Assembly (NCBI GenBank): GCA_034679345.1
Contig: JAXDAY010000010.1
Coordinates: 12,390 to 76,389 of the forward strand
Direction: 5' to 3'
Source: Candidatus Eiseniibacteriota bacterium
GTDB taxonomy: Bacteria > Eisenbacteria > RBG-16-71-46 > CAIMUX01 > VGJL01
Length of the DNA stretch: 64,000 nucleotides
The notes beneath the pieces were generated by a model. That model worked only from the letters and a program-made list of their open reading frames with translations, was not told the origin of the DNA and did no database searches. Positions within the stretch are counted from its first letter, which is position 1. Every line of letters begins with the position of its first letter. Shown here piece by piece: positions 1 to 64,000 of this stretch. Made by a program: the position numbers and the translations under genes.

Positions 1-1885
1 CCGTCCTGCAGAATTGCCCGGCCTCCGGGCTCGATTCGATCACGCACTGCCCCGAACCGACGAGATGCGGCATGAGATCCTGTCCCTTGACCAGCCGCCT
101 CGCCGCCCCCGCGGGCAGACCGACCGTCCGGGGAACCCATGTGCGCTCGGCCACGGCGAGGTCGGCCGCGTGCAGCGACCGCGGCGCCTGGCCGAACGGG
201 TGCATGTCGAGCTTGGCGGCATCCTCGATGATCGCGGCGAAGACCGGCGCGGCGACGCTTCCGCCCCAGATCGAGCCCTCCGGCTCATCGATCACGACGA
301 GGCAGACCAGGCGCGGATCGTCATAGGGATAGAACCCCGCGAAGGATGCGATGTAGCGCTCCGTGGAGTATTCCATGCGATCGCGCACGAACTTCTGCGC
401 CGTCCCCGTCTTCCCCCCCGGCCGCAGCGACTCGACCTCGGCCGCGGAGCCGGTGCCGTCGGTGACGGCCCGCCGGAGCATCTCGCGCAACAGCCGCGCC
501 GTTTCGGGACTCACGGCCCGCCGGATGATTTCCGGCTCGCGGGTGAGCAGTGTCCGCCCATCCGGGTCGCGGACGGATCGCACGATGCGCGGACGCATGA
601 GAATTCCGTCGTTGGCGATCGCGGCGTAAGCCATCGCCAGCTGCAGCGCCGTGCACGAGATCTCCTGCCCGAAGGCTTGCGTGATCAGCGACCTTCCACT
701 CCAGAGGGAGGGATCGGGGATCCGACCCCTTTCCTCGCCCGGGATTTCCACCCCCGTGGGCACCCCGAAGCCGAGTAGCCGTTCCGTGGCAAAGAATCCC
801 TCCCCCTTCACCCGCTCGGCGATGATGCCGGTGCCGATGTTGCTGCTCTTGGCGAGGACGAGCCATGCCGGCATCACGCCGTAAGGATCATGGTCCTTGA
901 TCGGGGGCCCCCCGGGCGCGGGACGCCGACCGTTCATGCAATCGATCAGATCGTTCTCCCCGATGACGCCCGCCTCGACGCCCGCCGCGAAGGCGACCAG
1001 CTTGTAAGTCGAGCCGGGCTCGTAGTTGACCCCGACGGCCCAGACGCGGAAGGCCAGGGTGTCGGCGCCGAGGACCGCCTCGGGCTCGAAGTCCGGAAAC
1101 GAGGAGAGCGCCAGGATCTCTCCGGTGGACGGATCGATCAGAATCGCGGTCCCACCACGCGCGTTCTGCTCGCGGATGGTCCGGCGCAGGTGGGCGTCGG
1201 CGATCTCCTGCAGTCGGGCATCGATCGTCAGCTCCAGGGTCGCGCCTTCCTGTGGAGGCTCGAGGATCACGCATCCCGGACCCTCGTGCAGATCGGCGCG
1301 AGCCGAGCGGAAGTCGAGGATCCGGCCCTCCGCTCCTCGCAGGAGCGTGTCATAGCTCGCCTCGAGGCCGGTGAGGCCACGCCCTTTCGAGTTCGTCGAG
1401 CCGATCAGCGGAGCGGCGGCGGCGCCGAGCGGGTAGAGCCGCTTCGGCTCAGGAATGCGGATGAGCGGCTGCCCGAGCCGCTTCTCGAGCGAGGTGGCGA
1501 CCGACTCTCGCACGTAGCCCTGATCGATCCAGACGAACCGGCTCGAATCGCGCCGCGCGCGCCGGATCTGCTCGAGAACGCGCGAGGCGGGGGCGATGCC
1601 GTACTCCTCGAGGACCGTGGCGAACTCCTCGGGATCCTCGATGAGGCCCGGATCCATCGCGAGCGAGCTGCCCTCGACCGTGAAGGCGACCGGCGAGCCG
1701 TGCCGGTCGACGATCACCCCTCGAAGGCTCGGGATCGTCCGGATCTCTCTCTGCTGATCGAGCGCCTTGGCGAGCAGCTCCTCGTGACGCACGAGCGTCA
1801 GATGGACAAGCCGCCCCCAGAGCAGCGCGAAGCAGCCGACCAGGACGAAGGCGACGAGGCGGAGCCGGTCAGTCCGCGGAAACAC
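1..1885 (-). CDS. ftsI: Penicillin-binding protein transpeptidase (FtsI/PBP3-like), 5' part; C-terminus lies left of the window
   Basis: My own translation of the minus strand from ~1885 downward gives VFPRTDRLRLVAFVLVGCFALLWGRLVHLTLVRHEELLAKALDQQREIRTIPSLRGVIVDRHGSPVAF...IGSTNSKGRGLTGLEASYD. This is a single N-terminal TM helix followed by a PBP dimerisation-domain-like sequence. The frame is absent from the ORF track, which is consistent with a GTG start (overlapping the ftsL stop) and no in-window stop. Position matches the canonical dcw order. Confidence 0.65.
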   Translation of the reverse strand, partial: MFPRTDRLRLVAFVLVGCFALLWGRLVHLTLVRHEELLAKALDQQREIRTIPSLRGVIVDRHGSPVAFTVEGSSLAMDPGLIEDPEEFATVLEEYGIAPASRVLEQIRRARRDSSRFVWIDQGYVRESVATSLEKRLGQPLIRIPEPKRLYPLGAAAAPLIGSTNSKGRGLTGLEASYDTLLRGAEGRILDFRSARADLHEGPGCVILEPPQEGATLELTIDARLQEIADAHLRRTIREQNARGGTAILIDPSTGEILALSSFPDFEPEAVLGADTLAFRVWAVGVNYEPGSTYKLVAFAAGVEAGVIGENDLIDCMNGRRPAPGGPPIKDHDPYGVMPAWLVLAKSSNIGTGIIAERVKGEGFFATERLLGFGVPTGVEIPGEERGRIPDPSLWSGRSLITQAFGQEISCTALQLAMAYAAIANDGILMRPRIVRSVRDPDGRTLLTREPEIIRRAVSPETARLLREMLRRAVTDGTGSAAEVESLRPGGKTGTAQKFVRDRMEYSTERYIASFAGFYPYDDPRLVCLVVIDEPEGSIWGGSVAAPVFAAIIEDAAKLDMHPFGQAPRSLHAADLAVAERTWVPRTVGLPAGAARRLVKGQDLMPHLVGSGQCVIESSPEAGQFCRT

Positions 1886-2303
1886 GGTCGCGTCTCCAAC
1901 CCGTCGATGCCTTCGCTTCCTTCACTCCATCGGGTAGGTAGCCGCTCACGCGTTTCCATATCCCTGCTTCCTGCGCGTCCGCGACGCTCTCGTCCGCGGT
2001 CGCGAGGGGTAGGACATCGATCCGGACACGCTGATCGAGACTCGCGACGTCCATCTCCCACTCCTGCGAGGCCACGTCCTGGACGATTCCGTAGGTGCAC
2101 GCCCTCTTGATCGAGACGGCCAGGTAGGCCTCGTCGGATCTCCTCTCCTTCAGGGTCCGTTCGAGTCGCTCGATCCGGGTGGTCTGCTCGTTGTACTCGA
2201 CCCGCATGCGGGTCAACGCCAGGAGGTAGACGAATAGACCCAGCAGCAAAACGACCCACCGCAGGTGGAAGCGGCCGAGGTGCCGATGCCTCATGCTTGC
2301 CAT
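1869..2303 (-). CDS. ftsL: FtsL-like cell-division protein (short N-terminal cytoplasmic tail, one TM helix, coiled-coil periplasmic region)
   Basis: 144-aa ORF with TM segment WVVLLLGLFVYLLAL followed by a charged coiled-coil-like stretch (EYNEQTTRIERLERTLKERRSDEAYLAV). It sits between rsmH and ftsI as in dcw clusters. Confidence 0.55.
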   Translation of the reverse strand: MASMRHRHLGRFHLRWVVLLLGLFVYLLALTRMRVEYNEQTTRIERLERTLKERRSDEAYLAVSIKRACTYGIVQDVASQEWEMDVASLDQRVRIDVLPLATADESVADAQEAGIWKRVSGYLPDGVKEAKASTGWRRDRVSAD

Positions 2304-3193
2304 GGTTCCTCAGTCCTCTCGAAGGCCCGGAGCTTCGCCGATCGGGCCCTCGGATTCCGCACGATCTCTTCCCTCTCGGGACGCACCACCCGCCGCGTCA
2401 GGGTTCGCCACAAGGGCTCGCCGTTGACGCCACACATGCGCCCGCATGACTTGGCGATTCGATCCGTGATCGATTCGTAGGTGATCACGACGAGCCTCCC
2501 CATCGGGACGATCCAGCCCGGCGCGCCGGCGAGCAGCCGCTGGAGCTCGCCGAGCTCGTCGTTGACCCGATACCGGAGACTCTGGTAGAGCCTCGAGAGC
2601 TCGGCCGGCCCTCCGCGAAGGGCTCCCCCCTTCCGCAGCGCGCGCACAAGATCGCCCGAGGTGAGGATCGGCTTCGCCTCCCGCTCACGGACGATGGCGC
2701 GGGCCGCCGCGCGCGCGTTGCGCACTCCGCCCAGCTCGCGAAAAGTGGTGGAGATCTCATCCTCGCCCGCGCGGGCGATGAAGTCGGCGGCCGTCATCGG
2801 CCGGCTGCGGTCCATTCGCATGTCGAGGGGCGATTCAGCGTCGCGGTATCGAAAGCCCCGACGTGAATCATCGAGCACGGTCGTGCTCAACCCCAGATCC
2901 ACGATGATCGCGTCGCACAGCACGCCTTCCCTCGCGAGCTCCTCTCCGATCCTGGAGAATGGAGCATGGAAGAGGCGAACCTTCTCCGAGAACTCGGAGA
3001 GGCTTTCGGCCGCGGCGTGAATCATCTCCCCGTCCCAGTCGAAGCCCCAGAGGCGCCCTTGTTCCGTCTGCCTGCTGCAGATCAGACGCGCGAGGGTGCC
3101 GCCGTCGATCGTGCCGTCGCAGACGATCCCGGACGGATTCCAGCCGACGAGATCGGCCGAAACCTCCGCGAGTACGGGAACGTGCTTCGCCAT
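2291..3193 (-). CDS. rsmH: 16S rRNA (cytosine1402-N4)-methyltransferase RsmH/MraW
   Basis: 300 aa. The MAKHVPVL N-terminus and the DGTIDGGTLARLI / GEPLWRTLTRRVVRPEREEIVRNPRARSAKLR regions are typical of RsmH. It is immediately downstream of mraZ. Confidence 0.9.
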   Translation of the reverse strand: MAKHVPVLAEVSADLVGWNPSGIVCDGTIDGGTLARLICSRQTEQGRLWGFDWDGEMIHAAAESLSEFSEKVRLFHAPFSRIGEELAREGVLCDAIIVDLGLSTTVLDDSRRGFRYRDAESPLDMRMDRSRPMTAADFIARAGEDEISTTFRELGGVRNARAAARAIVREREAKPILTSGDLVRALRKGGALRGGPAELSRLYQSLRYRVNDELGELQRLLAGAPGWIVPMGRLVVITYESITDRIAKSCGRMCGVNGEPLWRTLTRRVVRPEREEIVRNPRARSAKLRAFERTEEPWQA

Positions 3194-3333
3194 GGGTCCC
3201 CAGTCTCAGGAGACGGCGGGGTCGCGGTCCGGGGCGGCTGTCCCACGGACGGACCAGGGAGGGAGGACCGAGTGGTTGGGTTTTGCCGGACCCCCCGAAC
3301 CCCGGACCGCGAATGCCGTCTCTGAAGCGCGGG

Positions 3334-3735
3334 CTAGTTCTCCATCACACCCCAGGGAGTCGCCCGCGCGCCGGCCAACACGACCGGTCCGGGCGCTCCC
3401 CGCGCAGAAGAGCGTCCAGTCTCTTCCGCGAAATCCGCGAAGATCTCGGCTTCGTCCGTGGATAGCCCGACAAGCGCGATCGCGAGCAGATAGTCGCTCA
3501 GGCCGAAACCGATCACCGTCACACCGGAATCCCGCAGTCGTACGAGCGCCGCGCCGAGAGCCGGCAGGCCGCGGAAATCGCAGTGCCGCACTCTCGACCA
3601 ATCGATGATGATCCTGCGGGAGAGGGAAACCGGCGCGTGGAGGAGACGATCGGCGATGGCTTCGAGATCCTGCCGCGAGAGCCAGCCTGCCGGCGTTTCG
3701 ATCCACTCGTCGTTCTGAAGTCTCAGTTGCCGCAT
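3334..3735 (-). CDS. STAS-domain protein (anti-sigma-factor-antagonist-like) inserted between mraZ and rsmH
   Basis: 133 aa with protein-like composition. Core RRIIIDWSRVRHCDFRGLPALGAALVRLRDSGVTVIGFGLSDYLLAIALVGL fits the STAS/SpoIIAA pattern (IDLSGV.F.DSSGL...L...G..L.L.GL...V...L). The conserved phosphorylatable Ser position is Phe (CDFRG). Start is 2 nt after the mraZ stop. Confidence 0.5.
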   Translation of the reverse strand: MRQLRLQNDEWIETPAGWLSRQDLEAIADRLLHAPVSLSRRIIIDWSRVRHCDFRGLPALGAALVRLRDSGVTVIGFGLSDYLLAIALVGLSTDEAEIFADFAEETGRSSARGAPGPVVLAGARATPWGVMEN

Positions 3736-3736
3736 C

Positions 3737-4252
3737 TCAGGTCTCGCGCGGATCCGGAGGGTTCACGGACGGGCCGGTGTCGCGCGCGACGCCTTCGCCG
3801 CGATCCCACCGCCTCGCCATCTCCTCGATCGATCCGCCGAACTCCCGGTTGTATTCCCCGTAACGTTCGAGCTTGCCTTCGGGCCACAGCTCGATCCATT
3901 CTCCAAGCCCAAGGAAGACGACCGGCTCTTTCCCGATCTGCGCGTGCTCGCGCAGAGCCGGACTGAGTTGGATTCGACCCTGTGAGTCGGGAGTGACGAT
4001 CTCCATGCCGCGGTAGATCGTCCGCTGGTAGAGGCGGGCTTCACGATCGGCGCGAAAGTCGGCGAGCCGGATCTGAGGCCGGAGCTTCTCCCAAGAGGAG
4101 AGAGGGAAGAGCATGATCGTGCGGTCCAGCCCCTTCATCGCGACCATCGCAGGAGCCTCCTCCTGCTTGATGATCGCGCGAAGAGCAGCCGGGAACGTCA
4201 CGCGCCACTGGCTGTCCGGCTGGCTTTTCCCCTCGCCTACGTACGGCAGCAA
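3737..4252 (-). CDS. mraZ: Division/cell-wall cluster transcriptional regulator MraZ
   Basis: 171 aa. N-terminus MLPYVGEGKSQPDSQWRVTFPAALR, plus a second half containing GRIQLSPALREHAQI. Together these give the duplicated MraZ fold. It is the first gene of the dcw cluster. Confidence 0.85.
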   Translation of the reverse strand: MLPYVGEGKSQPDSQWRVTFPAALRAIIKQEEAPAMVAMKGLDRTIMLFPLSSWEKLRPQIRLADFRADREARLYQRTIYRGMEIVTPDSQGRIQLSPALREHAQIGKEPVVFLGLGEWIELWPEGKLERYGEYNREFGGSIEEMARRWDRGEGVARDTGPSVNPPDPRET

Positions 4253-4329
4253 TCGACCATCCCCCCGACGTGATCGCGATGCCTTCCCCTATCCTTGACT
4301 GACTGACCCATTTTGCGCCTTTTTGCCCC

Positions 4330-4363
4330 TTCTGTCCAGAGAATTCGGCCACTTGGGACAGAA
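4330..4363. promoter_or_regulatory. Perfect 8-bp inverted repeat TTCTGTCC-N18-GGACAGAA (EcoRI site at centre) ~80-110 nt upstream of mraZ
   Basis: Seen directly: ttctgtcc at 4330-4337 and ggacagaa at 4356-4363. It lies in the 200-nt intergenic region between the glycosylation operon end and the mraZ start. There is also a GACT x3 tandem at ~4298-4309. Confidence 0.3.
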
Positions 4364-4452
4364 AACTTAGCCCCGTTTCGCCGGCGTGGACGGCCTGCCG
4401 GCCTCCACTCCAGGAGAATTCCTCCCTCAGATGAGGCGACGGGGGGAGCGGA

Positions 4453-5742
4453 TCAGGAGGTGGAGAGGACCTCGTCGAGCAGCCGGGCGAGGTCGGCGGT
4501 CAGCCGTCGCCTCTCGAAGCGCTCGATCCCCGCGCCCACGGGGCAGACGGGACCGAGCTCGCCGGTCCGATAGAGGTCGTAGAGCCGCGCCAGATGCGCG
4601 GCGGCCGCGTCGGGATCCGTTGGAGGGGCCGCAAGGCCCGCCTGTAGCTCGCCGACGAGATCACGCGCCGCGCCATCCGGCACGAGGGCCAAGACCGGCC
4701 GACCCGCGCGGATCAGCTCGAAGGTCTTCCCCGGGAGAATGAGGCTTCCGCGCTCGCTCTCTTGCTCCAGCAGCAGCAGGACGCGCGCGCGACACAGCTG
4801 GAGGACGGCCTCGCGGTGCGGTATGGGATCGCGGAATCGGATCCGGCGCGCGAAGACCCTCCGCCGCGCGGACTCCTCGTGGGAGTCGTAGCGCGCGCCG
4901 ATGAAGTCGACCCATGTCCGCTGCGCGGCCTCGGGGCGGAGGCGGAAGAAGCGATCGAGAGCGTCGAGGAGCGGCTCGATGCTGCGATCGGGGTTCAGCT
5001 GGCCGGCGTGGAGAATCCGGAACTCCGAGTCGGGCTCGGGCGCCTGCGCGGGAAAGTCCTCCTCGTCATAGCCGTTCGGAATCACGGCGATCCGATCTCG
5101 GTCGAGCTTCGGGTATCTCCGGATGAAGTCGTCCCTCGTCGCCCCCGAGGTCACCACGAGCCGCGATGCGCGATTCACGACTCGTCGCTCCATGGAGCGC
5201 TGGATCGCATCGTGGATCGGAGTCGGGGGAGCGTAGCTCATCCGCCGGACCCAGGGATCCCTGAAGTCGGCGACCCACCCGACTCCGGGGCGGTGGATTC
5301 CCAGTCCGGCCAGATGGGCGCTGTCGGGGGATGAGGTCGTCAGGAGCACTCCGCCCTCGGCCAGGATCCTCCCGGCCACCGCGGAGGCGCGGCGCGCCCA
5401 GGAGGCATAGACGTCGGGCACGAAGAGGAAGCGGGCGACTCCACGCGCCAGGAGGTGACGCCGCTGGCTGCGGCGCGCCGCGCTCGCCCCACTCGCGACG
5501 TCGCGACCGGCGAGCCGGCCGAGAAGAGGCCCCGCGGAGATGCGAGTCACCTGGACCTCGGGGGGGACATCGTCGAGCAGGGAAGGATCGGTCATCCAGT
5601 AAGCCCCCTCGCGGACGGTGATCACATGGGGCGACCATCCGTGGGCAGGGAGGTACCGGGCGAACTTCAGGGAACGCTGGACCCCGGCGCCTCCGAGCGG
5701 GGGAAAGAAGTAGGCGAGGTAGGCGAGCCTTCTGGGTCTCAC
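4453..5742 (-). CDS. Glycosyltransferase family 4 (last gene of the glycosylation operon)
   Basis: ORF-track frame 4453..6213. The N-terminal 157 codons are R/G-rich and overlap the upstream gene. The likely true start is GTG at 5742, forming a GTGA overlap with the upstream stop. Protein begins RPRRLAYLAYFFPPLGGAGVQRSLKFARYLPAHGW and carries a GT4 C-terminal domain (EQESERGSLILPGKTFELIRAGRPVLA). Confidence 0.75.
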   Translation of the reverse strand: MRPRRLAYLAYFFPPLGGAGVQRSLKFARYLPAHGWSPHVITVREGAYWMTDPSLLDDVPPEVQVTRISAGPLLGRLAGRDVASGASAARRSQRRHLLARGVARFLFVPDVYASWARRASAVAGRILAEGGVLLTTSSPDSAHLAGLGIHRPGVGWVADFRDPWVRRMSYAPPTPIHDAIQRSMERRVVNRASRLVVTSGATRDDFIRRYPKLDRDRIAVIPNGYDEEDFPAQAPEPDSEFRILHAGQLNPDRSIEPLLDALDRFFRLRPEAAQRTWVDFIGARYDSHEESARRRVFARRIRFRDPIPHREAVLQLCRARVLLLLEQESERGSLILPGKTFELIRAGRPVLALVPDGAARDLVGELQAGLAAPPTDPDAAAAHLARLYDLYRTGELGPVCPVGAGIERFERRRLTADLARLLDEVLSTS

Positions 5743-7943
5743 TGGGGGCAGGGGCCGTCGATCAGTCCGACTCCCGCCATCCGGACCCCGGCCGGGCTCG
5801 AGAGCCGTATCCAGTAGAGCCCCGGAGCCACGGGATCCCCGGAGGCGTCCAGACCGTCCCACGCGGGAGATCCAGGGGCGAGCTGATCGAAGCGCCGCAC
5901 CAGATTCCCGGCCGCATCGACGATCACGCCGTCGGCGAGGCCGGGGAATCCGAGCAGCCGCAGGCCGCCGCAATCGCGTGAGTAGGGATTGGGGTAAGCG
6001 ATGAGCTCCCCCCCCGCGTCCATCCCGGCCGTGGGCGGGGTGATGCGGGCGAGTCCGCGCGATGTGCCCGCCCAGACCGTTCGGCCGTCCGGATCGAGGG
6101 CGAGGACCTCCGTGTTGGGATGCGGCAGATCGGGCGGCCCGTAGCGCGTGAAGACGAAGCCCTCCTCCTCCGGCGTCAACCGGACAATCCCGCCCTGCGA
6201 AGTCGCGACCCACGCCCCTCCGTCCGAGACGGGGAGCACGTCATTCACTTGCGGCGTCGGCAGGCGGTCGAATCCCGCGCCGAAGTTGGTGATCCGGCCC
6301 GGATCGATCAGGGATAGCCCACCCGTCGTCCCCACCCAGATGCGGCTGCCCTGCGATTCGATGCGGGTGATCGCATCGGAGATGAGCTTCCGCCCGGCCG
6401 TTTCCGTCGTGTAGAGGAACCATGTGTCATCGGCGCTCAGAGGGATCCGATCCGCGCCGAGATCCCACCGGTGCACCCCCGCGTCGGTGTAGCCGAGCCA
6501 GAGGATCCTGCCCACCGGACAGAGGGCCCGGACGCGATTCGCGAGCATCTGCGAACCCGGCGTGTCGGTGCGGAACTGACTCCACTCTCCCGAGGAGGCG
6601 TGGCGCATCCAAACGCCCTCGGCGAACTGCACCGCATCGGGAGCCTGATCGGAAGCGCCCCAGAGGTTGCCGAGATCATCGTATGCCAGATCTCGAAGGT
6701 TGCGCGGCGGACTCGCCTCGAAGCTCCCCTGCGAGAGTCGATCGAGATCGCAGCCGGTCTCCCGGCAGCAACATTGCGCGAACCAGAGATCCCCTTCCGG
6801 GCCGAATGCGAGATCGAAGGTCCAGTCCTGGAGCAGGCGTGGGACGCTCCAGAACACGCCGTCGAAGGTCTGATAGGTCGGCGGGGCGCCCCGCTGCGCG
6901 GTGGTCGCATGCAGGACGCGATCGGCGTCGAAGGCGAGGGCGAGATAATGGGAGCGCGCGCTGGGACCCGGGAAGACCGTGCGCACCCAGACGGAGCCGT
7001 CGAGACGCCAGAGACCGTCGAGGGCCTCCGCCGCGTCCCGGCCCCCGGCGTAGAGCGTGCCGTCGTCGTTGCGGACGAGACACGAGGCGTTGAAGCTCCG
7101 GTCTCCGACCTGAGTCCAGGAGCCGCCCCGCTCGAGCCGCCAGACTCCCTTCGCGCCCGCGGCCAGGAGATGGTCGCCCTCGGCAAGGAGGTCGACGATC
7201 GCCGGCGCGGCCGGAAGTCCCCCGGCCAGGGTCTCCCATACGCCGGAGCGCAGAACGCGGATGCCGTCATCGAAAGACGCGGTCCATTCGCCTGCGAACC
7301 GGACGATCCGATAAGCGGTCGGATCCGTCGGCCCGGTCGCATGGATCGTCCAGGCTCCCTGCGGATCGCGGTGCGCGACCCCTTCCTGAGTGGCAGCCCA
7401 GAGCCCGCCGTCATCCGCGGCCAGGTCGAGAACGTCGAAGGAGGGAAGGCCGCACAGGTCGATCCCCTCCTGACAGATGACGCGCTGCTCCCCGTCGACG
7501 AAGACGGCCAGTCCCCGGGTGGTCGCCACGAGGAGAGTGTCCGACTGGAAGCGGACGACGTGGATCCGGTCTCCCGGAATCGGGCGCAGGAGGCTTGTGA
7601 ACGGCTCCCAGGTTCCGTCGGCGGGATCGAGAATCGAGATCCCCGCCATCTCGGAGCCGAACCACAATCTCCCGTCGGGAGAAACGGCGACGCTCGTCAG
7701 CGAATCGCTCAGCAACCCGTCCGGCGCGCGATGATAGACCTCCACCGATGCGCCGACCGGATCGAAGCCGAGCACCCCGCCTCCCGTCCCTGCCCAGAGC
7801 CGCCCCTCGCTCGCGGCGAGGGCGCGCACGTCGTTCGTGTTCAGATAGACGGTGAAGCTCGGCTCGCCGGCGCCGGCCGCGACGCCGACGAATGCGATCA
7901 TGCCCAGCACGACGAATGGAAGACACGTACGTCGAAGACTCAC
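5739..7943 (-). CDS. Secreted beta-propeller repeat protein (two-component-regulator-propeller-like repeats) with C-terminal T9SS-type / FlgD-Ig-like sorting domain
   Basis: ORF-track frame 5739..8303. Likely GTG start at 7943 (GTGA overlap), giving signal peptide SLRRTCLPFVVLGMIAFVGVAAGAG. There are about 10 repeats of the type LWAGTGGGVLGFD / GRLWFGSEMAGISILD / RIWVGTTGGLSLID / TVWAGTSRGLARI. C-terminus is IAYPNPYSRDCGGLRL...GLYWIRLSSPAGVRMAGVGLI. Confidence 0.75.
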   Translation of the reverse strand: MSLRRTCLPFVVLGMIAFVGVAAGAGEPSFTVYLNTNDVRALAASEGRLWAGTGGGVLGFDPVGASVEVYHRAPDGLLSDSLTSVAVSPDGRLWFGSEMAGISILDPADGTWEPFTSLLRPIPGDRIHVVRFQSDTLLVATTRGLAVFVDGEQRVICQEGIDLCGLPSFDVLDLAADDGGLWAATQEGVAHRDPQGAWTIHATGPTDPTAYRIVRFAGEWTASFDDGIRVLRSGVWETLAGGLPAAPAIVDLLAEGDHLLAAGAKGVWRLERGGSWTQVGDRSFNASCLVRNDDGTLYAGGRDAAEALDGLWRLDGSVWVRTVFPGPSARSHYLALAFDADRVLHATTAQRGAPPTYQTFDGVFWSVPRLLQDWTFDLAFGPEGDLWFAQCCCRETGCDLDRLSQGSFEASPPRNLRDLAYDDLGNLWGASDQAPDAVQFAEGVWMRHASSGEWSQFRTDTPGSQMLANRVRALCPVGRILWLGYTDAGVHRWDLGADRIPLSADDTWFLYTTETAGRKLISDAITRIESQGSRIWVGTTGGLSLIDPGRITNFGAGFDRLPTPQVNDVLPVSDGGAWVATSQGGIVRLTPEEEGFVFTRYGPPDLPHPNTEVLALDPDGRTVWAGTSRGLARITPPTAGMDAGGELIAYPNPYSRDCGGLRLLGFPGLADGVIVDAAGNLVRRFDQLAPGSPAWDGLDASGDPVAPGLYWIRLSSPAGVRMAGVGLIDGPCPQ

Positions 7944-10018
7944 CTTGCCCCCTTCAGGCGCCCGCGGCGCACGAGAATCAGATCCAGGTCGAGGGCGAGG
8001 CTCTGGCGCCCCGCGTACTCGAGGTTCGCGGCGCAGAGAGCATCGAGAGTCTGGCCCTCCGGGTTTCCTGCGAGCGTGACCCATCCCGGGGCCGCGTCCG
8101 GCGGCAACCTGCGGTAGTCCTCCGGGAGGCGCTCCCAGAGCTCTGCGGAGAAGGGATGGATCCCGACGAGGCTCCATTCGCCGCGAAGCCACAGGAGCAG
8201 TGTAGGGTACTCCCAGAGGGCGCGGAAGATCCCCGCAGGGCCAGGACCGGGCAGGCGGCCGCAGCGAATCCGCCTGCCCGCGCGGCCGATCCGCTCGCTC
8301 CACTCGAGTCTGCGTCCCGCGAGGAGGAGGACGAGCCGTGCGGCAGCGAAGGGAATCGCCGCGACCAGAATCGCGATCGACGCGAGCGCGCCGTCAAGCA
8401 ACCGCTTCTCCCAGGAGCGCGCCGCCGGTCCGGCGCTCGAGAGGCGCAGGGCGGGAAATCCGAGAAAGTCGTCCATCCGCGCGCCGCGCCGCAAAGCCGG
8501 ATGGAATCGGGGAACGAACCGCACCGGGATCGCCTCGCGATTGAGTCGCGCCAGCACGCGTTCGGCTCCCCCACCGGGCCAGTCCTCGAAGAGCACGACC
8601 TCGTGGACTCGCTCATCGTTGACCCAGAGGCGCACCGCCTCCTCCACCTCGGCCGGCCGGCCGCCGCGAGGCGTCATGAGAATCGCCGCCTCGCCCGCCA
8701 GAGGCAGGATGTCGAAACCGAACTCCGGGTGCTGGCCGAGGCGGCGCTCGATCTCGGCGAGCGCCTCGGGCGTGGCGAGGACCCCGATGCGCCTCAGATG
8801 CAGCCGGCGCGAGCGCGCGCTCCCCTGAAGACTGAAGATCCCCCATCGCAGGAGCAGGATCAGCACGAAGGCCAAGGGCAAGAAGAGGCCCACCACCAGC
8901 CGCGAGTAGACCGGCGTCGCGAAGAGGAAGGTCGAAGCCATCATGATGAGCGCGGTGGCCGCGAGGGCGCGGCCCGTTCCGAGCACCTGCTCCCCCGCCT
9001 CCTCGCGACGCCGGCTTCGGTACATCCCGGCCAGGGCCATCGCCAGCAGTGCGACCGCGTCCGAGAAGAGGAGGAAGCGGCTGTAGCGGCCGAACCCGAA
9101 GGTCGGCTTCGTGAGGAATCCCCCGCTCAGATCGCGAATGACGTAGGCGAGCAGGAAGGCGAGATTGACGGCGATGAAGTCGGAGATCACCAGAACGATT
9201 CTGCGGATCGTCGAGGTGCGCATCTTGAGCCAATACAGGACGAAGCTCCACTTCTCGTAGTATCGAAAGGTCGATGCGAGGTGGAGCAGCAGGCCCTTGC
9301 CCGGGCGGCGCGCGCTTTCGCGCGCATAGTGATGAATCATGCTCGCGGCGGGGTGGTAGACGACCTTCCAGCCGCGCGTCTGCATCCGCTGGCACCAGTC
9401 GACATCCTCGAAGTAGAGGAAGAATCGCTCGTCCATCGGGCCGACATCCTCGAGCGCGCGGCGCCGGACGAGGAGGCTCGCGCCGATGCACCAGTCCACG
9501 GGGCGGGTCGATGCGTGGTCGTAGTCGAGCATCAGGTGCTCGCGGATCAACCGATGGTTCGGGAAGAGCCGCCCCAGGAAGGTCCGGCGCAGCAGGAAGA
9601 CGGAAAGCGTGTAGAAAGTGCGGCAGGAGTGCTGGAGGGAGCCGTCGGGATAGAGAAGCCTCGGGGCCGCGATCCCCACCGAGGAATCCCGCTCCATTTC
9701 CGCGACCAGCTCCTCGATGCTCCCGGGCTGCACTTCCACGTCGGGATTGAGCACCAGGAGATACTCCCCGCGACCCTCCTTGAGGCCCTGGTTCACCGCC
9801 CGGCCGAACCCGACGTTGCGGACGTTCTTGAAATAGCGGGCCCCCGCGGACGCGGCCGCGCGCTCCGATCGATCGTCGAGCGGGGCGTTGTCGACCACGA
9901 TCACCTCGATCCCGGGCCCCGCCCCCGCTGCGCGGATCCGGTCGAGGCAGCGGACGAGGACATCCGGGGTCCTGTAATGGACGATGACGATCGAGACGAG
10001 GAGTCCGGCCGAACTCAA
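7940..10018 (-). CDS. Fusion protein: GT2 glycosyltransferase domain + multi-TM region + C-terminal bacterial sugar-transferase (polyprenyl glycosylphosphotransferase, WbaP-like) domain
   Basis: ORF-track frame 7940..10624. The first ~200 codons overlap the upstream gene. The likely start is TTG at 10018 (TTGA overlap with the upstream stop), giving MSSAGLLVSIVIVHYRTPDVLVRCLDRI...VIVVDNAP...YFEDVDWCQRM (GT2). This is followed by 4-5 TM helices, then ...SLVGIHPFSAELWERLPEDYRRLPPDAAPGWVTLAGNPEGQTLDALCAANLEYAGRQSLALDLDLIL. The last block matches the sugar-transferase C-terminal motif (slvGPRP...vkPGiTGlaqv...Dl.Y), but the KFRTM region is divergent. Confidence 0.65.
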   Translation of the reverse strand: MSSAGLLVSIVIVHYRTPDVLVRCLDRIRAAGAGPGIEVIVVDNAPLDDRSERAAASAGARYFKNVRNVGFGRAVNQGLKEGRGEYLLVLNPDVEVQPGSIEELVAEMERDSSVGIAAPRLLYPDGSLQHSCRTFYTLSVFLLRRTFLGRLFPNHRLIREHLMLDYDHASTRPVDWCIGASLLVRRRALEDVGPMDERFFLYFEDVDWCQRMQTRGWKVVYHPAASMIHHYARESARRPGKGLLLHLASTFRYYEKWSFVLYWLKMRTSTIRRIVLVISDFIAVNLAFLLAYVIRDLSGGFLTKPTFGFGRYSRFLLFSDAVALLAMALAGMYRSRRREEAGEQVLGTGRALAATALIMMASTFLFATPVYSRLVVGLFLPLAFVLILLLRWGIFSLQGSARSRRLHLRRIGVLATPEALAEIERRLGQHPEFGFDILPLAGEAAILMTPRGGRPAEVEEAVRLWVNDERVHEVVLFEDWPGGGAERVLARLNREAIPVRFVPRFHPALRRGARMDDFLGFPALRLSSAGPAARSWEKRLLDGALASIAILVAAIPFAAARLVLLLAGRRLEWSERIGRAGRRIRCGRLPGPGPAGIFRALWEYPTLLLWLRGEWSLVGIHPFSAELWERLPEDYRRLPPDAAPGWVTLAGNPEGQTLDALCAANLEYAGRQSLALDLDLILVRRGRLKGAR

Positions 10019-10773
10019 GCGTCCACCTCGCGCGGACGAACGCGCCGCGGCCGCCCCAGGAGGCGCTTGAAAAAGAGCCGCCAGATCACGAAGACCGCCT
10101 CCGCGACGATCCGGCGGTTCATCTTGCTGATTCCCGCGCGGCGGTCGACGAAGACGATCTCGATCTCCCTGATCCTGAAGCCGAGCCGCCAGGCGAGGAA
10201 GCTCACCTCGATCTGGAAGGAGTATCCATCCGAGTGGATCCTGTCGAGATCGATCGCCTCGAGGACGGCCCGGCGGAAGCACTTGAAGCCGCCGGTCGCA
10301 TCCTTCACGGGCAGCCCCGTGATCACGCGCGAAACGACATTCGCCATGTAGGAGAGCATGAGCCGGCGCAGGGGCCAGTTGACCACCGTGACCCCGTTCA
10401 GATAACGGCTGCCGAGGACCAGATCGGCCTCCCGCGACGCCTCGATGAAGTTCGGGATCTCGTTCGGATCGTGGCTGAAGTCGGCGTCCATCTCGAAGAT
10501 CAGATCCGCCCCGTGCCGCAAGGCGTAACGGAACCCGTCGATGTAGGCGCTGCCGAGTCCCATCTTCTGCGGCCGGCGAAGGGAGTGGACCCGCGGAACC
10601 TTCGCCGCCAGCTCCTCGACCCAAGCCCCCGTCCCGTCGGGCGAGTTGTCGTCGACGACGAGAACCTCCATGTTCGGGCCCAGCGCGAGCAGACGCGGGA
10701 TGAGGGAGCGGACGTTGTCCAGCTCATCGTAAGTCGGGACGATGACCATCACACGCGGGAGGGCGTCCACCAT
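10015..10773 (-). CDS. GT2 polyprenol-phosphate glycosyltransferase (dolichyl-phosphate mannosyltransferase DPM1-like)
   Basis: 252 aa. MVIVPTYDELDNVRSLIPRLL...EVLVVDDNSPDGT...EMDADFSHDP...GSRY...TGGFKCFRRAVLE is the classical DPM1/PpmA-like architecture. ATG at 10773; stop overlaps the next gene's start. Confidence 0.85.
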   Translation of the reverse strand: MVDALPRVMVIVPTYDELDNVRSLIPRLLALGPNMEVLVVDDNSPDGTGAWVEELAAKVPRVHSLRRPQKMGLGSAYIDGFRYALRHGADLIFEMDADFSHDPNEIPNFIEASREADLVLGSRYLNGVTVVNWPLRRLMLSYMANVVSRVITGLPVKDATGGFKCFRRAVLEAIDLDRIHSDGYSFQIEVSFLAWRLGFRIREIEIVFVDRRAGISKMNRRIVAEAVFVIWRLFFKRLLGRPRRVRPREVDA

Positions 10774-10788
10774 GAGTTCGGCTCCCGC

Positions 10789-11718
10789 CTACACCTCCGT
10801 CGAGTGGAACCACTCGATCGTAAGACGCAAGGCGTCTCTCACGTCGACCTTCGGCTCCCATCCGAGGCGCTGCCTCGCCTGGGTGATGTCGGGCTGGCGC
10901 ACCTTCGGATCGTCCTCGGGAAGGGCGGAGAAGACAATCTCGCTGCGGCTTCCCGTGAGCCGCTTGATCTCCTCGGCCATCTCCAGGACGGTCATCTCCT
11001 GCGGGTTGCCGATGTTCACCGGATCGGCGAGCTCGCTGTGCATCAGCGCTTCGACCCCGCGTACGAGGTCGGTGATGTACCCGAACGAGCGAGTCTGGGA
11101 GCCGTCGCCGAAGATCGTCATCGCCTCCCCTCGGAGCGCCTGCATGATGAAGGTCGGAACCGCGCGGCCGTCGTCGCGGCGCATCCTCGGACCGAAGGTA
11201 TTGAAGATTCGAACGATCTTCGTGTCGACGCCGTGGTAGCGCCGGTAAGCCATCGTCAGGGCCTCGGCGTAGCGCTTCGCCTCGTCGTAAACCCCGCGGA
11301 CGCCGATCGGGTTCACGTTGCCCCAGTACGACTCGGGCTGGGGATGGATCAAGGGATCCCCATAGACCTCGGAGGTGGAGGCGAGCAGGAAGCGGGCCTT
11401 CTTCTCCTTCGCGAGGCCCAGGGCCTTGTGGGTGCCGATCGCGCCGACCTTCAAGGTGTGGATCGGCAGGCGGAGGTAGTCGATGGGGCTCGCCGGGCTC
11501 GCGAAGTGGAGGACGAAGTCGAGGGGCCCCTCTACGTAGATGTAGTTCGTCACATCGTATTCGATGAACTGGAATCTCGGATCGCGAATATGGCTGATGT
11601 TCGCGACGGCGCCGGTGAGGAGGTTGTCCATGCAGATCACCTCCATCCCCTTGTCGAGGAGGTGGTCGCAGAGATGCGAGCCGATGAAGCCCGCTCCGCC
11701 CGTGATGAGAGCCCTCAT
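10789..11718 (-). CDS. uxs: UDP-glucuronate decarboxylase (UDP-xylose synthase, UXS/ArnA-decarboxylase-like SDR)
   Basis: ORF-track frame 10789..12099 with a junk N-terminal extension. True start [16 protein letters not shown] at 11718 (ATGA overlap with upstream stop). Hallmark block [36 protein letters not shown]. Confidence 0.85.
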
Positions 11719-12665
11719 GAAGCATCCTCCTCCGGCCGCCTCTTCTGCACGGGAAGGTCCCGTTTGGGTTGGACCCCGGCGATCATCTCGGCGAGCAGGC
11801 CCATCGAGATGAACTGGATCCCGATGATCACGAGGATCACCCCGAAGAGGAGCAGCGGGCGGACCCGAAGCCTCTCCTCGACCACCCAGATCACGGCCAT
11901 GTAGGCATTGAGCGCAAGGCCGACGGCGAGGAAGGCGACCCCGAGCCGGCCGAACACGTGAAGCGGCGAGCGATACCTGCCGCTGTAGAAGACCACCAGG
12001 AGCAGATCGAGGAAGCCGTTGACGAAGCGATCCGTCCCGAACTTGCTGCGGCCGTGGCGCCGCGGATGATGGCGGACCTCCCGCTCCCCGACCTTCCATC
12101 CGGCCTGATGCGCCAGGACCGGCAGGAAGCGATGGAGCTCTCCGCGCACCTCGAGGGAGTCGACCACCGAGCGGCGGTAGGCCTTGAACCCGCAGTTGAA
12201 GTCATGGAGGCGGATGCCGGACACGAGGGAGGTCGCGCGATTGAAAAACCAGCTTGGCACGGTCTTCGTCCACGGGTCGTGGCGCCGCCGCTTCCAGCCC
12301 GACACGAGGTCGTAACCCTCCTCCAGCATCGCGAGCATCGGCCCGATCTCCTCCGGATCGTCCTGGAGATCGGCGTCCATCGTCACGACGGCCTCGCGCC
12401 CGCGGCACTCGGCGAATCCGAGGGATAGCGCGGCGGCCTTGCCGCAGTTCGCGCGCAGGCGGATCAGCCTGAGCCCCGGCACGCGACCGATCCTCGCCTC
12501 CACCTCGGCATCGGTGCCGTCGCTGGAGCCGTCATCGATCACCAGGATCTCCGCGCTGCGATCGAGACCGGAGACGACCTCGGCGATCTTCTCGACGAGC
12601 GGCCCGATCGACTCCGCCTCGTTGAAGGCGGGGATGAGGATCGAGATCTCGGGGCCGGTCATCAC
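11715..12665 (-). CDS. GT2 polyprenyl-phosphate sugar transferase (ArnC/GtrB-like, C-terminal TM helices)
   Basis: 316 aa. [21 protein letters not shown]...[12 protein letters not shown]...[12 protein letters not shown]...GFKAYRR, followed by two C-terminal TM helices. This is the ArnC/GtrB/DPM-type layout. Confidence 0.8.
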
Positions 12666-13627
12666 TCAGGCCTCCCGGCGAGGAAATCGGCCATCCAGAG
12701 GTTCATGCGCCCCAACCCCTCCTCGATCCCGACCTCCGCCCTGAACCCGAGCAGGCCCTTCGCCCGCATCGTGTCGGCCCCCGTGTGGCGCACATCCCCC
12801 GGAGCCGGATCGAGGTGAACGACGCGGACCGGGCAATCCGCGATCCGGCCCATCAGATCGAGGACCTGGCGGAGCGGCACGCGCGCGCCGCCGCCGATAT
12901 TGAAGGCCAGCCCCGGCTCAGTCGGGGTGCGCAGCGCCAGGATGTTCGCCTGGACGGCGTCCGAGACGAAGGTGAAGTCGCGCGTCTGCTCGCCGTCACC
13001 ATAGATGGGGATCTCCCGGCCCTCGTAGAGGGCGCGGAAGAAGCGGTGGAATCCCATGTCGGGGCGCTGACGGGGCCCATAGACCGTGAAGTAGCGCAGG
13101 CTCACTGCGGGCAGCCCGTACTGCACGGCGTAGAGCCGGACGAGGAGCTCCCCGGCGAGCTTCGTGACCCCGTAGGGAGAGATCGGAAGCTTGGCGTCGT
13201 CCTCCCCGGTCGGGAATCGCGGAGCGTCGCCGTAGACCGAGGAGGAGGAGGCGTAGACGAAGCGCCGCAACCGCCCCTCGTGGCCCCGGCACGCCTCGAG
13301 GAGCCCCTGGGTGGCCTCCACGTTGTGCCGCGCGTAGTCGTGGAAGCTGTGGCCCCAGGACTGGCGCACCCCCGCCTGCGCGGCCTGATGGAAGACGGCG
13401 TCGACGGACTCGACGATTCCGGCGAGGTCCGAGGAGAGCAGATCCTGCTCGAGCAGCCGAAACCCCGGATGCTGCAGGATTCCTGCCAGATTTCGCCGTT
13501 TCAGCCCCGGGTCGTAGTAGTCGGTGAAGCAGTCGAGCCCCAGGACCTCCTCGCCCTCGTCGAGGAGCCTGCGGCAAAGGTGCGACCCGATGAATCCCGC
13601 GGCACCGGTGACGAGCGCGCGTCCCAT
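12662..13627 (-). CDS. NAD-dependent nucleotide-sugar epimerase/dehydratase (GalE-like 4-epimerase family)
   Basis: ORF-track frame 12662..13795. True start [22 protein letters not shown] at 13627. Catalytic region YASSSSVYGD...SPYGVTKLAGE (YxxxK). Confidence 0.8.
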   Translation of the reverse strand: MGRALVTGAAGFIGSHLCRRLLDEGEEVLGLDCFTDYYDPGLKRRNLAGILQHPGFRLLEQDLLSSDLAGIVESVDAVFHQAAQAGVRQSWGHSFHDYARHNVEATQGLLEACRGHEGRLRRFVYASSSSVYGDAPRFPTGEDDAKLPISPYGVTKLAGELLVRLYAVQYGLPAVSLRYFTVYGPRQRPDMGFHRFFRALYEGREIPIYGDGEQTRDFTFVSDAVQANILALRTPTEPGLAFNIGGGARVPLRQVLDLMGRIADCPVRVVHLDPAPGDVRHTGADTMRAKGLLGFRAEVGIEEGLGRMNLWMADFLAGRPE

Positions 13628-13628
13628 G

Positions 13629-16148
13629 CTAGAGCGAATCCCGGAGCTGTTGCAGGCGCTGTCTCGCCTGCGTGTCCGCGGGGTGCCGGCGTACCCAGTC
13701 CTCGAGGATCGAGAGAGCCTCGCGCGAGCGGCCGGTCTCAATGTAGAAGGAGAAGATCTCCGCGAGCGCCTCATGGTCGTCGCGGTAGACCTCATAGCCC
13801 TTGCGGTAGATCTGCTCGGCGTCCTCGAGCCGGCCCTGGCGCTCCACGGACCGGCCGTAGAGGCGCACGACGTTGAAGTCGCCGAAGCCGCGAAAGGCGA
13901 GCTCCCCGTAGATCTCCTCCGCGCGGTCGAACCTCTCCGTCCGGTAGTAGAGGACCCCCGCGCTGTAAAGAATCGATGCCGACTGCGAGATCTTCAACGC
14001 CTCCTCGGCGGCCTGGATCGCCTCCTCCTTGCGTCCGAGGTCGAGAAGCCGCTCCGCGGCGCGGACGAAGCCGGCGGCGTAGTTCTGCACGAGCCGCTGC
14101 GCGTTCTCGTCCTTGTACACCCTCTCGTCGTAACTGCGATCGGCCTTCAGCAACCCGCGGTAGGAGTAGACCTCGCGGAGATTATGGAGAGCCAGGTCGA
14201 CGTCGATCTCCTCCTGCCCCGACGGATTTCGATCGCCGACTTTGAAGACGACTCCCTCCATCGTGAGGCGGTCGGTGAATCCCATCAGGTCGGGGACGGT
14301 GAGGGCGAAGTAGATCGGTTTCTTGCCGTACTCACGCTCGACGATCCTGCGGCTCGCGATGTCCTTTGAGTAGATGAACTCGTCCGGATCCGGGATGTAC
14401 GAGAAGATACCGTTCGACCGCAGGAATCCGATGTACGCATCCCGTGTGTGCTCCTGCCGCGCATAGGCGATGAAGCGTTCCGGGACCGAGCGGACGGCCT
14501 CGATCTGATCGTCGTTCCAGCCCACATCGACCTTCGGCGAGTAGTCCCGGAGCTGGCGGATGTACCAGTCGGTGTTGAGGAGGCTCAAGTTCAAGACGCG
14601 GACATCCCGCCGGACCTTCTCCACCTCTTGCAGGTACCAGAGAGGAAACGTGTCGTTGTCGCCATTGGTGAAGATGAGGGCGTTCGGTTCGAGCGGTTGG
14701 AGCATGTTCCAGGCCAGATCCCGCGCGAGGAAGAACTTGCTGCGGTCGCGCATCTGGTAGTAGTTCGAGCAGGTCGAGAATGCGAGGAGAACTCCGACGA
14801 GGGCGAATCCCCATCCGAGGTAGACGCCCATGCGGTCGCGCCCCTCGGAGTAGATCCACCTCCCCCAACGCCCCAGCGACGCGAATCCCAGGCCGATCCA
14901 GACGGCGAACGCCTGGTAGGCCATCGTGAAGAAGTAGTCTCGATCGCGGACCTCGTCTTCCCGGAAGTTGAGGTAGAAGACCAGCCCGATCGTCGTGATG
15001 AAGAAGAAGAGGAAGAAGCTCCAGAAGGTCTTCTTCTCGCGCCATGCATGCGTGATCAGACCGATGGCCCCCACCAGGAACGGCAGGGAGTTGGCCAGCC
15101 ATATGGGCCGGAATCCGAGCTGGTACTGATCGTGGAAGTATCTCCAGAAGTGCTTGCTGATCTGGATGCCGAACTCGGCGTTGCGGATCATGAACGGGTT
15201 GGCCGGCTTGTACTGGTCTCGAATCAATGCGAGCCAGAGGGACCTCCAGTTGGAGGGGTCGGCCTCGTTGATCATCGGATCGAGCCCGGCGCGGATCGGA
15301 AGGTAGAGGTGATTCGCCAGCCCGAAGAGCCCCAGCAGGAGGCACCAGAAGACGACGCCCCGAGGGCCGAGCGGGGACCAGAGCCTGCCGAAGAGCAGGG
15401 AGGCCGCCAGGCCGGCCGCAAGCAGGACGAGCCACCATTCCTTCAGCACGGGCAACATCGCCGGCTGGAGTCCGATCAGGACGCCGCCCACGACGAGCGC
15501 CCCGAAGGTGCTGGGGGCGAAGGTGCGATGGTCGACGAGGAGCACGAAGAGGATGAGTCCCGGCACGACGAGGAACGTCCCCATGTGGATTCCCGCGGAG
15601 ACGGCGACGAGGTAGTAGGCGAGGACGAACAGCCGGTTGTCGCGCTCCTTCGCGCCTTCCGCGCCCGCCCAGCGCACGACGAGCCAGATCGCCGCCATGA
15701 CGATCGCGCTGGAGAGACCGTAGACCTCCGCCTCGAGGGCGTTTTCCCAGTAGGTGCGCGAGAATGCGGTGAAGAGCCCCGCGGCGATTCCGCCGAGGAT
15801 GCCGATCTCGATCGGGGTCTTCTCCGTGCGTCCCCGATCCTGCCAGCGGAAGAACTCCACGGCGATCAGATAACCGAAGACGGCCCCGAGGCTCGAGGCG
15901 ACAGCGGAGAGGAAGTTGACCCGGCTGGCGATCGAGCCGATCGGAATCAGCGTGAAGAGACGGCCGATGAGCACGTAGAAGGGGGTGCCGGGCGGATGGG
16001 GAATCCCCAGGATGTAAGAGGTGGCGATGTACTCGCCGCTGTCCCAGAAGGGGCAGGTGCGCGTGAGAGTCATCGCATAGACGATCAGGCTGGCCAGGAA
16101 CACCACGAGCGCGCCGAGTTGGATCTTCCGTTTCTCGTCCATGATCAC
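13629..16148 (-). CDS. DUF2723/TMEM260-like GT-C-fold membrane glycosyltransferase with C-terminal TPR repeats
   Basis: ~830 aa. Start is at ATG 16142 or GTG 16148; the GTG makes a GTGA overlap with the upstream GT4 stop. N-terminal motif TCPFWDSGEYIATSYILGIPHPPGTPFYVLIGRLF is followed by >12 TM helices. The C-terminal ~250 aa is TPR-like (EAIQAAEEALKISQSASILYSAGVLYYRTERFDRAEEIY...). Confidence 0.7.
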   Translation of the reverse strand: MIMDEKRKIQLGALVVFLASLIVYAMTLTRTCPFWDSGEYIATSYILGIPHPPGTPFYVLIGRLFTLIPIGSIASRVNFLSAVASSLGAVFGYLIAVEFFRWQDRGRTEKTPIEIGILGGIAAGLFTAFSRTYWENALEAEVYGLSSAIVMAAIWLVVRWAGAEGAKERDNRLFVLAYYLVAVSAGIHMGTFLVVPGLILFVLLVDHRTFAPSTFGALVVGGVLIGLQPAMLPVLKEWWLVLLAAGLAASLLFGRLWSPLGPRGVVFWCLLLGLFGLANHLYLPIRAGLDPMINEADPSNWRSLWLALIRDQYKPANPFMIRNAEFGIQISKHFWRYFHDQYQLGFRPIWLANSLPFLVGAIGLITHAWREKKTFWSFFLFFFITTIGLVFYLNFREDEVRDRDYFFTMAYQAFAVWIGLGFASLGRWGRWIYSEGRDRMGVYLGWGFALVGVLLAFSTCSNYYQMRDRSKFFLARDLAWNMLQPLEPNALIFTNGDNDTFPLWYLQEVEKVRRDVRVLNLSLLNTDWYIRQLRDYSPKVDVGWNDDQIEAVRSVPERFIAYARQEHTRDAYIGFLRSNGIFSYIPDPDEFIYSKDIASRRIVEREYGKKPIYFALTVPDLMGFTDRLTMEGVVFKVGDRNPSGQEEIDVDLALHNLREVYSYRGLLKADRSYDERVYKDENAQRLVQNYAAGFVRAAERLLDLGRKEEAIQAAEEALKISQSASILYSAGVLYYRTERFDRAEEIYGELAFRGFGDFNVVRLYGRSVERQGRLEDAEQIYRKGYEVYRDDHEALAEIFSFYIETGRSREALSILEDWVRRHPADTQARQRLQQLRDSL

Positions 16149-17278
16149 TCCGGTTTCCCTCTCCCCCATTCCGAGACGCACCGCTGCAGAAGCTCCTCGG
16201 TGTCATCCGCCATCCGATCCCAGTTGAACCGGCCGGCCCATTCGATCCCCGCCCGCCCCATGGTCTCCCAGAGAGAATCGTCGCTCAACAAGTCCGAGAG
16301 GCGTCCGGCGAGGACCGGAACGTCTCCATGGGGGACCAGGAAGCCCGTCTCGCCGTGGCGGACCGACTCCCGGAGCCCGGGGGCGTCGGAAGCGACCACG
16401 GGGATCCCCATGGCGTTCGCCTCGATGACCGACAGTCCCCAGCCCTCCTTCGGAGAGGTGTAGACCAGCACCCGGGCCTTCTCCAGGATCCGGATCTTCT
16501 CGGCCCCATCCCGGAAGCCGAGCAACTCGACGCGATCCGAGAGCCCCAGGCGGCGGATCTTCTCCTCCAGGTCTCCCCGGTAGTCCCCCTCGCCGGCGAT
16601 CCAATAGCGGGCCCCGGGAACGCGTTCCAGGACCCTCGGGAGGGCCTCGATCGTGAGCTCGATCCCCTTGTACCGCTTGAGCCTCCCCAGGTACAGGATG
16701 ACCGGCTCCGGGGTTCCTTGCCGGGCGGGGGGGCGGTAGGTTTCGTGGTCGATTCCGCAGCGGACCACGGTGATCCGGGAGGGATTGATCCCCCGCCCGA
16801 TCAGGTCCTCCCGCGTCGAATCGGAGAGAACCTGGAAGCGGCTCCCGCCATAGCAGGCCGGGATGAGGCGCTCATGGAGATAGACGTAGAGCGCGATTGG
16901 CAAGCTCGCTTCCCGGAAGACCGTCGTTCCGAAGAGGTGAGGCACGTTGGCGAGGACCGGGATCTCCTTCTGCACCCAGGGCCCGAAGAAGGGGATCTTG
17001 TTCAGATCCTCGACCATGACGTCGAATCCCTGCCCCCGAAGCTTGCGCCACATCGACGGGACGACCCAGTTGAAGCTGTAGGTCGAGCCGGCTCGCACGA
17101 TCTCCATTCCGTCGATCGTCTCGCGGCGCGGGGCGCCCCGCCAGGCCCCGGTGAGGAACGTCACTCGATGGCCGCGCGCGGCCAGACGCCGGTAGATCTC
17201 CCTCAGGATCACCTCGGCTCCGCCCATCTCGGGATGGCGCACGTCACGGTAGCTCACGATGAGGATCGAGAGTGCCAT
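16145..17278 (-). CDS. Glycosyltransferase family 4
   Basis: 377 aa. The N-terminal region MALSILIVSYRDVRHPEMGGAEVILREIYRRLAARGHRVTFLT... and the GWGLSVIEANAMGIPVVASDAPGLRESVRHGETGFLV block form the GT4 (RfaB-like) signature. Confidence 0.85.
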   Translation of the reverse strand: MALSILIVSYRDVRHPEMGGAEVILREIYRRLAARGHRVTFLTGAWRGAPRRETIDGMEIVRAGSTYSFNWVVPSMWRKLRGQGFDVMVEDLNKIPFFGPWVQKEIPVLANVPHLFGTTVFREASLPIALYVYLHERLIPACYGGSRFQVLSDSTREDLIGRGINPSRITVVRCGIDHETYRPPARQGTPEPVILYLGRLKRYKGIELTIEALPRVLERVPGARYWIAGEGDYRGDLEEKIRRLGLSDRVELLGFRDGAEKIRILEKARVLVYTSPKEGWGLSVIEANAMGIPVVASDAPGLRESVRHGETGFLVPHGDVPVLAGRLSDLLSDDSLWETMGRAGIEWAGRFNWDRMADDTEELLQRCVSEWGRGKPE

Positions 17279-17282
17279 CCGT

Positions 17283-18053
17283 TCAGTCCCTCCGCCCGAG
17301 GGTTCCGATCATCGCGTAGGTGTAGAGCCCCGCCCTGGTCCCCCGCAGTTTCGAGCGGATCCAGGCGGGACCCATGTCGAGCCAGCGCGGAATGCGCGGA
17401 TAGAGCGGCAGATTCGCGATCCCGAGCTTGCGCAGCACGTAGCGGAGGCCCCGGTAGAAGAAGCCCGGCTGGAACCAGTTGCCGTCGGTCCGCACGACCG
17501 TGAAGCCGGCCTCCCGCATCAGGCGCTCGAGCTGGGCCGGGGAGAACTCGGTCTCCCATCCCGCGAACCAGCGGTTCATGAGGATCAGGAGATGCTTCGC
17601 CACGGTGTAGATGTGGAAGCGCTGCGGCACGTCGACCAGGCAATGCCCCCCGCGCGCGGTCACGCGATGGTTCTCCGCGAGCAGAGGACGCGGATCGCGG
17701 AAGTGCTCCAGGAGACCCTGATGGAAGACGAGCGCGAAGGCGCCGTCGCGAAACGGCATCCGGGTGGCGTCGGCGCAAACGCAGATGAGATCGAGTCCGC
17801 GGCGCCGGGCGTTCTCACGGATCACCTCGAAGGAGGACGGGACATAGTCGAGGACCACGACCCGGGCGCCCCGTCGCGCCAGTTCGAGGCTGTCCCGGCC
17901 GGAGCCGGCGCCGACCTCGAGGACCCGCTCCCCCTCCAGCGCCAGCCCCTCGAACTGCCGTAGGATCCGATCCTCGTTGGCGTAGACCTCGTCGATCGAG
18001 CCGGTCCGCTGCTCCCAGTAGCGATGCCAGTGACCGGGCGTGGACGCGCGCAT
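17283..18053 (-). CDS. Class I SAM-dependent methyltransferase (first gene of the glycosylation operon)
   Basis: ORF-track frame 17283..18131. Likely start is the M at 18053. VLEVGAGSGRDSLELARRGARVVVLD (motif I) ... LVFHQGLLEHF. Confidence 0.7.
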   Translation of the reverse strand: MRASTPGHWHRYWEQRTGSIDEVYANEDRILRQFEGLALEGERVLEVGAGSGRDSLELARRGARVVVLDYVPSSFEVIRENARRRGLDLICVCADATRMPFRDGAFALVFHQGLLEHFRDPRPLLAENHRVTARGGHCLVDVPQRFHIYTVAKHLLILMNRWFAGWETEFSPAQLERLMREAGFTVVRTDGNWFQPGFFYRGLRYVLRKLGIANLPLYPRIPRWLDMGPAWIRSKLRGTRAGLYTYAMIGTLGRRD

Positions 18054-18162
18054 GCAGGCTCTGGGCCCTCCTCGAACCGCGCCCCCGAGCGTAGGGCCGC
18101 CCGCAGGTGGGTTTCTCGTTGATCGAAGCAAAGTCGCAGGTTAACAGAGGTGGCGGAGGGGG

Positions 18163-18648
18163 TCAACGCGCCTCGCCCGGCCCCGCAGGCGCATCCGGCG
18201 GGGCGAGGGAGCCCGGTCGCAAGCGGCGTGCCGCGGCGTCGAGCACCCCGTTGATGAAGCCCGCCTCATCCTCTTCTCCGTAGCGGTCCGCGAGCCGGTT
18301 CGCCTCGCTCAGGATCACTCGGACCGGACTCTCCGGAACCGCGATGAGCTCGGCCAGCGCGCCGCGCAGGATCGCGCGCGCGACGGCCGACACCCGGGAG
18401 AGGGACCAGCGTTCGAGGAGCCCGGCGAGCTCGGAGTCGATCGCCTCCCGGCGCTCCGCCAGTCCCTGGACGAGTCGCATCGCGAACTCCCGACCGTCGG
18501 GAGTGAAACGGAAGCGGCCGAGGGAGAGCTCGAAGACCTCGATCGGATCGTCGCCGCTCAAGTCGGCCTCGAAGAGGGCCCGAAAGACGACTTCGCGGGC
18601 CCTTCGACGCCCTCCGCGCGCGGCCTCGGAGGGGCCGGCAGGAGTCAA
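18163..18648 (-). CDS. nusB: Transcription antitermination factor NusB
   Basis: ORF-track frame 18163..19026. The upstream part overlaps ribH. NusB domain AREVVFRALFEADL...REFAMRLVQGLAERREAIDSELAGLLERWSLSRVSAVARAILRGALAEL...EAGFINGVLD. Likely TTG start at 18648 (TTGA overlap with the ribH stop). Confidence 0.75.
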   Translation of the reverse strand: MTPAGPSEAARGGRRRAREVVFRALFEADLSGDDPIEVFELSLGRFRFTPDGREFAMRLVQGLAERREAIDSELAGLLERWSLSRVSAVARAILRGALAELIAVPESPVRVILSEANRLADRYGEEDEAGFINGVLDAAARRLRPGSLAPPDAPAGPGEAR

Positions 18649-19136
18649 CGCCGCTTGGCCTTCGGCAGGGCGGAGATGTGGGCGAGGACGCCGATCATCT
18701 CCAGGGCGACCTGGGCCGCGTCGTATCCCCGTCCTCCCCCCTTGAGCCCTGCGCGGCTGATCGCCTGATCCGTCGATTCGGCCGTGATCACTCCGAAGAC
18801 TGTCGGCACGCCCGTGTCGTATCCGACCTGGAAGAGCCCTCGCGAGACTTCGCGCGAGATGTGCTCGAAATGCGGCGTCTCCCCCCGGATGACGCATCCC
18901 AGGCCGATCACCGCGTCGAAGCGGCCCGAGCGCGCCGCCGCAAGGGCCGCGAGGGGGATCTCGAAGGACCCAGGCACCCAGACGGTCTCCACGGCCTCTT
19001 CGGCCACTCCGTGCTGGCGGAGGCAATCGAGGGCCCCCTGCAGGAGGTGATCGGTCACCGACCGGCTGTACCGGCTCGCGATGATCGCGAATCGACGGCT
19101 CGTCGCATCCAGCGTGGCGATGAACTCCTTGGGCAT
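18645..19136 (-). CDS. ribH: 6,7-dimethyl-8-ribityllumazine synthase
   Basis: True start MPKEFIATLDATSRRFAIIASRYSRSV at 19136. GSFEIPLAALAAARSGRFDAVIGLGCVIRGETPHFEHIS. Confidence 0.9.
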   Translation of the reverse strand: MPKEFIATLDATSRRFAIIASRYSRSVTDHLLQGALDCLRQHGVAEEAVETVWVPGSFEIPLAALAAARSGRFDAVIGLGCVIRGETPHFEHISREVSRGLFQVGYDTGVPTVFGVITAESTDQAISRAGLKGGGRGYDAAQVALEMIGVLAHISALPKAKRR

Positions 19137-19149
19137 CTCGAATCCTCCC

Positions 19150-20376
19150 TCAATCCGCATCGATACGGAGCATGTGCCCCATCTTGCTCTTCTTCGTGCC
19201 GAGGTAGCGCCGGTTGACACTGTTCGGCTCCACCTCGATCGCGATCCGCTCGACGATCTCGAGGCCATGGGCCGCGAGGCCGACGCGCTTGCGCGGGTTG
19301 TTCGTCAGCAGGCGAATCTTGCCGACGCCGAGATCGGCGAGGATCTGCGCCCCGATGCCGAAGTCCCGCTCATCGGCCTGGAAGCCGAGGCTCTCGTTCG
19401 CCTCCACCGTGTCCTGGCCGAGATCCTGGAGGTGGTAGGCCCGGATCTTGTTCGCGAGCCCGATCCCCCTCCCCTCCTGCCGCATGTAGAGGAAGACTCC
19501 CGTGCCCTCCTCGGCGATCATCTTGAGCGAGATCGCCAGCTGCTGTCCGCAGTCGCACCGCATGCTGCCCAGCACATCTCCCGTGAGACACTGGGAGTGG
19601 ACCCGCACCAGCGCCGGGTTCTCCGGGCGAATCGTCCCCTTCACGAGAGCGACATGGTGGTCTCCGTCCAGCAGGTCTTCGTAGAGAACGAGATGGAAGA
19701 GACCGTGGGCGCTGGGAAAGTCGGTTTCACTGAGCCTTCGAATCAGCTTCTCGGTCCTGCGGCGATACTCGATCAATGACGCGATCGAGATCAGGGTGAG
19801 ACCGTGACGCGCCGCCATCTCCGTGAGTTGCGGAAGGCGCGCCATCGAGCCGTCCTCGTTCAGGATCTCGCAGAGGACCCCGGCGGGATAGAGCCCCGCC
19901 AGAATCGCGAGATCGACGGCGGCTTCCGTGTGTCCCGCGCGCCGGAGCACGCCCCCGCGGGCCGCGGCCAGCGGGAAGATGTGGCCGGGGCGGGCGAGAT
20001 CCTCCGGGCGCGTCCGCGGGTCGAGCAGCACCTTGATCGTCTCGGCGCGATCGAACGCGGAGATTCCCGTCGTCGTCCCCTCGACCGCATCGACGCTCAC
20101 GGTGAAGGGGGTCCCCATCTTCGCCGTGTTGCGCCCGACCATCGGCGGAAGCTCCAGGGCCCGGAGCCGGTCCTCCATCATCGGCACGCAGATCAAACCG
20201 CGACCGTAGCGGGCGAAGAAGTTGACGCTCTGCGGCGTCACCCGCTCGGCCGCCATGATGAGGTCGCCCTCGTTCTCCCGGTCTTCATCGTCGACGACGA
20301 TCACGATCCGTCCGGCGCGGATCTCCTCGATCGCCTTCTCGATCGGCGCAAACGGAGTCCCGTCGGGTCCCCTCAT
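19150..20376 (-). CDS. ribBA: Bifunctional 3,4-dihydroxy-2-butanone-4-phosphate synthase / GTP cyclohydrolase II
   Basis: True start [39 protein letters not shown] at 20376 (ATGA overlap). C-terminal half has the GTP cyclohydrolase II motifs (CDCGQQL...EGRGIGL). Confidence 0.9.
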
Positions 20377-20996
20377 TCGGCCACCTCCCTCTCTTCCCTC
20401 GTCCCCGATCGCAGGATCGATTCCGCATACTTGGCCATGATGTCGACCTCGATGTTCACGCGCCGGCCGGGGCGATACGTCGCCAGGAGCGTCGCCTGGG
20501 CGGTGGCCGGGATGATCTGGACCTTGAACCGTCCCCTCCGGCGCTTCGCGACGGTGAGACTCACTCCGTCGACGGCGATCGAGCCCTTCTCGACCACATA
20601 GCGCATCCATGCCGAATCGAGCCCGATCTCCATCGACCAAGCCCCGCCCGTCCTTCCCGATCGCAGCAGCTCGCCGGTCCCATCCACATGCCCCTGGACG
20701 ATGTGGCCGCCGAGTCGATCCCCGAGGCGCAATGCCCGCTCCAGATGAACCCGATCCCCCGCGCGCCACGAGCCGAGCGTGGTGCGCCGGATCGTTTCGG
20801 GGCCGGCCTCGACACGGAAGCGCCCATTCTGAGCCCCGGCTTGGGTGAGCGTGAGACAGACCCCCTGGATCGCGATGGAGGCGCCGCGAGTGAGGCTTGC
20901 CGGATCGAGGGGAGACTCGACCTCGAGCTCCCGCACGCCGCCGCGCGTGCGTGCGCTCCGAACGACCCCCACCGCCTCCACCAAGCCCGTGAACAT
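20373..20996 (-). CDS. ribE: Riboflavin synthase alpha chain
   Basis: True start [12 protein letters not shown] at 20996. Duplicated lumazine-binding halves ([13 protein letters not shown]... / [12 protein letters not shown]). Confidence 0.85.
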
Positions 20997-21021
20997 ACTG
21001 GCGAGCCCCTTGCGGGAGACT

Positions 21022-22224
21022 CTACCGCATCCGGCGTGATCGAGGGGAGACGATCGCCGCCCCCGCCACGCCGGCGACCTCGACGCGTCGGTCCCCGCCC
21101 GGCAGCGGTTCGAAGCGCAGCCGGAGGCGTCGCGCGCTCGAGAGCGGTACCGCTTCCGCCCCGGCGGACCAGTGACGGCCACCGGGCAGGAGCCGGGGCG
21201 CCAGATACAGAAGGATCCGGTCCACCGGGCCCGCGTCCAGGAACCCGGCTGCCAAGGTGGGACCGGCCTCGACCAGAAGATCGATCAATCCCTCCTGCCT
21301 CGCCCGGCGCGCGAGGGAGGGCAGATCGACTCCGTCCGAGGAGACCGGCAGATCCCAGATCTCCCAGCCCGCCCTCCGGAAGAGCTCCCTCCGCCGGAGA
21401 CTCGGCTCGCTCGTCGCCGCCACCAGGCGCGGAACCCGGATCCAGCGACGGGATCGGCCTCCGGCCTCCAGACGCATCCAGTTGCCGATCCTCTCGCCGA
21501 CCGCGTCGCGCGAGGCGCGTGCCTCGCGTCGATGGATCCGGGCCAGGCGGCAATCCGGATCGAAGCGCAGGGCGCGGGAGATCACGATCCGGCTGGGGAG
21601 GCGATCCTCGCTATCCCCGAAGCGGATCCGGGGATCGTCGGCTTCGACCGTCCCGGCGCCCAGGACGACGGCATCGCACGCGCGGCGCGCGCGGTGGACC
21701 TCGCGCCGCGCTGCCGGGCCGGTGATCCATCTCGATCGGCCGGAGGCGTCGCAGAGCATGCCGTCCATCGTCGAGGCGAGCTTCAGCCGCACCGAGGCCC
21801 GCCCTTCCCTCTGGGCCCGGAGGAAAGGAAGCAGCAGCTCCCGCGCCTCGTCCGCGAGGCGGCCCACGCGAACCCGGCGGCCGGCCTTGCGCAGGGCGGC
21901 GGCTCCACGGCCGCGAACGCGCGGATCGGGGTCGAGCATGGCGATCTCGAAGTTGCGGATCGGAGAGTCGAGCAGAGCATCGCAGCACGGCGGAGTCTTT
22001 CCCACATGCGTGCACGGCTCGAGGGTCAGAAAGAGAACGGAGTCCGGCGGGACCCTCCGTCCTGCGAGATCGCGCAGGAGATCCCTCTCGGCGTGAGGGC
22101 CACCGAACCTCCGGTGGAATCCGCAAGCGAGGATCCGTCCGCGATGCATGAGGATCGCGCCGACCATCGGGTTGGGAGAGACGCGCCCGCTTCCTCTGCG
22201 GGCGAGATCGAGCGCCGCGCGCAT
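21022..22224 (-). CDS. ribD: Riboflavin biosynthesis deaminase/reductase RibD
   Basis: ORF-track frame 21022..22308. Start is probably the ATG at 22224 (MRAALDLARRG) or a GTG up to 22257. Deaminase motifs VSPNPMVGAIL...HAERDLL...CTHVGKTPPCCDAL; reductase half follows. Confidence 0.85.
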   Translation of the reverse strand: MRAALDLARRGSGRVSPNPMVGAILMHRGRILACGFHRRFGGPHAERDLLRDLAGRRVPPDSVLFLTLEPCTHVGKTPPCCDALLDSPIRNFEIAMLDPDPRVRGRGAAALRKAGRRVRVGRLADEARELLLPFLRAQREGRASVRLKLASTMDGMLCDASGRSRWITGPAARREVHRARRACDAVVLGAGTVEADDPRIRFGDSEDRLPSRIVISRALRFDPDCRLARIHRREARASRDAVGERIGNWMRLEAGGRSRRWIRVPRLVAATSEPSLRRRELFRRAGWEIWDLPVSSDGVDLPSLARRARQEGLIDLLVEAGPTLAAGFLDAGPVDRILLYLAPRLLPGGRHWSAGAEAVPLSSARRLRLRFEPLPGGDRRVEVAGVAGAAIVSPRSRRMR

Positions 22225-22268
22225 CGCTTCGCGGGCCCAATCCGTGGAGACCGTCACGCCTGCTGGAC

Positions 22269-22478
22269 TCAGGGCTCCTCCGCCCCGCCAGGCTTCTCCG
22301 GCGGACAATCCTGGAATGAGACGTCCACGATCTCCTCCTCGGAGGCTGCCTGGCGCCCTGAGGACGGATCGGACGCCCCAGGCGTCGGGCGACGCCGCTC
22401 AGGTCTGGGAGACTGCAACCGGCGGATGAGCAAGAGCGCCACGAGGCAGATCAGAGCGAAGAGCAGGAGGTTTGACAT
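22269..22478 (-). CDS. Possible small single-TM protein (69 aa) immediately upstream of ribD
   Basis: Inner ATG of ORF 22269..22535 preceded by GGTGAACAGC. MSNLLLFALICLVALLLIRRLQ then a charged tail. There is no homology call. It could equally be a non-coding leader. Confidence 0.25.
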   Translation of the reverse strand: MSNLLLFALICLVALLLIRRLQSPRPERRRPTPGASDPSSGRQAASEEEIVDVSFQDCPPEKPGGAEEP

Positions 22479-22535
22479 GCTGTTCACCGAGGGCGAGACG
22501 CGGTCGAGGTTCGATCCCCGCGCGCCCTCGGGCAC

Positions 22536-22564
22536 ACAATAGTTACGGCCCGCGTGGGTGTCAA
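22536..22564 (-). promoter_or_regulatory. Near-consensus sigma70-type promoter on minus strand (TTGACA-17 nt-TATTGT) driving the small ORF / rib operon leader
   Basis: Minus-strand reading: CTTGACAcccacgcgggccgtaacTATTGTg. The -35 is plus 22559-22564, the -10 is plus 22536-22541, and the spacer is 17 nt. Confidence 0.3.
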
Positions 22565-22595
22565 GGAAGCCAGGCCGACGCGTGAGCGAGCGAAA

Positions 22596-22626
22596 GACCC
22601 CACGGGGGAGGCTTCCCCGTGGGGTC
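22596..22626 (-). terminator. GC-rich hairpin (12-bp stem GACCCCACGGGG/CCCCGTGGGGTC) downstream of the OmpA-like gene
   Basis: Seen directly. On the minus strand it is followed by TTTCGCTCGC, a weak U-tract. It lies 70 nt after the stop at 22698. Confidence 0.45.
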
Positions 22627-22697
22627 TTGACGGGTTCACGGCTACCCGCCCTGCGGCGGGCCTCCGAGGTCGACCGATCTCGTTCCGGCGATCCTGA

Positions 22698-24326
22698 CTA
22701 CTGGATCACCTGGAACTCGATACGGCGGTTCCGAGCGCGACCCAGGTCCGAATCGTTGGTGTCGATCGGCTGGCTCTCGCCCTTGCCCTCGGTCGCGATC
22801 CGATCCGCAGCGATTCCGCGCTTCACGAGGTAATCCTTGATCGCCTCGGCGCGACGGATCGACAGCTTCATGTTCGCAGCGTCGCCGCCCACGTTGTCCG
22901 TGTGGCCCGTGATCTTCAACTTCATGTCCGGCCGCTCGCGCATGATCCGAGCGACGTCCTCGAGGACCGGGATCGGATCGGCGCCGCTGATCTCTGCCGT
23001 TGCGAACTTGAAGTTGATGTAAGCCAGCACCGGAATCATCGGCATCGACTCGTCCGGACAGCCGTCCGCGTCCTCGAAGCCGTTGAAGGTCTCGGCGACG
23101 CTCGGGCACTTGTCGTCCTTGTCCAGGATGCCGTCCCCGTCATTGTCGGCATCCGGACAACCGTCGCTATCCTGCCACCCGTCGACGTCTTCCGCCTGGT
23201 TCGGGCAGTCGTCATTGATGTCGGGGATGCCGTCCCCGTCATTGTCGCCTTCCGGACAGCCATCGGCGTCCTGGAACCCGTCCAGGTCCTCGGCGAGCGT
23301 CGGGCACTGATCGACGTCATCGGGAATGCCGTCCCGATCGGCGTCACCGAAGCCGACGGCTTGCATCCCCTCGTCACCGAACTTCAAGGCGACCGAGAAC
23401 CGGTGGTTCTCGTTCAGGAAGTCCTGATTGTCGTTCACGTACGCGTAGTCCGCCTCGAGGAACTTGAACCGCATCCCGAAGCCCGCCGCGAAGTCACCGT
23501 CGTTCAGGCCGGCGCGGACCGCCGCAGCGACCTCCTCGGTGAGCGGCATCCGGAACTCGGCCCCGGTGTGGAACTGGTAGTCGTCGTCGTCCTGCGTCTT
23601 CTCCACGTCGAAGGCCGTGGTGAGGCCGTGGATCGGCCAGACCGCGAGGCCCGCGCGAAGGTTGGTCGGCAGGTCCTCCGCCTCGTCGACGCTGCCGAGC
23701 TTGCCCGCGATGTCCTGCACCGCGAGACCGAACCGGAACTGCTCGTGCAGCTGCAGACCGAAGCCCAAGTCGATGCCGTAGCCGTTGATGGCATCGTCCG
23801 ACCCGCCGGCGAGATCCGCGCCGACAGACTCACGGAGATACTTCCCCGTGATTCCAAGCGACGCGATGTCCCAGCGCTTCGCGAGAGAGAGCATGAATGC
23901 GTTGTCGGAAAAGTCAAAGTCCTTGATGTACTGGCCGTCGGCCCCGCGCTGCTCGATGTCGGACATTCCCGCATTGAGCCAGTTGAAGCCGTAGGCGCCC
24001 CACTCGGCGTTGCGAGCGAAGCCGATATGGTTGTACTTCCGATCGACCTCCATCCCGCTGGAGAACATTCCGCCGACGCTCCAGCCGCGGGTCCAGGTCA
24101 GACCCGCCGGATTCCAGTAGCCGGCCGTCAGATCGTTCGCCACACCGACGAAGGCCCCACCCATCCCCAGGGCCCGAGCTCCGACTCCCATCCTCAGATA
24201 GGGAGCGTTGTGATTGTTGGCTTGGTCTCCGGGACTATCTGCCGCGAAGGCGGATCCCCCTGTTAGGAGAAGCAACCCTGTGAGCGCCACCACGGCCAGG
24301 ATCGCCCTCCGATTCCGTCTAAGCAT
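22698..24326 (-). CDS. Outer-membrane protein: PorV/PorQ-like (FadL-fold) N-terminal barrel + thrombospondin type-3 Ca-binding repeats + C-terminal OmpA peptidoglycan-binding domain
   Basis: 542 aa. Signal peptide MLRRNRRAILAVVALTGLLLLTGGSAFA. N-terminal motif LRMGVGARALGMGGAFVGVANDLTAGYWNPAGL. TSP3 repeats DADRDGIPDDVDQCP / DNDGDGIPDINDDCP / DNDGDGILDKDDKCP. OmpA domain ITGHTDNVGGDAANMKLSIRRAEAIKDYLVKRGIAADRIATEGKGESQP. RBS AAGGAGG 8 nt before the ATG. Confidence 0.8.
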   Translation of the reverse strand: MLRRNRRAILAVVALTGLLLLTGGSAFAADSPGDQANNHNAPYLRMGVGARALGMGGAFVGVANDLTAGYWNPAGLTWTRGWSVGGMFSSGMEVDRKYNHIGFARNAEWGAYGFNWLNAGMSDIEQRGADGQYIKDFDFSDNAFMLSLAKRWDIASLGITGKYLRESVGADLAGGSDDAINGYGIDLGFGLQLHEQFRFGLAVQDIAGKLGSVDEAEDLPTNLRAGLAVWPIHGLTTAFDVEKTQDDDDYQFHTGAEFRMPLTEEVAAAVRAGLNDGDFAAGFGMRFKFLEADYAYVNDNQDFLNENHRFSVALKFGDEGMQAVGFGDADRDGIPDDVDQCPTLAEDLDGFQDADGCPEGDNDGDGIPDINDDCPNQAEDVDGWQDSDGCPDADNDGDGILDKDDKCPSVAETFNGFEDADGCPDESMPMIPVLAYINFKFATAEISGADPIPVLEDVARIMRERPDMKLKITGHTDNVGGDAANMKLSIRRAEAIKDYLVKRGIAADRIATEGKGESQPIDTNDSDLGRARNRRIEFQVIQ

Positions 24327-24381
24327 CTCACTACCTCCTTGTTGAACCCGTCGTCACACGATCATCAGAACAAGACTGAGG

Positions 24382-24409
24382 GCGGGGGGGAGGGTTCCCT
24401 CCCCCCCGC
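24382..24409 (-). terminator. Very stable hairpin (13-bp stem GCGGGGGGGAGGG/CCCTCCCCCCCGC) 10 nt after the giant gene stop, just upstream of the OmpA-like gene RBS
   Basis: Seen directly. The minus-strand downstream sequence is CCTCAGTCTTGTTCT, moderately U-rich. It is a likely terminator/attenuator separating the giant gene from the OmpA-like gene. Confidence 0.45.
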
Positions 24410-24418
24410 AGTAGACCG

Positions 24419-27400
24419 CTACTCCCTCCAGAGGACCACCTTCAGGTTCGCTTCCTCCGTCCGGGCGCCGTCGGAGGCGGTGACACGGACGATGTAGGCG
24501 CCGTTCGCGAGCTTCGTGCCGTCGCTGGCCGTGCCGCCCCAGTAGATCCCGCCCAACTTCGACGGAGTCATCTGTTCGTGGCTGGCGAGAGTCGTCACGT
24601 AGTTACCCGCGAAGTCGTAGACCTTGATGGTCACATCGCTCGTCTTGCTCAGGGCGAAGTGGATGAGAGCATCGCCGTCGGCAGGATCGAACGGGTTCGG
24701 GTAGGTGTAGACGTCGGTCAGGGTCAACATGGTCGCCTCGACCCGGACCGTCTTCGTCGAACTGCAGGTGTGGCCAAGGCGATCCCTGGCAGTCACAGTG
24801 ATCGTGTAATCGCCGACTGCAAGCGGAGCCGGGATCGTGGCGGTGTAGTGGCCGTTGTTCCACTCCTCGTTCTCCGGAACGATCTCCTCGCCGTCCGGCC
24901 CGCGGATGATGACCACGAGGTCCTCAGCCGACGAACCGACGCCCACGCCCGTGTCCGCCGCGGTGACTTCGATCACCATCGGGGTATTCGGATCATGGAC
25001 GGAGGCCGGGAGAATGATCGCGCACTCCGGAGCGAGCGCATCCACGATGAACCTCTGCTCAACGTACTTGCTGCCGCTGTTGCGCACCTGGTCGAGGACG
25101 CCCTGCTGGTAGATGATCCGCTGCTGGCTCAGGAAGTCGAACCAGCAACCGTCGAGCACGTACAGCGTCTCCCCGCCAACGACGAGGGTGTCGACCACGT
25201 CGCACTGGAGGGCCGGGCCCTCACCCAGGAGGGTGCGGGTCTTCTGGCTGTAAAGCGTGACCTCGAGGATGTCGCCATCCTGGATCCGTCCGCCGCCCAC
25301 GATGGGCAGCTTCACGAGCAGTTCCTCGCTCGGGTCGTAGATGTTCTCAGCGCCGTAGAGAGGCGGCTCGAGGTAGGGCAGCAGCTCATCCGCCGTGCCC
25401 TCGTGCAGCAACTCGCGCTCCTCGAACTCGTCGATGTCGAGTTGCTCGTCCTCTCCGTCGACGCGCCACAGGTCGTAATGGATACCCCAGTCGATCGGGT
25501 TGAAGCATTCGAACCCGCCGACCGGATCCGTGAAGGGCTCGAGGAAGAGCTCGACGTCGTCGATGATCTCGTCGCAGTCGGGATCCTGGATGAACTCCTG
25601 CCGCTCCGGCCTCACGAAGATACCGGAGAGCGGATCGTACATCCGGACCGTCAGCATGGCGTCGTCACCGGCGATGTAACCGTGGACGTTCCGGAGCAGC
25701 GGATTCGAGACCCAGCCACCATGGAACTCCACGATCGGGGCGGTCAGGTCGACCGTGAACGGCATTGTCACCGAAGTCAGATCGTCCGTCCCGTGCGTCC
25801 TGTATTCCACTGTGATCGTGTGATCGCCCTCAGCCAGCCAGTCGCGCTGGATGGGAGAGTGGAAGTAGTCGAGCTCGTAGATGGTCGAGTGGCCATCGTT
25901 GCCGTCGTCGTTCGCGCTCATGAGGTGCGCGCCGCCAGCGCCCCAGACCCAGGTCGCGATGACGTCCTCGGCGAAGTCGCTCACGTCGTAGAACGTGGCG
26001 ACGTCGCGGTCGTCCACCTTGACCTTGACTGTGCTGGCCTCGATGCCCTGTCCGCCGATGTCGTGCAGATAGAAGCTGAAGATCGGATCGGCATCCGTCA
26101 CCCAGTTGCTCAGGTAAGCGGAGTGCGGCGTCACGTTGGCGAGGAACACCGGCGCGCCGCTCTTCGGAGCGAAGACCTCGAAGACCGTACCGTCGCTGTT
26201 GATCGACGAGAGATTGTCCACATTGAAGGAGATCTCGTTCGCCTCGGTGTTGACCCGGATGTTCATGATGCCCTCGGCATCCGAGTAGTCGTAGTCCCAA
26301 CGCCGAACCGTCAGCATCTCCTCCGTGACGCCCTCGTTTTCAGCCAAGGCGGCATTCAGAGCTTCGTCGCTGTACTTGATCACGATCGTCGGAAGGTATC
26401 CTTCCCGGAAGTCGTCATAGTACTCGCTTTGGCTCTTCGTAACCTCGATGTGCCACGCAGTGTCCTTCAGAGGAGTCAGATAGACCCTCTCCTCGGGACT
26501 CAGCTGCGGCGCGATGGTCTCGCTGACGAGCAGGCAGGCGTCGTCCTCCATCCAGGCGCCGCTGACCACGGTCACCTGGCTATAGAGGTCTCCGTAGCCC
26601 TGCGTCACCACCGTGCCATTCGTGCCGAGTTCCGTCGTGACGGGGAACTCGTGAATCGCGGTGGTCACCTCATCGATGAACCACTCGGGATTCTGCATGC
26701 CGGTCACGAAGACCTTGAAGTGCAAGCATTCGTCGATTGGGTACTCATCGTCATAGGTTTCCGTGAGACTGATCCGTCCGCGCCAAACCGTCGGATCATC
26801 GAGGGAGCGGACCAGACCGAACTGGCCGTTCTCGGGATCGGACGGAACTCCGGCGGAGTAGATCCACCAGTAGTCGTTCGGCGCGACGACGTTGTCGCTC
26901 TCTCCGAGGACTACGACACGAGGCCGATCAGTCGAGTTCGGCATGTCGACGGTCAGGATCGCCTGCGGTTCGCTGTTTTCGTCCGCGCTTTCGATCTGAA
27001 CCGACACGTCCTCGACGATCGGCGGCGCCGTGCGAAGGGCCCGGAAGGTCCAGGCGCCGTCATAGGGCCACTCGGTCGGATCGTTGACATCGTCGAGACG
27101 GATGAGCTCCGCCCGCATCATCGGCACCACGTCCGCCGGGTCATCGCCGTAGCGGTTGCCGTCGGAATCCTTCGCGAGAGCGCGCAACCAGAAGAGGGCG
27201 CCTTCCTGGAAGTTGAAGGCCGTCGTCTCGATACGCGTCCGCCACAGGACTTCAGTGGTGTAGTCGTGCTGGCCGGTCACCTGCTCGCCGAATCCGATGT
27301 TCACCCACTCATGATCGAGATCGTTCTCGCCCTCGATCGTGTCGTACTGGAACAGAACATCCTCGATGCTCGGGTCGCTCTCGGCGAGCGCGTAAATGTA

Positions 27401-30400
27401 GAGGTAAGTCAACGGATTCTCGCCGTGCGGATCCTGATCGGGGTCGAACGCCACGACCCGAGCCGTCGGCGGGATGTTGTCGCGAATGATGACATTGACG
27501 TTTCCGCTGGTCGCCGCGTTGCCGCACTCGTCGATCGCGGTGACCCGCAGCAGGTACTCGCCGTCCACCACCAGGCCGGTCGTGTTCCAGAGAACCGAAC
27601 CGGTCACGGCGGAAGGATCATCGAGATCCGCCGGGTCGAAGACGATCGTCCCAAGGTCGCGCCAGATATCGCCATCCGGCTCATCGTCCTTGTTCAGATC
27701 CTCGGCGACCTGGAACTGCATCTGCGTGACGAACGTCTCGTGGCCGAGCGGAGCGTTCGGGATGTTGGCCTCGTCGTCCGAAGCCGTCGCCCAGATCTCC
27801 ACCTCGAGGCCGCGCGTGACTTCCGTCACCTGCCCGAAGTCGATCGGATCCTGAGTCGGATCGTCGACCGCGAGCTTGATGTTGGTGATGTTCACCGGAT
27901 CCGGAGCCGTCGTATCGAGCGTGTTCTTCCAGGAGTAGATCACGTTCGCGTTGCCGGCGACGTCCATGACCCTGACGCGCAGGTCGATCAGCTCGCCCAG
28001 CGCATCGAAGTCGGGATTCGGCTTGCAGCCATCCTCGTCGAACTCCATCGCGTCGAAGTCCATGGTCTTCGACAGGGTGTTCAGAGCGTCGTCGTAGAGG
28101 TAATCCTCCGAGACGCCGCAGGGACGCCACAGAGTCGAATCCTCGTACGACCACTTCCACTCGAACACTGCGTCGAACACGTCGTCGTGCTGGACATCGC
28201 CGTTCTCGTAGGTCTGGCCACGATCGGTGATCTGAGCGATCAGATCGAAGATCCGGTGGCCGTTGCGCTCGTCGATCTCCGCATCGCACCACTTCGAAGT
28301 CGCCTCCGTCGGGTGGAGCAGAGCAAACGGCGGGGCGGTCCAGTCGACGAAGACCAGGATCTTCGCCGCCGCATCGAACGGTTCGGTGTTGCCCGCGTCG
28401 TCGGCGCCGAGAGCCGCGACCTCGTACCAGGTCTGGTCATCGAGGGTCGTCAGATCCCACGGACCGGTGAGCCGCCAGGTGAACCGATCCACCTGCTCGG
28501 TGACCGCATCGATGAGGGTCGGCGTGTCCGCCGTCCCCAGCTTGCGGTAGACGAAGTTCACGTAGCTGAGATCGAGGTGACCCGTCAGCAGCTTCGCGTT
28601 GATGTGTTCGATCGACGAGGCGTGAAGCGCCGTCGGGTTCATGATCTGTTCGGTATCGCCGAAGGTGCGCTGCACCTCGGTGATCGTCATGTGAGGCGGG
28701 ATCGTGTCGATGATCTCGAAGGTGAGGCCGCGGCCTTCGGTCAGGTTCGTCACCTGATCGGTCGCGTTGCCGACCTCGTCCTCGACGAGCGTCGAGAAGT
28801 CGTACTGCTCACCGACCTGAAGCGGGAGCGGCCAATCGACGTCATCGGGGTTCTCGAGACCCACCGAACCAAGATCCAGGTTGAAGCTGTAAGGACGAGT
28901 GTGGTCCGGGTTGATGTCGCCGTCCGTGGCGCTCCAGTCCTCGTCGAACGAGTGGTAGGAGCCCGGGAAGTTGACATCACGCGTCCTCTTGAAGAAGAAC
29001 TCGACCGTGTCGTCCTCGTTCGCAGGATCCGTGGAGGCCAGGAACGTGACCACCTCGTTGCGCTGGATCCGATCGGCATCGGGATCCGCGGTCAACGTGG
29101 CGGTCGGAGCATCCATGTCGACCTTGATGATCGCCGTGGTCGTCTGCCCGACCTCTTCCACGTTACCGGCCTCGTCGGTCGCCTTTGCGGAGAGCTTGTA
29201 CCAGCCGCTCCACTTGAGGCTGCCATCGAGGTTCGTCTCCGTGAGATCCCAGTACAGGTGCCACAGGTAGTAGTAGTTCCCGCCGTTCGGGTACTCGTCC
29301 TTGCCGATGGTCACCGGATCGCCGATCGCCTGGCCCTGCTCGTCCACCGGGGTGGCGAAGAACTCGACGAACTCGATTCCGTCGTCACCGTCCGGTAGCG
29401 GCGGGCCTGGGATCTCCTGATCCCCGCCGTTGAAGTCGTCGCCGAAGCGCGTCCTGGCAACGATCGTGACCAACCGGGCGACCTTCATCTTGTTCATGAG
29501 GTCGTTGTTCCCGAGGAAGCCCTCGTTGACATCGCGCGGCCAGGTGTTCTTCCACATACCGATGACCTCGTCGGACTCGGTCTCGTCGGGGATGTTCGCC
29601 CCGCCGGCCGTGCTCAGGACGAAGTCGGAGTAGTAGTCGTAGTCATCCTCGGTGTCCGAGGGATCGCTGCCATCGCGGTCGACCCAGACGTAGGTGTTCG
29701 CATCCTCGCTGGCATCCTCGGTGTCGAAGGCGAAGACCTTCGCCTCGACGTCGATGATCTTGGTAGCGACCGGCGGGTTCTCGTCGCGCACGACGTAGTC
29801 CGCGGCCTTCCAGTCGAGAGCGTTGCCGGCCGGATCGATGGCCATCACCCACACCTCGATCGGTGTGTCGTGGAAGACCTCGGTCGGCCAGACCCACGAA
29901 GCGTCGAACAGCCACTGGCAGTTCGGCGTGTCCAGGGTGCCCTCGACCGTGTCGTCCGGTCCGAGGCCGCCCTCAGGCGTCGAGGCGATGACGTACTTCG
30001 TCTCGTCGCCGGCCAGCTTGAAGTAGAGCTGAACGTGCCGCACGTCGGTGATGGCGTCCTGGAGAACGACGTGGAAGTCGACGTTCTCACCCGGCGCGAT
30101 CTCCCCGTATGGCTGGTTGTCGCTGAAGTCCCACAGCGTCGGATCGCTGAAATCGACCGCGGCGGTGACGTAGGCCGGATCGGCCTGGTTCGCGTTCGTG
30201 TTACACGCCGCGTCGGTGGCGAGAACGCGCCACTCCAGCACCCCCTCCGGGATGCCCAAGCCGGCCGCGTTGTCGGCGAAGTCCTCGATGTGCGCGATCC
30301 ACTGCTTGTGTCCGGCGACCTCGGGCGGCCCCGGCGCGTAGTGGAACTCGATCGCGACGTCGTTCCAGTCCAGGGTCCCCGGGAGGCGCCACTGGAGCGT

Positions 30401-33400
30401 GAGGACGTCGATCATGTCATCCGCCGGCGTGTAGACGTAGAACTCGACATCGCCCGTATACGGATCCGGAGCGATGACCGGGGACTCGTGGTCCACGACG
30501 CCGTCGTTGAAGTACATCGCGAGATTCACGAACGGACGACCGCCCTCCGGACCGTAGACGACGGCCGGGGCTTCGCGATCGACCTGGATGTTGGAATGGA
30601 CCGAGGTCGTCCGGTTCCCGTCCGCATCCAGCGCCTCAGCCCACAGCTGGTAGAGGCCGTCCTGGTAGCGACCGTCGGGACCGTTGTCGGTGTCCCACTC
30701 CAAGACGAAGAACGCGGTGTTCGCGCCAGGCGTGTAGTCCCCGCGGCAATCCAGCGGGATGTCGCCGAAAGCGATGTCATCGGCGCGACCGAGGATGACC
30801 GCCTCGCCGCCGTCCGGCTGGAGCATGATGTCGACGCCCACCAGGTCCTCGAGCTCGAGGGCGCTGCCGGCCGTGACCATGCCGTAGAGGGTGACCACGC
30901 GGTTCGCGTAGCCCGTCTCGTCGGTCAGACGGTCGCAACCGCAGAGCTCGGTGTTCATCCACATCAGGAATGCGCCGGGCGCCGTCTGATCGTCGACGAT
31001 CACCACCACCTCATCGGCGTGCAGATCGTCCTCGATCGTCGTGTTGCCCGCGACATCCGTGGCAAGCATCCGGAAGCGGAGGTAGGTGTCCTCGCGCGTC
31101 CCGAGCCAGTTCGTGTCGAAGTCGACGTTGAAGGTGACTTGCCCCTCCTCGGTCGGCTCGATCCGGTTCAGGTCCGTGTTGTCGTTCGGAGTCGGATCGA
31201 TCTCGATCCAGTCCGCGTCTTCGAAGCGGTACTCGAAGACGACGTAGTCGATGGCGCTGGCCGGCGACTCAGGCGTCGCATGGTCGTCCGCCGTGCCGGT
31301 GACCTGGATCACATCTCCGAAGAGGAACGTGTCGCCGTCGTGCGGGTTGTTGATCATCGTCGTCGGCGCGTAGCCGTCGTAGATCAACGCCGGCTCGAGC
31401 ATCGCGTAGACCGGGTTACCGGAACCCGGGAAGAGGTCGTCCGTCGGATCGCCGCCGTAGCCGGCGTCGTCGAAGACGACCGCGCGGACGGGCAGGACCG
31501 AGACGATCTCGTCCGGGTCGGCCGGAAGATCGACCTCGCCGTCGCCGTCGTTGTCGTATCCGTCGCTCTCGGGCGGATCGAATCCAGCGCCGCCGAAGTG
31601 AAGAACGCCGGACCAGCCGTCCGCGGGGTCACGATCGATGGCGAAGGTGAGCCACTCGTCCGGGGTGCCGTCGTCGTTCTTGTTCGGGCTGTACTGGAAG
31701 ACCACCGTCCGGGTCGTGATGACGTTGATGTCGGGACCGTCCGTCGATTCGAGGTGGACGGTGATCTCCGACTCGGCGCCGGGCATGACGCCGCCATTGT
31801 CTGCCCAGAAGTTGGAGACGATGGGGGCATCCTTGTCATACATGAACATGATCGGTCCCTGCGGAGCATCGCTGCCATCCGACAGGTTCGTTCCGACCAT
31901 GCCCTTGTTGTCGGTGACCGTCACGAGGACCCGATAGGCGTCGGACTCGAGGACGGAGGTGTCGAACATGTAGTAGTAGAACTCGTCGGGCAGCGCGATC
32001 AGCGATGTCGTTCCCTGACCGCCGCTGCTGTTCCGCCGGTCCGCGTAGTTCCCGTCGTCGTCACCGATCTTGTCGATGAAGAACCGGTACTCGTAGACCG
32101 TTCCCGGCATGAATCCGTCGTAGATCACCTGGTAGTAGTCCGGGTGCCCGACATTGCTCATCGGCAACGACGTGTAGTCGACGGCGCCTTCCTCACGGAT
32201 CCAGAGGGCGACGTTCTCGATCTCGTCGCTCCGGACCTCGTAGTAGTCGGCGACGTACATCGTCAGAGCCATCGAGAGAGCCTTGTCGCCGGAGTAGAAG
32301 TCATTGACGACATCCAGCAGGACCGTCGAGAACGGATCGCTCTCGAAGGCCTGGTAGAAGTCGAGCTTGACCTCGGTGATCTCGGCCGTGGCGTCGGTCG
32401 TCGAGGCGGTCACGAAGACGTCGTTCTCGACGCCGCTTCCCTTGTGCTCGGGCGTGCCGGCGGGAGCGAGACCGAACGGGTTGCCCGGCCAACCGAGCTC
32501 CGGCGCTGCCGGAGGCTCCTGCTGCGGGTAACCCCACTCGTCGCCCTGCTCGTAATCGAGACCGTAGAGATGAACGATCGGGCGGGCGACCTCGCGAAGG
32601 ATCACATGATTCCCCTCGCTGATGATCGGCTCCACGAGATCGCACACGCTCGTATCCTCGTACCAGCCCGAGCCGTCGAGGTCCATCAGACCGACGGCGA
32701 CCAGGTCATAGGCGTTCGCGCCGCTCCAATCGAGCGTTCCCATGTCTCCGTCCGGGTTTTCCGGATCGGGGACGCCGCCCTCGGGACCTTCCGCCCACTC
32801 GACCGTGAAGGGCTCGACGTCATCGCCGGCCGCGATCAGCAACCAGCCGTCGCTGTAGGCGCCGGGGTACTGAATCGCGTCCGGAGGAACGCCGGTGCCC
32901 ATGAAGTTGTAGCTGACCGTGATTTCCGCATCCGCATCCGGGGCGACCGCGAAGGTGATGAACGTGTCGCCCGCCGAGGCGGTGTAGTCGACTCCGCTGA
33001 CGAGCTCCACGCCGCCGATGCAGACCACGACGCCCGCTCCCCTCTGATCGAGGATCGGCTTCTCGAGGGCCAGCATCAGGTTCGCGTCCACATCCGAGCC
33101 CGCGTAAGAGGTGTTCTGGATGCGCGGCGCGAAGTAGAACCGCACCTGAGCGACATTGTCGAAGTCGGGATCAACCTCGCCCACGATCGTCCTGCCGTCG
33201 CCGATGTTCAGGACCGTCTCGCTCGGCAGACAGAGGTCGTCGGGCTTCACGGGATCGATCACGTAGGCGAGATCCTCGCCCGCCCACTGGTTGAAACCGA
33301 ACCCGTACGGGTAGACGGGGATCCAGGAGTAGTTGCCGATGCCGTCGATCGCCTCGGCGAAGAACTGGTAGTTCCCGTCTGTGAGATCCAACCCCTGCTC

Positions 33401-36400
33401 GTGGACCGTCCACCGGAAGTTGTACGGGTAGTCCCGATCCGGATAGGAGTCCCAAGGGGTGTCGTCCGGGAAGGTGTCCATCTGAGCCGCGGAGAGCAGC
33501 TTCCAGCCCGGCCGATCCGTCGTGCAGGCGGGATTCGGGCGGTACCACAGCCGCACCCACTCGATCTCATCGGAGTCTTCCGCCGTCACGTGGACGAGGA
33601 AGGTGCGCGAGGTGGCCGGATTCTCATCGGGTCCGAGGACCTGATAAGGATCGCCGTCGGAGACGGGGTGGAACACGTCCACAACCTCGTCGTCCTCGGT
33701 CTCGACGCGCACCGGGCCCGTCATGATCGGCGGGGTCCAGTCGCGGAAGAGGATCGACTCGAAGTCGGTGCCGGTCAGATCCGACTCGGGGCACTCGCGC
33801 GAACTCTCGACCGTCGCTGTGAGATCGCAGAGCTGGCTGCCCGCGACCGCGTAACCGGCGAGGTCGTAGTACGCGAAGTACGGCTCGACGGAGTCTGCCT
33901 GGTTGACCGAGTCCTGGTCGTCGACCGTCTGGCCGTCGTTGTCCCAGTCGCCGACGACCCAGTCGATGCCGTCCCAGTAGACGTCCTCGCGAACGAGTGG
34001 AACGAGGAGCTGCCCTTCCGGAGTGTCGACGAACGGCGCGTTGCGCCCGGCGTCCAGCACCTCGTCGATGCCCGGATCGTAGAGCCAGTTCTCGTTGACG
34101 TCGCGGATCCGCTCGTCATCGAGATACGGCGCGTAGCTCCTCTGATTGAGGAACTCGCTGCGCGTATCGCGGACGGGGTCGTCCCGATACTGGAAGCCGG
34201 GCAGACCGTTCAGATCGGCGTAGGAGTCGCCGTCCGGGTTCGGCCCGATGACCTCATTGGGCTCGCCCGTGAACGTGGCCGTGAAGACGATGTTCTCGAT
34301 CTCTTCGCCCGCCGGGACGGCCCGCACGCGGAAGAACCGCGCGTTCTTCGGCATCTCATCGATATCCGGCGGCGTGGTGTCCAGGTCGAGCGTGACGATG
34401 TCGTAGCTCCAAGTGTCGTTGGAGGGATCGCCGTCGCCCTGGTCGTCATAGAGCGGCACGAAGGCCTCGACGACCGTCAGGTCGACATCGACCTCGGAGC
34501 AGTTGACGGTGACGATCTGAAGCTCGAGCGGGTTCCAGTTGTCCGGGTCGTACTGATGCTCCTGGATCTGGTCTTCCTCGCCGGAGCGGGTGATGGCGAT
34601 CGTGCGGACGATGTAGTCGCCATCGCTCTGCGTCTCGTCGCCGCACGGATCCCAGTCGATCTTCCACAGATTCAGCCCGATGAGGGCCGGATCGAGGTCG
34701 TCGCCGTAATCCGTGTAGTTCTCGCGGTTCTCGCGGAAGATATAGTCGGACGGGTCAAGATTCTCCCAGTCGTTGGGAGTCCCGTCGCAATCGTCCGCCT
34801 GCTCGGCCCAGTAGTAGGCCGGGTTGGCGTTCGAATCGTCGTCGTAGGTCGTGAACCGGGTGAGCGGAACGCCGTCGGGGATGTTCTCGCTGTAGGTGTC
34901 CGACCCGATGACGACGATGTCGATTCCCTCGTCATAGACGTCGTTCTCGTTCACGTCCTCGATGACCGCGTCCCTCGAGGAGTAGACCGGGAAGCCGACG
35001 ATGTAGTCGTTGTCGGCGTTGTAGTAGGAGTACCAGCGGTCGTCCGGCCCATACGAGAAGAACCGGCTGGCGCCGCCATAGGCCGCCTCGAGGAAAGCGA
35101 GGTCGTCGCGGCAGCCGTTGTCGGAGTTGAACCGGTAGATGAGCTGGTCGCCGCGCTCGCCGATCGCGTCAGGATCGGATCCGCCGACGGTGCCGATCGT
35201 CTCCCAGACCTCTCCGGCATCGAGATCGTTGCCGTTGACGACGATCTCCTTCAACCGCTCGAACCGGACCCGGTCCGGGTCGAGGCCGTTGCAGCCATGG
35301 ATGTAGTGGAGGCCGTAGAGCTTCAGCTGCCCCTCGAGAGCGGGAGGAGAGGAGCAGTAGACCGGCTCGATATAGACGCGGCAGGGGAAGAAGTCCTGTC
35401 CGGGGTAGAGCCACTCCCACGCGGTCTCCTCCGGGTTGATCGTCTCGATGCGGCCGACGTTCCCTTGCCAGTCCGCGGCCGCCAGCAGGAACGCCAGCTC
35501 GCTCGGCGAGGTGATCTCGTCACCTTCCACCGTCTGCCAGATCGTCCCGTTGGGCGGGGGCGGAACATTCCCGTACGGGGGAAGCCCGTCTCCCACATAG
35601 ATGCTCAGCCCGATCCGATGCGGAGAGTTCACTCCGTCGATCTGACGGGGCCTCATGTTCCCGAGCGCGATGGCCCTGTCCAGATAGGTGGCCATCTTCG
35701 TCTTGTCCCAGCTACCCTCGTTTCCGCGAAGCACGGGGTAGAGGAAGTACTGGTCGCCGTCGTCGATCCCCGACTCGTAGAACCGGAGATAGGCGGTGTA
35801 GGTCTGGTTGGGCTCATCGAAGGTCCAACCATCCTCGCCGGAGACCCAGTCGTTGGTCAGCGTGACCAGGCGAGGGCGGCTCTCCTCCATCACCGGGGTC
35901 CAGAATAGGTTGGCGTCATAGTAGGAGTTGCCGTCGACGTCCTGCAGGTCCGTGCCCCCCTCCACCGGCTCGGCGAACCGGATCCGGCAGCCCTGCTCGT
36001 ACGGATCGGCGCTCTCGCTGAAGTCCCGGATGATGATGACCGGGAAGTTGTCGCCGTCCGGCGGCTGATAGTCCACCACCTCGTTACCGCCGAAGGCGAA
36101 TCCCTGGAGATCGAAGTTCTGGGTGATGTCCAGGGTCCCGTCGTCGATCTGGGCCGCCTGAGCGGGAAGGATCGGCAGCGACAGGTAGATGTAGAGCGCA
36201 TCGTTGGAGAGATCATCGTTGTCGGGGTCGCTGGGATCCTTGTTCTCGTCGTACGAGGACCGCACGATGCCGCCGCCGACATGGATGCTGATCGTATCGT
36301 CGGGGACCGCCAGTTGACCTTGGTAATCCTCGAAGAACTGCGCGGATCCTGGAATCGTCACCCCGACGTCGTCGATGTTGACGTCGTTGATGCTGAAGTT

Positions 36401-37468
36401 CCGCACACGGACGATGTTCGACCAGAACGTCGAGTACCAGTTCTCGGTCACGCCGCCGAGGATCGCTCCCGCCGGATTCGACGTGAACCAGTTGTCGAAC
36501 GGACCGCCTGCGTTCTTCGTGGTGACCATCTGGTCGAACACGCCGACCAGCACGTCGAGGTTCGCGTGGTAGTACATGGCGTGGAACAGCGGCCCGCCGC
36601 CATCGTTGGTCGTCTCGACGTAGGTTTCCACGTTCTGGAGCTTCGGGCTCCTCGGATCGTCCTCCCAGACCAAGTAGCCGTCGTCGAGGTGCAGATTCAT
36701 GACGCCCGGCTGCATGTAGAGGAAGTCGTTCCCCGAGCTGCGGCTCAGATCGAGGACGTTCGTATTGATGCCAGCGCCCGTGAGGGTGGCTTCGTTGAAC
36801 TCGATGGTCCCGCCGAAGGCGCCGTTCCAGTTGACGCCGGTCGCCCACACCACGTCGGCGTCGAAGGTGACGAGGACATGGTTGTCGTTGGGGCCGTCGT
36901 CGACCGAGAGATCGTTCGCGATGCCGGTGATCTCGACCCGCGTGATCACGGGGCCGTCGCCGACGATGAGAGTCGAGACGTCGATGCTGTCATAGCCGGT
37001 GAGGTCTCTGACCTCTCCCGCCTTGAGCGCGATCTCCTCGATCGCACCGTCCTCGAACTGGGCGTCGACGAGCCCGTTGGGGAAGGTGAGATAGAGAACG
37101 TTGTCCCCGTCGTTGCTGCCGTAACCCATCTCGGTGAGGTCCATGGTCTCCGAGACGAAGTCGTCGTCGGGAGTCCCGGTGTCCTCTCCGATCATCGCCG
37201 GATCGATGGCCTCGTTGAAGACCAGCACGACCCGCGGCCCGGTTGGGTTAAACGTCGTGGCAACTAGATACGGCGCACCGCTCACCGGGGTCTCTTGCGG
37301 TGGCAAGAGGCTTGTCCCAAAGCTGGTGGGATACGCCGGGTAGTTGATGACCGTGTTCTCCGCCGGCGCAAGGTCACGGGTGTCGGCGTATGCCCCGTAG
37401 ACCGCACCGAGCAAGGTGAGCGCTAGGATAACCATGAAGACAGTGCTCCTGGTCCTGAATCCGCTCAT
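24419..37468 (-). CDS. Giant (~4349 aa) acidic secreted cell-surface protein: signal peptide, >15 Ig-like/cadherin-like modules, C-terminal T9SS-type / FlgD-Ig-like sorting domain
   Basis: ORF-track frame 24419..37744, uninterrupted. True start MSGFRTRSTVFMVILALTLLGAVYGAYA at 37468, preceded by AAGGAGGAAGAGGGTG. Recurrent module-start motifs DxxAPxx / DxxPPxx every ~200-300 aa (DKDAPIVSNF, DQTAPGAFLMW, DREAPAVVYGP, DMDAPTATLTADP, DTIPPHMTITEV, DWTAPPFALLHP, DTTAPDPVNITNI, DNIPPTARVVAF, DLTAPIVEFHGG). Extreme D/E excess with few K/R. The C-terminal block is YTYPNPFDPADGDALIHFALSKTSDVTIKVYDFAGNYVTTL...GIYWGGTASDGTKLANGAYIVRVTASDG. Confidence 0.85.
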   Translation of the reverse strand: MSGFRTRSTVFMVILALTLLGAVYGAYADTRDLAPAENTVINYPAYPTSFGTSLLPPQETPVSGAPYLVATTFNPTGPRVVLVFNEAIDPAMIGEDTGTPDDDFVSETMDLTEMGYGSNDGDNVLYLTFPNGLVDAQFEDGAIEEIALKAGEVRDLTGYDSIDVSTLIVGDGPVITRVEITGIANDLSVDDGPNDNHVLVTFDADVVWATGVNWNGAFGGTIEFNEATLTGAGINTNVLDLSRSSGNDFLYMQPGVMNLHLDDGYLVWEDDPRSPKLQNVETYVETTNDGGGPLFHAMYYHANLDVLVGVFDQMVTTKNAGGPFDNWFTSNPAGAILGGVTENWYSTFWSNIVRVRNFSINDVNIDDVGVTIPGSAQFFEDYQGQLAVPDDTISIHVGGGIVRSSYDENKDPSDPDNDDLSNDALYIYLSLPILPAQAAQIDDGTLDITQNFDLQGFAFGGNEVVDYQPPDGDNFPVIIIRDFSESADPYEQGCRIRFAEPVEGGTDLQDVDGNSYYDANLFWTPVMEESRPRLVTLTNDWVSGEDGWTFDEPNQTYTAYLRFYESGIDDGDQYFLYPVLRGNEGSWDKTKMATYLDRAIALGNMRPRQIDGVNSPHRIGLSIYVGDGLPPYGNVPPPPNGTIWQTVEGDEITSPSELAFLLAAADWQGNVGRIETINPEETAWEWLYPGQDFFPCRVYIEPVYCSSPPALEGQLKLYGLHYIHGCNGLDPDRVRFERLKEIVVNGNDLDAGEVWETIGTVGGSDPDAIGERGDQLIYRFNSDNGCRDDLAFLEAAYGGASRFFSYGPDDRWYSYYNADNDYIVGFPVYSSRDAVIEDVNENDVYDEGIDIVVIGSDTYSENIPDGVPLTRFTTYDDDSNANPAYYWAEQADDCDGTPNDWENLDPSDYIFRENRENYTDYGDDLDPALIGLNLWKIDWDPCGDETQSDGDYIVRTIAITRSGEEDQIQEHQYDPDNWNPLELQIVTVNCSEVDVDLTVVEAFVPLYDDQGDGDPSNDTWSYDIVTLDLDTTPPDIDEMPKNARFFRVRAVPAGEEIENIVFTATFTGEPNEVIGPNPDGDSYADLNGLPGFQYRDDPVRDTRSEFLNQRSYAPYLDDERIRDVNENWLYDPGIDEVLDAGRNAPFVDTPEGQLLVPLVREDVYWDGIDWVVGDWDNDGQTVDDQDSVNQADSVEPYFAYYDLAGYAVAGSQLCDLTATVESSRECPESDLTGTDFESILFRDWTPPIMTGPVRVETEDDEVVDVFHPVSDGDPYQVLGPDENPATSRTFLVHVTAEDSDEIEWVRLWYRPNPACTTDRPGWKLLSAAQMDTFPDDTPWDSYPDRDYPYNFRWTVHEQGLDLTDGNYQFFAEAIDGIGNYSWIPVYPYGFGFNQWAGEDLAYVIDPVKPDDLCLPSETVLNIGDGRTIVGEVDPDFDNVAQVRFYFAPRIQNTSYAGSDVDANLMLALEKPILDQRGAGVVVCIGGVELVSGVDYTASAGDTFITFAVAPDADAEITVSYNFMGTGVPPDAIQYPGAYSDGWLLIAAGDDVEPFTVEWAEGPEGGVPDPENPDGDMGTLDWSGANAYDLVAVGLMDLDGSGWYEDTSVCDLVEPIISEGNHVILREVARPIVHLYGLDYEQGDEWGYPQQEPPAAPELGWPGNPFGLAPAGTPEHKGSGVENDVFVTASTTDATAEITEVKLDFYQAFESDPFSTVLLDVVNDFYSGDKALSMALTMYVADYYEVRSDEIENVALWIREEGAVDYTSLPMSNVGHPDYYQVIYDGFMPGTVYEYRFFIDKIGDDDGNYADRRNSSGGQGTTSLIALPDEFYYYMFDTSVLESDAYRVLVTVTDNKGMVGTNLSDGSDAPQGPIMFMYDKDAPIVSNFWADNGGVMPGAESEITVHLESTDGPDINVITTRTVVFQYSPNKNDDGTPDEWLTFAIDRDPADGWSGVLHFGGAGFDPPESDGYDNDGDGEVDLPADPDEIVSVLPVRAVVFDDAGYGGDPTDDLFPGSGNPVYAMLEPALIYDGYAPTTMINNPHDGDTFLFGDVIQVTGTADDHATPESPASAIDYVVFEYRFEDADWIEIDPTPNDNTDLNRIEPTEEGQVTFNVDFDTNWLGTREDTYLRFRMLATDVAGNTTIEDDLHADEVVVIVDDQTAPGAFLMWMNTELCGCDRLTDETGYANRVVTLYGMVTAGSALELEDLVGVDIMLQPDGGEAVILGRADDIAFGDIPLDCRGDYTPGANTAFFVLEWDTDNGPDGRYQDGLYQLWAEALDADGNRTTSVHSNIQVDREAPAVVYGPEGGRPFVNLAMYFNDGVVDHESPVIAPDPYTGDVEFYVYTPADDMIDVLTLQWRLPGTLDWNDVAIEFHYAPGPPEVAGHKQWIAHIEDFADNAAGLGIPEGVLEWRVLATDAACNTNANQADPAYVTAAVDFSDPTLWDFSDNQPYGEIAPGENVDFHVVLQDAITDVRHVQLYFKLAGDETKYVIASTPEGGLGPDDTVEGTLDTPNCQWLFDASWVWPTEVFHDTPIEVWVMAIDPAGNALDWKAADYVVRDENPPVATKIIDVEAKVFAFDTEDASEDANTYVWVDRDGSDPSDTEDDYDYYSDFVLSTAGGANIPDETESDEVIGMWKNTWPRDVNEGFLGNNDLMNKMKVARLVTIVARTRFGDDFNGGDQEIPGPPLPDGDDGIEFVEFFATPVDEQGQAIGDPVTIGKDEYPNGGNYYYLWHLYWDLTETNLDGSLKWSGWYKLSAKATDEAGNVEEVGQTTTAIIKVDMDAPTATLTADPDADRIQRNEVVTFLASTDPANEDDTVEFFFKRTRDVNFPGSYHSFDEDWSATDGDINPDHTRPYSFNLDLGSVGLENPDDVDWPLPLQVGEQYDFSTLVEDEVGNATDQVTNLTEGRGLTFEIIDTIPPHMTITEVQRTFGDTEQIMNPTALHASSIEHINAKLLTGHLDLSYVNFVYRKLGTADTPTLIDAVTEQVDRFTWRLTGPWDLTTLDDQTWYEVAALGADDAGNTEPFDAAAKILVFVDWTAPPFALLHPTEATSKWCDAEIDERNGHRIFDLIAQITDRGQTYENGDVQHDDVFDAVFEWKWSYEDSTLWRPCGVSEDYLYDDALNTLSKTMDFDAMEFDEDGCKPNPDFDALGELIDLRVRVMDVAGNANVIYSWKNTLDTTAPDPVNITNIKLAVDDPTQDPIDFGQVTEVTRGLEVEIWATASDDEANIPNAPLGHETFVTQMQFQVAEDLNKDDEPDGDIWRDLGTIVFDPADLDDPSAVTGSVLWNTTGLVVDGEYLLRVTAIDECGNAATSGNVNVIIRDNIPPTARVVAFDPDQDPHGENPLTYLYIYALAESDPSIEDVLFQYDTIEGENDLDHEWVNIGFGEQVTGQHDYTTEVLWRTRIETTAFNFQEGALFWLRALAKDSDGNRYGDDPADVVPMMRAELIRLDDVNDPTEWPYDGAWTFRALRTAPPIVEDVSVQIESADENSEPQAILTVDMPNSTDRPRVVVLGESDNVVAPNDYWWIYSAGVPSDPENGQFGLVRSLDDPTVWRGRISLTETYDDEYPIDECLHFKVFVTGMQNPEWFIDEVTTAIHEFPVTTELGTNGTVVTQGYGDLYSQVTVVSGAWMEDDACLLVSETIAPQLSPEERVYLTPLKDTAWHIEVTKSQSEYYDDFREGYLPTIVIKYSDEALNAALAENEGVTEEMLTVRRWDYDYSDAEGIMNIRVNTEANEISFNVDNLSSINSDGTVFEVFAPKSGAPVFLANVTPHSAYLSNWVTDADPIFSFYLHDIGGQGIEASTVKVKVDDRDVATFYDVSDFAEDVIATWVWGAGGAHLMSANDDGNDGHSTIYELDYFHSPIQRDWLAEGDHTITVEYRTHGTDDLTSVTMPFTVDLTAPIVEFHGGWVSNPLLRNVHGYIAGDDAMLTVRMYDPLSGIFVRPERQEFIQDPDCDEIIDDVELFLEPFTDPVGGFECFNPIDWGIHYDLWRVDGEDEQLDIDEFEERELLHEGTADELLPYLEPPLYGAENIYDPSEELLVKLPIVGGGRIQDGDILEVTLYSQKTRTLLGEGPALQCDVVDTLVVGGETLYVLDGCWFDFLSQQRIIYQQGVLDQVRNSGSKYVEQRFIVDALAPECAIILPASVHDPNTPMVIEVTAADTGVGVGSSAEDLVVIIRGPDGEEIVPENEEWNNGHYTATIPAPLAVGDYTITVTARDRLGHTCSSTKTVRVEATMLTLTDVYTYPNPFDPADGDALIHFALSKTSDVTIKVYDFAGNYVTTLASHEQMTPSKLGGIYWGGTASDGTKLANGAYIVRVTASDGARTEEANLKVVLWRE

Positions 37469-38040
37469 CACCCTCTTCCTCCTTTGGTTGACCATGCCGC
37501 CCTGGAACCGATGCTGGGCGGACTTGTCCCTGTTCCCTCTGCGTGGCGCAACCCCCAAATGGCACAACGGGAGCTCGCGCTTCCCTTCGTTTGTGACTCC
37601 CCCATTTCGGGGCTGCCCATGAAGCGTCCTGCACACGTGATGCACGCGTCCTCGCATCTTCTCTAAAGCACCAAAGAGGGGCGATGGACATAGCGTCCCC
37701 GCTCCGCCTTGCCTACGGATGAGTCGACTTCGTTTCTTCAGCAAACTCCCCCATGATCATCCATCCCTTGCCGGACGTCGACGGACGTCATGCGCCATTG
37801 CGTATGGCGACCAACCCCCTGCAAGAGTGGACCTTACAGTGTCGCGCACAGAACCGGCTGGCAGACTGTCACAGCAGTCAAGCGGTGTCAACACGAAATT
37901 CTAGAACCCCCGAGCATCATTTGAGGAAGATCCCCCTGGGGGTTATCGGCCGTCGAGGAGCGATCCATCAGCGCGATTCCCGGACCCGTCGGAGTCACAT
38001 TATTCAAGTGAACCGACGCAAATACAGACCACAGGGCTGG

Positions 38041-38082
38041 ATGAAAACCGGCCCGCCCCAAGGATCGCGTCCGGGGCGGGCC
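38041..38082 (-). terminator. Rho-independent terminator-like hairpin (10-bp stem GGCCCGCCCC/GGGGCGGGCC, 13-nt loop) followed on minus strand by GGTTTTCAT, ~25 nt after the CARDB-protein stop
   Basis: Seen directly at 38050-38082 plus a U4 tract at 38041-38049. It implies the giant gene has its own promoter in 37469-38040. Confidence 0.5.
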
Positions 38083-38106
38083 GAGCAGGCAGTGATCACG
38101 CAACCT

Positions 38107-40983
38107 CTAGCGGACCAATACGATCTTGCGAACGAACGTCTCCGCTCCCAAGGCGATCCTGACGTAATAAACTCCAGCGGGAGCCTGCGCCCCGAGATTC
38201 GTCTCCCCGGTCCAGGCCCACTCTCCGCCGCCCGCTCCGATCTCGCCATTCCCGATGATTTGAACTTCCTTGCCCTGAACATCGAAGACCGCGACGCGAA
38301 CCTGAGTGGCGAATCCCGGGACGATCCGGATCGGACTGCCGGGCAGATACGGGTTGCGGAAGAGGATGCGTCCACCCTCGAGCCGAGGGTCGAGACTCGC
38401 CAGCGAGATGCCATCGCCGGCTAGGTCGCCGCGCGCCAGATCCTTGTCGTACAGGCTGCCCCCGACCCGGTCGATCCGCGAACCCGCCAACCGGTCGGAG
38501 TCGAGAATCCGGAAGACGCAACGTCCGACCCGACCTCCGGTCCACTGGATCTCTTCCGAGAGATCGAACCTCGGGATGAAGGCGACGCGCGCCGTCCCTC
38601 CCGATTCGCCCTCGCGCGCCGCGAGGAAGTCGTGGGGCGCGCTCTCTCCCGGGGTCTGCTGGAGGGACTGGAAGTCGAGCACGGTCCCGTCGAAGGCGAG
38701 TTCCCACTCCCCGCCGATCAGCGTGTCATCCGCCTCGAGGTCCATCTCGACGAGCAGGCTGTCGCCGCCCTGGCTGAGGCTGGCCACAAGATGAAGCGAT
38801 CCCATCGGATCCGAAGCGTTCTCCACGCGGGCGACTCGCGCCCCCTCCCCCACGAGGCCGCAGGGAGGATAGCTGACGCAGGTGAGACCGTCTGCCGTGG
38901 GATCCGGACCACAGGCGCCGAACGGGGCAGCCGGAGGCGGACCATTGGCGAACTGATAGTTCAGGCTGCCGAGAACGTCGGCGAGGTCGAGCGCGCCGGA
39001 ATCGTTGAAGTCGGCCGCGTCCATGCAGGCCGGAGCCTCGCCGCCGCCGTACTGGTAGTGCAGGATCAGCAAGGCATCCGTGATGTCAATCGCCCCGTTG
39101 GCGTCGGCATCGCCCCGAATGAACCCGCTGCCGTGGATCAAGACGCTGCCGTCGACCACCTCGGGAACGACCGAGGTCGCATCGCAGAGGGTCATGCGGT
39201 TGAGCGTCCTTTGATCCTCGACGAGACGGATCTCCGTCGGGCCGCCCGGAGCGTTTGGCAGGACGTTGAAGACGAGATCGATGAACGTGTCATCGCCCGG
39301 CGGGATCGCATCGGGACAGAGGAAGGAGAAGAGCACGCCGACACGTCCGCTACCTGCAGCGCCCGAGTGCTGTACATGTTCGGCTCCCTCGCAACGGGTG
39401 CCCGTTGTGGAGACCCCCTGGTAGCCGAGGACAAGCGGGTCGTACTCGAACCGGAATCCCAGTCCGAGGATCGGCTCGCTGTTGCTGCCGCGAATCGGAA
39501 TTCTGACCGCCGTGTCGCCCGGATCGAAGCTCAGGCCCGACGCGACTTCGAAGGAGAAGCCGACGATTGAGCAAGTGAAGCTCCCCGGGAGGCAATTGTT
39601 CGTCTCATCAGACTCGATGACGACCGAGCCGGCATCCGCGCACGCCTCGAGCGTATGGTCCCCCGCCGCGTACCCCTCGAGCGTGCACCAGCTGGTCCAG
39701 GCCTCGCCGTTGACCGCGAGCGCCGGGACCTGCAGGTTGCAGAGGGGATCCCCGTCGAGCGATATCTGGCAGAGCGACGCCGAAGAGGCGGCCTGCCCGA
39801 TGTTCCGCACCAGAGCGCGGGCGCCGCCTGGGCAGTCGGGCGAGTCCAGCTCGAGCTGCGAGACGATCAGATCGGGCCGGAGGCAGGAGATGAACTCGGT
39901 TCGGAGATTGTTCTCCTCGTCGATCTCCTGGATCAGATTCGTCGCGTCCGCCCGCGCGGTGACGGAACGGTTCCCGGGCCCGTAGCTTCCGAGATCGCAA
40001 TAGTCCGTCCAGACCGCCTGTCCCGGCTGCAGGGCGGGCACGGTCTTGTCGCACAGGGCGTTGCCGTCCAGCGAGATGCGGCAGATGGTGGACGGCGCGT
40101 CCGCCTCGCCGACATTCCGGACGTAGGCCCTCGCCTCGGTGGCGCAGTTCGCGCTCGGGAGGAAGTCGATGTCCTGCACCTCGAGATCGGCGGTGGCGCC
40201 GACGGTCTTGCGGATGCGGACTTCGTCAACGAAGGCTCCGTTGGGAATCACCGGCACGGTGGTGTTCGAGTTCGAGAAGAAGGCGAAAGCGACCCAGACC
40301 TCGGATCTCCCGACGACGGCTTGGAGGTCGAAGCGCTCGTTGCGGTGCCATTGGTCTCCGAAGTCGCCGGATCGGAACTCGCCGGCAAAGGACTGCCCAT
40401 CGGTGCTCGATGCGACGAATAGACGGTCGAGGTTCCCCGATTGGCAACGCACCCACCAATCGTAGAGGACCTCCGCGCCCGTCGCGTCGGAGAGATCGAA
40501 GGGGCCGGCGATCATGAAGGCGGAGGAGCCGTTGGGATAGCTCTCATCGCATGGCTCGTAGCCGTCGCCGCCAAAGTTTCGGTACCCGTTCGCGCACCAC
40601 GCGGCGGAACTTCCGACCGAGGACCTGCATCCCTGGACGTCATCCCAGGTCCATCCAAGCCCGCCCCACCGGAGCGTCCAAGGCCCACAGTCGCCGCCCT
40701 GCGGGAATCCGTCCTCGAACCCCTCCGTGCAGAGGGTGATGACCGACATGACCTCGGAAACGGATTCCTCCGACGCGGGCCGGACGCCTCCAGGGGCGAG
40801 ATCCGAACCGTCATCCACCACCGTCCACTCGTCCTCGTGGCCGATCGTGACCCGGACTCCGCGCAGGATCTGCGGCTCGCCCAGCGTCCCGGCATCCTCC
40901 GCGGATGCAGGGAGCTGACCGAGCCAGCAGGCCGAGAGAACGACGAACAGCGAGCCGACCCACAGGCGACCCCGATGCTTCAT
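38107..40983 (-). CDS. Secreted multidomain surface protein: two CARDB domains, cohesin-like module(s), type-I dockerin, C-terminal T9SS-type / FlgD-Ig-like sorting domain
   Basis: ORF-track frame 38107..41235. True start MKHRGRLWVGSLFVVLSACWLGQLPASA at 40983 with RBS GGGAGGG. The CARDB unit is duplicated (VRNVGEADAPSTICRISLDGNALCDKTVPALQPGQAVWTDYC / VRNIGQAASSASLCQISLDGDPLCNLQVPALAVNGEAWTSWC). Cohesin-like SFDPGDTAVRIPIRGSNSEPILGLGFRFEYDPLVL. Dockerin GDADANGAIDITDALLIL...ADFNDSGALDLADVLGSLNYQF (two DxNxDGxxxxxD loops). C-terminus ILFRNPYLPGSPIRIV...VAVFDVQGKEV...AGVYYVRIALGAETFVRKIVLVR. Confidence 0.8.
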   Translation of the reverse strand: MKHRGRLWVGSLFVVLSACWLGQLPASAEDAGTLGEPQILRGVRVTIGHEDEWTVVDDGSDLAPGGVRPASEESVSEVMSVITLCTEGFEDGFPQGGDCGPWTLRWGGLGWTWDDVQGCRSSVGSSAAWCANGYRNFGGDGYEPCDESYPNGSSAFMIAGPFDLSDATGAEVLYDWWVRCQSGNLDRLFVASSTDGQSFAGEFRSGDFGDQWHRNERFDLQAVVGRSEVWVAFAFFSNSNTTVPVIPNGAFVDEVRIRKTVGATADLEVQDIDFLPSANCATEARAYVRNVGEADAPSTICRISLDGNALCDKTVPALQPGQAVWTDYCDLGSYGPGNRSVTARADATNLIQEIDEENNLRTEFISCLRPDLIVSQLELDSPDCPGGARALVRNIGQAASSASLCQISLDGDPLCNLQVPALAVNGEAWTSWCTLEGYAAGDHTLEACADAGSVVIESDETNNCLPGSFTCSIVGFSFEVASGLSFDPGDTAVRIPIRGSNSEPILGLGFRFEYDPLVLGYQGVSTTGTRCEGAEHVQHSGAAGSGRVGVLFSFLCPDAIPPGDDTFIDLVFNVLPNAPGGPTEIRLVEDQRTLNRMTLCDATSVVPEVVDGSVLIHGSGFIRGDADANGAIDITDALLILHYQYGGGEAPACMDAADFNDSGALDLADVLGSLNYQFANGPPPAAPFGACGPDPTADGLTCVSYPPCGLVGEGARVARVENASDPMGSLHLVASLSQGGDSLLVEMDLEADDTLIGGEWELAFDGTVLDFQSLQQTPGESAPHDFLAAREGESGGTARVAFIPRFDLSEEIQWTGGRVGRCVFRILDSDRLAGSRIDRVGGSLYDKDLARGDLAGDGISLASLDPRLEGGRILFRNPYLPGSPIRIVPGFATQVRVAVFDVQGKEVQIIGNGEIGAGGGEWAWTGETNLGAQAPAGVYYVRIALGAETFVRKIVLVR

Positions 40984-41317
40984 TAGACTACCCTCCCTAG
41001 GATCCGCAGAGGTCGCACGCTGTCTCTCGCCAGCCGGACTCGTTCCTGTCTTGATCAGCCTCAGAGTTCGGGATCGATCGGATCGAGGCAGCCGAGGACT
41101 CATTGAGATGGAGACTCGACGCGAGAGCCATGCACGACGGCTTCCATGACCTGGTGCCCCCGGGATACGGGCAACCCGCTGGTGCCCGCTCTCGGGTACC
41201 ATTGAGCCGCCCGCGCGGTCTCGACGGGCACGCACCCCGGGGAGTGTCGCGCGCCTGGATTGGATGCGTCAACCCGAATCCAATCTGCGCTGAGGCTCTG
41301 AGGCTTGTGCGAAGAGC

Positions 41318-41390
41318 TTGAGCCGCCCGGGACTCGAACCCGGCACGTCCTGCTTAAAAGGCAGGTGCTCTACCGGCTGAGCTAGCGGCT
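41318..41390 (-). tRNA. tRNA-Lys (anticodon UUU)
   Basis: Minus-strand sequence GAGCCGCTAGCTCAGCCGGTAGAGCACCTGCCTTTTAAGCAGGACGTGCCGGGTTCGAGTCCCGGGCGGCTCA folds as a cloverleaf. Acceptor GAGCCGC/GCGGCTC, anticodon loop CTTTTAA. CCA is not encoded. Confidence 0.85.
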
Positions 41391-41443
41391 CTCGGCGAGC
41401 CTAACCTGCCGCGGCGCTTCGCGCAACGCCCGAGACCCGCGCA

Positions 41444-42727
41444 TCAGCGAGGGGGCCGAAGCACCGCGTTCCGCTTCGAGCCGACGGAGACCAGACGGAC
41501 GGGACAACCCACGAATGAAGAGACGCGCTCGACGTAGCGTCGCGCCGCCGCGGGAAGGCTCTTCCACTCTCGCACATCGCCGATCGCCTCGCTCCAACCC
41601 GCCATCTCCTCATAGACGGGCCTGCAACGCGACCATTCCTCGGCATCGATCGGAGGAGTCGAGACGGCGCGCCGACCGATCCGGTAGGCGACCGCAAATC
41701 GGAGCTTGGGGATCCCGCTCAGGATGTCGAGCTTCGTTAGGTGGATCTCGTCGAGCCCGTTCAACCGGACGGCCGCCCGGAGCATGACCAGGTCCAGCCA
41801 CCCGCAGCGACGCGGCCGACCCGTCGTCGCGCCGAACTCCATCGCTCGTTTCCGGAACGCGTCCCCGAAACGCCCGCCGAATTCAGTCGGGAACGGCCCA
41901 TTTCCGACGCGGGTCGCATAGGCCTTGGAAATGCCGATCACGCGGTCGATCCTCCGCGGCGGAAGTCCGAGCCCGGTCGTCGCTCCGCCGGCCGCGGTCG
42001 AGGCTGAGGTCACGAAAGGATAGGTACCGAGGTCGATGTCGAGGAAGGTCCCCTGGCTCCCTTCGCAGAGCACCCGTTCCCCGCGAGCGAGCGCCTCGTG
42101 CAGGAGGGCGATGGTGTCGGTGAGTCCGGGCCCGAGCGCGCGGGCGAACCGGGAGTAGCGTTGCGCCCACTCCTTCACGGCCCGCCGCCTCGGCTCCGGC
42201 ATCGGCCGCCCCGCGGCGCGATGCAGCCGCTCCACACGCGCGAGTTCACGATCCAGGGCTTCGGCGAGGCGACGCCCGTCTTTGAGCTCGACCATGCGGA
42301 TCCCCTGGCGGCCCATCTTGTCCTGGTAGGCGGGACCGATCCCGCGCCGCGTCGTCCCGACTCGGACGTCCTGACCGGCGAGGGCTTCCATCCACCGGTG
42401 GTACGGGAAGAGGACATGGGCCCCTTCGGAGACGAAGAGCCTCCCGCGGACCGCCACACCACGGTCCTCGAGCGCCTCGATCTCCGCGGCCAGATGGTCC
42501 GGGTCGACGACGACGCCATGGCCGATCACGCATCGGACCTTTGGCTGCAGGATGCCCGAGGGAACCAGATGGAGCACGAAGGTCTCCCGCCCGATGCAGA
42601 CGGTGTGGCCCGCGTTCGGCCCTCCCGAGAAACGCGCCACCCAATCGTGGCGGCGGGCAAGGAGGTCGACGATCTTCCCCTTCCCCTCATCTCCCCACTG
42701 ACAACCCACCAAGACGGTCGCGGGCAT
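41444..42727 (-). CDS. purA: Adenylosuccinate synthetase
   Basis: 427 aa. MPATVLVGCQWGDEGKGKIVDLLA...GGPNAGHTV. Confidence 0.95.
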   Translation of the reverse strand: MPATVLVGCQWGDEGKGKIVDLLARRHDWVARFSGGPNAGHTVCIGRETFVLHLVPSGILQPKVRCVIGHGVVVDPDHLAAEIEALEDRGVAVRGRLFVSEGAHVLFPYHRWMEALAGQDVRVGTTRRGIGPAYQDKMGRQGIRMVELKDGRRLAEALDRELARVERLHRAAGRPMPEPRRRAVKEWAQRYSRFARALGPGLTDTIALLHEALARGERVLCEGSQGTFLDIDLGTYPFVTSASTAAGGATTGLGLPPRRIDRVIGISKAYATRVGNGPFPTEFGGRFGDAFRKRAMEFGATTGRPRRCGWLDLVMLRAAVRLNGLDEIHLTKLDILSGIPKLRFAVAYRIGRRAVSTPPIDAEEWSRCRPVYEEMAGWSEAIGDVREWKSLPAAARRYVERVSSFVGCPVRLVSVGSKRNAVLRPPR

Positions 42728-42843
42728 GCGCCCTCCCTTCGCGCAGTCAAGCCAACGTGCGCGATCATGGCGCTCGGGAATCGTATCCGCAAGGGAGTTC
42801 GGAGTCGGGCGATCGCCGCCGGCTCCCGCGCTGGACCGGCCTG

Positions 42844-44097
42844 CTAGGCCTCTTTCTTTCGCGGGCGATCGCGGAGCGTGACCTGGGGAGGCTGCCCGAG
42901 CGTGATCACCTCTTCCGTGATCGTCACCACCTCCACATCCCGCTTCGAGGGCAGGTCGTACATGATATTGAGCATCGCATCCTCGAGGACGGCGCGGAGC
43001 CCGCGGGCGCCGGTCTGCCGCTTCTGGGCGATCGCGACGACGGCGCGGAGCGCTCCCTCGGTGAACTCGAGACGGACGCTCTCCATCTCGAAGAACCGCT
43101 GGTACTGCTTCGTGATCGCGTTCTTCGGCTGCGTCAGGATCGAGAGGAGGGCCTCCTCGTTCAGGTCCTCGAGGGTCGCCGTGATCGGGAGCCGGCCGAT
43201 CAGCTCGGGGATGAGGCCGTAGCGGAGCAGGTCCTCCGGCTCGATCTGGGCGTAGAGCTCGCCGGCCTTCTGATCCTTGCGCGACTTGACCTCGGCGCCG
43301 AAGCCGATCTGCTTGACGCCGACGCGGTTGGCGACGATCTTGTCGATCCCCTCGAAGGCTCCGCCGCAGATGAAGAGGATGTCCTTCGAGTTGACCTCGA
43401 TGTACTTCTGCTGCGGGTGCTTGCGCCCCCCCTGGGGCGGGACGTTCGCGACGGTCCCCTCGAGGATCTTCAAGAGGGCCTGCTGGACCCCCTCGCCCGA
43501 GACGTCCCTCGTGATGGATGGGTTATCGCTCTTGCGCGAGATCTTGTCGATCTCATCGATATAGACGATCCCGTGCTCGGCCGCGACGAGGTTGAAGTCG
43601 GCGGCCTGCAGCAGGCGGACCAGGATGTTCTCGACATCCTCGCCCACGTACCCGGCCTCGGTGAGGCAGGTGGCGTCGATCATGGCGAACGGGACCTTCA
43701 GGAACCGCGAGAGGGTCCGCGCGAGCAGCGTCTTGCCGCTTCCCGTCGGGCCGATCAGGAGGATGTTGCCCTTCTCGAGCTCGACCTCGTCCAGGTTCGC
43801 CGGCTGGTTGATCCGCTTGTAGTGGTTGTAGACGGCGACCGAGAGGATCTTCTTCGCCCGCTCCTGGCCGATCACATACTCGTCCAGGACGCGCTTGATC
43901 TCCGAGGGCTTCGGCAGGCTCTCCCGGGAGACAGGGACGCTGTGCTCGACTTCCCCGTCGAGGATGTCGCTGCAGAGGCGGACACACTCGCTGCAGATAT
44001 AGACCGAGGGGCCGCTCACCAGACGGGCGACCTCCTCCTGGCCTCGACCGCAGAAGGAGCACCGGATCGGGTGCGGTGAACTGATGCGCTTCTTCAT
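42844..44097 (-). CDS. clpX: ATP-dependent Clp protease ATP-binding subunit ClpX
   Basis: 417 aa. Zinc-ribbon [27 protein letters not shown], Walker [12 protein letters not shown], and the [15 protein letters not shown] blocks. Confidence 0.95.
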
Positions 44098-44168
44098 CCG
44101 TGACTCCCGGTGGCCGGCTCCGGGCCGGCCGCACTGACGATGATACCCTGGTCCATGCCCGCGCCAGC

Positions 44169-44753
44169 CTACTTCTTCTTGACGATCACCGCGTCGACGA
44201 TCCCGTACTCCTTCGCCTCTTCGGCCGACATGAAGAAGTTCCGGTCGGTGTCCCTCCGGATCTTCTCCATCGGCTGGCCGGTGTGGAGCGCCAGGATCTC
44301 GTTCAGCTTCTCCCGCAGTTTCAGGATCTCCCGCGTGTAAATCTGCATCTCGACCGCCTGGCCGCGGCTTCCGCCCATCGGCTGATGGATCATGATCCGG
44401 GAGTGCGGCAGTGCCGAGCGCTTTCCCTTCGCCCCGGCCGCCAGGAGCAGCGCCCCCATGCTCGATGCCTGCCCCATGCAGATCGTCGCGACGTCGGGCC
44501 GGATGAACTGCATGGTGTCGTAGATCGCGAGGCCCGCCGAAACGACCCCGCCAGGGGAATTGATATAGAGATGGATATCCCGGTCGGGATCCTCCGCCTC
44601 GAGGAAGAGGAGCTGGGCAATGACGAGGTTTGCGACGATGTCGTCCACCACGCTCCCCACGAAGATGATCCGGTCCCGGAGCAGGCGGGAGAAGATGTCA
44701 TAGGCCCTCTCCCCCCGGCTGGACTGCTCGACGACGATCGGCACAAGTGACAT
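44169..44753 (-). CDS. clpP: ATP-dependent Clp protease proteolytic subunit ClpP
   Basis: 194 aa. [77 protein letters not shown]. Confidence 0.95.
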
Positions 44754-44772
44754 CGATCCGCCTTTCCTGTGT

Positions 44773-46077
44773 CTATCTCGGGGTCCCGGCCTCGACCGAT
44801 CCCGCGGCCCGCGTCCGAGGCTTCTTCACGCGATTGACCTGCGCGTTCGCGACGAGGAAATCCAGGACCTTGCGCTCCTGCATCGTGTCCCGGAGCCGGT
44901 CCAGATCTCCCTCCCCTTCCACCTTCCGCTTGAGGACGGCCGTTTCGACGCCGGCCTCCTCGGCCATCTTGTCGAGCTCCGCCTCGACCTCGGACTCGGC
45001 AAGCTGCAGCGACTCCTTGCGGATGATCGCCTCCATGAGGATGTCCCGGCGGCAGATCCGCTCCACGACGCCGCGGTACCGCTCCCGGAAGGCCTCCTCG
45101 TCCAGGTCCTCCGTCTCCTCCCGGGCGCGCTCGATCGCCCGCTCGAGGCGATAGGAAACCATCCGCTCGGGAACCTGGAACGGGTGCCCTTCCATGAGCC
45201 GCTCGACCAGTCGATCCTCCAGTCGCTGCTTGCTCCGGAGCAGCTCCTCCGACTCCAGCCGGAGGCGCAGCTTCGCCCGGAGCCCCTCCAGATCCAACCC
45301 GGAGTCGATGCTCCTGGCAAAATTGTCGTCCAGCTCAGGAAGAATCTTCTCATCGATTTCCTTCGCCGTCAGTCGGAAGCGGCGCGTCTTGCCCGCCAGC
45401 TCGGCATCCCCGAACTCCTGCGGGTACTCGACCGTCACGACCCGCGTCTCGCCCGCCGAGATCCCCATCGTGGCCTCTCGGAACTCCGGCAGCAGAGTCG
45501 GCGAGCCGACCTCGATGCGCACCTCCTCCTTCTTGCCCGAAGGCAACTTCTTGCCGTGCACGTCGACCGGCTCGAGGATCGCCTGCACGACGTCTCCGGC
45601 TTCGGAGGCGCGCTCCACCTTGCTGAGCGCGGCCCGGTTGCGGCGCATCATCTGGATCGCCTCGTCCAGCATCGTCTCGTCGACCTCGAGGATCTCCTGA
45701 TCGACGACGAGCCCGCGGTAGCCGCCCACCTCGATGTCGGGATGGATCTCGATATCCGCGAGGAAGACGAGAGGCTCGCCCGGCTGGAATCGGATGCCGT
45801 GGATCCGCGGCGGCGCGACAGGGGAGAGCCCGAGATCCCGGATCGCCTCGTCATAGGCCTCGGGGATCAGATCGTTCAAGAGATCCGACTCGATGCTTCC
45901 CTGGAACTGGACACGCACCAGGTCCGTGGGGGCCTTCCCTTGCCGGAAGCCCGGGAGCGCCGCGCGCCGCCGGTAGTGCTCCACGAGGGACTCCATCCGC
46001 CTCTCCACCGACTCCGCGGGAACGACCACGCGGATCTCTCGACCCCACTCTCCACGCTCTGTGACCTGGAATTCCAA
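44773..46077 (-). CDS. tig: Trigger factor
   Basis: ORF-track frame 44773..46224. The ATG at 46224 would overlap tRNA-Leu. The likely real start is TTG at 46077 after GAGGAGG, giving [50 protein letters not shown]. Confidence 0.85.
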
Positions 46078-46147
46078 CACGATCCTCCTCTCGCGCCACC
46101 TTCGAGTCCTGCCGATGCGCCGAGCACGCGGCGATTCACATCGCGCC

Positions 46148-46230
46148 TGCGAGAGGGGGGACTCGAACCCCCACGAGATAATCTCATCGGATCCTAAGTC
46201 CGACGCGTCTGCCAGTTCCGCCACTCTCGC
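46148..46230 (-). tRNA. tRNA-Leu (anticodon UAG), long variable arm
   Basis: Minus-strand sequence GCGAGAGTGGCGGAACTGGCAGACGCGTCGGACTTAGGATCCGATGAGATTATCTCGTGGGGGTTCGAGTCCCCCCTCTCGCA. Anticodon stem TCGGA/TCCGA, loop CTTAGGA. Confidence 0.85.
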
Positions 46231-46286
46231 GCAATCGGCTCAACCGGCCCATCATACGCCGATCGACGGGCAGTTCCAGCGGGCCG

Positions 46287-47066
46287 TCACTCCCCGCGGA
46301 ACTCGGGCGGCCGCTTGGCGAGAAACGCCTCGGCCCCTTCCCGCCAGTCGCCGGTCGAGGCGGCGAGCCCAAAAGCGTCGGCCTCGATGAGCAAGCCGGT
46401 CGTCATCGGCCCATCCATCCCCCGCTGGACCGCATCCATCGCCAGCCGGACCGCGACCGGCGCCCGGGAGGCGATCCGGCGGGCCAGCTCCTCGCAGGCC
46501 GGCATCAGCTCCTCGGGGGCCACGACGCGGTTCAGGAGTCCGATCCGGTAGGCCTCCTCGGCGCCGATCGGATCTCCGCCGAGAATCATCTCGAGCCCGC
46601 GACCCAGTCCCACGATCCGGGGCAGGCGCTGCGTCCCCCCCCAGCCCGGGACCGCGCCGATCATCACTTCCGGCTGGCCGAGCCGGGCCTCGGTGCTCCC
46701 CAACCGGATGTGGCAAGCCAGCGCGACCTCGCATCCGCCGCCCAACGCGAATCCATTGACCGCCGCGATCACCGGCTTGCCGAGCCATTGGATCGCGTGG
46801 CAGACATGCTGTCCCTTGCGGGCGAAGGCGCGGGCCTCGAGCGCGCTCAGATGGGCGAGCTCGCGGATGTCCGCGCCGGCGATGAAGGCCTTCTCCCCCG
46901 CACCCGTGAGGATCGCCACGCGGACCTCGGGGGAATCGGCCACCTCGCCGAGGACCGCGATCATCTCATCGAGCGTCGCGAGGTTCATCGCGTTCATCAC
47001 GCTCGGGCGATTGACGGTGATGCGCGCGATCGGGGCGTCTTTCTCGAAGCTCAGATTCTCGTAGCC
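46287..47066 (-). CDS. Enoyl-CoA hydratase (crotonase family)
   Basis: True start [29 protein letters not shown] at 47066. [16 protein letters not shown]...[16 protein letters not shown]. Confidence 0.85.
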
Positions 47067-47109
47067 CATGCGATTCTCCTCCTGGCGCCCGAGTCCGTCG
47101 CCGCCCGCG

Positions 47110-47577
47110 TCATCCTCGGGACTCGCCGCCATCCGGCTCCCGCCAACTTCCGGCGACGCGGACGCAGACTCCATTCGCCTCCGCGTAGACCGTGCCATCC
47201 TCCGCGTCCAGGATCCCGGCCGTCATGCGAATCCCGCGGCCTCCCTCGGACTCGATCCGTCCCTCGACGATAGCGGCGCGTCCCACGGCCAGGGGGGCGC
47301 GGAATCGGACTTCGAGGCGAATCGTCATGGCCGCGATCCCCCGCCCCCGCAAGCACTGGGCCATCGCCTCGTCGAGGAGCGCGGAGAGGATGCCTCCGTG
47401 CGCCACCCCGCTCCAGCCCTGGTGCTCCCGTCGCGGCAGGAAGCGGGCCCTGGCGATCCCCTCGGGAAGAAGAGCCCATGCGATGCGCAGACCCGAGGGA
47501 TTCTCGGGACCGCAGACGAAGCACCAGCCATCGTCCCGGACGGCGGGCGCGTCATTCGGGTTCGGGGTTTCGGACAT
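47110..47577 (-). CDS. PaaI/hotdog-fold thioesterase
   Basis: C-terminal ~155 aa of ORF 47110..47913 from [28 protein letters not shown]... Confidence 0.65.
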
Positions 47578-47736
47578 TCCTCTCCCGGGTCGATCGCGAA
47601 AGGGAATGGAAACGCTACGGCACGCGGCGCGCTTGCGCAAGGGGCGGATCGCCTCGGCGCGAGAGCTCGCCCAAGTTCCGTCCTTCCGGTCCGGGAGGGC
47701 CGAGCGGTACAGTCCTCGGATACTGGAGGAACCCCG

Positions 47737-49267
47737 ATGCCCGAGGATCCCCGACTCGAATCGCTCCGCGACCGCAAGCGCCGCCTTCTCGACGGGGGCG
47801 GGCGTGAGAAGATCGACCGGCTCCACGCTCGAGGCCGCCTGACCGCCAGGGAACGGATCCAGGCGCTCTGCGACCCCGGCTCGTTCCAGGAGATGGGCGT
47901 CTTCGTCACCCATCGGTGCGTCGACTTTGGAATGGGGGATCGCCGGGTGGACGGGGACGGCGTCGTCAGCGGGTTCGGCCGGATCGACGGCCGCGCCGTC
48001 TATGTCTTCGCCCAGGACTTCACCGTCTTCGGCGGAACTCTATCGGAGGCCAACGCCCGCAAGATCTGCGACCTCATGGACCGAGCCCTCGAGAACGGCG
48101 CGCCCGTGATCGGCCTGAACGACTCCGGGGGAGCGCGGATCCAGGAAGGGGTCGCCTCCCTGGGAGGCTACGCCGAGATCTTCCTGCGCAACACCCTCGC
48201 CTCCGGCGTCGTCCCGCAGATCTCCGCCGTCTTCGGCCCCTGCGCGGGCGGGGCCGTCTACTCGCCCGCGATCACCGACTTCACCCTGATGGTGAAGGAG
48301 ACGAGCCACATGTTCGTGACCGGACCCAGTGTCATCAAGGCGGTCACGAACGAGGAGGTTTCGTTCGAGGATCTGGGCGGAGCGATGACGCACAACACCA
48401 AGTCGGGAGTCGCCCATTTCGCCACGGAAGACGACCTGGACTGCGTCCGCACGATCCGGCGGCTGCTCTCCTACCTGCCGCAGAACAACGCGGAGGATCC
48501 GCCGACGGCGGAGCGCATCGACGATCCGCAGCGATGCGACTCCGAGCTCGACGCGATCGTGCCGCGCGAGCCGAATCTCCCCTATGACATCCGCGACATC
48601 GTCGAGCGGGTCGTCGATGTGGGCTCCTTCCTCGAGGTCCACGAGCACTTCGCGAAGAACATCGTCGTGGGATTCGCCCGTCTCGACGGTAGGAGCGTTG
48701 GGATCGTCGCGAACCAGCCGCGCTATCTGGCCGGCGTTCTCGACATCAACTCATCCGTCAAGGGCGCCCGGTTCGTTCGCTTCTGCGACGCCTTCAACAT
48801 CCCGCTCGTCACCTTCGAGGACGTTCCGGGATTCCTCCCCGGCACCGCCCAGGAATGGGGCGGCATCATCCGAAACGGGGCGAAGCTCCTCTACGCCTAC
48901 TGCGAGGCGACGGTGCCGAAGCTCACCGTCGTGGTCCGCAAAGCCTACGGCGGAGCCTACGACGTGATGAGCTCGAAGCACATCCGCGGCGACTACAATG
49001 TCGCCTGGCCCTCCGCAGAGCTCGCCGTGATGGGAGCCGAGGGAGCGGTGCGAATCGTCTTCAAGAAACGAATCGAGGAGGCGGCCGATCCCGCCGCCGA
49101 GGAGAAGCGCCTCGTCGAGGAGTACAACCGGACCTTCGCGCATCCTTACATCGCCGCCTCCCTGGGCTACATCGACGATGTGATCGAGCCGAGCGAGACG
49201 CGGCCCAAGCTGATCGGGGCGCTGGCGATGCTCGCGAACAAGCGCCAGCAGAATCCGCCGAGGAAGC

Positions 49268-49287
<20 letters not shown>
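47737..49287 (+). CDS. pccB: Propionyl-CoA carboxylase beta subunit / methylmalonyl-CoA carboxyltransferase (12S)
   Basis: ORF-track frame 47068..49287. Start [18 protein letters not shown] at 47737 after GGAGGA. Carboxyltransferase halves [15 protein letters not shown]... / [19 protein letters not shown]... Confidence 0.9.
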
Positions 49288-50817
<1,530 letters not shown>

Positions 50818-50821
<4 letters not shown>

Positions 50822-51360
50822 CCGGCGGGACCCGGGAGTACCTCGCCCGCGTGGGGGGGCGGGAGCGGCGGGTCCGGATCGAGCCGGACGGCGAGGGCCT
50901 GCGCATCCGCATCGATGGGGAGGAGTTCCACGTCACTTGCGAGGCTTACCCGGACGGCGAGCATTGCATCCTCCTGAACGGCCGCCCCCAAGTCGTGATC
51001 GTCAAACCGGCGGGGCCGCAGAGCTATCGCGTGATCCACGGGGCGGGCGAGATGGATGTCGAGCTGGCCGATCCGATCGAGTCGCGCCTCACGCGGCGCT
51101 CGGGCGTGATTCGCCACGAGGGCGAAATCGAGATCCGCTCGCCGATGCACGGCACGGTCATCGCCGTCCAGGCCGTCGAGGGCGATAGGATCGAGGAGGA
51201 GGCGCCCTTGGTCGTCCTCGAAGCGATGAAGATGCAGAATGCGCTGACCAGCCCGTCGCGCGGCCGAATCGCGCGGGTGCTGGTTCGCCCCGGGCAGACC
51301 GTCGAGGGCGATGCGTTGCTCGTCGTCCTCGAGAGGGACTCGACGGAGGGAGAAGCATGA
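50818..51360 (+). CDS. Biotin carboxyl carrier protein / biotinyl domain subunit
   Basis: C-terminal part of ORF 50332..51360 from MTGGTREY (ATGA overlap with the accC stop). Biotinylation motif VLEAMKMQN. Confidence 0.8.
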
Positions 51361-52991
51361 GCGAGTCGCGGAGGAGATGGGAGGAATCGGCGGCGAAGCG
51401 CAAGGACCGCAAGGAGCGATTTCGCGCATCCTCCATCGGGATCGGATCGCTCTACACGCCCGATGATCTGCCGGGCTTCGTCCACGACCGCGACCTGGGC
51501 TATCCCGGCTTCTACCCGTTCGTCCGCGGCGTGCAGCCGTCGATGTACCGGGGCCGCCTCTGGACGATGCGCCAGTACGCGGGCTTCGGCTCCGCGGATG
51601 AGACGAACCGCCGCTTCCGTTACCTCCTCGACCAGGGACAGACCGGCCTCTCGATCGCATTCGACCTTCCCACGCAGATGGGATACGACTCGACCGACGC
51701 GCTGAGCGTCGGCGAGGTCGGCAAGGTCGGCGTGGCGATCGACTCCCTGGAAGACATGGAGCGATTGCTGGAAGGAATCCCGCTCGACTCCGTGACGACC
51801 TCGATGACGATCAACGCGACCGCATCGATCCTGCTTCTCATGTACGAGTCGGTCGCGAGGCGCCGGGGGATACCCAGCGAGAAGCTCGGCGGCACGATCC
51901 AGAACGATATCCTTAAAGAGTACGAGGCGCGCGGGACCTTCATCTTCCCGCCCGGACCCTCCCTGCGCCTCACGACCGATTGCCTCGAGTACTGCTCGAA
52001 GGCGATGCCCCTCTGGAATCCCATCTCGATCAGCGGCTATCACATTCGCGAAGCCGGGGCGACGGCGGCACAGGAACTGGCGTTCACCTTCGCCAACGCG
52101 CGCGCCTACGTTCGTGCCGCGGTCGAGAGGGGGCTCGCCGTCGACGCGTTCGCGCCGCGCCTCTCCTTCTTCTGGAACGCGCACAACAACCTCTTCGAGG
52201 AGGTGGCGAAGTTCCGCGCCGCGAGGCGCATCTGGGCCCGCACGATGCGCGAGGAGTTCGCGGCGAGCGATCCGCGCAGCTGGATGCTCCGCTTCCACGC
52301 CCAGACCGCCGGCAGCACTCTGACCGCGCAGCAGGTCGATGTGAACGTCGTGCGCACGACCGTGCAGGCAATTGCGGCCATCCTCGGCGGCGCCCAGTCG
52401 CTGCACACCAACAGCCGCGACGAAGCCCTCTCGCTCCCGGCGGAGGACTCGGCGGTGCTGGCGCTGCGAACCCAGCAGGTTCTGGCGGAGGAGTCGGGAA
52501 TCGCCGACATCATCGATCCCCTGGGCGGCTCCTGGTTCGTCGAGTCGCTGACCAACGAGCTCGAGACGGCCGCCAATGCGCTCATCGTCCGGATCGACGA
52601 GGCCGGAGGGGTGCTCCGGGCGATCGAGAGCGGCTTCATCCAGCGGGAGATCCATCGTTCGGCCTACGAGCAGCAGCTGGCGGTCGAGCGGGGTGAGATG
52701 GGCGTCGTCGGCGTGAATCGCTTCGTCATGGACGAGCCGGCGCATCCGATCTCATTCCGAAGCGATCCCGAGGTGGGACGCCGACAGGCCGAGAGGCTCG
52801 AGACGCTGCGCCGCCGCAGGGACGCGGTGGCGGTGGAACGCGCCCTCGCGGCCCTGCGCGAGAGCGCCGGCGGCAACGGGAATCTCTTGCCCGTCTTGCG
52901 CGAGTGCGTGGAGTCGTGCGCGACGATCGGCGAGATCTGTCACAGCCTGCGAGCAGTATTCGGGGTCCACCGCGACACGGGCAGGCTGTGA
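51357..52991 (+). CDS. Methylmalonyl-CoA mutase catalytic (substrate-binding TIM-barrel) subunit, lacking a B12-binding domain
   Basis: 544 aa. [59 protein letters not shown]... It ends without the C-terminal cobalamin-binding Rossmann domain (no DxHxxG region). Confidence 0.85.
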
Positions 52992-54088
52992 AGCGCCCGC
53001 GATTGCGATTGCTCCGGCCGGCGGCGCTGGCGCTGATGGCGCTCTCGCTTGCATCCCTCGGGCGCGCGGAGGGAGCCGATTCGGTCGCGGCCCTAAAGCA
53101 TCGGACGAGCTTCCTTCCGGCGCTCTTCTATACGCCCGACACGAAGCTCGGCGGCGGGGCGGTCGTCTTCACGGTGCTCTCGGATACGCTGCAGAGGCGA
53201 CGATCCTCCCTTCTCATGGGGGCGGGATTCTACACGCAACGCCACCAGGTCCTCCTCTCGCTCCTGGCCGATCTGGAACTCTCCGGCGGAGGCCGCCGGG
53301 TCGCCGGCTCCGTCGGTTGGAGGAAGTTCCCCGACTATTTCTACGGCATCGGCCCGAGGAGCTCCTCGGAGGACGAGGAGACCTTCACGCCGCGCGTGGC
53401 CGATGCGCAGGCGTCCTTTCAACGGCGCATCTTCAGCCGCCTGCGGCCCGGAGTGCGCTTCGAGGCCCGCAAAGTCGACCTGCGCGACTTGCAGGCCGGC
53501 GGGGTCCTCTCCGCGGGCGGAGTCCCTGGCAGCGCGGGCGGCGTGAGCGCGGGGGCGGGAGCGTTGATCGAATGGGACGACCGCGGCCCGACCATCAGCC
53601 CTCCATGGGGCAGGATCTGGCGCCTCGAGTCGACCGGCTTCGGGCGGCTGTGGGGAAGCGACTACTCGTTCAGTCGACACCTGGCCGACCTGCGCGAGTA
53701 CATCCCCGCTGGAGGCGATCGTGTCGTGGCGATCCGGGCACTCGCGGTGGAGAATCGCGGAGGGGTCCCGTTCGATCGGATGGCGACCCTCGGAGGCGAA
53801 TCGCTCCTCAGGGGATACGCGGAGTCGCGTTACCGGGACGCCAGCGCGGCGATCCTTCAGGCGGAGATCCGCTCTCCGCTCTGGCGGAGATTCGGCGGAG
53901 TGATCTTCTGCGGCCTCGGCGATGTCGCGCCGCGGCTGGAGAAACTCGCGCCCCGGCGGTTCAAGCACGCGTTCGGGGCAGGACTTCGTTTCGCCCTGAA
54001 CCAGAAGGATCGACTGAACCTACGCGCCGATCTCGGTTTCGGCTCCGGATCGAGCGGATTCTACTTCGGCGGAGCCGAGGCGTTCTGA
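52988..54088 (+). CDS. Omp85/BamA-family outer-membrane beta-barrel (barrel-only, no POTRA domains)
   Basis: GTG start at 52988 (GTGA overlap with the mutase stop). Signal peptide [30 protein letters not shown]-terminal Bac_surface_Ag signature GGESLLRGY...[13 protein letters not shown]...[24 protein letters not shown]...FYFGGAEAF. Confidence 0.65.
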
Positions 54089-54109
54089 GACGCCGATCGG
54101 AGGATTGAG

Positions 54110-54508
54110 ATGTCGCTCGGAATCGATCACATCGGGATCGCGGTCACGCACGTGGAAGAGGCCCTCACGCTCTGGCGAGGGACGCTCGGGCTCGAGCTCG
54201 CTCAGATCGAGGAGGTTCCGTCTCAGAAGCTCGTCTCCTACCATCTCCGCGCCGGAGAGAGCCACATCGAGCTTCTCTCCCCGACCGATCCCGCGTCGGT
54301 GATCCATCGCTTCCTCGAGAAGAACGGTCCCGGGATCCACCACATCGCCCTGCGGGTCGAGGATCTCGATGGAATGCGCGCGCGGCTTCTGCAATCGGGC
54401 TATCAGCCGATCGGAGAACCCTCCATGGGGGCCAGCGGCAAACGAATCCAGTTCTTCCATCCCAAGACGACGGGCGGAGTCCTTCTGGAGATCTGCGCTA
54501 CGGCCTGA
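54110..54508 (+). CDS. mce: Methylmalonyl-CoA epimerase (VOC/glyoxalase family)
   Basis: 132 aa. MSLGIDHIGIAVTHVEEA...GPGIHHIALRVEDLD...GVLLEI. Confidence 0.85.
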   Translation: MSLGIDHIGIAVTHVEEALTLWRGTLGLELAQIEEVPSQKLVSYHLRAGESHIELLSPTDPASVIHRFLEKNGPGIHHIALRVEDLDGMRARLLQSGYQPIGEPSMGASGKRIQFFHPKTTGGVLLEICATA

Positions 54509-54654
54509 GGAAGGGTTCGCTCCCCCCCGCCCCCCCTCTCGCCGGCCGGTGCGAACGAACGTCGCTTTCCTCAAAGCCGCGCCGGCAATTGGCCGATCTC
54601 AGAGAGAAGGGCCGGAAAGCCCCAACCGGGCCGACCAGCCGGGAAAGGCGGGCC

Positions 54655-56313
54655 ATGTCGCTTGCCCCGCGCAAGACGCATGCCGAGATGACCGAGCCGG
54701 GCACGCCGGGAGCCGCCGATGCTTCGCGCGCCTGGTTCGACCTGTTCCTTCGAACCATCAAGATCTGCCGGACCTACAATCCGGGCAACCTGACCGTCCC
54801 GCGCATCCGGGCCCGGCTCGCGGCGGAGCTGCGCGAGATTCTCTCGCGGCAGGAGTCGTTGCGCTTCTGCGTGACATCGAAGGGGCCGACGACGATCGAT
54901 GGGCAACCGCTCGCCGCCTCCGACTCGGAGCCAGACATCGGATTCCTCCTTTATCGAGACGGCATCCGCGCGATCGGCTTCCGCCGCGGGATCGCGCGGG
55001 ACGAGCTCGATCGATTCCTCGATCTGCTGCTGGCGCGATCCGCAGCGGGTCTCGAGGAGGACGATCTGCAGATCGCCCTCTGGAAGATGGCGCCGGAGCG
55101 CATCGACTGCCTCGCCGTGCCGATCGAGAGCGAGCTCGAGGAAGAGGAGGAAGAAGGGGCCGCAGCGGAGACGAACTGGCCGGATGCGGGGCGCGAGGAG
55201 GAGACGCGCGAGGCGGAGGCGATCGAGGAAGCCCTCGCAACCGGGGACCAGCGGCTACCCGAAGCCGCCGACTCCGACGCGGAAGAGCTCGTGCGGGCGA
55301 TCCGCGCGCGGTGTTCCGCGTCGATCTACGAGCGGGCGACAGGGATCGTCGAGCGCTGTCTCAGCCAATGTGCCACGGACCAGGAGAGGCGAGACTTCCT
55401 CCCGATCCTCCAGCGCCTGTCGCGCCACGCCATGGCGCAGGGAGACTGGTCGGAGGCCGCGAGCGCGCTCGAGGCGATGCGTCGTCACGCGGCGTTCGCG
55501 GAGACCGCCGAGGATCCGGCGCTCCGGCTTCTTTCGGTCGCATCGATCCTACGGGTGCACGAGCGTCTCGACGGGAGCGATCCCGCCGGCATCGCGGAGT
55601 TCATCCGCTTCGCCCGAAGCACCGGCGACGCTGCGGTCGATTGGCTCGTCTTCGCCGTGGGCGAGTGCCAGCAGCGGCGCAGTCGGAGGATCCTCGCGGA
55701 TGCCCTGGTGCCGCTCTGCAAGGATCGCCCGGAAAGGCTCACGGGCTGGATCGGCGATCCCCGATGGTATCTCGTGCGCAACATCGTCTATGTCCTGGGC
55801 GCGATCGGGGGCGCGGGTACCGTCGGCCTGCTGGAACCTCTCCTCCATCACCCGGATCGTCGCGTCCGACGCGAAGTGGCGACTGCACTCAGCCACGCCG
55901 CCGCGCAAGAGGCTCGTCCACTCCTTTTGCAGATGCTAGGCGATTGCGACAGCGGCGTCCTGACGGCGGTCCTCGACCGCCTGGCCGGGACGGCCGACCC
56001 GGCGCTGGCGCGCAAGCTGCTCGAGCGCATCCATGAGCCGGACTTCGCCGAGCAACCGCCGGAACTTCGGCTCGCCATCTGCAGGACGGCCGGCTCCGCC
56101 GGAGGGGAAACGATCCTGCCGGCGCTCGAAGCCGAGCTCGCCAGGGGCGGTTGGATCGCCTCCTCTCGATTCACCCACAGCGATGCCATCGCTCTCTGCA
56201 TCGCCGGCGTCGGGACGAAGGCGGCGAAAGAGGTCCTGGAGAGATCGGCCCGCTCCGCGCGCGCCTCGATCCGGCAGGCCGCCCGCTCGGCGCTCGATGG
56301 AGTTGCCCGATGA
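54655..56313 (+). CDS. HEAT-repeat (PBS-lyase-type) protein
   Basis: ORF-track frame 54589..56313. Start is uncertain (54589 or the M at ~54655). C-terminal half has HEAT-like repeats DPRWYLVRNIVYVLGAIGGAGTVGLLEPLLHHPDRRVRREVATALSHAA / LLLQMLGDCDSGVLTAVLDRLA / LLERIHEPDFAEQPPELRLAICRTAG. The stop overlaps the next start (ATGA). Confidence 0.6.
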   Translation: MSLAPRKTHAEMTEPGTPGAADASRAWFDLFLRTIKICRTYNPGNLTVPRIRARLAAELREILSRQESLRFCVTSKGPTTIDGQPLAASDSEPDIGFLLYRDGIRAIGFRRGIARDELDRFLDLLLARSAAGLEEDDLQIALWKMAPERIDCLAVPIESELEEEEEEGAAAETNWPDAGREEETREAEAIEEALATGDQRLPEAADSDAEELVRAIRARCSASIYERATGIVERCLSQCATDQERRDFLPILQRLSRHAMAQGDWSEAASALEAMRRHAAFAETAEDPALRLLSVASILRVHERLDGSDPAGIAEFIRFARSTGDAAVDWLVFAVGECQQRRSRRILADALVPLCKDRPERLTGWIGDPRWYLVRNIVYVLGAIGGAGTVGLLEPLLHHPDRRVRREVATALSHAAAQEARPLLLQMLGDCDSGVLTAVLDRLAGTADPALARKLLERIHEPDFAEQPPELRLAICRTAGSAGGETILPALEAELARGGWIASSRFTHSDAIALCIAGVGTKAAKEVLERSARSARASIRQAARSALDGVAR

Positions 56314-57608
56314 GCTCCACTCCCGAGGAACGCGCGGGTGGCCCTCGTGCCCTCGCTCCACCGGAAACGGAGGACATCTCATCGCGGATCGGGCCGCTCC
56401 TCGTTCTCCGGCTCGCGGCGACCTTGCGCACAGCGGCGAGCCACGGGGTCTCGAATCAGGTCTTCCTCCGGCACATGCGCGAGTTTCTTGCGACCGCAGC
56501 TCCGCTTCTTTCCCAGGGCGAGCTCTCGCTCGCGGCGGCCGCCGGCTACCTCCATGTCAACGGCGTCCGCGTCCTCGCCAAGCCGATCCACCTCGCGGTC
56601 CACCGCAGGCTGATGGCCGATCTCGCGAGGCTCGGGGTCGGAGGCCTCCTCTTCCTGCAGATGCCCGACCCGGACGAGATGGCCCGCGCGATCGAGATGC
56701 TTCTCGCCGAGGAGGCGCATCCCGCTTCCAGCGGGCTCTCGAGGAGGTTGAAGGAGATGGGAATCGAGTCGGTTCAGGCGCTCGAGCCCATCGGCCAGCA
56801 GGAGGAGAGACCCGAGGCGGAGTCTCCGATCGCGGCCAGCGGCGAGGCGACGGTCCCCGAGGAACATCGACTCGCAAGCGAAGCCCGCGCCTCCGCGATC
56901 CACGCCCTCGACCTGGCACTGCGCCGGACCCGGCGCAATGGGTATCCCGACCTTCGCAAGGCCCAACGGATCGTGCAGCCCCTCGTCGAGCGCGTCATCC
57001 GGCGCGAGGATTCGCTCCTGGACTGGGCCGCGCTCAGGCATCCCACGGATGGGGCCTGCGGCCACTGCGTCGATGTCGCGATCCTCTCGATCGCCGCGGG
57101 CAGGGAGCTCGGCCTCGGGCGCGCGGAGCTTGCCGACATCGGCGTCTGCGCCCTTCTTCATGACCTGGGGAGACTGGAGATGCGAGGTGCGCTTCCCGCC
57201 GATCCGGGCAGGTGCGCGGATCCCGCGCGGGAGACGGTCCGGCATCGTCGGCTCTCGGGGGCGAGGCTGCTCGCGCGCGCCCCAGGCCTCTCGCTTCTTC
57301 TGCTCGATGCGATGGAGACTTGTCTGTGGCAGCCTTTCGGCCCCGTGCCCTGCGGATCGCCGCCCGCCTTCGACGGAGCCACCGACTCCCCGATCGCGCG
57401 GATCGTGGCCGTCGCCGACCGCTACGACGCGCTCACCACCCCTCGGACGCCTCGAAGTGCCGTTTCGAGCCCCAAGGAGGCGATCGAGCGGCTTCGCGCA
57501 AGCGCGGGCAGCCGGTTCGATCCCGCCATCGTGTGCGCCCTCTCCCGGGCGCTGGGATGCTCGACGACGGATTCGTCGGCGTCCACTCGCGCGCTCCCGG
57601 CCGGCTGA
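56310..57608 (+). CDS. HD-domain protein of the HD-GYP family with degenerate HHE and GYP motifs
   Basis: ORF-track frame 56151..57608. Start MSSTPEERAG at 56310. HD-domain blocks CGHCVDVAILSIAAGRELGL, LLHDLGRL and IVAVADRYDALTT are present. The region where HHExxDGSGYP is expected reads CLWQPFGPVPCGSPP. Confidence 0.7.
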   Translation: MSSTPEERAGGPRALAPPETEDISSRIGPLLVLRLAATLRTAASHGVSNQVFLRHMREFLATAAPLLSQGELSLAAAAGYLHVNGVRVLAKPIHLAVHRRLMADLARLGVGGLLFLQMPDPDEMARAIEMLLAEEAHPASSGLSRRLKEMGIESVQALEPIGQQEERPEAESPIAASGEATVPEEHRLASEARASAIHALDLALRRTRRNGYPDLRKAQRIVQPLVERVIRREDSLLDWAALRHPTDGACGHCVDVAILSIAAGRELGLGRAELADIGVCALLHDLGRLEMRGALPADPGRCADPARETVRHRRLSGARLLARAPGLSLLLLDAMETCLWQPFGPVPCGSPPAFDGATDSPIARIVAVADRYDALTTPRTPRSAVSSPKEAIERLRASAGSRFDPAIVCALSRALGCSTTDSSASTRALPAG

Positions 57609-57629
57609 ATCGCCGCGCGAAGAGAGGCT

Positions 57630-58799
57630 CTACAGCGCCTGGCCCCGCTCGGCTCTCGCCAGCTCGGCTCTCGCGATGACGATGCGCTGCATCTCGCTCG
57701 TGCCTTCATAGATCTCCGTCACGCGCGCATCGCGGTAGTAGCGCTCCACGGGGTAATCCTTCGTGTAGCCGTACCCTCCGTGGATCTGGATTGCGGCGTG
57801 CGTGACCCGGGTCGCCGCCTCCGAGGCGAATAGCTTCGCGATCGAGGCTTGCGGTCCGTAGGGGATTCCCGCGTCCTTCATCGCGGCGGCCCGGTAGACC
57901 AGCAGCGAGGAGACCTGGATGTCGGTGTCCATCTCGGCCAGCTTCAGACGGATCGCCTCGAAGTCCGAAAGCGCCCTCCCGAACTGCCGACGCGTGCGGG
58001 CATAGGACAGCGCCTCGGCGTACGCCGCGCGCGCGATGCCCAATGCCTGGGCGCCGACGCCGATCCGTCCGTTGTCGAGGGCGCTCATCGCCACGCGGAA
58101 TCCCGCCCCCTCCGCGCCGAGCTGTTGTTCCGCAGCCAATCTCACGGACTCGAAGACCAGCTCGGCGGTGTCGGACGCTCGAAGCCCCATCTTGCTCTCG
58201 AGCTTGCTGATCGAGAGACCCGGCGCATCGCGCTCCACGAGGAAGGCGGTGATCCCCTTGTGGCCCAGGACGGGATCGGGATCGCTCCTCGCGAAGACGA
58301 GGAAGATCCCCGCCTGGGTGGCGTTCGACACCCAGAGCTTCGTCCCGTTCAGCACCCAGCCCTCTCCATCCCGCTCGGCGCGCATTCTCAGGCTCGCCGC
58401 GTCGCTCCCCGCTTCCGCCTCCGAGAGGCAGAAGGCTCCCAGGTCGCGCGCCGCCAGGCGGGGCAGGAACCGCCGCCTCTGTTCCTCGGTGCCGTACATC
58501 AGCACCGGGAAGGCCCCGACGGAGTTGTGCACCGCGATGGCGATGGCGATCGCCGCGCAGACCTTCGCCAGCTCCTCGATGACGCGGGTGTAGACAATGG
58601 CCCTCACCCCGATTCCGCCGTACTCCTCAGGAATCAGGAGGCCGAAGAGCCCTAGCTCGCGCAGCTTCCCGATCGCCTCCACCGGGACGCGCCCCTCGCG
58701 GTCCAGATCGGAGGCGATCGGCGCGAGCTCGCCGGCGGCGAAATCGCGCACCATCTCGATCACCATCCGCTCATCTTCTGCGAGATCGGCGTCGAACAC
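57630..58799 (-). CDS. Acyl-CoA dehydrogenase
   Basis: 389 aa. Typical ACAD N, middle and C domains (YGGIGV..., GSEAEAGSDAASLR, IHGGYGYTKDYPVERYYRDARVTEIYEGTSEMQR). Confidence 0.9.
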   Translation of the reverse strand: MFDADLAEDERMVIEMVRDFAAGELAPIASDLDREGRVPVEAIGKLRELGLFGLLIPEEYGGIGVRAIVYTRVIEELAKVCAAIAIAIAVHNSVGAFPVLMYGTEEQRRRFLPRLAARDLGAFCLSEAEAGSDAASLRMRAERDGEGWVLNGTKLWVSNATQAGIFLVFARSDPDPVLGHKGITAFLVERDAPGLSISKLESKMGLRASDTAELVFESVRLAAEQQLGAEGAGFRVAMSALDNGRIGVGAQALGIARAAYAEALSYARTRRQFGRALSDFEAIRLKLAEMDTDIQVSSLLVYRAAAMKDAGIPYGPQASIAKLFASEAATRVTHAAIQIHGGYGYTKDYPVERYYRDARVTEIYEGTSEMQRIVIARAELARAERGQAL

Positions 58800-58801
58800 T
58801 T

Positions 58802-59998
58802 CTACTCCTCGAGGAGCCTGCGGGCGCAGCCGAGCAGGGCGGCCTCGCGCGTCGAGGGGTTGAGCTCCGTCGTCTTGGCGTCGCGGAAGTGGCGCTCGAT
58901 CCCATGGTCCGCAAGCGATCCGACCCCTCCCACGATCTGGATTGCGGAGTCGGCGATGCGCACCGCCGAGCGAGAGGCATGCGCGCGCGCCTGAGCCGCC
59001 TCGTAAACGAAGTCGCCTCCGGCTTCTCGGGCGCGACAGGCGCGCAGCAGGAGGAGCCGGGAGGCGTCGAGCGCGACGCGCATGTCGGCGATCGGAAACT
59101 GCACGCGCTGGCGCGTTCCCGCCATCTCACCGTCCGCATCCCGGCTGCCGGCGAACGCCACCGCCCGCTCGTGAGCCGCCTCGGCGATTCCGACCGCCTG
59201 CGCCGCGACCAGGATATCCGCGAAGCCCAGGACCGCGCGGAGGCTCGCGCGGTCCTCCAGGGTGGAACCGATCTCGTGAATCGCGGGAACCGGAAGGGAA
59301 TCGAATCGCACGCTCGCGGTCCCGGACGCCCGCACTCCGATCAGCGCATCCGCCTCGCCCACGAAGAGACGGCTTTCGTCCCTGGGGACGAGCAGAAGGA
59401 CACGCTGGCGCGGGGCGTGAAGTGAGTCGTCCGCGACGAAGGCGTAGACCAGGAAGAGCCCGGCCCCCACGGCGCCGGGCACAAAGGATTTCCAGTTCCG
59501 CAGGACGAAACCCTTCTCCCCGCGGGCGGCGACGGCCGCGGCGCGGTCCGCGCGATGGACCGGATCGGCGAGCGCGAGCGCGCCCAGCATGCCTCCCCCG
59601 GCGAGGCCGGAGAGAAGACGCTCCCCGACCGGGGGAGGCGCGGCGCGCCGCACCGCGTCGAGAACGATGGTGTGGTATGCGAGGAGCAGTCCGATCGAGG
59701 CGCAGGCTCGGGAGAACTCCGCCACGACGATCGCGATCGAGGTCGTATCGAGATCCGAGCCGCCATGCTCGGCCCCCGCGCCGATCCCGAACCAGCCCGC
59801 CGCAGAGAGCCGGAGCAGCTCCTCTCGGGGGAAACGGCGCTCCGCATCGCGCCTCACCGCATCGGGAAGCGCGATCTGCGATGCGGCGAGGTACGCCCGC
59901 TCCCGGAGCGTGATCTGCTCCTCGCTCAGAGGAAAGCTGTAGGGATCGAGGCTCTCAGGAGGCGTAGTCGTAGAACCCCTTCCCCGTCTTGCGGCCAA
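58802..59998 (-). CDS. Acyl-CoA dehydrogenase family protein (divergent)
   Basis: 398 aa. ACAD-like throughout but with lower motif conservation. The N-terminal start is uncertain (overlaps the hbd end by ~44 nt if ATG 59998 is used). Confidence 0.75.
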
Positions 59999-60812
59999 GG
60001 CGGCCCGCCTTCACCATCTTGATGAGCAGCGGGCAGGGACGGTACTTCGGATCTCCTAGCCCATCGTAGAGGACATTCAGGATGTCGAGACAAACGTCGA
60101 GCCCGATGAAGTCGGCCAGCGTCAGCGGGCCCATCGGATGGTTCATCCCAAGCTTCATGACCGTGTCGATCGACTCCGGGGTCGCGACTCCCTCCATCAC
60201 GCAGTAGATCGCCTCATTGATCATCGGCAACAGGATCCGGTTCGAGACGAATCCCGGATAGTCGTTGACCTCGACCGGGGTCTTTCCTAGCTCCCGGGTC
60301 AACCGCTCGATCTCCCGATACGTCTCGTCGGCGGTCGCGAGGCCGCGGATGATCTCCACCAGCTGCATGACCGGCACCGGGTTCATGAAGTGCATACCGA
60401 TCACCTTCTCCGGCCTGCGGGTCGACGCGGCGATCTCGGTGATCGAGATCGATGAGGTGTTGCTCGCGAGAATCGCATCCTGGGGAAGGAGCATGTCGAG
60501 CCGAGCGAAGAGCTCCCGCTTCGCCGAAGCTTCCTCGACGATCGCCTCGACGGCGACATGGGCTTGCCCGACCGCGTCGAGCGCGGTGCTGGTATGGATC
60601 CGGCCGAGGATCCCGGGGATCTCGTTCTCGGCGATCGCGCCCTTCTTCGCCATCCGTCCCAGGTTCTTCTCAATCGTCTGGACGGCCTTCTCGAGAGCCC
60701 CCGGCGCCACATCGACGAGCTCCACCGGATAGCCTGCCTGGGCGAAGACCTGGGCGATCCCGTTGCCCATCGTCCCGGATCCGACGACTGCGACTACGCG
60801 CTTGCCGTTCAA
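59955..60812 (-). CDS. hbd: 3-hydroxybutyryl-CoA dehydrogenase
   Basis: 285 aa. [28 protein letters not shown]... Confidence 0.9.
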
Positions 60813-60827
60813 CTGCCGCCCCCTTCC

Positions 60828-62018
60828 CTAGATTCTCTCGACGGCCAACGCGACGGCGTTTCCACCCCCGAGGCAAAGAGTCGCAAGCCCGGTCGCGGCA
60901 TCGCGGTGCTTCATCGCGTGCAGGAGGGTCACCAGAACGCGAGCGCCGCTGGCCCCGATCGGATGCCCGAGCGCGACCGCCCCGCCGTTCACGTTGACCC
61001 GGCTCCAGTCCCACCCAAGCTCCTGGCCATCCACGAGCGCCTGCGCGGAGAAGGCCTCGTTCGCCTCGATCAGATCGAAGTCGGCGATCGCCATTCCGAG
61101 CTTCCGCAGCAGCTTCTCGACGGCGACAACCGGCGCATAGAAGATCATCTCGGGCGCCGTCCCGCCGGTGGCGTAACCCAGGATCCTGGCCAGGGGCTTC
61201 GTCTCCGCCCGGGATGCGGCCTCGCGCGAGGCGACCACGAGAGCCGCTCCGCCGTCGTTGACGCTCGGGGCGTTGCCCGCCGTCACGCTGCCTCCCTCCT
61301 TGAAGGCGGGACGCAGCTTGCCCAGCGTCTCGAGTGTCGTGTCGCGTCTCGGCCCCTCGTCGACCGAGATCACGACCGGCTCCCCCTTCTTCTGCGGGAA
61401 CGTCACGGGCAGGATCTCCTCCCGGAACTTTCCGCCGTCGATCGCCGCGACCGCCTTGCGATGGCTCTCTACCGCGAATCGGTCCTGCGCTTCGCGGGTC
61501 ACCTTGTACTTCTCGGCGATCAGCTCCGCGGCCGCACCCATGTGCCAGTTCTTGAAGGAGCACCACAGCCCGTCGTGGACCATGAGATCCTTCACCTCGC
61601 CGTGGCCCATGCGCAGGCCCGAGCGTGCCGCCGGCATGAAGTAGGGAGCGTTCGACATGCTCTCCATCCCCCCGGCGACGATGATCTCGGACTGCCCGGC
61701 CCGGATCTCGCTCGCGGCGATCATGACCGCCTTGAGCCCCGAGCCGCAGACCTTGTTGATCGTCGTCGCCGCTACCGTATCGGGAAGCCCCCCCTTCAAC
61801 GCCGCCTGACGCGCCGGAGCTTGCCCCGTCCCGCCCTGGAGCACATGTCCCATGAGGACCTCGTCGACCTCATCCGGCTTCACGCCGGCGCGACGGACGG
61901 CCTCGCGGATCGCAAGGCCGCCGAGATCGGTCGCCGCCAGGGGCGCGAGCCCGCCCTGGAAGCGCCCGATCGGCGTGCGCACGGCCGAGAGCACCACCGC
62001 ATCACGATTCGATTGCGA
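60828..62018 (-). CDS. Acetyl-CoA C-acetyltransferase (thiolase II)
   Basis: ORF-track frame 60828..62234. True start [24 protein letters not shown] at ~62018. Active-site blocks [11 protein letters not shown] ... [17 protein letters not shown] ... [14 protein letters not shown]. Confidence 0.9.
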
Positions 62019-62071
62019 CATCCGATCTCCCTCCCGGATCCCGACCGCAGGTCGGGACCGCGCCGCGCGTC

Positions 62072-63214
62072 CTAGAACCCCTTGAGGATCTCTCGAGCGA
62101 TCACGGTGCGCTGGATCTCCGAGGTCCCCTCGCCGATCTCGAGGAGCTTCGCGTCCCGGAAGTAACGCTCCACGGGCAGGTCGCGCATATAGCCGATCCC
62201 CCCATGCACCTGGATCGCCTTGGTCGTCACCCACATCGCCACCTCGGAGGCGTAGAGCTTTGCGAAGGCCGATTCCTTCTTGAACCGCGTGCCGGAGTCC
62301 TTCATGCGAGCCGCTTCGTAGACGAGATGGCGCGCCGCCTCGATCCGCATCCCCATGTCGGCCAGGATGTGCTGCACCGCCTGGAACTCGCAGATCGCCT
62401 TGCCGAACTGCTGCCGCGTCTGCGAGTGCCGCACGCTCGCCTCGAAGGCCGCCTGGGCGATGCCCAGGGCCATCGCGCCGATCGAGACGCGTCCGCCGTC
62501 GAGCGTATCCAGGAAGATCGGGTATCCCTTGTTCAGCTCGCCCAGGAGCGCATCATCGGGAAGCCGGACCTGCTCGAAGTGCAACTCCGCCGTCTCGCTG
62601 CCGCGGCAGCCGAGCTTGTCCTCGAGCTTTCCAACGCTGACGCCGGGATTCGGCTGTTCGACGATGAACGCCGAGATCCCGCGCGTTCCCGCCTCCTTCG
62701 AGGTCCGTGCGGCGGTCACGAGGACTCGCGCCATCCGGCCGTTGGTGATGTAGATCTTCGAGCCGTTCAGGATCCAACCATCGGAGTCGCGGGCCGCGGT
62801 CGTTTCAGTCGCGCCCGCGTCCGAGCCGGCGCCCGGCTCCGTCAGGCCGAAGGCGCCGATCCACTCGCCGCTCGTCAGCTTCCGGAGGTAGCGCTTCTTC
62901 TGCGCCTCAGTGCCGTATTTCAGGATCGGGTAGATTCCAAGGCTCGTGTGGGCCGCCATCGTGATCCCCGTCGAGGCGCAGACGCGGCTCACCTCCTCGA
63001 CGGCGATCGCGTAGGAGAGGGTATCCATCCCCGCGCCTCCCCACTCCTCGTCATAGGGAATCCCGAGATAGCCGAGCTCCGCCATCTTGCCGAGGATCTC
63101 CTTCGGAATCTCCCCCTCGCGATCGATCGCCATCGCATGAGGTCCCACCTCGTTCTCGGCGAACTCCCGCACGGCCTGACGCAGCGCTTCATGATCCTCG
63201 CTCAGCTTGAGCAT
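62072..63214 (-). CDS. Acyl-CoA dehydrogenase (short/butyryl-chain type)
   Basis: ORF-track frame 62072..63337. True start [23 protein letters not shown] at ~63214. ...[32 protein letters not shown]. Confidence 0.9.
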
Positions 63215-63242
63215 TCTGGATTCCTTCCCGGCATCCGTCGCC

Positions 63243-63914
63243 TCAGGCTTGTACCGCCACCTCGGGGACCTCGCCCTCGACATGCAGAATCGCCTCGGTC
63301 TTCTCCTGGATCTCCGCGACCGTCCAGCCCGGAGCACGCTCCCGCACGTAGAGCCCTTGGCCCGCCACGACGTCGATGACGCCCAGCTCGGTGATGATCC
63401 TGTTCACGCAGCGCATGCCGGTGAGCGGGAGCGAGCAGCGCCGCAGGATCTTCGGCGAGCCGTCCTTGGCCGTATGCTGCATCACGACGACGATCCGCTT
63501 CGCTCCCGCCACGAGATCCATCGCGCCGCCCATTCCCTTGACGAGCCGCTTCGGAATCATCCAGTTGGCGAGGTTTCCCTCCTCGTCGACCTCCATCCCG
63601 CCCAGGATGGTCAGATCGATGTGGCCTCCGCGGATCATCGCGAAGCTGTCGGCGCTCGAGAAGAACGCCGTGCCCGGGAGGGCCGTGATCGTCTGCTTGC
63701 CGGCGTTGATCAGGTCGGCATCCTCCTCGCCCTCATAAGGGAAGGGTCCGATCCCGAGCATCCCGTTCTCCGACTGCAGGACGATCTCCATCCCCTTCGG
63801 GACATGGTTCGCGACCAGGGTCGGCAGGCCGATCCCCAGATTCACGTACATCCGGTCCCGAAGCTCAGCCGCCGCTCTTTGGACGAGTTGTTCTCTGCTC
63901 AATGCGCTTTTCAT
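63243..63914 (-). CDS. scoB: 3-oxoacid CoA-transferase subunit B
   Basis: 223 aa. [39 protein letters not shown]...[10 protein letters not shown]...[19 protein letters not shown]. Confidence 0.9.
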
Positions 63915-64000
63915 ATCCGCTTCCCTGGAAGATGGAGTCGATGTAGACCGAGGGAGTCACCACCGCCTCGGGATCGATCGATCCGATCGCGCCCAGCTCC
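63865..64000 (-). CDS. scoA: 3-oxoacid CoA-transferase subunit A, C-terminal fragment (start beyond right edge)
   Basis: My own translation of the minus strand gives ...[44 protein letters not shown], which matches ScoA/AtoD C-termini. The stop lies ~50 nt inside the scoB 5' end. Confidence 0.55.

Follow-up and report, generated by a model that had tools for sequence, protein, structure and literature searches.

A gene of 13 kb in the DNA analysed here (64 kb in all, hereafter the window) encodes a secreted, strongly acidic protein of 4349 amino acids, and directly downstream of it lies a gene for a putative outer membrane barrel joined to a peptidoglycan-binding domain. The explanation that we favour, with a probability of about 0.55, is that the giant and the barrel form a cell-surface fibre, exported by a T9SS-like route and anchored through the cognate barrel. 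The giant is a member of a small family so far found only in Eisenbacteria, an uncultured phylum, and its gene is real, intact and under selection. It holds about 15 divergent, non-interchangeable Ig-like sandwich modules and ends in an Ig-like tail that is, on sequence grounds, homologous to the C-terminal domain of PorU. Each functional role given to the giant below is one that we infer. To our knowledge, Eisenbacteria have no cultured member and nothing has been published on their cell surface.

Table 1. Features of the giant gene and its surroundings, in window coordinates
Feature	Position	Strand	Remarks
TTGACA (-35-like)	37886..37891	-	About 420 nt upstream of the giant start codon; conserved
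Shine-Dalgarno AAGGAGG	37478..37484	-	9 nt 5' of the ATG; read from sequence
Giant coding sequence	24419..37468	-	4349 codons + stop; 481 kDa; pI 4.05
Sec signal peptide	37385..37468	-	aa 1-28; predicted cleavage AYA/DT; read from sequence
N-terminal head	34829..37384	-	aa 29 to ~880; family-specific
Weak Ig-like module signature	34379..34831	-	~aa 880-1030; hhalign 83-94% to module profile
Ig-like module	33314..33745	-	aa 1242-1385; iterated module HMM E 7.6e-26
Weak Ig-like module	31841..32371	-	~aa 1700-1876; hhalign probability 81-89%
Eleven consecutive Ig-like modules	27074..31840	-	aa 1877-3465; 120-175 aa each
C-proximal conserved block	25046..27073	-	aa 3466-4141
Last Ig-like module	24719..25045	-	aa 4142-4250; Pfam Big_13, also in module family
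Putative C-terminal sorting/anchoring domain	24422..24703	-	aa 4256-4349
G+C-rich hairpin	24380..24409	-	13-bp stem, no U tract; between giant stop and anchor gene
Partner (anchor) gene	22698..24326	-	542 aa; signal peptide, PorV/PorQ-family barrel, TSP3, OmpA

The giant gene and its family

The minus strand is free of stops in one frame from 24419 to 37744, and the ATG at 37468 gives 4349 amino acids and a stop. An uninterrupted frame of 13,050 nt had been described in an earlier note on this DNA, together with the AAGGAGG sequence ahead of the ATG and a canonical signal peptide, and all three are confirmed. A canonical Sec signal, MSGFRTRSTVFMVILALTLLGAVYGAYA/DTRD, stands at the N-terminus and is kept in all relatives, orthologues included. 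Upstream of the start, AAAGGAGG is kept in four loci of the alignment (the window, L004, L003 and L001), and L007 has AAGGAGG. A TTG start at 37744 was rejected because all orthologues start at the MSG... methionine behind the Shine-Dalgarno sequence.

Could a frame of this length be an artefact, either a chance reading frame in G+C-rich DNA or a mis-assembled repeat, or else a pseudogene? High-GC genomes produce long spurious ORFs, and antisense ORFs of 1606 and 2012 codons do exist opposite the giant. These plus-strand ORFs, however, are mirror-image shadows of the giant frame, in which GC by codon position is 0.63/0.40/0.87, as in the adjoining genes. The frame is also about ten times longer than any stop-free run in 50 shuffles (415 codons at most). 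Tandem and long direct repeats were looked for in the DNA of the gene and none was found, which makes assembly collapse unlikely. Collapse and repeat expansion were both rejected on this ground and because the modules are 19-26% identical; the earlier view that exact tandem repeats are lacking and that this is not a repeat-expansion adhesin therefore holds. Independent assemblies carry intact orthologues. The artefact and pseudogene readings are already refuted. The orthologue in locus L004 (4311 aa, 44-47% identity) is collinear with the giant from end to end, so the gene must be regarded as real and under selection.

Four more giants, which cover the lengths recorded for the family members found (4331-5906 aa), are collinear, with identities of 26-39% and net charges between -487 and -763. 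A word-indexed search with aa 1-1000 gave three orthologue fragments, and one with aa 1001-2500 gave two. All named family members come from Candidatus Eisenbacteria. The order of modules is fixed among the relatives and there is no repeat expansion.

Modules, orphan blocks and acidity

A motif of the form [hydrophobic]-D-x(1-3)-[A/P/D]-P occurs 24 times in the giant, with 8.5 +/- 2.9 expected. The D-x-x-A/P-P openings proposed earlier thus stand as an enriched motif, with the wording corrected; the proposed module length of 200-300 aa does not stand, as the actual length is 120-175 aa. Thirteen modules were found by iterated HMM and two weaker ones by HMM-HMM comparison. With the tail they make about 16 sandwich domains, so that the earlier count of more than 15 Ig-like modules is only just reached, and only with the weaker two and the tail included. 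For these weaker modules the orthologue g4 is informative: the iterated module HMM scores its aa 838-950, which match the giant's ~aa 880-1030, and also its 1648-1810, orthologous to the giant's ~aa 1700-1876, at E 7e-22. The array of 11 modules has the signature VDxxAP ... VxFxY ... W ... YxLxAxDxAGN and a pairwise identity of 19-26%. An Ig/Fn3-type beta-sandwich fold was confirmed for the Ig-like modules.

Among curated families, Big_13 passes at aa 4184-4242 (32.5 bits, gathering threshold 27). Central modules of relatives pass Big_3_3 (32-35 vs 27) and Big_7 (28.2 vs 24.1); the giant's own central modules have sub-threshold curated-family matches only. A search with a profile built from all 13 modules gave no match. 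Some 1,500 residues (aa 29-880 together with 3466-4141) are without any module signature, and the evidence for Ig-like character covers roughly two thirds of the giant.

What are these two remaining blocks? The head matches nothing in Pfam, NCBIfam or the PDB. In an exhaustive profile search just 26 representatives of it turned up among 1.84 billion proteins, and several of these are giants that carry the head block at the N-terminus. AlphaFold gave a pLDDT of 28 for aa 29-1200 with a four-row alignment. The C-proximal block contains the best-conserved stretches outside the tail, with a windowed identity of 55-61% to the L004 orthologue over aa 3601-4050; it has no module signature by hhalign and no known homologue. 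Neither the family profile of the head (A9) nor that of the C-proximal block (A10) has a solved relative even at E<=10, and A10 gave nothing meaningful against the PDB. The head is presumably the cell-distal end of the giant and likely its binding or functional end.

The extreme D/E richness seen in the earlier note is evident: D+E make up 18.7% of residues (D 11.9%) and K+R 5.0%, with a pI of 4.05 and a net charge of -596. Cytoplasmic neighbours have pI values of 5-11, so the acidity is not a proteome-wide effect, and a halophile-type acidic proteome was rejected. Calcium binding, for which composition was the sole basis, is not supported: there are two canonical DxDxDG motifs in 4349 aa, Ca_tandemer is missed with 14.7 vs 50, and no TSP_3 match was found in the giant. 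A cadherin-like protein has no support either and was rejected, since Pfam and NCBIfam scans give no Cadherin match at E<=1. Canonical calcium repeats (TSP3) sit in the partner protein, not in the giant. The acidic surface of the giant may bind cations diffusely.

The tail and the partner barrel

The tail reads PNPF ... VTIKVYDFAGN ... W.G ... ANGAYIVRV ... NLKVVLWRE. It had been taken for a Por-secretion-tail/FlgD domain, and the FlgD half of this assignment is upheld, since FlgD_ig reaches 32.6 bits (gathering threshold 27). The dedicated T9SS models both fail, Por_Secre_tail (PF18962) with 16.9 vs 27 and TIGR04183 with 22.3 vs 23. HMM searches of the kind the earlier note had suggested thus recover FlgD_ig and Big_13, that is, both the terminal domain and Ig-like folds, and leave Por_Secre_tail, TIGR04183 and Cadherin unreached. 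Compared with solved structures, the tail profile A7 matches the PorU C-terminal domain (6za2) over its full length at E 2.5e-7, FlgD at ~1e-5 and PorZ at 0.055. PNPF, the G-x-Y of NGAYIVRV and the K of NLKVVLWRE are invariant in alignment A7, so that the type A motifs are present; the final-strand lysine is found in 7/7 tails, and the WRE ending is common to the six family tails. Such a last-strand lysine has been described for T9SS C-terminal domains, which PorU, PorZ and PorA keep after secretion (PMC11285876).

A domain of this type stands at the extreme C-terminus of all family members and of two other secreted window proteins, as is expected of a general sorting signal. A beta-propeller protein of the window has this tail and a weak PorZ match, and its gene is located within a glycosyltransferase cluster. 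The 64-kb window holds no T9SS core component (SprA/Sov, PorK/L/M/N, PorU, PorT); of the T9SS machinery, a PorV/PorQ-family gene alone was found there. Phyla listed as possible T9SS carriers omit Eisenbacteria (PMC11285876), and we found no literature on Eisenbacteria that deals with T9SS, secretion, giant proteins or gliding.

The partner is a composite of a barrel (aa 40-316), TSP3 repeats (aa ~320-430) and an OmpA peptidoglycan-binding domain (aa 437-540). It reaches 114 bits against NF033709 (cutoff 90; profile positions 3-326 of 326), and OmpA (77 bits) and TSP_3 (31 bits) both pass. The putative-PorV2 model NF052325 (72.5 vs 325) and Pfam PorV (17.6 vs 27) are not reached, and the PorV/PorQ equivalog models are absent among the matches listed for the partner (25 families). 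As these narrower models are not reached, the partner is best viewed as a PorV/PorQ family member and not as a PorV orthologue.

The partner gene adjoins the giant in four other loci and comes directly after it in L004 (72% identity), L005 (75%) and L007. Eisenbacteria assemblies with the pair include GCA_018831195.1 and the JBHGAY01 MAG. Its identity of 72-75% is higher than that of the giants, which is 44-47% for the L004 orthologue and 68% for the C-terminal part in L005. In L006 an unrelated 2705-aa protein with a similar tail is followed, 5 nt on, by a PorV-family/TPR fusion; this unrelated pair indicates that the pairing of tailed cargo and barrel recurs. The hairpin between the giant and anchor genes (MFE -47.8 kcal/mol, z -2.6) was not called by a terminator scan, and it counts against assuming that the two genes are co-transcribed.

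Proposed role and alternatives

How might a protein of this size be exported and held? Sec would export the giant to the periplasm, where a T9SS-like route would recognise the C-terminal domain and carry the protein across the outer membrane. The giant would then stay on its cognate barrel through the C-terminal domain, probably uncleaved, and the periplasmic TSP3-OmpA arm of the barrel would tie the assembly to the cell wall. Gene adjacency and analogy are the sole basis on which we infer that the tail binds the partner barrel. The Ig-like array would form an extended stalk of strong negative charge, which divalent cations may stiffen and which would hold the N-terminal head (~850 aa) far from the cell. 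Of the surface fibre originally proposed, a giant, secreted and specifically acidic protein remains; calcium binding is suggested by composition alone, cadherin-like character is unsupported, and the curated T9SS tail models are narrowly missed.

The tail invites two other interpretations. The giant might be a classical type A T9SS cargo that, after PorV-type shuttling, loses its tail to a PorU-like sortase and is joined covalently to an anionic lipopolysaccharide, with the barrel-OmpA neighbour a shuttle or an unrelated envelope protein and not an anchor. In Bacteroidota, PorU links type A cargo to A-LPS (PMC8754138, PMC9143113), and the PNP motif, the G-x-Y, the last-strand lysine and a score just under TIGR04183 would suit such a cargo, as would the beta-propeller with the same tail in the glycosyltransferase cluster. 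The best solved relatives of the tail, however, are the non-cleaved domains of PorU and PorZ (PMC11285876), no PorU homologue is seen in the 64-kb window, and the close and conserved association with a barrel gene of its own, met again in L006, has the pattern of a cognate anchor and not of a general shuttle; we consider sortase cleavage unlikely. Or is there no link with T9SS at all? The FlgD-type domain would then be merely a terminal Ig-like domain of a protein that is periplasmic or uses another export route, and the adjoining barrel gene a lineage-specific accident. This would account for generic FlgD_ig passing alone while both T9SS-specific models fail, in a phylum where the system is undocumented. 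It is nonetheless quite improbable, in that the PorU match is full length and stronger than the FlgD match, the domain keeps to the extreme C-terminus in the family and in the two other window proteins, the neighbour scores above the PorV/PorQ cutoff, cargo and barrel are paired again in an unrelated lineage, and T1SS, T5SS and RTX features were not found.

Other readings concern what the giant does at the surface. It could be a constitutive structural coat or envelope scaffold, S-layer-like and tied to peptidoglycan through its partner, and not an adhesin. The single phylum-wide locus within a housekeeping block, the fixed module order without repeat expansion, the conserved promoter-like elements and the OmpA domain of the partner are all consistent with a coat, and for a gene that behaves like a core gene a structural role in the envelope is no less fitting than adhesion. 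One of the Foldseek matches is to an Ig-like domain from the HPI S-layer of Deinococcus, but this match is generic (TM 0.57, E 3e-3); S-layer-type domains and a self-assembly signature were not found, and lattice proteins are not typically single chains of 481 kDa. We regard a coat as a tentative possibility, one that is not exclusive of the favoured fibre, since both share the model of secretion and anchoring. An SprB-like gliding adhesin, moved by a T9SS/gliding motor, is suggested by the layout of a giant that ends in a sorting domain and is followed immediately by its cognate barrel gene, as in sprB-sprF (PMC9143113). But the type B tail (TIGR04131) and SprB repeats have no match in the giant at E<=1 in NCBIfam and Pfam, so that a type B or SprB-like protein was rejected; the partner belongs to the PorV/PorQ and not the PorP/SprF family, its OmpA domain would fix the barrel to peptidoglycan, which is hard to square with a moving adhesin, and no gld genes are seen in the 64-kb window. 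Gliding is accordingly very improbable.

The fibre reading can be carried further. The pair might represent a phylum-wide core envelope apparatus and a new anchoring of T9SS-type cargo, in which a type A-like, uncleaved domain is held by a PorV/PorQ-type barrel bolted to peptidoglycan, and the two orphan blocks, the head of ~850 aa and the C-proximal block of ~680 aa, might be new, lineage-defining folds; this is a speculative extension to which we give limited credence. If true, T9SS-style sorting would reach into a candidate phylum without a prior report. For the T9SS field, the points of interest are a natural fusion of a shuttle barrel with a peptidoglycan anchor, a type A-like tail paired with a dedicated barrel, and a possible case of T9SS beyond the documented phyla. 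As the giant is kept intact phylum-wide with a wall-tethered partner, it is probably central to how Eisenbacteria meet their environment.

Comparison with known systems

PorU is held by PorV, and PorZ by PorQ. The attachment complex of the Porphyromonas gingivalis T9SS, which contains PorU and PorZ together with these barrels (PMC11285876, PMC8754138), resembles the present pair in that the giant's tail is nearest to PorU (E 2.5e-7) and weakly similar to PorZ. PorU, however, is a peptidase of 1156 aa and PorZ a double propeller, so that the tail alone is common to them and the giant. Trapped SprA translocon complexes contain PorV with bound substrate (PMC10994853).

Genes for a cargo and for its cognate shuttle are often linked (PMC12618676). 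SprB of Flavobacterium johnsoniae, a type B cargo, binds the product of the adjacent PorP-like gene sprF, and in P. gingivalis PG1035 complexes with PorP and the peptidoglycan-binding PorE (PMC9143113). Like SprB, the giant is a surface protein of very large size that is exported by Sec and ends in a sorting domain, and its gene is followed immediately by one for an outer membrane barrel that would retain it. The differences are that the giant's tail is type A/FlgD-like and not type B, that the barrel is of the PorV/PorQ and not the PorP/SprF family, and that the giant is without SprB repeats, comes from an organism outside Bacteroidota and is known here from sequence alone. The PG1035 complex shares with the pair a peptidoglycan-binding OmpA-type element, PorE (PMC9143113, PMC12618676), but in Eisenbacteria barrel and OmpA are fused through TSP3 repeats in one polypeptide and are not two proteins. 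The TSP3 and OmpA parts of the partner match an OmpA-family protein with TSP3 (PDB 5wtl, E 3e-45), a solved fragment without a PorV-type barrel and without a known link to giant cargo.

Among bacteria, giant surface proteins with Ig-like domains are common. SiiE (595 kDa, 53 BIg domains) and the Marinomonas ice-binding adhesin, giant adhesins of the RTX/T1SS kind (PMC5466336, PMC5550230, PMC7493085), are similar to the giant in their half-megadalton size, long Ig-like array and strong acidity, as well as in the idea of a cation-stiffened stalk that presents a distal binding region. These adhesins have no Sec signal; they carry C-terminal RTX repeats, a T1SS signal and near-identical tandem repeats, are anchored at the N-terminus and have adjacent ABC/MFP genes. 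The giant, in contrast, has a Sec signal, no RTX match, no adjoining T1SS genes, no tandem repeats, modules of 19-26% identity in fixed order and a proposed C-terminal anchoring, and an RTX/T1SS adhesin was rejected on these grounds.

Upstream elements and gene neighbourhood

The locus is single and phylum-wide, and lies within a housekeeping block that runs from tig-clpPX-purA to the rib operon. The neighbours of the giant in the window are purA/tRNA-Lys, a CARDB-domain gene, the PorV-OmpA gene and rib genes, and the order purA, tRNA-Lys, giant, anchor gene is kept down to relatives that are ~33% identical. The upstream CARDB-domain gene was rejected as part of the unit, being absent there in L004, L001, L003 and L007. 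Rfam matches are limited to two tRNAs. TTGACA and a downstream CTGTG..CA are invariant in the window, L004, L003, L001 and L007. A consensus promoter scan upstream of the giant gave no full promoter at TTGACA, owing to the weak -10 of the window sequence; the position of TTGACA implies a leader of ~380-400 nt for the giant.

The giant gene and its product

The giant gene is real, and is now defined better than reading of the sequence alone allowed. In the ORF list of the window a single stop-free frame on the minus strand extends from 24419 to 37744, and an ATG at 37468 yields the 24419-37468 gene and 4349-aa product of the earlier note. The strong AAGGAGG noted there lies 9 nt 5' of this ATG, and the N-terminus, MSGFRTRSTVFMVILALTLLGAVYGAYA/DTRD, is the canonical Sec signal that had been described. 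Could the gene begin further upstream? The 92 codons 5' of the ATG were excluded, as all relatives start at the same MSG... methionine with its ribosome binding site. The longest run without a stop in 50 shuffles was 415 codons. GC by codon position (0.63/0.40/0.87) resembles that of purA, clpX and other neighbours; plus-strand ORFs of 1606 and 2012 codons mirror this pattern and were rejected as shadows of the gene. Tandem Repeats Finder and a repeat finder gave trivial short matches only, in keeping with the reported absence of obvious exact tandem repeats, and assembly collapse, for which a check had been suggested, is therefore no concern.

The product (481 kDa) is as rich in D and E as was claimed: D 11.9%, D+E 18.7%, K+R 5.0%, pI 4.05 and net charge -596, with the acidity evenly distributed over the chain. 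Cytoplasmic neighbours have pI values of 5-11 and the window's four secreted proteins 4.05-5.3; thus the acidity is specific to the giant, milder in exported proteins and not proteome-wide. Calcium binding, also suggested earlier, finds no motif support in the giant, which has just two DxDxDG motifs.

Ig-like modules and orphan blocks

Pfam gives two above-threshold matches over the 4349 residues: Big_13 (aa 4184-4242, 32.5 bits, threshold 27) and FlgD_ig. How much of the remainder is Ig-like? The proposed module-opening motif, D-x-x-A/P-P, is genuine: there are 24 instances of [hydrophobic]-D-x(1-3)-[A/P/D]-P, vs 8.5 +/- 2.9 in shuffles, and the motif marks boundaries every 120-145 aa across aa 1877-3465. 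A second signature, A-x-D-x-A-G-N, is found 16 times (1.6 expected). Internal similarity by self-BLAST is weak (30-37% across 40-120 aa). Starting from motif-bounded segments, an HMM iterated over the window protein and its orthologue converges on 13 modules, and weaker ones are seen by HMM-HMM comparison. Identity between modules is 19-26%, and they have in common the pattern VDxxAP ... VxFxY ... W ... YxLxAxDxAGN; homologous modules in relatives exceed Pfam thresholds for Big_3_3 and Big_7. The HMM, the signatures and the relatives' matches support the Ig-like reading, with modules half the ~200-300 aa first given.

About 1,500 residues without the module signature constitute the head and the C-proximal block. 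Neither has a match in Pfam, NCBIfam or PDB, family profiles included; an AlphaFold model of the head, from a four-row alignment only, has pLDDT 28.

Features of the giant protein and of surrounding loci
Feature	Location	Strand	Basis or comparison
Head	giant aa 29-880		no module signature
Weaker module	near giant aa 880-1030		HMM-HMM comparison
Ig-like module	giant aa 1242-1385		iterated HMM
Weaker module	near giant aa 1700-1876		HMM-HMM comparison
Eleven consecutive Ig-like modules	giant aa 1877-3465		iterated HMM
C-proximal block	giant aa 3466-4141		no module signature
Ig-like module	giant aa 4142-4250		iterated HMM
Leader region	window 37469-37900	minus	compared with L004, L003, L001, L007
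Leader counterparts	L004 6757-7369; L003 2545-3162; L001 9384-10000; L007 9492-10000		
Partner gene	window 22698-24326	minus	
CARDB gene	window 38107-41235	minus	
tRNA-Lys	window 41319-41391		
Propeller ORF	window 5739-8303	minus	
TMEM260-like, GT4 and methyltransferase genes	window 13629-18131	minus	

The C-terminal tail

The T9SS-type/FlgD-Ig-like tail claimed earlier stands on FlgD_ig (aa 4263-4334, 32.6 bits, Pfam threshold 27) and on a match to PorU, while the curated type A models are narrowly missed: Por_Secre_tail scores 16.9 against 27 (Pfam) and TIGR04183 22.3 against 23 (NCBIfam). In NCBIfam the C-terminus aligns with the ends of T9SS-dependent proteins, PorU and PorZ among them, and a whole-giant search for solved sequence relatives gave a single match, to PorU's C-terminal part (6za2). 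A profile built from seven tails aligns with the PorU C-terminal domain over its full length (E 2.5e-7), and matches FlgD less well (~1e-5) and the PorZ tail weakly (0.055). PNPF, G-x-Y and a last-strand lysine are invariant in this profile; T9SS C-terminal domains are described as having a conserved lysine in strand beta7, and those of PorU, PorZ and PorA are retained after secretion (PMC11285876). The same tail type ends two other window proteins, a 1042-aa CARDB/cohesin-like protein and a beta-propeller with a weak PorZ match.

The partner gene

A 542-aa partner gene starts 92 nt past the giant's stop codon, and between the two lies a 13-bp G+C hairpin that lacks a U tract. It encodes a signal peptide, a PorV/PorQ-family barrel (aa 40-316, full-length to NF033709, 114 bits, cutoff 90), thrombospondin type 3 (TSP3) calcium-binding repeats and an OmpA peptidoglycan-binding domain; the TSP3-OmpA part matches PDB 5wtl (E 3e-45). 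The gene also lies 3' of the giant in L004 (72% identity), L007 and metagenome contig L005 (75% across full length), and is better conserved than the complete giant. Does such a pairing occur elsewhere? On metagenome contig Ga0209636_10000664 (L006, 2174-12275) an unrelated 2705-aa protein with a similar tail and no Pfam domain is followed after 5 nt by the gene for a PorV/PorQ-family barrel (123 bits vs 90) that has TPR repeats fused to it; a giant tailed protein and its own PorV-type barrel are thus paired a second time. Beyond this barrel are a HATPase/HAMP/SpoIIE/TPR protein and a STAS protein. In the window, the region after the partner gene and 5' of ribD-ribBA-ribH (22309-22697) has no FMN riboswitch at Rfam gathering thresholds.

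Relatives and conserved neighbourhood

Word-indexed searches of 5.8 billion proteins returned only three giant-related fragments, one from a Candidatus Eisenbacteria MAG, and a genome-collection scan gave two loci. One, L004 (Candidatus Eisenbacteria SBS.BIN.67), has an intact 4311-aa orthologue of net charge -540 that aligns end to end at 44-47% identity. Exhaustive search of 1.84 billion proteins with a head profile found only 26 representatives, among them giants of 4331, 5344, 5426 and 5906 aa. These are 26-39% identical to the window protein, collinear over the whole length, and all hyper-acidic with a terminal K(V/L/I)V(I/L)WRE. Three have a ~1,200-aa insertion after the head; in P0005 (5906 aa, JGI), P0008 and P0009 (L007 10001-26035) it has many DxDxDG-like acidic motifs.

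Nearly all organism-named members are from Candidatus Eisenbacteria, a phylum that NCBI taxonomy places under candidate phyla; the P0007 sequence is deposited under Candidatus Latescibacterota as well, and entries from JGI are without an organism name. Members are annotated as 'hypothetical protein', as 'Ig-like domain-containing protein' or, owing to a vWA insertion, as 'Mg-chelatase subunit ChlD'; two vWA-like inserts judged by eye in P0005 would account for its having that name. In ENA assemblies ERZ25039554 and ERZ25039502 (L001, L002) frameshifts split the giant, clpP, clpX and purA into many short called genes, a pattern typical of uncorrected long-read assemblies; the family is consequently seen mostly as fragments in protein databases.

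Is this a mobile or expanding adhesin? The giant is preceded by ECH, tig, clpP, clpX, (lon), purA and tRNA-Lys, and followed by the partner gene and, further on, the rib operon, nusB, a methyltransferase, GT4 and a TMEM260-like glycosyltransferase, a neighbourhood kept even in a ~33%-identical relative. Conserved synteny and collinearity argue against a mobile or expanding adhesin, and the family behaves like a core gene that is inherited vertically and keeps its module order.

Export and anchoring

The sequence analysis establishes for the giant a Sec signal, an Ig-like array and a tail resembling the PorU C-terminal domain, and beside it a conserved PorV/PorQ-family barrel with an OmpA domain. 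The giant may cross the outer membrane via a T9SS-like route, its tail then holding it on the cognate barrel; the TSP3-OmpA arm would tether that barrel to peptidoglycan, and a long stalk of negative charge would display the head at its distal end. No T9SS core genes lie within the 64-kb window.

Of the systems known to work, type B cargo in Bacteroidota comes closest: SprB binds the protein encoded by the adjoining gene sprF, and PG1035 binds PorP, which binds peptidoglycan-binding PorE (PMC9143113). Linkage of cargo genes to cognate shuttle genes is frequent (PMC12618676). The giant's tail is type A-like and its barrel PorV/PorQ-like, and the partner unites in one polypeptide the barrel and wall anchor that PorP and PorE provide separately. 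That the giant behaves as a core gene speaks for a structural role no less than for adhesion. By its predicted domains the giant remains an Ig-like surface protein of recognisable kind; what is unusual is that it is confined to one phylum, in core-gene synteny, that its partner fuses PorV-family, TSP3 and OmpA parts, and that it has two large orphan blocks.

Other genes and the leader

The propeller ORF (at most 854 aa) has two-component-regulator propeller repeats, a FlgD_ig-type tail and a weak match (55 bits, cutoff 260) to PorZ, the T9SS A-LPS delivery protein. The genes clustered around it encode glycosyltransferases (GT4, GT2), an epimerase and a sugar transferase; the position of its start, which overlaps the adjoining ORF, is uncertain. 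After the rib operon is a TMEM260-like protein O-mannosyltransferase with TPR repeats, together with GT4 and a methyltransferase, and the same set follows the rib operon in the distant relative L007 (33699-36035). Animal TMEM260 O-mannosylates Ig-like IPT domains, and it is conceivable that this gene has a part in glycosylating the giant.

The giant's non-coding leader of ~400 nt has no match in Rfam. A TTGACA box and CTGTG..CA 3' of it are invariant in all five loci compared, and a second promoter-like site upstream, TTGACA-N17-TAGGTT/TTAGCG, is present in L004, L003 and L001. Within the leader, L003 and L001 have a G+C-rich stretch followed by TTCTGTTTTTT, the L004 counterpart being TTTCTGTTTTTT. 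In the other four loci the leader comes directly after the tRNA; only in the window does the gene for the secreted 1042-aa protein (CARDB domains, cohesin/dockerin-like stretches, FlgD_ig tail) lie between tRNA-Lys and the giant, and it looks like an insertion beside a tRNA gene.

Follow-up and report, generated by a model that had tools for sequence, protein, structure and literature searches.

A modular protein of Candidatus Eiseniibacteriota carries a dockerin between two cohesin-like modules and ends in a cassette shared with many otherwise unrelated proteins

Results

The window analysed here is a 64-kb stretch (64,000 nucleotides) of Candidatus Eiseniibacteriota DNA, and all features described below lie on its minus strand. 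According to the list of open reading frames (ORFs) and their translations, the gene occupies positions 38107..40983, stop codon included, and encodes a modular protein of 958 amino acids. The frame stays open to a GTG at 41235, which lies farther upstream; the likely start is the ATG at 40983, from which an identical protein in public assemblies (P0001) is also annotated. A Shine-Dalgarno-like GGAGG (40992..40996), read directly from the sequence, is located 8 nt 5' of this ATG. By inspection, the first 28 residues (40900..40983; MKHRGRLWVGSLFVVLSACWLGQLPASA, followed by ED) are a predicted signal peptide, in which a basic n-region precedes the hydrophobic core and an A-S-A motif is present. 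At the other end, 25 nt past the stop codon, a GC-rich hairpin followed by UUUU (38044..38082) is a likely intrinsic terminator; it folds at -39.1 kcal/mol (z = -2.75 against shuffled sequences) and was not picked up by a consensus terminator scan, which we attribute to its long loop. The open reading frame, the GGAGG, the signal peptide and the terminator-like hairpin mark the protein as a real gene product. An extracellular location is suggested by the signal peptide together with the computed content of 27 cysteines and a pI of 4.27, and this acidic, Cys-rich product is probably exported by the Sec route and anchored at the surface of its high-GC bacterial host.

The order of parts is signal peptide, N-terminal domain, two CARDB domains, cohesin-like module 1, dockerin, cohesin-like module 2 and a C-terminal domain (CTD) resembling FlgD-Ig and type IX secretion system (T9SS) sorting domains. 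Four of these parts had been overlooked in the preliminary description of the locus, namely module 2 (aa 728-868), the CTD (aa 874-958), the signal peptide and the N-terminal domain of about 180 residues. The latter, a putative passenger (aa 83-262; 40198..40737) with six cysteines, gave nothing credible in Pfam, NCBIfam, a PDB phmmer search or a PDB profile search, and used alone as a query for homologues it returned no matches; homologous segments were found in P0003, which bears a Peptidase_C1 domain, in P0004 and in the orthologue P0036. It may resemble the MAM or "choice-of-anchor" jelly-rolls.

The two CARDB domains (aa 265-368, 39880..40191; aa 370-472, 39568..39876) reached 48.9 and 47.2 bits against PF07705, well beyond its gathering cut-off of 22.7 bits, so that their assignment, previously called robust, is borne out. 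They had also been described as about 95% alike and as the product of a recent internal duplication. The domains are in fact 41% identical, and the 42-residue strings quoted for the likeness agree at 20 of 42 positions. A recent duplication was rejected on the basis of this identity and of the lack of a repeat at the DNA level between the units. Furthermore, both units are present in P0036, a full-length orthologue with 39% identity whose locus keeps the gene order purA, this gene, giant protein.

The dockerin (aa 618-708; 38860..39132) consists of two Ca-loop/helix repeats and a Cys-containing tail (C653, C691, C702 and C708). Type I dockerins are recognised by two segments of ~22 residues with a 12-residue Ca-binding loop (D/N at positions 1, 3, 5, 9 and 12) and a helix; here the canonical loop motifs DADANGAIDITD and DFNDSGALDLAD follow the pattern D-x-[DN]-x-[DNS]-G and a helix is predicted after each, giving the two-repeat organisation of a dockerin. 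In the phmmer search of PDB 16 of the 18 matches were dockerins (best E 2.3e-5), and precomputed PF00404 matches exist for the relatives P0006, P0012, P0013 and P0035. The Pfam score itself was 21.7 bits when the segment was scanned in isolation and 17.6 when the full protein was scanned, both below the gathering cut-off of 22.9. The earlier confidence in a robust dockerin was therefore excessive on Pfam grounds, but the assignment stands on the Ca-loop motifs and the PDB matches. The segment scored 125.8 bits with an HMM built from 25 homologous dockerins, a value inflated by the inclusion of its own sequence. It belongs to a Cys-rich subtype abundant in metagenome-assembled genomes of Planctomycetota. 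In a search for related loci with a narrower alignment (A4), the conserved pattern fell within the dockerin, and consequently the output was dominated by dockerin-only Planctomycetota loci. A linker of ~19 residues (38803..38859; pLDDT below 50 at model residues 233-241), weakly conserved in the columns of A4, separates the dockerin from module 2, and across it the dockerin could bind cohesin 2 of its own chain.

The claim that a cohesin and a dockerin share one chain was supported, with two cohesin-like modules flanking the dockerin. Module 1 (aa 473-617; 39133..39567) adjoins the dockerin essentially without a linker, whereas module 2 (aa 728-868; 38380..38802) follows the linker described above. 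By Pfam, the check proposed for the cohesin assignment, module 1 narrowly fails (PF00963, 23.4 bits with a cut-off of 24.1, E 7.5e-5), but profiles of homologues, PDB searches and an AlphaFold model favour the assignment. A family profile of module 1 retrieved cohesins as 17 of its 20 top PDB matches (best E 8.7e-4), and hhalign related it to the cohesin 2 family with a probability of 95.7% (E 9e-9); BLASTP found no match between the two modules, and their kinship emerges only with profiles. Module 2 of this protein has no Pfam match. It was recognised through homologues, as 9 of 27 homologous segments match PF00963 (best E 1.5e-6), through its family profile, whose top PDB matches are cohesins, and through the model. 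Among 40 full-length relatives, 14 match PF00963 (best E 5.1e-11).

A single-sequence AlphaFold prediction of aa 479-870 was unusable (pLDDT 38), and an alignment-based model of aa 479-958 was used instead (pLDDT 81.9, pTM 0.61). Its pLDDT is about 90 in module 2, 60-83 in module 1 (below 50 at aa 590-616), 89-97 over most of the dockerin, 78-86 in the Cys-containing dockerin tail and 87-97 in the CTD. With this model the top 50 Foldseek matches in PDB were nearly all type I or II cohesins, with E values down to 8e-9 and TM-scores, normalised to the target, of 0.55-0.74; these matches are not split by module, module 2 being the confident one. Model and matches agree on the beta-sandwich (jelly-roll) fold of cohesins, at an identity to the solved structures of only 10-18%. 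The family profiles, the homologue Pfam matches, the profile-profile comparison and the predicted structure thus support both modules as cohesin-like, and from the architecture either of them may bind a dockerin.

The CTD (aa 874-958; 38110..38364) sits at the extreme C-terminus, as expected of a T9SS type A sorting domain. It passes PF13860 (FlgD_ig) with 38.1 bits against a cut-off of 27, and it stays below both T9SS-tail cut-offs (TIGR04183, 20.5 against 23; PF18962, 16.9 against 27). In the family FlgD_ig was found in 38 of 40 members and Por_Secre_tail (PF18962) in 10 of 40 (E < 1e-3). A Pfam scan of 21 ORFs of the window detected no T9SS machinery genes (SprA, PorV, PorU, GldKLMN).

The last ~345 residues, comprising dockerin, cohesin and CTD, are a conserved cassette that ends many otherwise unrelated proteins. 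Residues 682-870 are matched by 50 representative proteins, in 44 of which aa 613-958 aligns nearly end to end with the C-terminal region. Their N-terminal parts include fn3, CARDB, beta-helix, Kelch, RCC1, Peptidase_C25, Trypsin_2 and the purple acid phosphatase N-terminal domain. An upstream cohesin occurs, besides in the 958-aa protein, in 11 of the cassette proteins, about a quarter (P0036, P0038, P0042, P0044, P0045, P0051, P0052, P0061, P0074, P0081 and P0083). A dockerin-cohesin relative was found in a Zixibacteria genome. Relatives with only a C-terminal dockerin, which occur in other metagenomes, and relatives with a cohesin-dockerin pair are candidate cargo; a reprolysin-like peptidase with cohesin-dockerin (P0009) is also among the relatives. 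Neither the giant neighbour nor any other ORF of the window carries a further dockerin or cohesin. The cassette nature of the tail, unseen in the preliminary description, is the more notable point about this locus.

Discussion

We slightly favour the view that the 958-aa protein serves as an adaptor, itself anchored, within a non-cellulosomal network of cohesins and dockerins on the cell surface. The CTD would direct export across the outer membrane and attachment to it, the membrane-proximal cohesin would take up the Ca-dependent dockerin of another protein, and the protein's own dockerin would plug into the cohesin of a neighbour. The passenger domains would thereby be displayed and cross-linked in a surface network. 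In this proposal we infer the export route, the anchoring, which cohesin pairs with which dockerin and whether pairing takes place in trans. The self-polymerisation or bridging put forward earlier is a reasonable expectation from the architecture, binding in cis being equally possible. Several observations speak against an adaptor: neither cohesin attains the Pfam gathering score and cohesin 1 is modelled with moderate confidence; the CTD lies under the T9SS-tail cut-offs and no T9SS gene is found in the 21 window ORFs; and the 64-kb window holds no second dockerin or cohesin gene.

The same modules might instead form a clasp within one chain, with the dockerin bound to cohesin 2 or packed against cohesin 1. 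The result would be a rigid, Ca-stabilised stalk that keeps the passenger domains off the membrane and has no role in assembly between molecules. Type II dockerins occur as X-module-dockerin units, and the linker-free cohesin 1 resembles such a stabilising X-module more than a free receptor. An intramolecular dockerin clasp has been described (PMC3821032). Cohesin 1-dockerin fusions without a linker are present in many proteins, including those of Planctomycetota loci, the linker between dockerin and cohesin 2 is short, with a length that varies rather little across the family and a poorly conserved sequence, and the 1:1 stoichiometry of dockerin and cohesin in the basic cassette suits self-pairing. 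A pTM of 0.61, fairly high for a four-domain chain, also hints at predicted packing between domains. Nevertheless, the dockerin-only relatives need a partner cohesin in trans, and two cohesins for one dockerin leave at least one cohesin of the 958-aa protein free, and we consider a purely intramolecular role unlikely. Quite improbable, in our opinion, is a protein in which the modules are generic Ig-like spacers and a Ca-binding stabiliser without specific pairing, that is, an adhesin or binding protein anchored by its CTD and acting through the N-terminal domain and the CARDB units. Such a reading would agree with the sub-threshold Pfam scores of cohesin and dockerin, with the 10-18% identity to solved cohesins, with the presence of CARDB and FlgD_ig typical of adhesin-like surface proteins and with the conserved, giant adhesin-like neighbour, which lacks cohesin and dockerin. 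On the other hand, dockerin and cohesin are retained together and in strict order in 44 clusters with unrelated N-termini, which argues for a joint function; moreover, the Ca loops of the dockerin are canonical, and dockerin-only proteins belong to the family too.

The protein might also be considered a true cellulosome-like scaffoldin, organising enzymes that degrade polysaccharides, as cohesin and dockerin share one chain in adaptor scaffoldins (PMC4959524) and Cloacimonadota have been proposed to possess systems of the cellulosome type (PMC8542988). No carbohydrate-binding module (CBM) or glycoside hydrolase was found in the 958-aa protein or in the scanned ORFs of the window, the giant neighbour included. 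Of the 41 Pfam families on cassette relatives, the 25 that occur most often contain neither; the families are mostly proteases and Ig-like domains, together with repeats and the phosphatase N-terminal domain. Because CAZymes and CBMs are absent from this protein, neighbourhood and set of top families, the cellulosome reading was rejected, and we regard it as very unlikely.

Returning to the surface network, its extension to the whole family is speculative and, we believe, unlikely: the cassette might be a general self-assembling module for surface display in an uncultured bacterial lineage, in which each protein inserts its dockerin into the following protein's cohesin while the CTD exports and anchors. 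If so, dozens of passengers, among them proteases, phosphatases and adhesin-like repeats, would be strung together head to tail on the outer membrane as a lattice or as fibrils. The way in which cellulosomes assemble would then have been turned to building a modular coat without a scaffold, and proteins with an extra upstream cohesin, the 958-aa protein included, would be branch points.

Few known connectors between proteins are as tight as cohesin-dockerin pairs, which synthetic biology employs widely. To our knowledge, nearly all mechanistic knowledge of them comes from the cellulosomes of Firmicutes. If our proposal is true, a cassette recurring on many passengers would mean that diderm bacteria reuse this connector for general surface display. 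New cohesin-dockerin pairs, probably orthogonal ones, would then become available, as would a natural tag uniting anchor and connector. For annotation, it matters that the Pfam thresholds miss most cohesins of the dockerin-cohesin-CTD family.

The remark that such combinations are poorly understood outside cellulolytic Firmicutes was fair, but the combination does have precedents. A survey of non-cellulosomal cohesin and dockerin proteins exists (Peer et al., 2009, cited in PMC8542988). For the planctomycete "planctosome" of Nemodlikiaceae, an "adaptor" of signal peptide, dockerin and cohesin has been put forward as the link between an anchor protein and peptidases that bear dockerins (PMC6461901), and for Candidatus Stygibacter (Cloacimonadota) a CTD-anchored cohesin scaffoldin with dockerin-bearing enzymes has been proposed (PMC8542988). 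Since comparable systems have thus been proposed in Planctomycetes and Cloacimonadota, the arrangement found here is interesting, yet not unprecedented.

With T9SS type A cargo proteins the 958-aa protein shares a beta-sandwich of 80-90 residues at the extreme C-terminus, which weakly matches TIGR04183, PF18962 and CHU_C, family members matching more strongly; it differs in falling under the curated cut-offs, in having FlgD_ig as its best match and in the absence of the machinery from the 21 window ORFs. The adaptor and anchoring scaffoldins of clostridial and ruminococcal cellulosomes, such as CipA and ScaA/ScaB, combine cohesin(s) and a dockerin on a secreted chain with an anchor at one end, and they have in common with the 958-aa protein the fold of the cohesins and the duplication of the Ca-binding repeat in the dockerin. 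In contrast to these scaffoldins, the 958-aa protein has no CBM or CAZyme context, its putative anchor is a FlgD-Ig/T9SS-like CTD instead of an SLH or sortase signal, its uncultured host is of the diderm type, its dockerin has a Cys-containing tail and its cohesins show an identity of 10-18%. The adaptor of the planctosome, a system itself hypothetical, is also non-cellulosomal and unites signal peptide, dockerin and cohesin on one chain. In the 958-aa protein the dockerin instead lies between two cohesins and a CTD sorting domain follows, so that adaptor and anchor would be combined on a single chain, unlike in the planctosome, and the passengers are the CARDB units and the N-terminal domain. 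The system of Candidatus Stygibacter resembles ours in the attachment of a cohesin protein to the cell's own surface through a CTD, in enzymes with C-terminal dockerins and in its non-Firmicute host. Its scaffoldin, a protein of 3,755 aa, combines CBMs with tandem cohesins, and separate enzymes bear the dockerins, whereas here the compact dockerin-cohesin-CTD cassette would unite both functions in each protein.

Results

The target gene (window 38107..40983, minus strand; 958 codons plus stop) was the sole ORF matching the coordinates of the preliminary description. Read from the sequence, its frame is open 5' as far as a GTG at 41235, but GGAGG precedes the ATG at 40983, the likely start, with a spacing of 8 nt. 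Public assemblies contain an identical protein of 958 aa (P0001). The product begins with a typical signal peptide, MKHRGRLWVGSLFVVLSACWLGQLPASA followed by ED, and its acidic pI (4.27) and 27 cysteines fit an extracellular protein. A GC-rich hairpin followed by UUUU was found 25 nt past the stop (-39.1 kcal/mol, z = -2.75), and a tRNA-Lys(ttt) gene (41319..41391, minus strand; ARAGORN and Rfam) separates the target from purA upstream, so that the gene appears to be transcribed as a unit of its own.

Pfam was scanned with the whole protein and seven segments. Two CARDB units (aa 265-368 and 370-472; scores 48.9 and 47.2, cut-off 22.7) and a C-terminal FlgD_ig domain (aa 874-958; 38.1, cut-off 27) were clearly recognised, the C-terminal domain (CTD) also giving weak T9SS-tail matches to TIGR04183 (20.5 against 23), PF18962 and CHU_C. 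Thus both proposed CARDB copies stood, whereas the cohesin (cohesin 1, aa 473-617; 23.4 against 24.1, E 7.5e-5) and the dockerin (Dockerin_1, aa 618-708; 21.7 against 22.9) fell just below their cut-offs, and independent evidence was sought for both. The dockerin contains two canonical loop motifs, DADANGAIDITD and DFNDSGALDLAD, and retrieved dockerins as 16 of 18 matches in a PDB sequence search (best E 2.3e-5). A cohesin 1 profile built from five homologous segments matched cohesins in 17 of its top 20 PDB hits (best E 8.7e-4). Segment aa 709-872, without a Pfam match of its own, proved to be another cohesin-like module (cohesin 2): PF00963 was matched by 9 of 27 homologous segments (best E 1.5e-6), cohesins top the PDB matches of its profile, and its family aligned with that of cohesin 1 (hhalign probability 95.7%, E 9e-9).

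AlphaFold, given an alignment of 30 sequences, modelled aa 479-958 with pLDDT 81.9 and pTM 0.61. Nearly all of the model's 50 best Foldseek matches in the PDB were cohesins of type I or II (target-normalised TM-score 0.55-0.74). The dockerin was modelled with its expected helices (pLDDT mostly 89-97, 78-86 in the Cys-containing tail) and cohesin 1 with lower confidence (60-83, below 50 close to the module end). Together with the PDB searches, this supports the early proposal of cohesin and dockerin on one chain beyond the sub-threshold Pfam scores. The supposedly recent CARDB duplication of about 95% similarity did not hold: the units are 41% identical, the two strings originally quoted share 20 of 42 residues, no DNA repeat is shared, and the orthologue holds two units in the same places. 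Judged from sequence, the duplication is old.

The Cys- and Trp-rich N-terminal domain (aa 83-262, about 180 aa; window 40198..40737, minus strand) matched nothing in Pfam, NCBIfam or PDB sequences and could be assigned to no family; it may represent a new family of extracellular domains. The same domain is found in P0003, a papain-like peptidase protein, and in P0004, which has a FlgD_ig tail.

A word-indexed search gave no close full-length relative. Exhaustive searching by HMMER, with aa 682-870 as query, identified 50 representative proteins, 44 of which aligned near end-to-end through their C-terminal region with aa 613-958, the dockerin-cohesin-CTD cassette. Their N-terminal parts are highly varied (fn3, CARDB, beta-helix/NosD, Kelch, RCC1, Peptidase_C25, Trypsin_2, purple acid phosphatase N-terminal domain, He_PIG, DUF11), and among 40 scanned relatives Pfam recognised FlgD_ig in 38, Cohesin in 14 and Por_Secre_tail in 10. 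Locally built HMMs placed a cohesin immediately upstream of the dockerin, virtually without linker, in 11 of these proteins besides the target. Further relatives terminate in cohesin-dockerin, as does the reprolysin-like peptidase P0009, or carry a terminal dockerin alone. P0036 is a full-length orthologue (39% identity over 961 aa), encoded as in the window in the order purA, target orthologue, 4602-aa FlgD_ig protein.

Among GTDB representative genomes, two MAGs carry the full cassette and one Zixibacteria MAG a dockerin-cohesin version. In a MAG of the full-cassette kind, each cassette gene is directly adjoined by another ORF with a cohesin (2..4072 and 3760..7032 in locus L003; 3066..5372 and 5391..6167 in L005), and cohesin genes are therefore clustered there. 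On its own, the target's Cys-rich dockerin subtype is very common among Planctomycetota MAGs; a locus often contains several such genes, and in some cases the dockerin is joined to a cohesin as cohesin-dockerin. Six such loci (L022, L024, L031, L061, L040, L052) share the tail C...CGxDPTxDxLxC; the genes form clusters of 2-5 per ~12 kb, the linker-less cohesin-dockerin unit recurs in several loci, and L061 encodes tandem dockerin-dockerin-cohesin-dockerin proteins. These sequences suggest a widespread, largely unannotated cohesin-dockerin system.

Trigger factor, clpX, purA and tRNA-Lys lie upstream of the target on the same strand, with a tRNA-Leu(tag) (46148..46230, minus strand; ARAGORN and Rfam) at the upstream end of the trigger-factor ORF. 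Directly downstream, a giant gene (24419..37468, minus strand) encodes a very acidic 4349-aa protein (pI 4.05, 813 D+E) with a signal peptide. Its recognisable domains are limited to Big_13 and a FlgD_ig/T9SS-like domain at the C-terminus; more than 4000 aa are without family, and it has neither cohesin nor dockerin. The pair recurs beside purA in the orthologous locus L083 (giant of 4602 aa). Very long antisense ORFs opposite the giant gene (24578..29398, 1606 aa; 29870..35908, 2012 aa; plus strand) are most probably high-GC "shadow" ORFs rather than genes, yet their length could mislead gene-calling programs. Immediately beyond the giant gene lies the gene for an OmpA-family protein of 542 aa with Ca-binding repeats of thrombospondin type 3 (22698..24326, minus strand), which may be an envelope partner of both surface proteins; riboflavin genes follow. 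An 854-aa two-component regulator propeller (Reg_prop) ORF (5742..8303, minus strand) sits amid glycosyltransferase and sugar-epimerase genes (7943..17278), a region that looks like surface-polysaccharide biosynthesis. No further cohesin or dockerin was found in the rest of the window, and no T9SS components or CAZymes were seen among its scanned ORFs.

Discussion

On the best-supported reading, towards which we lean, the protein would be an adaptor that is secreted, anchored through its CTD and part of a cohesin-dockerin network of non-cellulosomal type. We infer export route, anchoring, pairing specificity and cis or trans binding: the protein would be exported, held by its CTD and act as an adaptor within that network. 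Strict co-retention of dockerin, cohesin and CTD, in fixed order, across 44 clusters with unrelated passengers speaks for the three acting jointly in assembly or anchoring. The chief alternative is an intramolecular clasp or stalk, with the dockerin paired within its own chain. In its favour are the linker between dockerin and cohesin 2, which is short and constant, the direct fusion of cohesin 1 to the dockerin without a linker, akin to an X-dockerin unit, and a model pTM that is fairly high. However, the dockerin-only relatives argue for binding in trans, and with two cohesins to one dockerin at least one cohesin receptor would stay free, so that we consider a clasp rather improbable. Membership in a cellulosome in the strict sense, to which cohesin and dockerin might point, is unlikely because neither CBMs nor glycoside hydrolases were seen anywhere in the context scanned.

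The interest rests on the cassette rather than on the single protein. The literature searched contained no description of the dockerin-cohesin-CTD cassette, which is weak evidence because many subscription-journal papers lay outside the search. Cohesin and dockerin on a single chain are standard in adaptor scaffoldins (PMC4959524), which the target resembles in this respect. Its combination of the two outside Firmicutes is like that of the proposed planctosome adaptor (PMC6461901) and, as a cohesin-bearing protein with a C-terminal CTD, it resembles the CTD-anchored cohesin scaffoldin proposed for Cloacimonadota (PMC8542988).
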